Source: Euglena gracilis (Eukaryota). From it: a stretch of 64,000 nucleotides of DNA. Both the position numbers and the translations under genes were made by a program. The stretch covers positions 5,925,693 to 5,989,692 of the forward strand of contig CP154954.1 in the NCBI GenBank assembly GCA_039621445.1, written 5' to 3'. The notes beneath the pieces are model-generated. The model worked only from the letters and a program-made list of their open reading frames with translations. It was not told the DNA's origin and made no database searches. Of the stretch, positions 1 through 64,000 are shown piece by piece (position 1 is the stretch's first letter; each line of letters begins with the position of its first letter).

Positions 1-6
1 CTCGTG

Positions 7-430
7 NNNNNNNNNNNNNNNNNNNNNNNNNNNNNNNNNNNNNNNNNNNNNNNNNNNNNNNNNNNNNNNNNNNNNNNNNNNNNNNNNNNNNNNNNNNNNN
101 NNNNNNNNNNNNNNNNNNNNNNNNNNNNNNNNNNNNNNNNNNNNNNNNNNNNNNNNNNNNNNNNNNNNNNNNNNNNNNNNNNNNNNNNNNNNNNNNNNNN
201 NNNNNNNNNNNNNNNNNNNNNNNNNNNNNNNNNNNNNNNNNNNNNNNNNNNNNNNNNNNNNNNNNNNNNNNNNNNNNNNNNNNNNNNNNNNNNNNNNNNN
301 NNNNNNNNNNNNNNNNNNNNNNNNNNNNNNNNNNNNNNNNNNNNNNNNNNNNNNNNNNNNNNNNNNNNNNNNNNNNNNNNNNNNNNNNNNNNNNNNNNNN
401 NNNNNNNNNNNNNNNNNNNNNNNNNNNNNN
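7..430. other. Assembly gap (N run)
   Basis: Run of N. Confidence 0.99.
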
Positions 431-432
431 AC

Positions 433-3400
433 GGCATACTATGGGTAGTATTCCCACTTCCAAAGGATATACATTTGGTGACACACAAAATGTTCTGTTA
501 CAACTACCAAATTTTCCTCAACGAACACTACGGCCCACACTTCCAAGTGGTCGGAATCGACCTGACATACCCACAAAAATTCGTCGTTTGGTGAACCCAC
601 TGCCACCACAAGTTCCCCGTGGACTTCTGGGGCTTTGGTGTGCGCGGTCGGACAACCGACCGCCCAAACGCACAAAGGGCACAGCCCCACCAACGTGAAT
701 GGGCGGAGGCCCAACAACAACGAAGACTACTTGGACACATCTGCCACAATCCACTCGAAGTCAGGGAAATCGGATACACCAGACGAAACCACCGACAAAT
801 GCTGCTGCACATGCAGACCTTCCAACATAGGGCATGGGTATGCTATGCTCTGGAAATCTACAATTTTCTCAACTCAAAACAACCACTCCCACAAAGAATA
901 CCTCCCTCTTCGAACTGAATGGGACGAAGACGGAAAACGGAAGTACATCAAACGCCTGGTTGGCGAAACCCTCCGACGAAAGGACTTTGCCCCATTTTTC
1001 AGGGGCAAACGTACGTACAAATAAAGATGGGTTGGCCATCCCGATACTGGACTGGCTTCCTCGCGGATCGGGAGGAAACAAATCTGTCGGAGGGCAAAAC
1101 TTCCGTCTGCGACCACGTATAAAACTTGCTGAACCGCAGCCGGTGGAATCCGAAGCGGCGCAGTCTGCATTTGAACAACCCCCAACGGCTGCATCATCTA
1201 CAACGACAACAGATAAAGCAGCAGCGAAGCCCACAACTAAACGCTCAGAAGAACGTTTACCACAACCCCCACCTACACCTGCAATGTCTGTGGAACACAC
1301 TCCCGTACACTTTTCAGACTCTTTGTCCGTTTCCTCTTCTGGGTCATCCAGCGATGAGGAAGTGGAAGAAGGGACGGACAATGAACACAGTACACGCTCC
1401 GTCTCCTCTGCATCCCCGGATTCTGAACACAGAGATGCCAGCGTACAAAATTCTCTAAGGGGCGAAGCGCCAGTTACAATGCCTGGTCAGACAAGACCAC
1501 AAACACCATTACCAGACGTGGAACCCGACGCACTTACAGAACTTCCAGTGGCCGAAGAGCCTACAGCACCTACGATGGCCGAAGTGCCTGTAGACTCTAC
1601 AACGGCTGCAGTGCCTTCGTCAGACACGCTTCCACCCACCTCCGCACGTGCGGAAGGTGACCGAGAAATCACTGACGAAGAAATGGAAGCACTACATGCA
1701 GAGCGTGAACAAATACGACGTGAATACCCCCTCGGTATTCACAGCCGTGGGAATCCAGACCCCGACGACTTCATACTCATACCACCACAAGTCGGACGCG
1801 CTGCAGAACGCGTCCTCGGAAGCGTCCGAAGTGGCATAGCGTCGATGGTTGCAATGGTGCGATCGAGGTCTTCCTCTTCAACGCGAAGTCACCGTGACAC
1901 GGGACTTGACGAAGAACCCACACAAGAAGCTACGGCTTCCACCACAGCACTGGCAGCAGACGCAGCCAGTTCTACTCCTGATGTCCAAACACCTGAAGTG
2001 TTGACAACAACCAAAGCGACTATGGTCGAAGCAACACCACCACATGACCCAACACACGTAGTGGTACACACCCCTGAACAGGTGGTACCGACGGCTCCTG
2101 ACGTACAACCTACTATCGCACCAACTGCCAAACCTGCTCCAAAGTCTCCTGCATAACGCCCCCTCCGCCACAGCGGAAAGAGAAAGGCAGTAAGCCTAAG
2201 GCTAAACTACAGCCTGCGGGAACCGTACAAACCTGCTGAACGACACAACGAGCCAAAATCTGCTCCACCTTGGAGTTGTAACAAATCTGGAAAGCGGGCG
2301 AAGACCCCAGGTGCTACCACACCAGCACCAACGTATACCGAAGTGGCCGGGAAAGCCGGGTCACTTCCACCCTTCGAGGTGGAACTCGAAAAGATACAAC
2401 GTCTGAGACCTCGCAAGAGGAAAACATGCCGGTTGACGATAATGCCGCCCTTTGGCAAGAGGACATTATCTCCAACCTGCCGAGCGTCGAAGAACGCATT
2501 GCCATGATACACTAAGCCCGCGAACGCGGAAACTTATTGAACAAGTGGATTGAACCACTCTTCTTCAACGAACAGAAGTATAACTACTGTGTTCGCCATA
2601 TTCGGCGATTCTACAATGCCAGATCACCAAGAGTGTTTGCCCAATACCTTGGGAAAACATTCCTGTTTCAGAATATGCCGAATGGCCAAATAACTTGGCT
2701 CTGTACTCTTTGTCACAACATTCGTAACAGCATGCCAGCTGTGCATGTCTGTTATGCAGACAACAAACATAAAAAACTTTCAGTACAATGAGTTCGTTCC
2801 AAACACAGCCGCTCTGATTTGCGGTGATTGTCTGCTTGCCTAGAGACAACTGAACAACTTCCGATGGTCGGAAGAAGACAGAGACCGTGACGTACAAGTT
2901 TTCTGTGTCAACTGCTTACACGCAGACATATAGTTGCCCGCAGATGGCGGAAATCTCAAGATCGTACCAGGAAACGAGGACGTTCTGGAAGATTTCCTGA
3001 ATTTCTACAAAACAAAACGACAAATTTACCAGCACAAAAGCTTCAATAAAGCTGAAGCTTTTGACCGCGGCGGAATAGCCTTTGACTTCCAAACTGATTC
3101 CGGCGGAATAAGACTTGCTGTGGAATGTACAAAAGGGCGATTGCTCCTACTCTTCAATGATGACGACTGGAAACGAGTTATTTACCCACTGTTTACAAAG
3201 CCTTCAACGGTTTCTGAAACCACACAACGATGGTTACTACCTGACGACCGACCTGAACGACATGGTTACAAACATTATTCAGAATGTGTTGGCACCATTC
3301 TCATACCACACATAACCCGCTGTGCCTGTGCATCCTGCGCGCACAACGTTGATTTCAACGCTCTGCCTGGAATGCCACCACTGGTACCAGCAAACCATCC

Positions 3401-3856
3401 AAGATGGACGTATTACGTATGGCCCGCAACTTTTCCCAGAGTTTTCTGGGAAAATTTGCAGATTTACCTCCACAAGCGAGCTGAAACGCTCAAAACCGAA
3501 CTTCCCAAGGTAATCCAAGAAGTGAAAAGTTGGGTCTTCCCACGGATCAAGATGGATGATCCTGACAAGGATACCCTAGACTTTCGTCCAACCGAAATGA
3601 CCTTGGCACAAGACCCACACATGGGTGAGTACTTCAAGAAAACGCGCAAACGTTGAGGGTTTCCTACCTCGTACAATCAGCTACAGCTGAGATGGGTGTA
3701 GTCCTACATAATGAGCGAAGTCTCGAGCGTGAATACGCACTTCATCATTGCGTTCAACACCGTTTCAAGACCCTGTGGCAGAATCGCCTTAAGTTCGGTC
3801 GACAACACGTTGATCGCGAAGATTCAAGACTACAAAGACACTACGGTGTCAAGTAA
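433..3856 (+). pseudogene. Degenerate large ORF of unknown function in LTR element A (Cys-containing N-domain, P/T/E/A-rich linker, Cys/Trp-rich C-domain)
   Basis: Frameshifted pieces 433-594, 635-1024, 834-2156, 2537-2791, 2934-3656 and 3653-3856. They align by eye with the minus-strand copy at 7231-10930: WLCTLCH/WLCLVCH, FCVNCL/LCVNCL, QTDSGGIRLA/QIDSGAIRLA, ANHPRWTYYVWPATFPRVFWENLQ/ANHPRINYFIWQATLPRKFWEKLQ. Confidence 0.7.
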
Positions 3857-4039
3857 GACGACGCACAAAGCACAGCATGCGCGCCAGAATTATTGTACGC
3901 TTTGTGCTCCAAACACGGTAACCGTAATTGGGAACCAGACCGTGGTATCCTGGTACTTTCTCCCTGAACCTGGGACTGTGCCTGGCATACCGACTGGCCT
4001 GGTCCAGAAGGGAAATCGGGCAGAACCCTGGGAGGGGGA

Positions 4040-4470
4040 TGTGTACCAGGCAGCCATTCTGCCATGGCACTGTGTACCAGATTCAATGGGCTACGGCCTA
4101 CAATCTAGCTACGGCCGGGCTGTACACAGTGACAGGGTTAAACCATAAGACAAAGAGAGAATCTCAGAGCTAGCGAAAGCTTAGCGACAGTAACTGGTTC
4201 CTAATTCAAGGTTACAGGGTTTGGTGCTTTGCAACTCTCTTTTAGAATTATGAGGACGAAGTCCCATTTGAATAGAAGTTTTAGTTCTTTCTTTTACAAA
4301 GCTCGAAAGAGCAAAAATCACTTTCATATAAGGGACTGCGGTCCCAACAATTCTCTTTGCCTTTGTGCTTTGCAATTAAAAGGGGGAAGGGAAACAAACT
4401 TTACTGTTACTCCCCCCCGGGCTTTTTGGGAGGAAACCTTAAGTACAAAAGCCGGGGTGGGACGTACACC
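4040..4470 (+). repeat. 3' LTR of element A
   Basis: Termini TGTGTACC...GGACGTACAC, preceded by the PPT, about 430 bp. Confidence 0.75.
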
Positions 4471-4524
4471 TTGACCCATCTTTGAGAACAAACAACAACA
4501 TAATAACATTATCTGGTGTCCACC

Positions 4525-5921
4525 TCATCCACCGGTCACTTTAGCGGGTGAAGTCGAGAAGTACCCGCGCCCGGCCACTGGGAAACCCCCCGCTCCTTCC
4601 CCCAGGAAACATCGCCGTGGACAAGTGGACCTCTTACATCCGCCCCAGGTGGTCGTTCCGGAATTTCCTGAAGGGGTATTAGGTGGACTCCCTGCAGGAC
4701 ACGTGGCCAGCCCGGCCGCCTTGGCGGCCGCAGGTAGATGCCTCTTGGCACAGACGGGTGCATGTGACCTTGGCCCCGGGACGGTCTCCCCGGCCACCAC
4801 TGCACCGGCGGCCAGCTCGTCTCCGGACCCCCCTGGACCGGCTGTTATCGCCCAGGCAGTAGGTCAGTGCCCAGCGGCGTTCGCCGCCCCCTTTTTCCCG
4901 CCGGGCTTGCAACTAACTCCTCCGGGTCCTCACCCCGCAATGGTTGCTACCGCGACGGCCCTTACAGGGTTGCCACCCGCTGTCTTGGCCGTCTTCACCC
5001 CGGTACCCTGCCCCCCAGCCAGCACTGACCCAAGCAAGCGGTATGTTTGCGAGTACCCCATCTGCCTGCGAGCACATGAGAGCCGGGGGACACTAATCAC
5101 ACATCTACAGCGTACACCACACTCATTTAAGCCTGCTCTGCGGAGACTACATACGGGACCTACGCGTCTGGTTTTGCCCACACTGCTGCCGGTTGTCACC
5201 GCTCACAGGCTTGTGTGGAGGGAACTCTTGTGCCCTCATCGACCAGGTGAACGCGTTGCTCGACGCGCTCGGGCGATGCGTGACGGTCCTTCCGGCCCGG
5301 AACAACGCGCGCCTCACGAGATTGCGATCGTGGCCACCGCCCCACCCCGGGTGACAGCCGTGCCACTTGAACCAACCTTGGACTCTGCCAGCCAGCCCAC
5401 AGTGCCCAACATTGAGGCCCTGTTCCAACTGCACTGTCCTCTGCTGCGGCACAACCCCAGAGGGGCAAGGACCGCCCTGGGCCATTGCCTGGCTGAACTC
5501 ATTCACCACCTTTTATCTTGATCGACCTGGGAATCGGTTTTTTACCTTTACCCGTTTCTGCCTCCGCGCCGAAACTCGCGGCGGTGCCTCCGAGAGAGCA
5601 CAGAGAGCGCTGCGTGACCTCGTCACCGACCAGGCTCTGCGGTTGCCCACGCTGTCTGTCCCTGCCATTTGGACAGAGCTCTCTGACTGCGAAAGCACCA
5701 GAATGAACCGCATGACACGGAAACGGGAAAGGTCGCCCGATCCTGAGCTTGACCAGCCACCTGCCGGTTGTGACGAACACCTCCTCCGCTCCCTTCGCTC
5801 GCTGGTGACTGAAGGCGCCTTCTCGAAAGCAGCCAAACGCCTTCTCAGCAAGGGGATACACGACCCCCGTTCTGAAGACGTCCTGTCTGCCCTGAGGGCC
5901 CTCCACCCGCAGGGAGCCGGA
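4525..5921 (+). mobile_element. 5' fragment of a CRE-clade (RLE) non-LTR retrotransposon, truncated by the LTR of element B
   Basis: C2H2-like finger CEYPICLRAHESRGTLITHLQRTPH in ORF 4625-5521. Pre-RT motif GAFSKAAKRLLSKG...LSALRALHPQG in ORF 5367-6110, typical of CRE-like RTs. Coding similarity stops at the LTR junction at 5922. Confidence 0.65.
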
Positions 5922-6349
5922 AGTGTACGTCCAAAGATTTCCATTTTCCCCTTTTTGGGACTTTCTGAAAAAGCCTTTCGCTTTCGCCTTGGTGCGCAAC
6001 CTACTTATGGTAGGGAAAAGTCTTTGAAGAAACAAAAAGAGGTTTTTCCCTTTGTCCCCAATTCCTCAAGAGGCAATGCACAATACAAAGACTTCAGAAG
6101 TTTTCTCTGAAGTCAAGTTCATTTGTTTCGAGGGGTTTTCTCTCAGACAAAAGCAATGGTGAAAGTTTGGAAGCTTGACAGTAAAGAATACCACCTGTGG
6201 GGGAAGGAGAGAAAAGTGCTGACGTGTCCAGGGGCCGATCCCAGAATGGTCTGCCACGATCGTACCAGCTGTGGTTTCGACAGCTGGTGCGACCATCACA
6301 GAACCCACTCTGCAGATATCCTACAGAGCTGGGACGTGCCTGGTAAACA
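5922..6349 (-). repeat. 3' LTR of element B
   Basis: Minus strand reads PPT-like GGGAGCAGGA, then TGTTTACCAGGCA ... GGACGTACACT. The upstream sequence is homologous to 30830-30867 and 3996-4039. Confidence 0.72.
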
Positions 6350-7230
6350 TCCTGCTCCCAGGGCTACGCCCGATTTCCTTCATGGACCAGGGATTCCCAG
6401 GTCCAGTCAGGATATCTGACGCTTCCCCGGTGGGGTTCACTTCATACTCCATTTGGTGTCTCTCCTTTCAGCACAGTGGCATCCACCCAAAGCACAAAAA
6501 CACGCAAAAGGTTAGCCGCGTTTCGCGGTTAACTATTAGCCGTTTCGGCTTAGGTGGGGTGTGAAAAGCCCACTGTGGGAAACGGGGCTGGCAGGTTTCC
6601 TGTCAAAGTGTCCCATCCACCCACTTTGCGTGTGCCAAAGGCACGCGGGGTTGGTCAAGCGGTATTCGCTGAAAACCCAAGGGGAGAGGTGTGGAAGTGG
6701 GGGGCCGGCTCCTATCCTGGTCACACCAGGATAGCGCTCCTATGCAGTCATATCAGCACTAGGAAACTAAAGCCTACGTACAGAACCGACTGCCGGCGAC
6801 AGCTTTGCGGGGTGGGAGGAAAGTAGAGAGGAGAGGGGGGCTGGTTTAGGCCAAAACAGACTTTTTGCTTTCTGGCAGCCTTAAGGAGCCTTAGGGCCGA
6901 AAAGTGACAAGTTGGCCTATTATTACGGCGTGTGCGCTGTGTGCTGTGTGTCACTTAGCGGCTTGCCAGGTTTCCCGGCTTCCAAGGTCTTCACAGCAGC
7001 AGCTTCCTCACGACGTGATAAGAGGCGCTTACCTCCTGCAGACGGTTTCCGTCCGCACCGCCAATGTTGGTGGGGGAGGCTCATGGATACCTCCATCCAG
7101 AGCTCGTGACAGACCTGGGTTCATCCCAAGGCTGCTTAGCTGTTTCTGCTATCAGTGTATGCTCCATCAGGGGGTCCAGGCTCCATGCAGGCGATTACCT
7201 TACATGGGGTCTGGTAATGCCTTTTCGGCA

Positions 7231-10200
7231 TTATATCCTTTCGAACAGCCAATAATCATGGCGGGAGTCCAGGGGATCTTCCACGAGCACCATATGAAAT
7301 TGCAGTGGTGGTGGCCTGTCTACGAGCCAGGTTTCTGGCGATTCGTAATCAAAGTCAGGTGCCACCCAGTCCCGAACCCATCCTTCGGGGACTGTGTGTT
7401 TGGTTGCACTCGCTCTTCCCGCGAGGAACCACTGCAGCTTCTCCCAGAATTTCCTGGGCAGAGTAGCTTGCCAGATGAAGTAGTTAATCCGTGGGTGATT
7501 GGCTGACACTTGCGGGGCATTCCCGGGTGGAAGTCAATGGGCATGTGATGTGCACATTCCGCGCGGACTGTATAGGGTCGTAATACGGCCCCAGGCCAGT
7601 CTTTCCAGGTTAACCCGTGGTTTTCGGGTGGCCATTGTGGCAGGCACCAGCGACCATTTTGGTCCTGGGCTTTGAACAGACGGAAAAGTATCTTTTCCCT
7701 GTACGCTGTCTCACAGAGGTAAGGTAATCATACCCCTGCCTCCTCAGCAGCGAGGCGTATCGCCCCACTGTCGATCTGCCACCCACGGGCCATTCCCGTG
7801 TGGCAGTAGTCGTCAAGCTTGAGGTTGGAGTACTTGAAAAATTCCTTGTACTTTTTGTGCAAGGTGGCGTATTCCTCCAGTGGCTTCTGAGCGTTTGGCA
7901 CGATTGCGGGTACTGCGCCTTCCGCAGTGTGCCAGAAGGTACCTCGAAGGCAGTTGACGCAGAGCAGTGGTACATTCGTACCATCTCGCTCCGTGTAGTG
8001 AAAATTGTGCTTGTGGGTCCAACTGTCCACGCACTTGGCGCTTACCAAGGCGGCACAGTTGGGGATATATACATCCTTGTGGAACATTATCCGATCCACA
8101 GGGTTGCGCACGTGGGCGAGGGGTAATCCCAAGTCAGGTGCACTGTTGTACATCCTGTGGCATACGAGGCAAAGCCACACAAAACGGTTTACCGTCGTTT
8201 TTTCGACGAGGAATTCCTCGCCGAAGTGTTGGGCCAAAACGCGTGGAGAATCTGGAATTGTAATAATTCCAGGTAACGGGTCTGATCAAAGGACCATTTT
8301 CGGCCCTGACAGAACAGTGGCTCAATCCATCGATTGAGACATTGATTTGTCCTCAATTTGTGGTCGATCACCATGTACCTGTTCTTCAGGTCGTGAGTCT
8401 CAGGATCATCCTAAGTGATCGCGTTCCAGTCGATGATAACTTCGTCTTCCGAAGGTGTCTCATCCGTGGAGGCGCGGGATTTTCCCTGCCCCTTTGCCTG
8501 TGGTTTCGGCTGTGAGGTTTGCCCATATCCGGATGACGTGACGTGTGTTAATCCTTGTCCCGAGGTTGATCCCCGAGAAGAGGATGCAGCACCCTGGCCG
8601 CCAGCACCACCACCGCCTTTCGGTGGGAACTGGTCACCAGATTTTTTTGTGGGTTTGCAAGGTGCGGCGCCCGGCTTTGATTTGGCCGGGGGCTTCAGGC
8701 TTCCGGTTTCCGGAGTATCCGAGGGCCGCCGCTCGGCGTCGCGCTTGCTTGCTCAGGTGCGTGGTGACGCTTGGGACGGGGGTCTTTTCCCCGACACCGA
8801 GCGTCCGTGACCTTCAGCAGGGGTTTCCCGAGCTGAGGGTCGCCCTACGCGTTCCTCCGCGGCACCCGTGGGTTTCCCAGGGGTAGCCGTGGGGGATGGT
8901 GTGGGTGCAGGCGTGGACGGTGCACTTCGCGCTGGTTGAGCCTGTGGGGGAGGCATGGACGTCAGCTCGGACTGTTTTTCAGGCGCCGGTGTCCGTGTGC
9001 CTTGACGCTTCTGTGCAGTGGTTGTGGTTGTGCCTGTAGGTGCAGGTTCATCCCGTGCCTCTGGTGGCACTGTCGGTGCTGGTACAGGTTCATCCTGTAC
9101 TGGCCCGGTGGGTGTTGTCTCCACTGCCATTTCTGTCTGTTCACCTTCCTTCCGTGTCGCTTCCGACATTGGCGGTGGCGCCGCCGTTGGGGGAGGTTCA
9201 TCCTCCACCATGGCTGCAGTGTCAGGTGTTTCTTCCGCCGGCTGGGCAGTTTCCGCCTCAGCTGTGGAAGAACTGGCCGCAGTGCCACGTGGAGTGACGA
9301 CTGCGATCAGTGACCGTAAACCACCAAGTACGCGTCCATCCAGCGAGGTGCGGCACTCAGGTCCTTCACCTGAAGTGGGCTCTTCCGCTGGCTCCGCTGT
9401 CGACGGGGTTTCCACGGGGACAGCGAGCTTGAGGCGTAATACCTCAGGCGTGTGGGGTACCGTCTCCGGCGGGTTTTCCCGCGTAGGGGTTGGTACGCCT
9501 GTCCTACTCAGTGAGGTTGGTGACGGTGGTACAGGGGTCATTTCACCTGCGGGCGATCCTGGGCGCTGGGCAGTTTCTGCCACAGTGTCCAGCATCACTA
9601 AAGATGGGCTACGGGTTTCCTGTGCCGGAGGTTCCGCTGGCTGAGGTTCATCCTCGGCCATGGGGACCGCTTCCTTCTCCTCCTCCGCTTCCGGAGGGGA
9701 TTCGGTTGTCTGTAGTTGAGCTGCAGAACGCGGATCTTTTCCGCTCCTGTAGCACAATTGTGCATCTGCCAAGCGGTAAAAGCTTATATTTTCACTGCTG
9801 TCAGAGTTGGGCTATGGGGGCGGCCATGACGCTCTTACCCAGCTTCCGGGTGGAGGTTCTGGCTCGTCCTCACTGATCATGCAGAGGTCTTCCCACTGCA
9901 TTCGACGGTTCCAGCTCATGCCGTAAATTTATTCTCCTGTGTCTTCCAGGAAAGCGGGTAGCGGCGGGGCATAATGTGGCTGTTTTTCCACGTTTGCCGC
10001 GAAAAAGTCTTGGAAGTCCTCCCAGATCAGGATATTCCCGAACTGGGTGTCGAGTGCTCCCGGAGACCGATTTCGGCCTCCTGCCAGTCCGGCCGCAGGT
10101 TCATCCTGCGTCGGTCTGGGTCATTCAGTCTGGATCCACCTCGATGTATCCTCGAGGTAGCCACCTCCTGTGGATATCCACATCAGTGGTCATGTATTCC

Positions 10201-10930
10201 AGAGATATAAACCTCCAGGACGTAAGTAGTCCACGCCCTGTGCCAGTATTGTGGCAGCAGAAATATTTTCTGCCGGTGCTGTTTCAGCACATTTCTGTCT
10301 TGCGTTCCGATCTGGGGATTCCGGCACTGATGCAGGAAGAATCTACTGGTCGGCTGGCTGCCGACATTCTCGGCAGTAGGAGGCGGTTAACCGCGTTCTC
10401 CAAAACCCCAGAAGTCAACAATGTGTACTTCTTTGCAAAACCGGCATACCAGTTTGTACCGCTGGGGGTACGCGAGGTCGACGTCCAGGACCTTGCAATC
10501 TGCAAATCCACTTGGACAGCATGTATGGCACGCTGTTCAATGTGAACATTACCGCGGCCTGCGCCTGGAGTTTCTCCGGCAGGGGGTAATATTTCCACTG
10601 GATAACCAGTGCTCCGACGGAATACAGGTGCGTGAAGATTTCCTTCAGCTGTGCGACGAACCTTTCGTCGTCTTCACAAGTATTCATACAGTCGATGTAC
10701 GTCAGACCGTTTCGGTCGGTAAAAATGCCGAAGTTCTGGCAGGGGTATCCCAACCAGAGCCACAGCTCCCAGAAACCGGACATCCGGTCCAGGACGACTT
10801 CATCCGAATGAGGGTATCCCTCAAATGCATGAAGTTAGGCACTGTAGAAAGATCTTTTGCTGTGATCGTACATACGATTATGCACCACTTCGAGCACCTC
10901 TTCCGGTGGTCGGTGTGGTTTTGCTGTTTC
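7231..10930 (-). pseudogene. Second, divergent copy of the large unassigned extra ORF (element B)
   Basis: Pieces 10415-10783, 8753-9772 (P/T/E-rich linker), 7728-8237, 7610-7984 and 7231-7509. N-domain matches copy A: IQWKYYPLPEKLQAQAAVMF vs ILWVVFPLPKDIHLVTHKMF, and CHNTGTGRGLLTSWR vs CRPSNIGHGYAMLWK. Confidence 0.7.
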
Positions 10931-11104
10931 GCTGATTTGTGATTTGCTTTTGGCTGTGGGAGGTGTCGTTGCCCTTCCCGGGGTTGACCCCGGTGAACTC
11001 TTCCGACTCCCCGATTGCCTCCCCCATCGATTTTCAGCACCCACCGACCATGAACGCCTAAACCCTTGACAGCCTGGGAATGAAACAGAACTCTGTAAGG
11101 CGTC

Positions 11105-13924
11105 ATGCTTGTTTCTGAGAGTCAACTTTGTTTTCACGAGGTTGAAAATATCCTCGGTGGTCAAAATGGGTTCAACTTCATGTGCAGAAAAGTCGGGGAA
11201 AATGATTTCAAATTACCCCTCGTCAATTTCCGACACTTTTGTGGGTCTTTTTCCAAGTATTCTCCCCAAGCTTTCCGAAACCATTTCTGAATTCCTATTC
11301 CCTGGCTCCTTTAGGCATAAAGTTGGCTGATTATTCAGCCTCCTTTCCTCCTCATCTGAAACCCATTTTAGGATGAATGAGGGAAGTTTTTGCAACAAAA
11401 GCCGTTTTGCTTCCCCCTCCCCGGCATCCTTAACCTTGCACTTGGCCATCTTGAAATTTGCCTGAAACTCAAGCCAATGCTCAAGGGTAAATTTGCCTTC
11501 GTTAAAAAGATTCACCTGTTGCCAATTTTTCCTTGCCCCAGATTCCGGAACTGCCATTTCCCTACGAAATTCCCTTCCTTCCAGTTGAATTGTTGCTTCT
11601 GATTTTCCCAGCATTTCAACCACCTTATCCCAAGGCACCTCCTGGCTTCCCATAAATTTCTCAACTGCTGCGACCCTGCCCCCCAGAGCTTTGCTCTCGT
11701 TTCTAGTTGCTTCCAATCGCTGCTGAATTTCCTGGGCTAAGGTCCCAAAACCTGACTTTGATTCCTCCCCCACCATTTTCAGCCCAGCAGCGATTTCAGC
11801 AAATTTTTTGTCCACCCCAGAGCATAGCTCACGATTTGCCTGTCGAATTGCCAAGATTTCCTTCTGAAAATCTGACTTAATTTGCTCAACAGAATGCAAA
11901 CAAATTCTAACTTGCTCGACCAACCCACCTGGTGCATACAGTTTGTTTTGGACATCGTTTCCACGGCTCTAAAGTTGTGCCAGTTCACTGCCCAGAAAAT
12001 CTCGTAACTTTTTCTCAAAATTATGAAATTTTCCTTCGATCTGCCTTTGAACTTCGATCCCCAAAAGTTGTTTGTGGCAGTTTGCAATGTTTTAAACTGC
12101 ACTCCCACCCTCTTGGCACCATAAAATAAATTGGCTGACTGATTGCTGAATTTGCCCCTGACTTTTTTGCTTTTCGTGCTCAAACTGGCTGCACATTTGA
12201 GCCGTTCGTTTCTCCAAATTTTCATGGATGAAGTTCAAAAGTTATGTCTGTGCTCGAGCATTTTTTTCCGCCAAATTCTTCTCAAAACTTTCTAGCCTAT
12301 TTTTAACTACGACCTGGGGGATGCTTTCCTAATTTGTTATACTTCGGCTCAATTCCTGCAAATAACAATCCACCCCATATGCCCATTGGTCACATGAGTC
12401 AAAATCGTCACCCCCCGTCATTTGGCAATCAGAATCGGGGGGCTGTGGTCCAAAAATAGGGGGCTGAAAAACAGGCAATTCTGGTTCCATTTCCTCATCC
12501 CCCCTGATTTCCATGTTAGACCCTGCTTGATTTAACAGCCCGGCTGGCCCCCCTATGCCCAGTTTGGAAGATTCAGCTGTTAAAATTGTCGATGTTAAAT
12601 TTTCAGGGTCTGGCTCTGCCACAATTACCATCCACTTGTTGGCTGTTAATCTACGGTCCACTGAAAATCTGTCCTCCAACAAAAGCACAGGTTCACCCCC
12701 TTCAATTCGTGGGAGATATGTCCCAAATTCTGGGCACTTATTTCCAAACTGGCTGTCTAGCTGGGGGGTTTGCATCAGAAAACTGTAATTCGCAGAAAAA
12801 TCTGGCGGATTTTGCTCCAAACCCTGATTTCTGGGTGGTACCCAGCCTGCAGCAATCAAAAAATCCTCCATTTCTCTCAACAGATCTGGGTTTTGCACAC
12901 CCTCCCCCTCCGTTTCACAGTCACTTTGATACGACGGGGGGGATTCTGCCCACTGAACCAGCTGATTTTCCTCTTCTGGCTGTGAATTTCCCCCCTGTGC
13001 AGTTATCGTCCTTATGGGGACTGAGTTTACAGGGCTAAACCCTGATTTTTTAGACGAGAAATCTGAAGTATCATCTGAGGCAACCTGTGATTGTGTGTTA
13101 AATCACTGGGAGCTGGGATTTGAATTGAATTGAGATTGCTTTGAGATTGAAGATTGGCTGAGAGACACTGCAGAAAAACCTGAATGATTCCAATGAGCCA
13201 ACCAGCCAATTGTTTGAAGCAACTCCTCAGATTTTACAGGTTCTGCAGTTCTGACATTTTGATTTCGGGGGCAGCTCTCTGAAAAATCTGGTGGCTGACC
13301 TGAAAAATTCTGTGATTCCACATTCACAGACTCAGCAAACGTTTTGGACTTTGAAAAATCTGTGACCATGTCAAACCTTTCACCAAGATCTCTGCTGGCT
13401 GTGCCAGCAAATTTGTCCGCATTTTCTGGCTGAAAAAAGTTTTGTCGACAGGAAAGTTTTGTCGCAAAAAATTCTCTGCTTGTCATGTTCAGGGAATTCG
13501 AAAACCTTTCACTGACGAAGTCAGTGAATCCACCTCTGCCAACCATGTTCAGGGGTTCTGGTTTGTCATCAACCGAATCCAAAAATTCTTCACTGACAGA
13601 GTCAGTGAAGCAACCTCTGCGTACCATGTTCACACCCGGCGCCCCCCCTGTGAGCGTCGGACTCGCGACCCCAGCCCCCCGGCCGGCTGCCTCGTCCCCG
13701 ACACCCACCCTTGGGGCTGCCGTTCCCTGGCCCGGGGCCAGTGTTTTTCCTGGTGGTGGAGGGCTCAGGCCACCCCCCGTTTCGCCCACTGGTGTACCCC
13801 CCGACCAGAGGGGTGTGCGTAGGATCGAATTTGCTTTTCCCCTGAAAATTTGCACAAAGTCAAAATTCCGTTCCTTTAAAAATGTAGTCCCAAATTTCAG
13901 TCCACACGAAGCCATTTCACCCAC
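11105..13924 (-). pseudogene. Degenerate gag-like ORF (coiled coil plus capsid-like segment), probably of element B
   Basis: ORF 11213-11923 has a coiled coil followed by FTLEHWLEFQANFKMAK...EAKRLLLQKLPSFILKWV, resembling retrotransposon capsid. Upstream frameshifted pieces at 11779-12225, 12329-12898 and 13103-13924. I could not find its 5' LTR or PBS. Confidence 0.55.
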
Positions 13925-14362
13925 CCTTTCTTAAGTATGCAAAAACACTGGAAATGGTCAGGGTGGGTGTGTTGGTACAATGGATGGTGGTAAAAGGCAA
14001 CAGAAACACGCACACACCGTGAAAGTGGGAAGAGGACCTGAAATTGACAATTCTTCCAAAAAATGAACCTTCTCTTGATTTTGATTCTCCAAATCAATTT
14101 TTGATTGATGCCAATCACAAAAAAACCCACAAAGGTCTGTGGAAGCAAATTGTGTTAAATTAGAACCTCAAATTAGGCTTTTCCTATTGAATGCGCGTTC
14201 TGCGCGGAATGAAAATTACGTGTTTTCAAAAGCTTCCGCGTTACCATTTTTGACTGTCGGACGCCCCCGACAGTCGACAGCACCCTCAAACCAGCCAGTG
14301 GCAAAAAAGGCTATGGGGCTGAAAGGCCTCCTCCAACAGTGACCCCCCCAATCACTGCACAC

Positions 14363-14750
14363 TGTGTACCAGGCAGCATGAACTTGTCCCTGTGCATAAA
14401 AGCAGTCTGCAGAATGTACAACCTAATGCTAGATAGTACTATTCCATGTTCTACAACACAAATTTCACAATTAGGAATAGCCTATCCTATCTCATATTTG
14501 TCTCCCTTTTCACGGGTGGTATTATTTTGTTTCACGCTTCATTAGCCCGAAAGGGCAAACCAAGATTTGAAGATTTGAACTCCGATAGGAGAAGACTACT
14601 GGAACTGAAGTTCAAAAATAACACCTGGTTTGCCTTGTGCTCTGCCTAAACCCAAAGGCACTAAAAACTGATAGTTAAGTGAAAGACTTTTACTTTTGTT
14701 ACTCTCCTGTTTCCGTTCCCACGGGAGGGTTTAAGTAGGACGACAGGCAG
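14363..14750 (+). repeat. Diverged, 3'-truncated LTR of the element C family
   Basis: Starts TGTGTACCAGGCAGCATGAAC and is colinear with 18272-18655. Confidence 0.85.
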
Positions 14751-14769
14751 GGAGGCACAAACCCGATTG

Positions 14770-14895
14770 AGGATAGGCTATTCCCAATTCTGCAATTTGT
14801 GTTGCAGAACATGGAAAAATACTATCTAGCATGACATTGTACATTCTGCAGACTGCTGCTATGCACAGTGCAATGTTCATGCTGCCTGGTACACA
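14770..14895 (-). repeat. Inverted 5' fragment of the element C family LTR
   Basis: Reverse complement matches the first ~125 nt of the LTR. Confidence 0.85.
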
Positions 14896-16135
14896 CCCAC
14901 ACCCACCACTTCTACCATGTCCAACCACTGCAAACCCACCATGCATCCAACCAATCTCTGTCTTTGCAAAGGGTCCTGCATTCTTCTCATACCCACCCTC
15001 ATTACCCACCCTACATCAGTCTTTCCCTTTGCATGCAAAGAGACCTTTTGGTGCTGACATCTTCCACCAACCCCCCAGATTGTTTTCAAAAGGTGTCTTC
15101 CATCTTCACCCCAGTTGTCTCACATCATCTATCAGACATCATTTCCCAGTTCTGTTTCTCTTTTCCAGTTTTTGGGCCACTGGCTGCACGAACATCAGTT
15201 GTCTGTCCCCCTTTGTCACCTGGAACCTATTCACATTCCATTTCTGTGCATTTATTGTCGCTTTGTTTGAAAGTTCCAATGAAAACCTGTGTCCACAAAG
15301 AAAACTCAGTTCACCTGCTGATACCTTGTCGTTCAAAAACATTTTTTCACCCCAACCTCCCTGTGACACCATTTTCCCCTAGTGTCCTGGAAAGACCATG
15401 GGCCTGCTAAGGCCCCCCTGGGACACCATTTCGACCCATTACATCATTTTGTCCCAGTGGCATGCAAAGGCCCTGGGCCCGAGAGTCAGAGTAAATCTTT
15501 CTTGCTGGAACCGAGCATTGAAAAATTCCGTTTCCCAAGACTTTAGAAGAGTGCCTAACTCCAGCACTTGATTTTTTAAACCTCTTGGCACAGGATGTAC
15601 TTGATCCAAACGTAGATGTCGATGCTTTTCTGAAAATTTTATTAGTAGGTCGGTGAATTCCCTGAGGCATGGCAGTGCTGTAAGAAAGCTTCTGAGGAGG
15701 CCAAGCAGCCTGACTGCCAATGGAGGCCAAATGGAAGTTCTTTGAAGATCTTCTTGGCAATCTGATTTTCTTTGAGATTCGTCATCATTATTCATGGAAG
15801 TCCAGTTATTGATCTTTTTTTAGTAATTGCAATGCGTCTGGGAATAATTCCAGTTGAACTCGAAGAGTTGAATTCGTCCTCAAGGAAGTTGAAGGTCTGA
15901 AAAAGTCCGGTCCACCAGTTGATAAAGTAATGGTCTTCGTGAATGTAGTACTCCTCGTAAAGTAATCCCACTTGAACTCGTAGAAGTTAAATTCTTTCTC
16001 CTTGAGGTCGAAGTGCAGAATTAGGAATCAGCCAACTCCGGAAACAAACAAAGCAGTAAGAGGCACCCCCCGGGCACGCACAAACACACCAGGACAGAAC
16101 AGCCGGCAAAGAAAGCAGGACCTCACTCACCAACT
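14896..16135 (-). mobile_element. Degenerate retroelement ORF1-like fragment (possibly DIRS-type), related to 32500-34135
   Basis: 15795-16135 is near-identical to 33797-34130. G/K-rich degenerate coding sequence lies downstream on the minus strand. Confidence 0.45.
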
Positions 16136-16995
16136 CGCAGTGCGGAGCCCGAATGGTCAACCTGCTTTTGAGCCAAAAAAGAGCGTTTGTCGGCCGCGCG
16201 ACGTATGAAACTGTTCAAGTGTCTGGCCGGGGGGGGGGGGGTCCCGCCACACCGGAACCCCCCGCCCGGAAAGAAAAAAAACCTCATCTTTGTCTACCGA
16301 CCTTTTTGGGGGCCAAATCGCGGGAGAAATCCCCCCCGGACCCGGAAAGATAAATAAACCTCATCTTTGTCCACCGACCTTTTTTGTTGCCAAATCGCGC
16401 GACGTATGTTCGAGTGTTCAACTGTTCGAGTGCCCGGGGGCTATAAGCCTCACCAACAACATCCCAATACCCCCCATACCCCAGGTATGGGCACCACTTT
16501 GTTCCATATGTATTTTATATTTTATAATCATATGTAACATTTTGAGCACTCTGAGCTTTCCACCAGGGAGGGGAAAGCTAAAAAACGTTTTGGGTTCCGC
16601 GTCTCCGTAAATTTTTTCTTTCCCGAAATCGTCGTTTTGGACAAAAAATGACACATGTTTGGTGGATGGGAGGTTCAAAAACGAGGTGTAAAACTCTATT
16701 TGACCGCATATTGAGATAATTGTTTTCCGTTTTCCACAACGAAAAAAAAAACTTGAGACACCAAAGAATAGTTTCCCTCTATGATCCGCCTGGGACCTGA
16801 CACCCGACAAACTTTACCAACCCGGTAGGGGAAGCATTGGAAGGGGGGGGGTCACTTACACTCTCACAAAACAGTCCCTCACAGCTCCCGAAATACAAGT
16901 GAGTCACGACAACTGGGGACTCTGGCCACGCTTCCGAACATACCATTACTTACCGACCCCCCGAGGAGGACCCCCTTTCTCAGCACTTCTAAAAG

Positions 16996-18271
16996 ATGGG
17001 ACCTGTCTTTCTCGCACCGGCTATTGTTTCTTGGTTTTTCGTGCCTCGGGTGTTTCCTTACTGCTTTTCGCTTTTGGCGGTTATAGCCTTGAAGGTTTCG
17101 AAGAAGATTTCTGGGAGAAGCAATGACGGAGTTGTTGCAAAAGTATTGGCAGAAGGAGCGAAATTGGAGGAGCATTGGTCATCCTTCATGTTCAACGTGG
17201 AAAAAGCTCTTCTACTCCGATCCTTGAGCAAGGGGAACTTCGTGGCTGTTCTGATGGCAGGGCAACGGTTTCAGGGAACGAATTGGAGCACTGGGAAGGC
17301 AAGCCGTGTGTTGTATCAGCTGTCCGGAGCCGCCCTTGTCAAGCCCACCTTCGACCCGTACAGGGATATTTGGCTCTTCAGTCTCGCCTTGATCTTCAAA
17401 GTGGACCATCGCCCATGGAGGTGCCCCAGGACCTGGCACACGCGGCGTTTGCCATAGCTGGTGCAGTGGAGGCGGTCCCACCAGCGGAACCAAGATCACC
17501 AGTCATGGAGGTGGACTCGGATGTCGAAGAGCTGAAGTTCGACTGGGACGAGGCTGAGGTGGAGCTTCCCCGTGAGCTGGCGGAGCTGTGGAACAGGGCC
17601 AGGAAAGGAGAACACAAGATAGAAGTCCGACGCCTCCTTGAGCAACACGCGAAGTTGTCGCTGATTTCCGCGCGAGCCCCAGAGAACAACCCCCTGTGGC
17701 AGCAGGGAAGGTTCAAGAATAAGAACGACGCCTTCCTCCGTGCTATCTCGTAGGCGCTGCTGAATGTCTTGCAAGTTTGGGGACACGCATGGGTTGAGAC
17801 CCCCCGGACCCCAGGACAAGTCTGCAAGTGTTGCAGTATCTGGCGGAGACATACAACAGGAGGCAGAACGAGGGGAAGGAGAACACAGTACCTGGTATCA
17901 GCAAGATGGCTGTAAGCAACCAGGAGGAGGTGTTGTTTACTGAAGATGATATTAAGACACAGTGGATGGAAGGAAATATTCAACGTCTACCTATGATGGG
18001 AGGAAAATTCTCTGCCCCTAGTGGGCAGTCCTTTCTTTCCTTCACAGGTCCTCACTTCTTTGGATATCGCCCATGGAGGGGCAAAGGCACCACCTGTGGT
18101 GCAGCAAGCTCGAGTTTACAAGTGTTTGGAAAGGGTCGATTTGACTCATTCAAGGGAGGAGCCAAGGGCGTGGTGCCCAGATGGGGATTTAAAGGTGAAG
18201 GTAGAAGAAAAGGTGTCCCCCTTCCCCTGTCCTCCCAAACACCAAAGACGGGCAGGCCACGACGGCATTTC
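16996..18271 (+). pseudogene. ORF1 (gag-like) of a DIRS-type retrotransposon, left half
   Basis: ORFs 17175-17753 and 17828-18271 with a GKG-rich C-terminus. Sequence rejoins 31284 seamlessly once the LTR element and one ATTTC copy are removed (QATTAFLRATAAMSGQEV). Confidence 0.6.
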
Positions 18272-18682
18272 TGTGTACCAGGCAGGATGACCATGGCACT
18301 GTGCATAGCAGCGGCCTGCAGAATGTACAATGTCATGTTAGATAGTACTATCCCGTGTTCTGCAACACAAATTGCAGAATTAGGAATGGCCTATCCTATC
18401 TCGGATCTGCCTTTCCCTTCACAGGTGGTATTATTTCATTCATGATTTCATTTGCCTGATCAAAGGCAACTTCGATTTGGACACTCCGATTGGAGAACAA
18501 TTGTGGAACCCAAGTTCCAAAATCACACCTGGTTTGCCTTGTGCTCTGCATAAGCCCAAAGACAATAAAAACTAATAGTTAAGTGAAAGACTTTCTTTTT
18601 TTGTTACTCTCCTGGTTCTGTTCCAACGGGAGGGTGTAAGCAGGCCGACAGGCAGTGGGAATAGAGTCAGGGGACGTACACG
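18272..18682 (+). repeat. 5' LTR of element C
   Basis: Direct repeat of 30868-31278, followed immediately by the PBS. Confidence 0.92.
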
Positions 18683-18705
18683 TGGTAGCAGAATAGGTTA
18701 CGAAC
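18683..18705 (+). promoter_or_regulatory. Primer-binding site complementary to initiator tRNA-Met
   Basis: TGGTAGCAGA...GGTTACGAACC resembles the complement of the eukaryotic tRNA-iMet 3' end (TGGTAGCAGAGGATGGTTTCGATCC). Confidence 0.8.
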
Positions 18706-18815
18706 CTACACATACTTCACAAGCAGAAAGACTACCAAGGCGTACACTTGGTAGCATATTCGGTTTCTTTCCTACGCCCCTTCTCCCCCCCCTTCTTACC
18801 AGGTGACTTCAAACA

Positions 18816-21137
18816 GTGAGTGGTGCTGAGCCTACTGGCTACAAAAAATCCACGAGCTGTTTGGAGCCAACTTGTAAGCACGGGTACAAGCTTCAGGAGG
18901 TTCTGGGCAGTATACGCTGCCACATCCTTCTAAGTTTGTTCCCTTGCTTACTTTTTGGGGTTTCTTGTGCTTGTTTCTGCAAAAAAAAAAATATGCACAG
19001 CTCAAGCACCAACACATCAAAAGCTTTGATTAGTTCTTTGAGAAAGTTCGATGAAGATTTGTCGCAGGAGTATATTCTCCAACCCAGGTGTGTGGCCCTA
19101 TATGGGGCAACTCCCAGCTCTATTGATCATTCCCCAACCCCAGTGGTTTCCAGCTCTATTGAGCATCACCCCACCCCAGTGGTTTCCAGCTCTATTGAGC
19201 ATCCCCCCACCCCAGTGGTTTCCAGCTCTATTGAGCACCCCCCCACCCCAGTTTTCAGCTCTATTGAGCATCCACTTACTGTAATTTTCAGCTCTACCGA
19301 GCATTCCCCCACCCTGCTTTCCAGATCTATCGAGCATTCCCCCCACGGCTCTATCGAGCAAACCCCCACCCAATGGGTGCCACACCTAACGGTGCCAAGC
19401 TCTATCGAGCAACCCTCCACAGTGGCCATCTCTATCGAGCAATTACCTCCAACCCCCAGCGCTATAGAGCATTCCCCCACCGTTCCCAGCTCTATCGAGC
19501 ATTCCAACACCCAATGGGTGCAACACCTAACGGTATCAAGCTCCATCGAGCATTTCCTCATCCAGGAGTTTCCACACCTAACGGTGTTTGATTTAGGCGA
19601 AAACCCCGCTGCGCAATGGGTGCAACGCCTATCGGCGTGTGGCTCTATCGAGCAACCCATCGCCCAGTGTGGTTATCAGCCTTTGCTGCAAAGTCAGGCA
19701 TCTTGTTGTACTTCTCCGCATCAGGATGTCGCAACGGTGCCTACAGGCACAATTAACAAACAACCCACTGATGTGGTTCACTGCATGCTGGCATGTCCTC
19801 CAACGGAGGACACACCCGCACAAAACTCTCAGAGACTGAGCGAAACTTTGTGTTGGATGCAATCCAGCAATGATGCGGCATTTTTGCACATGCAACATAG
19901 TTTGCAAAATTTGTTTGCAAAAGTGGAGCCAATAACGGCACTTTTTGAGCACAAAAATCCTGATATTGGAGCTTTTGTTACCCTGGAGCGGTTCGATACC
20001 TTAGCTGCTGCATTCCAGGAAGCGCAACAGCACATTATGCAACTGAGCCGTGCATCGGCAAATTTTCGCCATATGCTCACCGGACCTGGTGAAGGTTTCG
20101 CTTCCAGCACTTATGTGCAGCAATTGGAGGAAAGACTGTCCCGGTTGGAGCGAAAGTCATGTAGGTGTGGTGAAAATTCTGCTGATATAACAAGTTTTTA
20201 CGCCCATATCGCGAATATCGCAAGCAGGCAGGATGCTTACCACCAACGGTGGCAGAACAATATTGTTGACATCCAAACCGCAATTGCGGAGTTGCAGAAC
20301 TGCAGTGCGGTACCATGTTCACATAATTTAGAATTTCAGCGAATTTCTGCAGATGTGCGTGATGAAAATCACCAAGTCAGGAAAAAATTTTGTGACGGTC
20401 CGATACGGACCGAGGAAACAGTGAATCAGCAAGTCAAAAACTTGCAAAAAGATTTCTCAGCGCTATCCGCGCAAATTTTGGTGTTTTTGGAACAACCAAA
20501 GGCTGAAAACGTGCGGAATTCGCAAAATACCCCTCCTTGCAAACCATCTCCACAACTGCAGTCTATATCCGAAGCGGTGCACACTCTAGCTGTGCGACTA
20601 CGGGAATTGGAAAGTGGTTTTGGAAAAATTTCGCAAGATTTCCGGCCTTTTTCTGACAAAATTACTCTTCTGGACGATATGTCCAAACACCGCTGGCGTA
20701 TTAAGCGTTTGCAGGAAGATATTGGTGCAATAACCGATCATCTGAAAATTCTCGATGATTTGGAGAAAAATTTTCGTGACTTTACAGAAAATTTGGATCA
20801 AGTACACGCACAATTGCGGTTTTTACAACAAAAACCTGATATGGGTTTTGTAGGCACACTTGCCGCAGATTCCAGCTCCAAAAGCGCTAATAGCGCACCT
20901 GTGGCAGAGCCCATTGGCACAATGCCACAAAATTACGATTCTGCTCATGCAGTAGTCCCTCCCCCAACGGTACCAATCCCAATGGACCATTTTTTGGATG
21001 ATGCGGTTGGTTTTCAGGAGAAAGCCAAGCGAAACCCTCAAAGGAATCGAAAAATTTGGGAATATAAACTTTGTCGCGGTATGAGCTGCACTCCCGCACA
21101 TGGTATTGATCCTGAGATGCATCAGCATCACCATTAG
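18816..21137 (+). CDS. Element C ORF1, N-terminal part (SSIEH tandem repeats, long coiled coil)
   Basis: 773-codon open frame after the PBS with heptad-rich segments. True start codon uncertain. Confidence 0.6.
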   Translation: MSGAEPTGYKKSTSCLEPTCKHGYKLQEVLGSIRCHILLSLFPCLLFGVSCACFCKKKNMHSSSTNTSKALISSLRKFDEDLSQEYILQPRCVALYGATPSSIDHSPTPVVSSSIEHHPTPVVSSSIEHPPTPVVSSSIEHPPTPVFSSIEHPLTVIFSSTEHSPTLLSRSIEHSPHGSIEQTPTQWVPHLTVPSSIEQPSTVAISIEQLPPTPSAIEHSPTVPSSIEHSNTQWVQHLTVSSSIEHFLIQEFPHLTVFDLGENPAAQWVQRLSACGSIEQPIAQCGYQPLLQSQASCCTSPHQDVATVPTGTINKQPTDVVHCMLACPPTEDTPAQNSQRLSETLCWMQSSNDAAFLHMQHSLQNLFAKVEPITALFEHKNPDIGAFVTLERFDTLAAAFQEAQQHIMQLSRASANFRHMLTGPGEGFASSTYVQQLEERLSRLERKSCRCGENSADITSFYAHIANIASRQDAYHQRWQNNIVDIQTAIAELQNCSAVPCSHNLEFQRISADVRDENHQVRKKFCDGPIRTEETVNQQVKNLQKDFSALSAQILVFLEQPKAENVRNSQNTPPCKPSPQLQSISEAVHTLAVRLRELESGFGKISQDFRPFSDKITLLDDMSKHRWRIKRLQEDIGAITDHLKILDDLEKNFRDFTENLDQVHAQLRFLQQKPDMGFVGTLAADSSSKSANSAPVAEPIGTMPQNYDSAHAVVPPPTVPIPMDHFLDDAVGFQEKAKRNPQRNRKIWEYKLCRGMSCTPAHGIDPEMHQHHH
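19113..19655 (+). repeat. Degenerate 24-33-bp tandem repeat with core GCTCTATYGAGCA (SSIEH/Q peptide)
   Basis: More than a dozen copies are visible in DNA and translation. Confidence 0.85.
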
Positions 21138-21266
21138 CGAATTCGCGATTCACCAAGTTTGCAAGGTACCTATGGTACACCAAGTGGAATATTGAATGAG
21201 CATTCGCAAAATACAGCCTAAAGTACACTTGGTGCAACCACCGAGGTACCCTCGCATGGTGCGGTT

Positions 21267-22406
21267 TTGCGCCCAGGCCAATCCTCATTGAATACCACCG
21301 AAGGGCCTTGGGAGTCTCAGAAAGATCTCAAAGGAATCATCTCTATCGCGAAAAAGGTGAAGCCCCAATGGGATGGTGACCCCACAAAGTGGAAACAGTT
21401 TTGGTGTGATTGGGAATATTATTGGGATCTGAAAGGATCAACCCATAACGGAAATCCGGAGGTGATCAAAATGGAATTCATAGATTGTCTACCAAAAGAC
21501 GAAAAGGAACGCGCCAGACAATTGGTCATTCGCGGGCGCATTTCTTTTCAGGATTTGGTTGAGCAATATGCTTCATCATGTTCCAGTTTGGTTTCCAGAA
21601 TCACTCTGGAGAAAAAATGGCGGCAATATGCCACCCATGACCGAAAATGGAGGTCGATAGACCTATGGTACTCAAAATGGCTTTCTTTGGCAGCCGAAGT
21701 AGACGAGTTAGGCGAAACCCAAATGAAAAAGCAATTTGACGCAGTATTACTGCACTTTCTACCCAAACTCATCAAAGAAATTCACCGCGAGGAACTCACA
21801 GGACATATTTTGACGCTCGATGAGCGATGGAACTATGTTTCCAAACAGTTGAGGCTATCACAGCTTCTGGGACAAATCCAGTCGGCTTATACGAGCCACC
21901 CCACATCAGGAATACCCACTATACAAGTCAGTTCTGTGAAAAAAGCGTCACGCTTATCACATACCGGTATGGCGGAATCCAAATCGTACAATTCGTGCTC
22001 TTCAGAAGAATTTTCGGACAAATTGTGCTTTTTGTGCAACAAAAAGGGTCATATATCTTGCCATTGTCCAAATCCTGCAGCGCGAAAGCGCAACACAAGC
22101 CCAAAAGGATCAGCCTCATCATGTAGTTCTCGTTTTTCACAAAATGCGCCTTCACAAAATTCAAAATATCGATCACGATCCACATGCTCACTGTGCCGAT
22201 CCACCAAACACCCTTCACCCAAATGTCGCTATGCGACTCCTCCCCACCCAAGCCATGGCCATCGCGATATGACTCGCAGTTCAAAAGATCATACTTCAGC
22301 CAAAAGGCATAAGGTAGGTCAACGAACAACCTCTATTGAGGATTATCACCCGGCTTCGGGCAGGGAGGGGGCTGATACCCCACGTAATAAAAGGGATCAT
22401 CCCTAA
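21267..22406 (+). CDS. gag: Gag capsid/nucleocapsid with CCHC zinc knuckle
   Basis: PQWDGDPTKWKQFW capsid-like motif and CFLCNKKGHISCHC (CX2CX4HX4C). Confidence 0.85.
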   Translation: MRPGQSSLNTTEGPWESQKDLKGIISIAKKVKPQWDGDPTKWKQFWCDWEYYWDLKGSTHNGNPEVIKMEFIDCLPKDEKERARQLVIRGRISFQDLVEQYASSCSSLVSRITLEKKWRQYATHDRKWRSIDLWYSKWLSLAAEVDELGETQMKKQFDAVLLHFLPKLIKEIHREELTGHILTLDERWNYVSKQLRLSQLLGQIQSAYTSHPTSGIPTIQVSSVKKASRLSHTGMAESKSYNSCSSEEFSDKLCFLCNKKGHISCHCPNPAARKRNTSPKGSASSCSSRFSQNAPSQNSKYRSRSTCSLCRSTKHPSPKCRYATPPHPSHGHRDMTRSSKDHTSAKRHKVGQRTTSIEDYHPASGREGADTPRNKRDHP

Positions 22407-23239
22407 TTTCGTGATCATAAATTCAGAGACGTATATGCGTCAAGAAAGTCAATGGCTGATATGGCCACCGGTTCGTATTTTGAGTAAAGACACCCGAAAC
22501 CCAGGGATGCGGACTACAGAGGCTACTAGAAAGGAGGTGACAGGAGTCATGACCCTAGTCATCCCCTGCCCAGTATCCTTTCTGGTCATCGTTCCAGGAT
22601 TTTCCCGTGTCCCCACTCAAAATTCTGCCAAACATTCGACATATAGCCAGTTTTGTGTTTCCGGTTGTGGTGCATCATGGGATACCCCGTGAATGTCCAT
22701 GTGGTTGAGTGGATTCCCGCTCCAAGAATGCACACAACACAACAAAATTCTGCCCCCCTCCCTCAAACTCCCACTAGTCATCACTTTTACAAACCGTTTT
22801 CGATGACAGCAATACCGTTTTCTACAACACCAACACCGTTTTCAACCCAGGGGTAAAGAGAAAGTGCCCCCCCTACCCACCGCATATCCACAAACGTTCC
22901 ACATGCGGTAGGGGTAACAAGTAGCTTAACCCCCCAACGTTTCAATGGGTTCCAAGACGAAAGCCCCAAGGCCTGAAATTCGAATGGTGTCGAGTAGTCG
23001 CCCAGCTGCTTTCATTTTTCGTTTTCCACCAGGTTTGTCGATTGCAGACAATCCTGAACACCCCCCGCAGCTCAAATTCACATACAATTTTTCTTACACA
23101 CTCCACCCCCCCAGACCAACACGCGCGACAAGGACAACTACTCAGCACCTCCCCCCAAGGTGTGCACTCTAGGAGAAATTTCCACACAACCAACAACCAA
23201 ACATAAAAGGAAATAACTGAAACCAAACTAACCACCAAC

Positions 23240-23635
23240 ACCCGCGCCTATGGCGCCCCAGCCACTCAAGCGCCTATGGCACCCACCACCCCCCGCGCCT
23301 TTGGCAGCTTCCTGCGCATATTGCGCAAAGTGCGTATAGCACAGACGCTGCGCCTATGGCGCCACCCACCCTCGCGCATAGCGCAAATCTTGCGCATAAT
23401 GTCCCCCCCCCGCGCTATATGGCGCCCCCAACCACCGCGCCTATGTCGCTAACACCCCCGCGCATATTGCGCTCCCCACGCGCATAGCGCTCATCGCGTG
23501 CATATTGTTTTGCACGCCGCGCATAGCGCACACCTCCCCACCGCGCATATTGCGCAGCCCGCAAACAGCCCCCCCCACAAGATGCGCCCCCCCCACCCCC
23601 ACCCGTGCATAGCGCAAATCTCGCACAATTGCGTA
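23240..23635. repeat. GCGCCTATGGCGC / GCGCATAGCGC palindromic minisatellite
   Basis: Many short self-complementary units separated by C-rich spacers. Confidence 0.75.
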
Positions 23636-24235
23636 TATCTTACAAATGGGTGTCTGTCTGCCCAACCCAACCATCTTCTTTTGGGAATAAGTCCCAAAGA
23701 TGTTTGTGTACATATTTCACAATGGCACTTTTGTTGTTGGTTTGCAAACCACATGCTCAAAATGCAGATTTGGTTTACTTAAGCAACAAAAGTAGCCATC
23801 CCCCCTTCTTTGACCACGAACTTGTTGGTCAAATTGACGAACACCAAAGGTGTTTTGATCATTAAAGCACACAATTGCGCTCACTTCAAAGTTATTTGCA
23901 AAAACACAAGGTGTGTGATAAGTTTTTGGGATACATTGCAAATACTGCATTTTTCCCGTGAACTTGCACAGCTTTGTGAAGAACAGCTATTTTGTGAACA
24001 AAATGGCCTTTTTCTTATTGCAGAAGTGAATCCCGATAGGGAAATAAGTTGAATTCCTTGAGAAAATCTGCAACATAGTTGCCCCCCCCAAAAAAAGGAA
24101 AAAAATTCCTTCAAACATGCAATCTTGTGGACTTAACCACTTAGCCTTTAGGTCTATGTGACCAATACACCCTATGATGTGCAAGGCCTATTGGCCATTA
24201 CCCACGTGGTCCGTGGTCCATGGGTCCATAGGACC

Positions 24236-25297
24236 AATTTGCACAAAATGCAAGGACCAAAAGGACCAAAGGTCCACAAGTCCATATTTTCTATATTATG
24301 AAGTGAAAAGTCCATAGGACCTCAAAAAATGGCACAAAAAGCCATATTACATGGCTGAAAGTGGCTGAATTGGCCAAAACAGGCCAAATAGGCTTTTTTC
24401 ATGCACATTTGCATATGTGTCACTTTGGCATAGCCCAAAACCACCACAAAAGCTTCAAAATTTCTGGCACCTCGTACCATGAGGTTTTGACTGCATGTAT
24501 TAGTGCCTATGAGATAGGAACCAAAAGTTCTCTTTCTAGAATAAATTATGGAAGCTTATAGCAAAAGCTCACTCACACAGGCAAAAGATCAAAGAAGTAT
24601 CTCAGCACCCGTAGCTGGCCGATAGGCCATGTTACCCCTCATTCGAAAGCTCGTTCGATGAGCCGTCCAGCGGTGCTAACAGGTCGCTGTAACTCTGCAC
24701 GGTACTCTTATTTGAGGAGATCGTGAAAAATTGAATTAAGCCCAGCCAATCCAGCCAAAAAGTTTGCAAAAAAATTTGCACAAAATGCAAGGACCAAAAG
24801 GACCAAAGGTCCACAAGTCCATATTTTCTATATTATGAAGTGAAAAGTCCATAGGACCTCAAAAAATGGCACAAAAAGCCATATTACATGGCTGAAAGTG
24901 GCTGAATTGGCCAAAACAGGCCAAATAGGCTTTTTTCATGCACATTTGCATATGTGTCACTTTGGCATAGCCCAAAACCACCACAAAAGCTTCAAAATTT
25001 CTGGCACCTCGTACCATGAGGTTTTGACTGCATGTATTAGTGCCTATGAGATAGGAACCAAAAGTTCTCTTTCTAGAATAAATTATGGAAGCTTATAGCA
25101 AAAGCTCACTCACACAGGCAAAAGATCAAAGAAGTATCTCAGCACCCGTAGCTGGCCGATAGGCCATGTTACCCCTCATTCGAAAGCTCGTTCGATGAGC
25201 CGTCCAGCGGTGCTAACAGGTCGCTGTAACTCTGCACGGTACTCTTATTTGAGGAGATCGTGAAAAATTGAATTAAGCCCAGCCAATCCAGCCAAAA
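24236..25297. repeat. Near-perfect tandem duplication, 537-bp period
   Basis: 24236-24760 repeats at 24773-25297; identical ORFs at 24361 and 24898. Confidence 0.95.
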
Positions 25298-25315
25298 GCC
25301 AAATTTTAGGCCAGA

Positions 25316-27166
25316 ATCGCCTGCCGCGTCACGTCCGCCCTTTCCCCGAGAACCACACCCCGGACTGGGAGGACCGATTGAAGGAAGCCATCCGTCGCTT
25401 CCCACGGGGATCGGCGCCGGGGCCATCTGGGTTGCGACCAAGCCACCTCCAAGACTGCCTGCGGAGACCAGGTCGGGGAGCAAGGCTGATCACTGCCCTC
25501 GCACTGCTGACTCAAGCCTTGGTGGACGGCCAGGTACCGCCCCACCACGCCGCGGCCTGGTGCTGTGCGAACCTAACGCCGCTCCGCAAAAAGGATAACA
25601 AGGTACGTCCGGTGGCGGTTGGGGAAACAATCCGTCGCTTGGTGGGGAAAGCCTTGCTCCAGACACCAAACGCCAGATCCTAGGTCGCAACCCTCGCCCC
25701 TACCCAAGTTGGGGTTGGGGTACGAAACGCGGCTGAGGCCGTCGCATTAGGTATGTAACACCTGGTCATTCAGCTGGGGGACACATCGCCCTGGGTATCT
25801 CTCCAGGTGGACTTCTCCAATGCGTTCAACACGGTGGACCGAGGGGCGATCCTGACGCACCGCCAGCTTGTTCAATTTTCTGCGATTCGCGTACAGTGGG
25901 CACGTTCCCTTGTTCTGTGGTGGTCGCTCGATCCTGTCACAGAGAGGCACCCACCAGGGCTGCCCATTGGGCCCCATAGGGTTCGCTCTCGCGCTGCAGC
26001 CTCTACTGGAACAGATCACCAAAGATGGTCAGTTGCTGTGGAACAGCTGGTACTTGGACGACGGCTTGCTGGTCGGGACCCCAGACCGGATTGAGCACTG
26101 CATTCGTTTCTTGATGCAAGAGTCTCATCGAATAGGGCTCGGCCTCAACCTGCAGAAGTGCGTCATGTGGGGCCCGAGAGCCAGGAGTACGCCGAGTGGT
26201 GAGTTGATGCAAGTCGTCCCTTGGACCCCAGGGGAAGGCATCACCGTCCTGGGCATCCCAGTTGACCACCCAGCGTCTACGGACACCACACAGACGGCGT
26301 GGGAGGTTGCAGCCGCCAAAATCGAGAAGGCCGCGTCCACCATCACGTCCGTCACCGACGCTCAGGTAGCGCACCAGTGGTGGAATCACGAGTTGGGCAA
26401 GAAGACGATGGATGACCTGGTGGACCAGGCGCGGCCCCGGGACAAGAACCGCCTCCTTGAACAGGCCACAGGTTTCGGGCATGGTTGGATGGCAGCAACC
26501 CCCTCAAACAACTCCCACACCACTTTCTCCAGCGAAGAGTACACCTTGGGGTTGAAGTGGTGGCTGGGTCTCCCGGTGCTGAACGACGTCAGCCAACCAT
26601 GCACGGGATGCAACCAGCCCCTGGACAAGGAAGGTGACCACCTCCTTTGCTGTCGCAGGAATAACTTCGCCACCCGCCACAACGCTGTTCAGGACGCACT
26701 GTTCCAAACCTTGTCCAACAGCGGACAGCGGGTGCAGAAGGAGGTTTCCCTGCCAACGGCCCGAGATAGCCACCTCCGCCCGGCCGATCTCCTCCTAGAC
26801 TGCTGGTCTGACGGGAAGCCGACAGCGCTGGATGTCACCGTCTGCCACGGATGGCAGGCGACTGAACACACTGCCACCCGCGAACGGTGGAGATCCTTCC
26901 TGAAGAGAAGGGAGGAGGCCAAAAAGCAGAAGTACAACATCCCATGCCAGCAAGCAGGCTGGGGCTTCACGCCGTTCGCCCTGGGAACGTGGGCGGGCAT
27001 GGGGCCCGAGACAGCCAAAACCCTGAGCCGCGTGGCGAAACGCGCCTCGTCCTGGCAACAGGGGGCGGAACGAGAATTAAAGGAGGCGGATATTTACCAG
27101 AACGTCGCAATCGCCCTATTACGCGAAGTCTTCCATCTCCTGCAACCCAAGCACATTCTCCGATAA
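25316..27166 (+). pseudogene. Reverse transcriptase plus CCHC finger plus restriction-like endonuclease (disrupted, internally deleted)
   Basis: RT motifs GSAPGPSG, VRPVAVGE, DFSNAFN, QGCPLGP, WYLDDG. Finger CTGC...GDHLLCC...RHNAVQD. RLE motifs RPADLLL, ALDVTV, KKQKY. In-frame stops at 25681 and about 25757, a frameshift near 25860, and an apparent deletion at AQVAH|QWW. Confidence 0.92.
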
Positions 27167-27492
27167 AACAACAACAACAACAACAACCCACAAAGCACAC
27201 ACACACACACACACACACACAACCACGACCCACCGCCACTCCCCCCGTCAAGCCACGTACCGCCGCCCTGCCCCCGACCCCTCTATACTCCAGCACTGCC
27301 GTTCCCCTCAGCTCCCCGCTCCCCCTCGCCCCTCTACCCTCGCGCAACGTATTGAAGGTGGGCCTAGCCCATTTTCCACCCGCCGTCCTATACCCCAGCA
27401 GTAAATTATCATAACCGCCAGCGGACCTTCAAATCCAGTAGGCTGTGCCACTGGTCGGTGGATTCGGTTCGCCCCACCACCGGGAGTTGACC
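25316..27492 (+). mobile_element. 5'-truncated CRE-clade non-LTR retrotransposon with 12-bp TSD
   Basis: TSD TTTTAGGCCAGA at 25304-25315 and 27493-27504, enclosing RT and RLE coding sequence. Confidence 0.88.
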
Positions 27493-28399
27493 TTTTAGGC
27501 CAGATCTTGTACGATCGTGTACCAGACTTGCAAATCAGCCTGAAAGGCTTCTATACTGTTTCCCACATCGTTTCTGATGGCTAATTACCTTTGGTTAACA
27601 GATTGGCTAATGGCCATTTTTTAGTACCTTTGGCAGCATTCTGCCCATTACCCCTTCTGTATGGGCTATAAGGCCTCGTACAGTTCAGAGGGCTATAGCC
27701 CACAATTTGGAGTCATTTCGACTCACTAGAATGATTTTTAGGAGCACTTATGTGCAAATTTTGATTTAAATCATTTATTTTCTGCAATTTTTTGGTTATT
27801 TTTCCCTATTCTGGCACTCATATCACTAATGGAAGTCACCATGAGGCACTATGCCAGAGTGGAATGCAAAGCGATATGCTGATAATGGCAATTTTTCCTT
27901 TGTTCAACATGTCATAGACATGTTTTACTTGTATTTTGAGGTGTATTTTGCTTTTTTGCGATATTTTTGGGTGATGTGGTGTTATGAGTCACCCAAATCC
28001 CAAAATCTATACAACAGCAAACATGCAGTGTAATTGGACACTCTCAGCAAGCACTATGTGCACTTGGCACATATTTTCAGTCTTAAATGACTCAAAATGC
28101 AACAAAGTTGCACTTTTGGTTACAAAAATGCAACTCTCGACGCAGAATCTGCATTTCTGCTCTAAATCCTGATAGGGATTTCCCTAAAAATCCGATGAAA
28201 GTCAGTATTTCTCAGTGGCATAGTCATTAATGATGAGATTTTGTCATATTTGCAGTATTTTTTCCTGCTTATCACACCAACAGCATTCTTGCCCCCCCCC
28301 GCTTCATTCAGTGGGATCCCCTTACCGATATAATTCGGAGGACCCAATGGTCATCATTTGCAACACCAATGGTGTCATTCTGCAAGGTTTATAAGAACC

Positions 28400-30100
28400 A
28401 TACCTCAGAAATGGTGAAATCCAGCTTTTTTTGACCCACATTTAGGATTCCGTGTGCAGATCATCCGCAAATTTTCTGAATGCGGATCAATTGCCACGTG
28501 TTCATCGAATATTTCGCAATCTGTTCAAAATTTCAGAGCGAATCCTCAAATGGTGCGTGTCACAGCACCATATTCATTGATGATTGGTCGTTTTGTGCAG
28601 TTCCCCCGTTTCTCATGCATTTTTGTCGTTTGTAACCTACTGGTCTGAACTCAGTGTCGCAATATGTGATTTTGACCACGTGTGCGCAATATGCGTACAT
28701 GTGCAATTTCAGCTTTTTTTTGTTGACGCGAGGATAGCTCATTATACTAGTGATGTGATGCAGTATGCGCTGCATTTCAAAAAACTATAATTTTTGTGGG
28801 ATACCGCTAATGCGAAGAATGTTTCATTTATTTGTTGTTATGCAAATTTTTCATTTTTCAGTGGTGATATTCACTCTTTTATCGTTACCGCATCATTTGT
28901 GGCGATAGCCACCCAATTCTGTTCGACAGTTAAAATGCTTGAACCGCAATGCATTTTCTCGGCCATCGATCAAGATGACTTAAGTGTGCACATACCGTTA
29001 TTTTTCTCATAGAGAAGTTTGTGCGCAGGAGAATCAACTCCCAGTTTGAAATTTATGAATCCATAATCGCTATTCGGCGAAATATCTTACGTTCCACCAT
29101 CGTGGTGCAATTTTTGAGCCAATGGCTCTCTCACGACGTGAATATTTTTCAGATTCTTTCAGAATTTTTCACGCGGAATACTTATAGCCGTACAAGAGTT
29201 TTGTGTGCAGTGTCACCGTTCTAGGTGAGATGTTAGTCCTAATGGAACAGTCCAAAACCACATAGTGGTAGCATACCGATATGGTACCAATGCTCTTAAG
29301 CCAATCGGCTTGTTTCACAATCGGCACTATGTGCTTTTGTTCTTTTCCTAGCCCTTGTAGTACCAATTGGTGCAAAAATGTAGTTTATGAACCTAACGCG
29401 TGCAGAAAAACTGCATATTCTCTGTAGCAGATTGCGTGCGTTGTTGACCAACAGGTCGATTATTCAGTTGAAAGCTTCACCGCAAACGGTAAAACGCCAA
29501 AAGGCATAGTTGTAGTGCTTCTTTGCAATTATGTAAAATAATAGAGATTTTTAGTAATTTTTGGTGGTATATGCCACCACCCACTGCAGTGACGGCTATA
29601 TGGCCAACTTGTCGAAAAGAAAAACTCGATTGAGTTCACGCTTATCACAGAACATGCCTGCCAGACCACCATCATAGAAGTGGTGGACTTCCGTGTATTT
29701 TTTGTGATAGTTCTTTTTTTCTTGTGCGCAATATGGGGATACCCACAATTTTTCATACACACACTTTGCTTTTGGAGGTATCATGCCTCTGATTGTACTG
29801 AAAGGTACAGAGTGATAAATTTCACTGCACTTGAACAATGTTCCATCCTTTTATGTGCATTCAAAGTTCATTTGCGGTTTTTCAAAGTGGTATAAGCCAC
29901 AACAACCACAGTTGTTCTGTGAATTGGCAGCAGCCTGCCACAATTCTGCGGTTGTACATCTCAATATGATCTTTTTGGCAATATGCCGAATTTTTTTGAT
30001 TCGGGTATACACCCAGTAGTACTTTTGTGCCATGCATGTTCCGCAAGGCAATTTTTGTGGGCGATAAAGACTGCCCCCCATTATTTTTGGCTAATGCCAA
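28400..30100 (-). pseudogene. Possible highly degenerate coding sequence of an unidentified inserted element
   Basis: Chain of short Cys-rich minus-strand ORFs with no recognised motif. Confidence 0.2.
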
Positions 30101-30857
30101 CCCTTCAGCACACAGGCTGCACACACAAGGCACAACTGCCAAATCTACAGTTTTTAGGGCTACTGCCTGCTATTCTGAGGTATAAGCCTCTGGGGATACC
30201 CCATCGCCGACGCCGGGTCCGCGCAGCACTGTGAAGCCCTCACTAGCGGTATATGCCGCCAGTAAGAAGACACACAGCGTACAGCGCGCACACCGCAATA
30301 ATAGCCGCAACTTGTTACTTTTCGGCCTTAAGGCCCCCATAAGACTGCCAGACAGCAAAAATTCTTTGTAAGGTCTTTAGACCAGCCCCCCACTCCTCTC
30401 CCCTTTACCCCCCTGGCAAAACATCGCTGTCGCCGGCAGTTGGTTTTGTAAATAGGTCTTTCTCCATGGTCAGATATGACTGGCCAGGTGCCCCCCCCTT
30501 CCACACCCTACCCTTCAATCTTTTCCGATTATGGAATGAGACCTCCCCGCGTGTCATAGACACACCCCAAACCGGGTGGATGGGACTTTCTGGAATGGAA
30601 ACCTTCCAGCCCCATTTTCCAATGGGCTCTTACACTTCCACCCCTTTACCGCAATAAGAAGGTAACCGCATAAGCGGATAACCTCTTTTGCGCGTTTTGG
30701 GTTTTTGGGTTCCCCTCTCTTCCTTCCGTTTCTGGTTTTTGACCTTGTGATGGAGAAGCAGACCCAAGACATGCGGTCCTGGTGTACGTTCCTCAGTCTC
30801 AGAGCACTGCTTGAATCCTTGCTGGCCTGGTCCAGTAAGGAAATCGGGCAAAGCCCT

Positions 30858-30867
30858 GGGAGGGGGA
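30858..30867 (+). promoter_or_regulatory. Polypurine tract
   Basis: GGGAGGGGGA immediately before the 3' LTR; identical at 4030-4039. Confidence 0.85.
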
Positions 30868-31278
30868 TGTGTACCAGGCAGCATGAACATGGCACTGTGC
30901 ATAGCAGCAGCCTGCAGAATGTACAATGTCATGTTAGATAGTACTATCCCATGTTCTGCAACACAAATTGCAGAATTAGGAATGGCCTATCCTATCTCGG
31001 ATCTGCCTTTCCCTTCACAGGTGGTATTATTTCATTCATGATTTCATTTGCCGGATCAAAGGCAACTTCGATTTCGACACTCCGATTGGAGAACAATTGT
31101 GGAACAGAAGTTCCAAAATCACACCTGGTTTGCCTTGTGCTCTGCATAAGCCCAAAGGCAATAAAAACTAATATTTAAGTGAAAGACTTTCTTTTTTTGT
31201 TACTCTCCTGGTTCTGTTCCCACGGGAGGGTGTAAGTAGGCCGACAGGCAGTGGGAATAGAGTCAGGGGACGTACACT
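30868..31278 (+). repeat. 3' LTR of element C
   Basis: Direct repeat of 18272-18682. Confidence 0.92.
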
Positions 31279-32495
31279 ATTTCTCAGGGCCACAGCGGCC
31301 ATGTCCGGACAAGAGGTCCAAGACCCCTTGCAGGAGCTCAGTACTTTCAACAGGCTCAGAATGTGTCACCAGTGGTGTAAAAAGCGTGCACCCCAGTTCG
31401 TTCAAAAGCTAATCTGGGAGGGGGTGGAACCACAGTTCCCTCAGGTACTGATTCCCCCCAAACATGAAAAGAAAAACCCCAGAAGAAATCAGGACGGCTC
31501 CAGAAGTCATGGACGATTATTTCAAGGTGCGGGCTATGCTGGTGCTTACCAACCGTGGGGGGGGGTTGGGTGGGTGCTATAGGGTGCCAGCCCCTGGCAG
31601 ACACCCCCCCCCGGGAGGATAGGGGTCCGGGGGGGACCCAGAAAATTTTCATTGAAAATGGCATTTTCCGGGCCCCCGGCGCCTTCGGCGCCGGGGTCTG
31701 AGGGGGGTGCCTGCCACGGGCAGGCACTCCCCAAAACCCTACCCCCAAGGGGGGGGGGTCGGATTGGTTGCTCTGGGGTTCCTGCCCCTAGCACCCCCTA
31801 GGCACCCGACTAAGCACAAGCCTGGTGGTGGCAGCAAAGGAAATTCAAGAAGAAGGGACAGCCTTCCTTTTACCTTGGTTTGTCATAAAGAAAGAAGATC
31901 CAGGGTGTGACAAAAACTGAGACTGATCTCAGACTGCGGGGCAATAAATCTGCACCTAAACCCTCCTCACTTTAAACTGGACCATGGGAGAGACACTTTT
32001 CCTCATCTGGAAAAAGGAATGTGGGCCACAAAAGTTGACTTGAAATATGCTTACTTACATCTGGAGCTGTCCCGAGTCATAAAACCTTACATTCGTATGA
32101 AAACAGGACATAAGTTTTTCGAATGGATGGGGCTTGTTTTGGCCTCTCAACCATTCCATATCTCTGGATGCAGGTTATGCAAGTGCTTCTCAAAAAGTGG
32201 AGAAGACAGGGGTTGATTGTTTTTGTCTATCTGGACGACATCCTCTTACTAGCCAAGTCAAAAAGTCTGGCAACCCAGAACACAGAAACTTTACTACAGG
32301 ACCTCAGAGGAAGTGGGATGACCGTAAATCTCAAGAAGTCAAACACCTCCCCCAGTCAGCACGTGGAACATTTGGGGTTTTTTTGGACTTGGAAAAAGAA
32401 CTGCTCCAAATCCTCTCTTACAAATTAAAAGCAGTCAGAAAAGAATCGGGCAAATTTGTGACCCAAAAATTCATGTCATACAGGAAGGTGGCCAC
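31279..32495 (+). pseudogene. DIRS-type reverse transcriptase (frameshifted, MITE-interrupted, 3' truncated)
   Basis: KLRLISDC..IN, WATKVDLKYAYLHL, CFGLSTIPYLW, VFVYLDDILL and VNLKKS..SPSQHVEHLG match the DIRS1-family RT pattern. Confidence 0.88.
31535..31824. mobile_element. hAT-like MITE (290 bp) inserted in the DIRS RT
   Basis: Imperfect TIRs TATGCTGGTGCTTA / TAAGCACAAGCCTG. 8-bp TSD GTGCGGGC / GTGGTGGC. Removal with consensus TSD GTGGGGGC restores YFKVGAAKEI. Confidence 0.75.
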
Positions 32496-32499
32496 TGGC

Positions 32500-34135
32500 C
32501 TTCTCTCCAGAACTTCTCTTGTCTCTTCTCTGTCCCTCTTGATTCCCCATATAGGCCACCATGGCCTGTTTTTGGCATTGGCTTGCTTCTTCTGGGGGGT
32601 TTGTCTCTGAAATTGCTGGGGGGAAAGTTGGACATACCTTTCCCCAATGAAATGTTTCCAGGCCCCAGGCAGGGGTACTGGCTGCCATAGCCTTGCCCCT
32701 GGGCCCACTGCCCTCTTGAATGATGGCTGCCATAGCCTTGAATCTGGACCCCAGGTCCTTTTGGATGATGGCTGCCATAGCCTTGATGGTGACTTGAATC
32801 CCTTGTATTTTTGATATTTGTTGAAAGGCTGCCATAACCCTTGCCTTGTACCCTGGAAGGGGGGGACATAGAAAGAGGGGGGGAGTTTGTTGGACCTGTG
32901 ATGGTATTTCCCCTCTGTCTTCTTGTCTTCCTGGCCACAGTTGTCCATGGTCCATGGCGATTATCATGTTGAGTGGGAGATTTTGAAATTCAGCTGCTTG
33001 TGTGTCTCCACCTTCCCCGGCTTCAGCTGCCTTCTTGGAAGTTCTTTGAAGCTCTTCTTGGCAGTCTGTTTTTTTTTGAGATTCATTCTTTATGTACTGT
33101 CATAGGAAAAAATAACATCAGTAAAAAATAACATCTAAGCCGCTTTTAGATGTTATTTAGTCAGATGTTATTTTTTCTTCATTTGCTCCAGAAATAAGTC
33201 GAAAATAGATAAGATGTATAAAGTGGATAGGATGTGTGATGAAGAACACGAACGACTGTGACAATCATTACCAAAGGACGAGGCTGTCCATCAGGCTTGC
33301 ATTCAATCCTTGCCTTTTTGAAGTAAAGAATGGACCGTTTCATGGGTTATGCTCTGGATACTCTCACCAGATGCTATTTGTTTGTGTTGGGATCACCCAG
33401 TTATTGCAATATATGCCCGATCCCCCCTCCTGGATCGGGGGGGGAGTCTGACCCTCCCACCTGCCTTAAGCCTAAACTGGTCAAGTGTGGGGTGTGTGGG
33501 GGGCATTTATGGCCAGTCCCCCCCCCCCCCAGGACCCTGTCCTGTGGGGGTCCTTGGGGGGGAAGCTGGCAATGACTCGTGGGGAGGTGTAGGTAAATGT
33601 CTGGTGTGCGCTCCAGTTTTTTTTGCAATGCCTTGCACTCCCTCCAACTAAACAATGGCGCAGTCCGGGTGACTAAAGCGCTGGAACTAGATAACCTTAA
33701 AGTGCCTTTTTACAAGCCTCTCTGGATGTTATTTATTCGGAGTTTATTTTTGCCAGATGTTATTTTTTCTGGATGTTATTTTTTCCTATGACAGTAAGTC
33801 CAGTTGTTGATCTTGTTTTAGTAAGTGCAATGCTCCTGGGAATAATTCCAGTTGAACTCGAAGAGTTGAATTCGTCCTCCAGGAAGTTGAAGGTCCGAAA
33901 AAGTCCGGTCCACTAGTTGATAAAGTACTGGTCTTCGTGAATGTAGTGCTCATTCGAAAATAATCCCACTTGAACACGTAGAAGTAAAATCCTTTCTTCT
34001 TGAGGTCGAAGGGCAGAATTAGCAATCAGCCAACTCCGGAAACAAACAAAGCAGTAAGAGGCACCCCCCGGGCACGCACAAACACACCAGAACAGAACAG
34101 CCGGCAAAGAAAGCAGGGCCTCACTCACCAGCCGT
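32500..34135 (-). mobile_element. Degenerate retroelement ORF1-like fragment with GKGYGS-type repeats
   Basis: Repeated GGCTATGGCAGCCA units; 5' part shared with 15795-16135. Confidence 0.5.
33097..33794. mobile_element. Tc1/mariner-like MITE with TA TSD
   Basis: TIR CTGTCATAGGAAAAAATAACATC / GATGTTATTTTTTCCTATGACAG flanked by TA. The paralogous site near 15795 lacks the insert. Confidence 0.85.
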
Positions 34136-37100
34136 CTTGGTCCCCCCCCCTTCCTCTGTCGTGGGAGTCCGATTCCGGTCTGGGAGGCCAAAAAAATTGG
34201 CGCTGTCCCCCACTTTTTTGACCCAAACACCGAGGGTTTCGGGCCAAAAACGGGGTTCTGGGGGGTTAAAAAAAAACGCCCATTTTCGGCTCAGAAACAT
34301 GTTTTCCGGGTCCGGAAGACCAAAAAACATCCTAGGTAGGTAGGTAGGTAGGTAGGGGGTCTGGGAGGCCAAAAAAAAACATCGTTGGACAAAAAAAATT
34401 GGGGTAGGGGGGATTTGGGGGCCATGACCCTTATAAAATGTTATTATATAGCACAATGCATGAAAAACATAACATTAATTTTATACGTATTAATAATAAT
34501 AATATAATACAATTAAGAAAATATGTGCACACATTTCAATAGATAATATCACATGTCGTAAGAATATTATATGAATAATAAATAAAACAACATATTATTT
34601 CATTATAACATTACAATACAACATAATGGTGCTTTTTTTGTGTGTTCTTGTAAATGAATGGGGCATGCGCATGCATGAATAACAATATGCAACAAATTAG
34701 AAAGTTGTATATTATTGTGCATCCATCTGTTAATTCAAAATATTCCCCTCGAGTTTCAATTAAAATATCAAGCAAGACTCCTCCCACTTTCCTTGCTGAA
34801 AATTTGGGACACAGGTCTCCAGAAAAAAAACTTTTAATGATTTTTAAATGAATGGATGTACAGAAATATTATGTGGATTTGTTGTGTATGTGTGTGTGTG
34901 TGTGCATGTATGCGTTACAGATGTAACTTATGTATGTATTAATTTTATTTTCAGGTGATTTTGGAACCCAGGGTGATCACCAGGCCTCTTTTTAAGGAAG
35001 ATAGCACCTAGCCCCACAACACCCCTAGGGGTGCTATGGGGGGCACGGGGGGATCAGATTTTGGAGTTTTACATACCCCCAGCCCCGAAGGTGCCGGGCA
35101 GGCACCTATAGTCAAGCCCAAAAACTTCCCATTTTAGGCCATTTTAGGCCATTGGAGGCCATTTTAGGCCATTTGTATGCAGGTATACAAAGATACGTGG
35201 GGTCTGAAAATCATACTTTTGCATCATTTTTGTCCCGAAAACTGTATCATAACGTGTGCAAACTTCTCTTATTCGGTGATCAGAAATGTACATCCAAAGA
35301 AGCATGCAATATTCATAAACACTGGATCAAAACCATGGGAAGCTCAACAAATCTTAATGCACGCCCATAGAGGAATTCTGAACAGTAAGAATTTTCGGCA
35401 ATGAAAGATTGTTCAGAAAAAAAGCGTCGGACAAATATTAAATTTTTTTATTTGTGGCCTGGTTTTTGTATTTTGTGAAATCTACAGCATTTTGCGGGAT
35501 TTCGCAAAAGAAGTCATTTTTTCTGAAAGATGATGCTGTTGCTGAAATTCAATTTGATTTTTGCATTGTTTTAGCCATTTGGCATTTGGCATAGCCTTTT
35601 TTGGCATAAATGAGAGAGGATGGCACAGATCAAAGGGCAAAGCTGAGGGCAAGCAGTGGATTTGGTGGAGGAGCACAGCCTCACAAGGCCATTTTTTTGT
35701 CCCAACTAATAATGGTATCAGTCCTCAAATCCACGGTCCCCAACCTTCTTTTGGTTGCTGAATTCTGAAGGATTGTGGGTAGTACGATGTCTGTTTTGCA
35801 AATAATGAAATAGTGCAAATTTGGAAGCATGGGGAAAAAGAAAGAAAAAAAAGATGAAAGATGTTGGAAAAATCCCAATTGAGAGATGGGTATGCTCATT
35901 CGTCACCCGGGATTCCTTCGAACCAGCACAATTTCGGGTATTTTCCAAAACCACAAATAGTCATGCCGAATGATCAAATGACCCAAACAACCACAAACAA
36001 TTTTGAATGAGATTCTCTGCTATTTAGGTTTTCTTTTTAGTATTAAGTTTCCCCAAAGGGGAAAACAAACACGGAGAAGAGGAATTGCTCCCCACCAGGC
36101 TTCCATCCAACCATTTGTGAGCAACTGTGGCTTAAGTATGGTGAGTTGGGACCTCTTAGTGAACGAAGTCATTTGCTGGCTGTTTTGGTTTCATTCAGAG
36201 GATTTTTTTTAAGCCCAAAGGTGGGGGGGTTCAAAAGTGTGTGAAGAAACCCTGGTACAAAACCGCCAAGGAACCCTGGGAGGCTGAAATTTGTGGGCCA
36301 AATGGAAAATGGACCCACCCTGTCCAAACCAAGTTTTGCTCATTGGGCATTAGAAATCCCCTGACCTCATTGAAAATGAACCCGACGGTGGACCAGTTAT
36401 CTCGCGTGCTGAATTTGCCGAAGAAGGAGGCCTTCACACTTTTGACCGAATGTTTCCTTGGCTTCAAAATGTTCTTCAAAAGACTAACTACTCCTCCCAT
36501 TTCCCCATTTTGTGACTTTCTTTGTTGAACAAGCATGAGCCAACGTTTACGTGACCCCCCTACCATGCCCCCCCCTCGGGAGCCAGTATCCTAGGGGGGG
36601 GGTCTTATACGGGGGGGGGTCTTATATGGGGTGGTCGGTCCTGGCCAAAGGGCCGGCCTTCGGCCGGCCGGGGCGGGGGGTCTTATATGGGGGGATCTTT
36701 TATGGGGGGGGGCATGGTAATTGAGCCCCCCCTATTTGACCCAGAGGGGGGAGGGGGGTCAAAACTGACCCTCGGGGGGGGGTCACATTAGCCCCCAAGG
36801 AACATTCATGGAAAGGGGGCGGCTGGCCGGCTAGCCGTCCGAGCCGTGTGGACGTCTTCAGCCGGACCAATGCTTCCTTCGGCTGGACGTCTTCTGCCGC
36901 CCAGCCGTCCGTCCGGACGAAGCATTTTTTCGCCATCCGTCCGTCAAGCCGGACCACTGTCTGTCTTGCCCGCCGGCCGGACCAAAAAAAGAATTGGTAT
37001 ATATCCGCCCAGAGTCGCGTGCACTGAGACGCCTGCGCTTCCAAAGACCCGGCCGGCTAGCCGGCCAGCCGGCCAGCCGGCCAGCCGGCCAGCCGGCTAG

Positions 37101-37922
37101 CTGGACCAAGTGCATTTTCTTCAGCCGTCTGGACCAAGCCCACAAGGTCAGCCGTCCGTCATCTACATTAACGAAAGATACCGAAAGTCATTACCTGAAT
37201 GGCTTTATTTATTCACAAAAAAAAACTGTTGTGCAGCAGAATTTTTCCCATTTTAAGCCATTTTAGGCCATTTTAGGCCTTTTTAGGCCATTTTAGGCCA
37301 TTTAGGGACCCCCACCTATAGGTGGTCAAAAATTCATTTCAGACCATTTTAGGCCATTTTAGCCATAGGTGCCTGGTGCCAGGTGACCGAGAATGGCCAA
37401 ATCCCCCCCTTGGGTTTGGAGAACAGACTTGAACCTTCTGGGCCATTTTTTTCAAAGTTCATTTGTGAACTTTTCAAAGTTCATTCATTGTTCACACCAT
37501 CATTTTGGTGTGAATTTTTTTTGATAAAAGCTGCCCATCCCGCAACCACCTAGCCGACGTGACTGAATTGTTTTTTTTTCCAGGGTGACTGGCTGGTTTT
37601 TGGCTCCCCCCCACTCCCCAGGAGGGTGGCACAGTTTTGCCACTTTTCTTTTTGTGGGCAGGAAAACTGCAAATGTTCGTGCCCGTCATTCAAAACCTAC
37701 CAAAATTTCTGACAAAAGAAACAGCCTACCCTCCCTAACATGGCTCGGTTTTGCTTCGACCTGTTGAGAGAAAGTGAAGAAAATAGAATCATACAGACAG
37801 GTGGTTCACAAGGTTGGAAAGAAAACAGGGGAGCCAAAATGTGAGAAGCACAAAAAGACGGACAGGAGGGAGAGGGAAAAAAGGGGGAGAGGTTGGAGAG
37901 GAGGTTGGAGAGGTGAGGTGGA

Positions 37923-38016
37923 TCAAGCGTGCTCCATCCGGTTGATTGGCGGCAGGGAGGGAGCCAGCCCTTTGCTGGTGGCAAACGCGCACGCGTGCGG
38001 CGCCGGGTGCATAGAT
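37923..38016 (-). CDS. Gene 2 terminal exon
   Basis: In frame after a non-conventional intron; TGA at 37923-37925. Confidence 0.6.
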
Positions 38017-41000
38017 TCACTCAGCGAGGGGTGGGCACTTTTTTCGCACCAAAACCCACCACCCATTTTTTTAAAATGCATCCACACCGAAACCAGCTAA
38101 AAATGTTTTTAAAGTTTTCAGGCCAAACCTGCCTCCGGCCACAGCGCCCCCCCCCCCCACCCTTGGGGGAGGGGGGTCTAGCGACCCAAACCCACCCACC
38201 CACCCACTCTCGTAAACTCCCATCCCCCCGGGGGGGGGGCTGTGAACATATGGCTGGGAGGCTGCTGGCTACGGGGGCAGCGTGGGGCGCAGGCCGCTCC
38301 GCAAAGTCCAGCCGGCCCTCAAAGAGCCGCCACTTGGGGGCTTCGTACTGCGTGGCAGCCAGAAATACAATGGCACCCGGGGGGGGGGGGTACCCGGGCA
38401 CAGGTAACACGGCGGAAGGCAACCGGCGGGGAAGACAACTGGGGGAGGTGAGTCCAACGGCTCAATGACCGTTTAAATAGCCGTAAATAAACAAAATAAA
38501 GCCATAAATAAAACCACAAAAGAAACACCCTCCCCCAAGTGCGTTGAAACTTCCGTCGAAAGTTGACCGTCCCCTGATGGACCAGGGACAAGATGTGTGG
38601 TGCACAAAAAAGGCGTTCCAAAAACAGTCAATTGAAAAATTCGATTTTCCCCAAAGATTGTTCCCTCAAAAAGCAAAAGACACAAATTGGGGCAGAAAAC
38701 AGGAGGGTTTTCTTTTATTGTTGGTTCCCCCATTTCTGTCATTCGCCCAACATTACACTTCAACCTGCAAGCCCGATTTCTTAGCCCCATTTCTTTTCCT
38801 TTCCTCTCCTTTCCTTTGTCAGATAAATGAGGAGATGGTGCCGCAATCAGGATTTGGATGCTCCTGAATGGTCCGTCAATTGGGGGCGGGCTCTGTACAA
38901 CTGAGGGTTTGAGACTCAGGAAAAAAACATACACACCAAGAAATGATCCACCACAAAAAAAAAACGTTTCAGGGTGCTCTCCGTCCTCGCAAAAACTGAC
39001 TGGGTCATCGTTGGAAGCACACCGCTGCTTGCTGCCTCCGTTCTTCAACTTGCCGCTGGACGTCTCTTTTTTCCTGCGGAGCAGAATCAGGACAAGTCAT
39101 TTGAAGGAATTGGCTGGAGTTGGCTGGGGCATGCTTATAATCGGAGCTTGCATTGCATGCTGATAATCGAAGTAATGGCACGAACTGGGCCCCCCCCCCC
39201 CCCCCCCCCCCGCACCCACCCCAGCATGTGGATAATCGCTTGGGAAAGCATGGCCTACAGCAGGGGGGGGTGTTGTGACAATTGGTTGGGTGCACAGGGT
39301 GCGCACAGTATTGGACCGTTTTGAACCCTCAGAGGTGTGACACTTATTTGGGCATCACCCGAAGCGGTACAGTGGGGGGTGCGCGCTGTTTTCGTCTTCA
39401 CTTCGGGCCCTTTTTCCGAGGCATTTCCAGGGGGGGGGAGTGCTATGGCACTTCCCACCCACCCCAAACACACCCCTCGAATATGCATTCCTTCCTGCCT
39501 GCCCATGACAGCTTCCGGGTTAAAAGGTGTAGCCTTCCTTTAAAAAGCCTGTGATACCCCCCATTTAGCGCGGTGCCCAAATGGTGTGAAGTGCCCAAAT
39601 AAATTTCACACCACCCCTTCCCATTAATATCCCTCCAACATATTGGCTTGCCGCCAGAAAGCCACTGGCTCTGGTGTGGACAGCAGGCTCACTTTCAATC
39701 AAACCATCGCAAAAGGGAGTTGAGGAGCAAAGCCAAAGCAAAAAGTCGCCCAACGTCTGTCATTTCAGAAAGATCTCTTCAAAATACATCGGTCGATCAG
39801 TGGATCAAGGAAGGAAAAAGCGGGGGATAAGAACTCAACATGCGGAAACCAGAGAGTGCCTTATTTACTATGGTTCCTTTGTTTCGTTGATTTACTTGGC
39901 TTTATTACATACGCAAACCACTCCCTAAAAAAAAAGTTGGCTGGGCAAAAAAAAGTTGGTCCAAACAAAAAAAAAAGAATGACAGAAACCCAGGAAGGGC
40001 AATGACACACACCCAACCACCAAACCATTGACCAGTGGTCAACGACCAGGTGGTCCGAAGCTTGACTTCACCTCAGGGCTTAAAAAAACATAAATGGAAA
40101 CAATATCACTTCTAGCAATTCATCGTCTCCGACTTCAAATGAATTGTAGCACTAGAAACATATTCCACCTGGGTTTCGCGGCGCAACAGCTCCGGCCCCT
40201 GCCGGAGCACCCGCATCTCGTTGATGATCGTCCCGCGGGGCTCCGTGACGGCCTGGTGCTTCGACGTCTTGTGCACCCACTGCACCGCCGGCGGCTTCTC
40301 TCCGCTCACAACACGGGCCTGCTTGCGCTCCAAGTTCTGGTCGCAAGGAGGCGAGGAACACAGAGGACGAACGAATGGGCATATGCATGATACAATAAGA
40401 TGCGATCATACAATAAAGAATTTCTGATATTCAATATATATATATATATATATATACTTATATATAAATATACGTATATGTTTATTAACATTTATGCACA
40501 TAATACATATACATAATATATAGACAATAATATAATATATACACATGATACACATATATACATAATATATATACATATGTACAATTCAAGATGTTATACA
40601 TTTGATGTTTGCAATCCATCATCCATCCATATTCATCCACGCTTACACATGGGTGTGAACTAAAATCCCTCAGACGTGACAAAGTGTCTGCTCGATGGCA
40701 ACTGACTGCTCTTTCCGTCATTGCACCTGTCGCCACAAGTCTGACTCAAAGCAACGTGCCCGCATGAGTGGCAGCTCCTTGGAGATGGCTGATGACCTGA
40801 AAGCAGAAAAGCACTTCCCACAAGCGAAAAGCATCGAATCCCACTTGCAACACACTGACAAACACGTTCTTTCTAAGACCCCGCTGGGGCTGGCTTAACC
40901 AAAAGACGTACAGAAAAAATAAGCCTTGGCGCCGAAGGCGGTTGGAGGCAGGCACCAAATGAGTCCTTGGGGGGGGGGGGCTCGTTTGGGAGTTTGGGGG

Positions 41001-44000
41001 GATGACTCAAGAAAGGAATTTTTACGACATCTGAAATGGAAAAATTCAAAATTGGTATCCACAGTCTTCAAATATGGTCTCATCCAAACGGGGTGGGTTG
41101 GCACTCCCAGACTTCCCCTGTCTCCAAAATAGCTTTATTATATGGGCACTTTTTCACACTCCAGACTCCTTCAGGGCCCTTTGTTTGTTGACCCACCCTG
41201 TACTCCCCAGCAGTGCGCCCTGCTGCAAAGAGTTCACACGTGACACGTGGAAACACTCCACAGCACGTCGCCCTGCTTGGTGCACACAATGAACACACTA
41301 GCAACCGTGATCATTTCGGGCAACTGGTTCTTTTGGCTCGTTGTCGGTTGTTTCAAGCAACATGGTGGGAATGCCGGGTGTGAATGCCACTATTTTGTCA
41401 AAAATAATGCCTTAGGAGGTCACACCTTGACCAGAAACTCATTCAGTGGGTTCACAAAGTGGTGAATATAAAGTTTGGTGAACATAAATTTTTTATTTGA
41501 TGAACAAGAATCAAGGGTCACTGGCTGCCAAGCTGGACTTGGTACACGAAAAAAAGGGGAAACCCAAACACAGCTGGGTTGGCATCTTTCAACTGGAGAA
41601 ATAAAAAACTCAAAAAAAGAAAATACTCAAAAAACACCATTTGTGGTCTTTTGTGCCGCTTCCCCCAAAGAAGCACTTCGTACCAGAACAAGAACGTTTG
41701 TTTTTTTTAAACCTCAGCCCAGCTGCGCCAGGCTACCCCAACTTCGACGTCCCCCAAGGTGAAGAGGAATGAAAAACGCTCATTTTGCAGTCACAACCAG
41801 GGGACAATTTAAAGGCCCCCCATGGGGGGGGGCCAGCCAGCCAGCTGGAAACAGGAGCTGCCCCCCAAGAGGGGTGGGGCCCACCAGCTCCTGGGCCTAG
41901 ACCCGAATCGTCTCCGGAAACTGGCACAAATATCCCAAATCCACCACCTGGGTTGGAATCCTTCAGCCAAAATTTGGAGGTAAAAGTCCGAACCCACCAG
42001 GGGTTTTTTTTTTAAGACCTGGGGGTGGTCCCCCCCCCCCAACCATGCAGGGGGTATCCCCAAACCCCTTGGGGGGGTGGGGGCAATTTTGGGGTCAATT
42101 TCGGCGCTGAATTTCAGGGCCAAAGACCTGCCTCCAGCAAAGACCGACAGGGCTCTTGGGGATGCCCCCCAGGGGGAACCCCCCCCCTCCCCCGGTCCAA
42201 CATTTGAAAACTCACCTTGGCAAAATGGGTCGAAAATATCCACTTGGGGAGTTGGGGGTCAAATGGAGGTATTGTGCTTGCTTCACTTGCACACAAAAAC
42301 CACTCACTCATCTTGACAGGAGGGTCCTTTAAAGAAGGGGAATGGGCATTTTGAGAGTATGTCTGCAGGGGGCAGGGGTTTTTTTTAAGACCGGGGGGGG
42401 TCCCACCCACACCCCCTGGGGGGCCCCCCGGGGGGGTCCCGGGGACCCACAAAAAATCACGAAAAGTGCTAAAAATAGCGCTTTTTCAAAAAATTTCGGC
42501 CGAAAAGTATATCCCACCCCCCTCTGGGGGGACCCCGGGGGGGGGGGGCTCGGGCGGGACCCACCCACCCTCCCTCCCCCCGGGGTCCACGACTAAAAAA
42601 ATCCCATGTTAGTGCCACGTGTGGACACCTGAAATGATTTTTTGACCCGTTGAAGACGTTATACAGGTTGAATGGTGCAAATGGCAAATGATTGTAACTT
42701 CTGGTAGGGTGGGGATCCCATGCTCTTTCTGGGCTTCGGAAAACCTCTCCAGCAAAAACCTCAGCAGAGGCAACTGGAATTAAAAATTAAACAGTGAATT
42801 GAAAAGATTGTGATTTCACGCATTTCACCTCCATTTGGGTGATATTCGACTTTCACATTCGGAGCAACTGTCCCCCTGTGCAACGATTTTAGAAGTTTTT
42901 GAGTTGGAAAAATACAAAGTTTGGTATCAATGCTGTTGGATTTCTACAGAAAAGGGTTTTTTGTATTCATCGTTTTACCTGTCTTTTTAGCATTTTGTCC
43001 AACGTTTTCCGATTTTTTTTCCTGTGGTAAATCTTAACCCCCCCCCCGAAAATGGCCTGTGGGGTTATCATTCGGACACTCGATTGAAATCTCAGAACAT
43101 TAATGGATAACAAAAATTATTTTCATGCTGCAAAAAGTTTTCTAGGACGTTTTAGACTGTTTTAGGCCGTTTTAGACCCCTTTTATCCCATTTAGGCCAT
43201 ATTAGGCCATTTTTGCTTAAATGCATTGCATTGAAACAGGCATCCTAAGCAATTAGCACACAAGCGGGTGAGATTATGGATTTTCAGGACGTAATCATTA
43301 CTTACTTGGGATATAAAAAAAAAGCCTTGTGGGGCTGTGCTCCTCCACCATCGTCCGCCAAATCCACCGTTTGCCGCTTACATGCGCAAAAGCCACTGGA
43401 AATCCTCACCTGAAGGACTTCAATTGTTCACAAAAAAAAAGTTGTGCAGCAGAATTCTTCCCGTTTTAGGTCATTTTGGGCCATTTTAGGGATCCCCATC
43501 TATAGGGGGTCAAAAAAGCATTTTAGGCCAATTTTGGCCATTTTTGCTATGGGGCTGCTTGCCTGGGGGGCCCAAATCCACCCACCCACTTTCCATCCCC
43601 CCGAGGGGGCTGGGGTCGCACAGGGGTGAAAGGGATGTAGGCCCAGGCCTCGGTATTGGGCCCCGAAATTCCCTGCCCACCCACGCGAGACTTGGCTTCC
43701 AGGAAATTTGTGTTTCCAAATTTTACGGCTGACAGTTTCAAAGATTTATTTTGTCGGAACAGATTTCGAGCACATTTTTCTCAATTAGAAACAAACCGGG
43801 GGGGGGGTGAGGGAGCAGGTTTCCACCCCCCCCAAAAGAAAAACCCTCTCCCAGTTATAAATTTTTGGGGCGAACAACGTACCCCCACCAAATGGGAACC
43901 CATCAATTTTGGACCCCAAAACTGATGCCAAAAGGGGGTCCCCCCAGGCCCTAAAAAAACCTTTGGTGGGGTCCCCCCGGGTCAGCAAACTTAAAAAAAA

Positions 44001-46095
44001 TATCTGGTGTCCACATGCTGCGCAACCACCATGGAATGAGAAAACCCCTTGAACATTTTCATTTTGTGGCGTTTTGGCAATTGAGTAGAAGAAATCTTTC
44101 TCAGCTGGAATTTCGCCAAGAATTGGTGGTATTGGATCAGAACCCCCAAAAATGTATAACCCCCCGAATAGAAGCCCCCCCTCGTTTTTCGTCCAACGTT
44201 CCGAATAATGCCGCCCCTCTCGAATAATAGGCCCCTACCCGTGGGTTGTCTGTCAATTGAGACGGCAAGTGCTTTGGCTTCTTCAGCCATTGGTTAAATG
44301 AGGCTTGGGTGGTTTTACGTTTAATGATCCAATGCATCCACAAGAGCAACATTTGCAGCAAATTTGACATGGTTTGGAAAGGTAGGACATGTAGCATTCA
44401 ATTTTTTGCCAACCCCCGGGGGGAGGGGGGTCACTCCACTCTTCGAAAAACCAGTCAATTACTTTTCTTTGGGAAACCAACCAGTCACTACCCCCCCCCC
44501 GGGGGGGGTCGGCCACTCTGGAATCCAAAAGAAATTTGACCAAAAACATGAAAAAAAGCACCTTCGGCGCCGGGTCACTTTAGTGGTTTTTTCCGACCCC
44601 CCCCCCCCCCGGGGAGGAGGGGGTCCGGGCCAAAAACCAGTCACTCTGAAAAAAACCAGTCACCCACCCACCCTGGGGGGGGAGGTCGGCCAGTGACTAA
44701 GTGATTGAATGACATGTAGAGCCACAAAGAAATTTCTTCGATAATTCTCGGACGCTCTGTTTTTCGACCACTTTTGCGAGTAGTGCACCCCCCCCCCCCG
44801 AATAGAAGCCCCCCCTCAGTTTTCGACCAACGTTCCGACGAATAATAGTCCCCGGGGGCTTCGATTCAGGGGAGGGGTTAACATATTGACACCTGGAGAA
44901 TGATCTTCCCGGAAATATATACCCCTCTCCCACAAAAACTTGAACTGTCCAATCGGGGCCTTGAAACCATGAGAAATGAAACCACATGAGGCTCTGGGCA
45001 GATTTTATGCGATTGTGTGAATGTGTCAGCTTCGGCACAAAAGGCCGCACGCACACATGCATGCATGTATTCATGTGCGCGACTGTGGGGGGGGTGGGGG
45101 GCAATGGGTAGGAAGGACTGCCCTCCTCCAAGGGGATTGGGGCTTTGTTTTTGGGCTTAGCAATGCTTCAGTTTCTCTCACACAAGTTTGGATGAAACTA
45201 CTTATCAGGCTTTATTTACAAAACTCTCCCAAGCCCACTGTTGCCTGAGGATCTGTTGCCAGATCTTCCACGAAAATGTTTTTGCAAATGAAAACTGTCC
45301 GACTAATCTAATGATGAAACTCATGAACAAAATGAACACTATCAACACATTTAGAGGTTTTGGTGCATACTCTGTTTCACCCACACACGGTGAAAAAAAG
45401 GCGGAGAAGGAGAGAATTCATCGTTGCTCAAAGAAGGGCATACTCAAAAGCCATATCGAAGCGGTGTTTGAACGAATCAATCAAAAACCATCACCACAAC
45501 AAGCTCTGCAGAGGGGGAAATTGTGCACCGGGGAAGGCTTTGGAGAGATTTTTATATAACAATCGAAAATTTTGGGCCTGGCTGACTCATAATAAAACAG
45601 GGTATTGGCCTTTGAACGACCCTCAGGTTCCATGGAGCTTCGACAATACGTTTAACATAACAGCATCTGTATCATAATACTGGCCCCGTCCCATAGCGGT
45701 GGGGGGGGCAGTGACATTGGGGGGGGGGGGGTGCCAGGAATTGGCGCAGCGTGAATTGGTTTGGAGGATATTGGAGGGCTTGCTGTTTTCCCCTCAATTT
45801 TCAGTTTCTGAATATCTTCAATGCATTGGAAATGGGTAAATATAACAAAAAAAGGTGAGAACTTCAATTCCATTAAAAAAAGTGTCAGGTGTAAAGAAAA
45901 CACCTGGCACTCTGGAACTCTGCCGAAATCTAGGTCGAGATGGATTTAAGCTGAATTAGATTGGCATATTCGACTAAAGAAAATACACCTAACCCCGATT
46001 CCCATGATGATTACTATTATCATGTTGATCGATTCGATCGATTCGATGCCTATTATCATGTTGATCGATTCGATTGTTGTTGTTGTTGTTGTTGG

Positions 46096-46128
<33 letters not shown>

Positions 46129-48010
46129 GATTATGATTATGATTATGATTATGATTATGATTGTGATTATGATTATGATTAGGGTTAAGGTGAGGAGCAA
46201 AGTCAGGGTTAGGGTTAACGCCAGGGATAATTTCCCTTATTTATTTTATAATATTATTTTCCCTTATAAAATACTTTTTGGGTTTATTATTAGGGTTGGA
46301 TTTTATTCCATGGAGTTAAAACAAAAGACTTTGTGATTCTTGGCATTGGGTTTAAAAAAGAATTTGTTCATTTTAGCACAAGGTTGGGGAGCCATTTGCC
46401 ATTCCTTTTGTGGAAAAGCCATAAAATGATCAAATGCCTGTGTGTCGACTTTGAAAAGCCTGGTTATAGAAGACGACGAGTGACAGGAAAAAAAGCATTA
46501 AAAGTGACGTTTCTCCAAATAGTGTTTTTCCAGAATAATGATTTCCCAAACAGTATTCTGTGACCCACCGCGAGCTTCATACACCACCCCATGCAGGTCC
46601 TGACATCCACATTTGTTGACATATGCATACAAGCACACACATATTGTACATATACATATCCATTATACGTTTATTAAATAAAAGGCACAGAAACAAAACA
46701 CACAGAACAGAAACACATGAAAAAACAACTTCAAAAAGCAGTAAAATTATTCTTCCATTCAGCATTCATGTCATGTTTGCATATCAATTATCAATTATTT
46801 ATATTATTAAAAAAACACAAATATGGTGTGTGACGTGTAACATTGTATTATATTTATTGCATATGCTTTATTTGAACGTATTTGACCTCATAAGCACACC
46901 CAAATAGAACAAATTCATGTTTTCAAGGTTGAAACACATTCAGCCTGCTTCACTGCTTGACACACCGACGGGGCTTCAAGAAATACTCTGAAAGGGATCC
47001 TAACATTGAATGGCCTTTGTTTTTTTGCTTTGGATTGCCATCGTGTGTTTGAGGTGCTTGCTCTCATTGCATTTACTGCAGTCCATCATGCAATCCATTT
47101 TCATACAGTCCATCACCCCCCCCCCCCAGCCGGGAGTCCAGCCGGCTGGCTGACAAAGGAGGTGGGGGTGGGGAGTGCAGGAAGGGGGGGGGGTGGCAGC
47201 CGGCTGCCGAGCTGGACCCAGCAGGTTCCTGAAAAACGACAGAAGCCCAAATCCAGCCGGGTTAATTTTTTTCAAACACATTTTTTTTGGTACCCCCCAA
47301 ACTCTTAAAATCACCATTTTGGCCATTTTTGACTTCGTTTTGTAAATTTTTTTTTGCTCAGCCTGGTTGTGCTGGGTTGGCCCAAACTTCATTTCAGTGG
47401 ATCCCCGGGGGTCTGCAGGCCTGGCTGGGAGCTGCTGGCTGTAAAAAAAAACGCTGGCCAGCTGGACCCCCCCCCCCACCCGAGAAGGCGAACGAGAAAT
47501 AATACTTGGAAAAAAGAAGTTTCGTTTATTCGAATTGGGATTAGCAGCGGCAACTTCCCCGGGGGTGAGCTTCTCCAGCCTAATGATTAATGGTTTCCTT
47601 CAGAAGTGTCATCAAAAATGGCGGTGCGCTTGTGGTGCCCCCCCTCCCTCCATTGGCTGCCTTTGGCACTGGGGGTGCTTGTATCTGGATCCTGCACTCT
47701 TTGCTGTCCTGCCGTTTCATTAGGGAGGGGTTTACATCGCAATACCAGAGCGAGCTGACGTTGCCACCATCACTTCTGTACAACACGCAGTCCTCACACA
47801 CAAACACATTCCGCCATCGATGTGGGCGCACTCATGTCCGGTGGCCACAGCGGCATACACTTTGGATGACTTCGGGCGTGGGGCAAAATCATTCAGCAGT
47901 GCCATGGGGTCCTGCTGAGGCCAAGGCCGTCGATAGAAAAAGTGCTGGGAGTTGCTCCCTGCGCCAATGCCCGCTGCGCGTCCTTCCCGACGATGGAAAG
48001 GTAGATGGCA
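37923..48010 (-). CDS. Multi-exon host gene, hypothetical protein (gene 2); central exons only partly resolved
   Basis: 3' exons thread in frame: 41197-41272, 40727-40796, 40169-40336, 39023-39073, 38870-38892, 38529-38577, 38271-38347, 37923-38016 (ends SLPPINRMEHA*). Probable 5' exons 47832-48010 (ATG at 47905) and ~47650-47775 are joined by a 56-nt GT-AG intron. Candidate middle exons near 44240-44350 and 45220-45280 are unresolved. Confidence 0.6.
40169..40336 (-). CDS. Gene 2 internal exon (NLERKQARVVSGEKPPAVQW...LLRRETQ)
   Basis: GC-rich coding island with CAG acceptor and GT donor, phase-compatible with its neighbours. Confidence 0.7.
46073..46180. repeat. (TTG)n plus (ATTATG)n compound microsatellite
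   Basis: Visible in sequence. Confidence 0.95.
47146..47340 (+). repeat. Dispersed intronic repeat, second copy at 50504-50690
   Basis: GGCTGACAAAGGAGGTG...TTTTGACTTCGT is near-identical in both places. Confidence 0.85.
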
Positions 48011-48999
48011 CTGCAGGTGGGCTTCAAGGCATTTCGTTTATAAGCACCCCTGGGGGGGGGAGGGGTGCGTCCAGGCATGACCATGAGGACATGGTCAGAA
48101 CCTCAAAAAAAGGCTGCATTGCTGAGTTCATCCAACTCTTCATGCCGGAATCGGCCCTTTTTGAAACTTTGGGGGGGGGGGGACTTTTTTTTATGAAAAA
48201 TCAACGACCCTGGGGGAGTGGTCAACCACCCACCCAAAAACTAAACCCAAATTGGCCGAAAACCACTGAAAAAATAATCAGCCTGGCCTTTGGCTAGGCC
48301 GGACTGACCCCAGGGAGAGGTGTCCCCACCCAACCAGGGGGTACCCCCCCCCCGGAAAGGGAGAGGGGTCCGGGTGACAGGCTTTTTTGGGTCCGGTCCG
48401 GGGACACACAAAAAATTTCCGGTGCTTCACGCCAAAAAAAAAGACCAAAAAAATGGCCAAACCCCTGCCTCTAGTGGGACACCCACGGGGCCCTTGGGGG
48501 ATACCCCCAGGGGGTGGTGGGGGTCCAGCAGACAAACCCATCCACCTTCCCCGCCCAGGCAAAACCTTTAAAAAATCCCTGACAGCAGCCCCAACCCGCC
48601 CACCCACTTTCGAAACCACCCACCCCTTGGGAGTGGAACAACACAAAAGTGAAGTGAATCTGTGGGCCGAAGGCAGAAAAGCCTTGTCTGGGGCAACAAT
48701 GCAGGCCAGCGTGCCACACGGCTTTGTCGGACGGTCAAGGGCTCCAGGGGTAAACGCGGTCACCTGCAGAGATGGAACGCGTGGGGGAAGTTGAGCAAAT
48801 GGAACTTGTGTTACCAAAATAAATTCAGCACCTAAAAGTTGTGCACTACATTGGTCGGTGTGACTCACAAAGTTGGTCAAAAATTTGGTCGCTAAAAGTT
48901 TTTTTTTAAAAAGTTAGGTAGGAGGGTGTTTTGACAACAAGGCGCGCACATCCTATTCTGCCGCACATCCAGGCACCCAGACATGCACCACACGCCACA

Positions 49000-49445
<446 letters not shown>

Positions 49446-49497
49446 ACACATCCAGACCAGTGATGGGCCCCCGATTGCAGCAGCACATTGCAAATCG

Positions 49498-62464
<12,967 letters not shown>

Positions 62465-62545
62465 CTGACCCCCGAACAGACACGCCGATGTTCCAGGAAT
62501 GCGGAACTGACCCGGGGGGCTTGTCAACAACATGGTGTGCCTGGG

Positions 62546-63753
62546 GGGGGGGGTGGATGTTCACGGGAGGTTGGGTGGCCGTTGGTTGGGCCGCGGCCGA
62601 CCGCGGTCGGCCGCGGCCCAACCAAAAACACAAAAATGGTTGGGCCGCGGTCGACCGCGGCCCAACCTCCCATGACTGTCCAAGCAGCACTTTCAGGGTG
62701 ACCGACTGACTGGGAGACCATACTAAAACGGAGGAACCCTAAAACCTAACCCTAACCCTAACCCTAACCCTAACCCTAACCCTGACCCTAACCCTAACCC
62801 TAACCCTAACCCTAACCCTAACCCTAACCCTAACCCTATCCCTAACCCTAACCCTAAAACCTAACCCTAACCCTAACCCTAACCCTAACCCTAACCCTAA
62901 CCCTAACCCTAACCCTAACCCTAACCCTATTCAAATATGAAAGAAAATGACTCAAAACGCGAACTTAGTCGGCCCACGGCCTCCTCCGGGGGGGGGGGGG
63001 CTGCCGCCTCCCCTGGACCCCCCCCCCAAAATAACAAAATCCCCTTGTGTTTGCAAGGCAAAGATGGCCGAGTCGCGCTTCGTAATGAATGTAGTCTTGT
63101 GTGTGCAAGGCAAGGATGGCCGAGTCGCGCTCCCAGGCTATTGTAAATGCTATGGTTTCATAGAACAGGCCCAAAGAAAAGATATTACCCGAAAGGTGAA
63201 AGGTTTCCTCCAGATTATTTCGTCTCTGAAGAAAAACGCAGAGGGACTCACTTTTAAGTGAATGTTTTCATTTTACTTTTTACAAATACACCATGGTTTT
63301 GATATTATGTGGAGCCAATTACCAACTGCCACGGAGAACGTCATCACACTGCACTCTCAGAATAGCAGAGGACGGAGGGAACGGAGTCTGGAAGAGTGGC
63401 TTGCAGAACAGTGCTGGGACAGTCATGGGAGGTTGGGCCGCGTTCGGCCGCGGCCGGCCGCGGCCCAACCAGAAAAATCATTTTGGTTGGGCCGCGGTCG
63501 GCCGCGGCCGACCGCGGCCCAACCAAAAAAGGCTTCTGGTTGGGCCGCGGCCGGCCGCGGTCCAACCAAAAAAAAAAATGGTTGGGCCGCGGCCGGCCGC
63601 GGCCCAACCAAAGGAAGCTAAATTTGGCCGTGGTTGGGCCGCGGCCGGCCGCGGCCCAACCAAAATCTTGTTTTGGTTGGGCGACGGTCGGCCGCGGCCG
63701 GCCGCGGCACCTACCTCCCGGCCACCCAACCTCCCGTGACATCCCACCCCCTG
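62546..63753. mobile_element. Foldback/MITE-like element with palindrome-array arms enclosing a telomeric repeat tract
   Basis: Outer arms GGGTGGATGTTCACGGGAGGTTGGGTGGCC / GGCCACCCAACCTCCCGTGACATCCCACCCCCTG. Inner arms CCCATGACTGTCC / GGACAGTCATGGG. Repeated GGTTGGGCCGCGGCCGGCCGCGGCCCAACC palindromes. Confidence 0.7.
62735..62929. repeat. Interstitial telomeric (CCCTAA)n / (TTAGGG)n array
   Basis: About 32 units with a few variants. Confidence 0.97.
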
Positions 63754-64000
63754 GGGGGGGGGGGTAGGTAGGCGGAATATCACACAGCTCAGTGGCATTG
63801 GTTTTCGTCACCTCAGACCTCTTGCTGTTATGGACAGAACCTTTTTTGCTCCTACAGGCAGAATCCGGTTTGCAAACATTTCATTCAGGGGGCTTATTCC
63901 AATAACTATCTGCTTGAATGGACTTGATTTCTTTGCAGCAGAGGGGGAGATTAACATCGGAAGCCTTCAAGCGAAAAATTGCGGAAATTGCGGGTTTGGG

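Follow-up and report, generated by a model that had tools for sequence, protein, structure and literature searches.

In the window (64,000 nucleotides of Euglena gracilis contig CP154954.1), two LTR-retrotransposon copies of opposite orientation, copy A and copy B, each carry a frame of more than 1000 codons, and the best explanation is that they come from two subfamilies, deeply diverged from each other, of a single and very abundant lineage of LTR retrotransposons. As judged by sequence comparison the encoded protein belongs to no described family. We lean towards the reading that it is an element-borne orphan, either an accessory protein or an extension of Pol, which is probably a zinc-dependent binder of nucleic acid or chromatin and was kept by selection. 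The frame of copy A is 1,074 codons long and interrupted by 3 frameshifts and 5 internal stops; for copy B the figures are 1,227 codons, 4 frameshifts and 8 internal stops. Both copies are dead via point mutations and 1-nt indels. A preliminary description of this DNA had already recognised the two frameshifted frames (A, 433–3656 on the plus strand; B, 10917–7231 on the minus strand), and its location for copy A, 433–3856, was right apart from the end, where about 200 nt of untranslated spacer had been included.

Table 1. Positions of copies A and B, their parts and the comparator element C in the window
Feature	Position	Strand	Remarks
N run (assembly gap)	7–430	.	removes 5' part of copy A
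Copy A frame	433–3653	+	read-through frame; terminal TGA 3654–3656
Copy A partial N-domain	433–915	+	FPLP, VDFWGFGVRG, HRAW..Y.LE; single internal TGA at 592
Copy A linker	916–2351	+	acidic, P/T/S/E/A-rich; TAA at 2154; conservation confined to patch 1809–1931
Copy A acidic patch, NKWIEPLF helix region, Cys/His module	2352–2933	+	WLCTLCH ... AALICGDC ... CVNCL; frameshifts, TAA at 2513, TAG at 2841 and 2931
Copy A C-domain	2934–3656	+	DSGGIRLAVE, PGMPP, ANHPR...FWENLQ; clean 240-codon stretch, terminal TGA 3654–3656
Copy A untranslated spacer	3657–4029	+	ORF end to polypurine tract
Copy A polypurine tract	4030–4039	+	GGGAGGGGGA
Copy A 3' LTR	4040–4469	+	complete, 430 nt, TGTGTACCAGG...GGGACGTACAC
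Copy B frame	about 10917–7234	-	read-through frame; terminal TAA 7233–7231
Copy B first codons	10835–10917	-	includes the supposed chromodomain-like start
Copy B N-domain	10186–10834	-	YPLP, VDFWGFGERG, HRAW..Y.LE; frameshift near 10540, TAA at 10389
Copy B linker and basic patch	8414–10185	-	P/T/S/E/A-rich; several internal stops, frameshift near 10053
Copy B acidic patch, NRWIEPLF, Cys/His module	7926–8413	-	WLCLVCH ... AALVSAKC ... CVNCL; frameshift near 8270
Copy B C-domain	7231–7925	-	DSGAIRLAAE, ANHPR...FWEKLQ, VEDP; TGA at 7730, frameshift near 7521, terminal TAA
Copy B untranslated spacer	6360–7230	-	
Copy B polypurine tract	6350–6359	-	degenerate, GGGAGCAGGA
Copy B 3' LTR	5923–6349	-	complete, 427 nt, TGTTTACCAGG...GGACGTACAC
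Element C	18272–31277	+	comparator LTR element defining the family; 410-nt LTRs 97% identical, PBS, polypurine tract, gag

Comparison of copies A and B with tblastx gave 14 colinear HSPs on the same strand (summed E 6.85e-47), the N-domain of copy A (433–915) matching 10603–10207 of copy B, and blastp aligned 87 aa at 41% identity (E 2e-17) and 62 aa at 32% (E 9e-09). The statement that the DNA is barely alignable holds, since blastn with word size 7 found only one 30-nt match (E 0.007). Over 339 codons pN was 0.39 and pS 0.82 (saturated), with pN biased downwards as the HSPs were picked by protein similarity, and the identity at codon positions 1, 2 and 3 was 58, 64 and 34%. These values support the earlier suggestion of an old gene under selection, in that the frame is an old coding sequence formerly held under constraint. 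Local HMM searches of all six-frame pieces returned A and B only, with no third copy in the window, and no tRNA genes were found there.

The protein is built in the order of an N-domain (~220 aa, rich in His, Cys and Trp), an acidic linker, a Cys/His module, a D...E region and a Pro/Trp motif. All the motifs previously listed (WLCxxCH, CVNCL, DSGxIRLA, ANHPR...W.AT.PR.FWE.LQ and FPLP/YPLP) are present in both copies, as is the N-domain motif noted as CxxxxxGxG, which is better written VDFWGFGxRG. The linker is a low-complexity region of 450–550 aa with a net charge of -23 in A and -21 in B; it is rich in Ser as well as in the P, T, E and A recorded before, and overall it is unconserved between the copies, as had been claimed, except for one patch of ~40 aa. 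It evolves freely and, given its composition, is presumably disordered. A basic K/R-rich stretch, with a net charge of +20 in A 2157–2504, precedes the acidic patch and the module. At the other end the motif PGMPPQV.ANHPR.N..IWPA.LPR.FW..LQ is near-invariant, and in A, B and the metagenome fragment P0002 no more than about 10 residues separate it from the end of the ORF.

The Cys/His module (~95 aa) contains three CxxC pairs and a conserved His. When aligning the three sequences that cover it, CxxC-H, a further His, one more Cys and CVNC were kept in all of them and three additional Cys in two. Since five Cys and two His are retained across three lineages, the zinc binding suggested in the preliminary description is plausible, and the putative ligands would be enough for two zinc ions in a cross-brace-like arrangement. 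The module resembles RING and PHD cross-brace fingers in its three CxxC pairs plus His, about eight potential ligands in ~95 aa, but differs in that its spacing is off consensus and no Pfam family was matched; the language-model look-alikes fell in zinc-finger/RING clusters (weak RING/C1) and scored no better than chance (0.79–0.83).

Searches for known families covered both the window copies and their relatives P0001–P0004. In Pfam none of these six sequences had a match at or near the curated cut-offs, nor did any pol, env, DAM or DNMT family appear, in agreement with the proposal that the protein is neither pol nor a classical env; the read-through pieces of A and B stayed without a Pfam match at E ≤ 10. 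In the PDB, sequence searches started from two profiles and three individual sequences reached E-values of 0.11–0.3 at best, all judged to be chance, among them a TLR2 TIR match at E 0.3. AlphaFold2 modelling, which had been proposed as a check, was run and returned no usable fold (mean pLDDT 37.5 for the C-domain with a 7-row alignment and 33.6 for the Cys module with 4 rows). The chromodomain-like segment supposed at the start of copy B did not stand up, with no Pfam match at E ≤ 10 for 11212–10418 read through and no PDB match at E ≤ 10 for 10915–10706. A DAM/DNMT identity of the N-domain, considered for its FxGxG-like VDFWGFG, was without HMM support, and by eye the spacing did not fit integrase HHCC/DDE patterns. 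No description of the orphan protein was found in the literature searched.

Every one of the six sequences that cover the motif D.G..RL..E (A, B, P0001, P0002, P0003 and P0004) has its D and its E. This pair is the starting point for a reading that makes the C-domain an enzyme which would supply or supplement DNA cutting, a divergent PD-(D/E)XK-type nuclease being the most plausible kind, and the Pfam-bearing language-model look-alikes are indeed restriction endonucleases (NgoPII, NspV, NgoBV and PvuII, 0.86–0.88), with nine of the ten best named look-alikes sharing family or clan with the best. However, these scores lie under the lead threshold of 0.9 and the recognition value of 2167 is below 2300, the Lys of (D/E)xK is unconserved and found near the site in A and P0001 only, and neither Pfam, PDB nor a fold model lends support, so we consider a nuclease quite improbable. 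The reading as an envelope-like protein, or one for movement from cell to cell, of the sort seen in errantiviruses or Athila-type elements is largely refuted and retains hardly any probability. It is suggested only by the position as the last frame before the polypurine tract and the 3' LTR, whereas no true-frame piece holds a hydrophobic stretch of transmembrane strength (Kyte-Doolittle 19-residue maximum 1.16, in accordance with the earlier note of no obvious transmembrane helix), no env family was matched and a long acidic linker with a Cys/His module is found instead.

In both copies the frame ends at the same C-terminus, followed, as described before, by a spacer (0.37 kb in A and 0.87 kb in B), a polypurine tract and a complete 3' LTR. 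The polypurine tract and LTR start, GGGAGGGGGA followed by TGTGTACCAGGCAG, at 4030–4053 in copy A are identical in element C (30858–30881) and occur in a degenerate version at 6359–6336 in copy B, and the termini TGT(G/T)TACCAGG...GACGTACAC are common to all four full LTRs. The copy B spacer is in addition 68.7% identical to element C (6485–6952 against 30269–30710). A 5' LTR, a PBS (tRNA-like) and a target-site duplication were found in element C only, where the ATTTC flanks are offset by 1 nt; the 5' side of copy A is the N gap. Element C encodes a gag with two CCHC knuckles and a LINE-like RT (Pfam RVT_1, E 6.9e-8), is without a Ty3-type pol and contains no homologue of the orphan protein. 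The protein is thus not universal in the LTR lineage, because element C shares the LTR termini and the polypurine tract yet lacks it.

The sequence upstream of the frames does not bear out the picture first drawn, in which the protein was extra to pol and occupied the env position. Gag, pol and a 5' LTR are missing from both copies, which therefore do not demonstrate an accessory to pol; upstream of copy A lies the gap, and at 10917 there is a breakpoint where the copy B unit adjoins a different upstream unit. No 5' LTR abuts the copy B unit, and a minus-strand LTR fragment at 14895 has a flank other than that of copy B (GTGGG versus TTCCG). Of the 150 six-frame ORF pieces of at least 75 aa in 431–25572 none matched any Pfam family at E ≤ 1e-3, PR, RT, RNase H and integrase included, which bears out the earlier statement that motifs of these four are lacking. 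Copies A and B could from this be non-autonomous LTR elements without a pol of their own, mobilised in trans, with the protein as their main or only product in a structural or RNA-packaging role; the likewise missing Ty3-type pol of element C, which has the LINE-like RT only, and a very high summed depth typical of non-autonomous derivatives are consistent with this. We nevertheless regard it as unlikely, since the upstream part of copy A is hidden by the assembly gap, the absence of pol in copy B may reflect deletion or rearrangement because its upstream sequence changes identity at 10917, and the protein has neither CCHC knuckles nor detectable gag-like features, gag being a separate protein with two knuckles in element C.

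Searches of 1.84 and 5.8 billion proteins gave four relatives in total. The three matches among the 1.84 billion representatives were one Euglena gracilis transcript (P0001, E 1.5e-17, 39% identical), which is the sole named relative, and two metagenome fragments, while a profile search added P0004, an uninterrupted metagenome ORF of 380 aa that overlaps P0002 at 99% identity and in which linker end, acidic patch, Cys module and D...E region follow one another in the same order. No longer homologues of the C-domain were found among 692 candidates, no relatives among 209 candidates of the N-domain profile search, and no related loci for the C-terminal block in 163 metagenome-contig and 25 viral-contig stretches; the DNA pattern of polypurine tract and LTR hit two loci in metagenome contigs, both chance matches without protein similarity. 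In DNA run X1, where 20,203 pieces matched in total, the summed contig word depth was 90,000–580,000 per bin for A and B compared to 560–850 over 4778–5743.

As the relatives are no more than short fragments, with their genomic surroundings out of view, and one of them is a transcript, the frame might instead be a host gene captured by transduplication and carried as passive cargo, with P0001–P0004 as host genes. This is decidedly unlikely: two synonymous-saturated subfamilies keep the frame, the domain order, the C-terminus and the place before the polypurine tract, and therefore long retention inside the elements would be needed, and for both copies the summed depth of DNA at least 95% identical exceeds that of a neighbouring stretch by a factor of hundreds.

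In the favoured reading of an element-borne accessory protein or Pol extension, the large frame is the final coding sequence ahead of the 3' spacer, polypurine tract and 3' LTR, its product being either a C-terminal extension of Pol or a separate third ORF. The product may act as a non-membrane, nuclear, zinc-dependent module that binds nucleic acid or chromatin and serves the element itself, with tethering or escorting of the replication/integration complex, or the handling of host chromatin, as candidate roles; selection would have retained it while the subfamilies diverged to 30–40% identity. Zinc binding, nuclear location and nucleic-acid binding we infer solely from composition and ligand patterns, and the anti-silencing or movement role put forward earlier is speculation. 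A further and highly improbable possibility is that the elements use no Ty3-type pol at all and that the orphan protein is their own DNA-targeting/integration factor working with a LINE-like RT as in element C; if true, a protein with a two-zinc Cys/His module and a divergent nuclease-like D...E domain would, together with a LINE-like RT, make up a replication module that is new among LTR-bounded retroelements.

Ty3/gypsy-type LTR elements with an additional 3' frame include those with the env-like ORFs of errantiviruses and Athila and other 'ORF3' elements. With these the present copies share a large lineage-conserved frame placed last before the polypurine tract and 3' LTR, but no pol was found upstream in the present copies, and the orphan protein has no transmembrane or signal features and no env similarity, and carries instead a Cys/His module and an acidic linker of 450–550 aa. 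Non-autonomous LTR elements (LARD-like, internally deleted) are usually without a long conserved frame; A and B resemble them in their high abundance, the retained LTR and polypurine tract and the copies seen without pol, and differ in that a frame exceeding 1,000 codons was conserved across subfamilies.

According to a recent preprint, 'EpiLTR' or DAM-LTR elements of Euglena gracilis carry extra domains (chromodomain, DAM and DNMT), and the RT diversity of this alga is odd and includes LINE-like RTs within LTR structures (bioRxiv 10.64898/2026.05.21.726589). Element C is similar in also holding a LINE-like RT inside its LTRs, whereas A, B and P0001–P0004 differ in having no HMM match to DAM, DNMT or chromodomain. 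Recent work already hints that the LTR elements of euglenids gather unusual additional modules (bioRxiv 10.64898/2026.05.21.726589), and the orphan protein would be a further case. Roughly one fifth to one third of the Euglena gracilis genome (2.4 Gb) consists of LTR elements (PMC11252322). The proteins of Euglena gracilis LTR elements are almost undescribed. This one would be a large and conserved orphan carried by a repeat that ranks among the most abundant of a model alga, and it is a candidate for a lineage-specific way in which a retroelement could find or tolerate the chromatin of its host. Annotators could also use it as a protein signature when masking a large class of repeats that is still unclassified in current libraries.

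RNA reads over 14.5 kb numbered 79 in run X21 and 32 in run X24 (about 5–6% of each run sampled), and in this sample nearly all of them lay on the unit upstream of 10917, which has a lower summed depth, and few on the A and B frames. Among the five indel variants listed inside the A and B frames, three (+A at 2351, +C at 7521 and +G at 10053) rejoin the flanking frames in silico.

Copies A and B, two decayed LTR-retrotransposon copies in opposite orientation, share one large frame whose protein is an orphan family, real, conserved and abundant. The window, eukaryotic and rich in repeats, has a GC content of 0.40-0.58 across 2-kb bins. The frame of copy A contains 3 frameshifts and 5 internal stops before a terminal TGA at 3654-3656, and that of copy B 4 frameshifts and 8 internal stops before a terminal TAA at 7233-7231. 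By tblastx the two copies align in 14 colinear HSPs, all with the same relative strand (summed E 6.85e-47). In blastp the cleanest pieces are 41% identical across 87 aa (E 2e-17) and 32% identical across 62 aa (E 9e-09); blastn with word size 7 found only one 30-nt match. The preliminary description of two related frames with barely alignable DNA was thus correct in substance and coordinates. Two internal TAG stops of copy A align with Trp in copy B and one TGA of copy B with Arg in copy A, which is consistent with decay by transitions. Both window copies are dead, and longer open frames are likely in other family members. Five indel variants fall within the two frames and three of these rejoin the flanking frames in silico (+A after 2351, +C after 7521 and +G after 10053), the variants at 893 and 8249 leaving the frames unjoined.

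Coordinates of the features belonging to copies A and B
Feature	Coordinates	Strand	Remarks
N run (assembly gap)	7-430		at window start; hides copy A upstream
Copy A frame	433-3653	+	1,074 codons, four stretches in three reading frames
Copy A N-domain	433-915	+	last 160 aa preserved
Copy A LTR	4040-4469	+	start TGTGTACCAGGCAG, end GGACGTACAC
Copy B frame	about 10917 to 7234	-	1,227 codons
Copy B N-domain	10834-10186	-	about 220 aa
Copy B LTR	6349-5923	-	start TGTTTACCAGGCAC, end GGACGTACAC

The placement of both frames upstream of a polypurine tract (PPT) and 3' LTR also held, each stop codon being followed by a non-coding spacer (373 nt in A, 871 nt in B), the PPT and the LTR. Since the PPT and both LTR ends recur in element C (18272-31277), a comparator LTR element in the window, and the spacers of B and C are 68.7% identical, A and B are 3' portions of elements from the LTR lineage of element C.

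Over 339 HSP codons pN was 0.39, a value biased downwards as the HSPs were picked by protein similarity, and pS 0.82 (saturated); identity at codon positions 1, 2 and 3 was 58, 64 and 34%. Despite this bias in pN, so strong a colinear protein match across DNA that can no longer be aligned requires long purifying selection. In X1, a DNA sequencing run, 20,203 contig pieces match with at least 95% identity, and 7,078 of them reach at least 99%. Summed word depth, which is not a copy number, reached 90,000-580,000 per bin over A and B versus 560-850 over 4778-5743, the depth of single clean contigs being about 70-100. Sequences closely similar to both copies are thus repeated to a very high degree.

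With the clean 240-aa C-domain of copy A as query, exhaustive phmmer searching of 1.84 billion representatives revealed three proteins, a Euglena gracilis transcript from EukProt (P0001, 123 aa, E 1.5e-17) and two metagenome fragments (P0002 from ENA and P0003 from JGI), each matching A and B and no other place in the window. Profile searching further yielded P0004 (ENA), a metagenome ORF of 380 aa without interruption, which is 99% identical to P0002 in their overlap and keeps the order linker end, acidic patch, Cys module and D...E region; the architecture thus occurs elsewhere as an open frame. There were no longer C-domain relatives among 692 candidates, no N-domain relatives among 209, no related loci in metagenome or viral contigs and no Pfam family in P0001-P0004. 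That the protein is a captured host gene carried passively seems quite improbable.

The N-domain is enriched in His, Cys and Trp, and the motifs F/YPLP, DL.YPQ, VDFWGFG.RG and HRAW..Y.LE.Y are common to both copies. It is followed by a linker of about 450-550 aa of P, T, S, E and A (net charge -23 in A, -21 in B), alignable in only one patch of ~40 aa (A 1809-1931 with B 9334-9212), then by a K/R-rich patch (net +20 in A 2157-2504) and a short acidic patch. A Cys/His module of about 95 aa has the order CxxC-H, H, (C)AAL.(C)xxC, CVNC in A, B and P0004, with five Cys and two His in all three sequences and three further Cys in two of them. In the motif D.G..RL..E, beside a helical-looking stretch, D and E are kept in all six sequences covering them. 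The C-terminal block PGMPPQV.ANHPR.N..IWPA.LPR.FW..LQ has 20 invariant columns in four sequences, overall identity to copy A being just 39-40%. A, B and P0002 stop within about ten residues past a (V/A)(E/Q)DP...D motif, and this common end is the natural C-terminus.

Because of this anatomy, of which ligand pattern, composition and conservation are observed, we infer that the protein would be a non-membrane, Zn-binding accessory module that binds nucleic acid or chromatin and serves its element, made as a Pol tail or as a third ORF. Nowhere in the true-frame pieces of A and B does a hydrophobic segment reach transmembrane strength (maximum 1.16), and an env-like protein is scarcely credible. 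Pfam, PDB sequences and AlphaFold2 (pLDDT 37.5 and 33.6) gave no functional assignment by homology or fold; the PDB sequence searches returned chance matches only, and the A/B pieces had no Pfam match, be they simple ORF pieces or read-through translations carrying X in place of stops. Language-model look-alikes, taken as leads only, were Zn-finger/RING clusters for the Cys module (0.79-0.83) and restriction-endonuclease clusters for the C-domain (0.86-0.88), and a divergent nuclease of PD-(D/E)XK type would be very unlikely. LTR elements that carry a further conserved frame at the 3' end, or an extension of Pol, are a kind already known, and the A/B case is a variant of it. A preprint reports modules of the chromodomain, DAM and DNMT types, as well as LINE-like RTs, in LTR elements of Euglena (bioRxiv 10.64898/2026.05.21.726589); none of these modules matches the orphan protein. 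No description of it came up in the literature searches.

Of 150 six-frame pieces (75 aa or longer) from 431-25572, not one matched Pfam at E <= 1e-3, and protease, RT, RNase H and integrase are therefore absent beside either copy. RNA reads and an RNA-run contig agree with the window between 11368 and 10917 and past 10917 run on into other sequence, X1 summed depth goes from about 204,000 (10574-11056) to 11,000-33,000 (11057-13471), and copy B thus shows a change of unit at 10917. The unit upstream (13930-11216, - strand) is a different repeat; it keeps a single frame, interrupted by seven internal stops but by no frameshift, and RNA reads match it with at least 95% identity. An extra protein in the 'env' position was a reasonable guess from position but no window copy shows it, and it stays a guess because a gap lies upstream of A, another unit upstream of B, and element C is without the protein. 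A non-autonomous element with this protein as its sole product is considered unlikely. The chromodomain-like start suggested for copy B found no match in Pfam or PDB sequences (both at E <= 10) and directly adjoins the 10917 breakpoint.

Element C is in structure a textbook, complete LTR element, with 410-nt LTRs (97% identical), flanking ATTTC copies shifted by one base relative to each other, a gag-like ORF containing two CX2CX4HX4C knuckles and, past the 5' LTR, what we read as a putative complement of a tRNA 3' end including the T-arm. There is no trace of the orphan protein in it despite the shared LTR termini. It has no Ty3-type pol, and its only RT is LINE-like (25264-27163, RVT_1, E 6.9e-8), followed by CxxC...HxxxCC and RPAD...D.T motifs which we take to be restriction-like-endonuclease LINE features. 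This RT may have arrived as a nested insertion, or it may be a true LINE-type RT of an LTR element, the latter suggested for Euglena in a preprint (bioRxiv 10.64898/2026.05.21.726589). A perfect (100%) 525-nt tandem duplication at the 5' edge of the RT (24236-24760 and 24773-25297) may be an assembly artefact or very recent. Another ORF of element C, 776 aa long, combines tandem peptide repeats of SSIEH type with an extended helical region.

Upstream of copy B, the unit at 10917-13930 (-) has a frame of ~1,170 codons with a helical region at 11968-11216, an RNA-run contig at 95% identity or more, about 1/10 of the summed depth of copy B and no Pfam family, and may represent the 5' region (ORF0/gag) of a further LTR family. 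Between the 3' LTRs of A and B, 4470-5922 has far lower summed depth and an ORF, without Pfam match, with a C2H2-like motif and a ...LRALHPQG... segment that resembles the N-terminal portion of a LINE ORF; the two LTR elements seem to have inserted into this stretch or next to it. A full LTR at 14362-14750 (+), 81-83% identical to those of element C, adjoins the first 139 nt of another, inverted LTR (14757-14895, -), and the pair is what nested or rearranged insertions have left behind. Dispersed repeats of 93-95% identity, unrelated to the LTR family, occur at 15798-16132/33796-34130 and 47148-47338/50504-50690, and long (CA)n/(TG)n microsatellites at 48900-49650 and 58400-58500 produce artefactual Cys/Val or Thr/His 'ORFs' 180-240 aa long.
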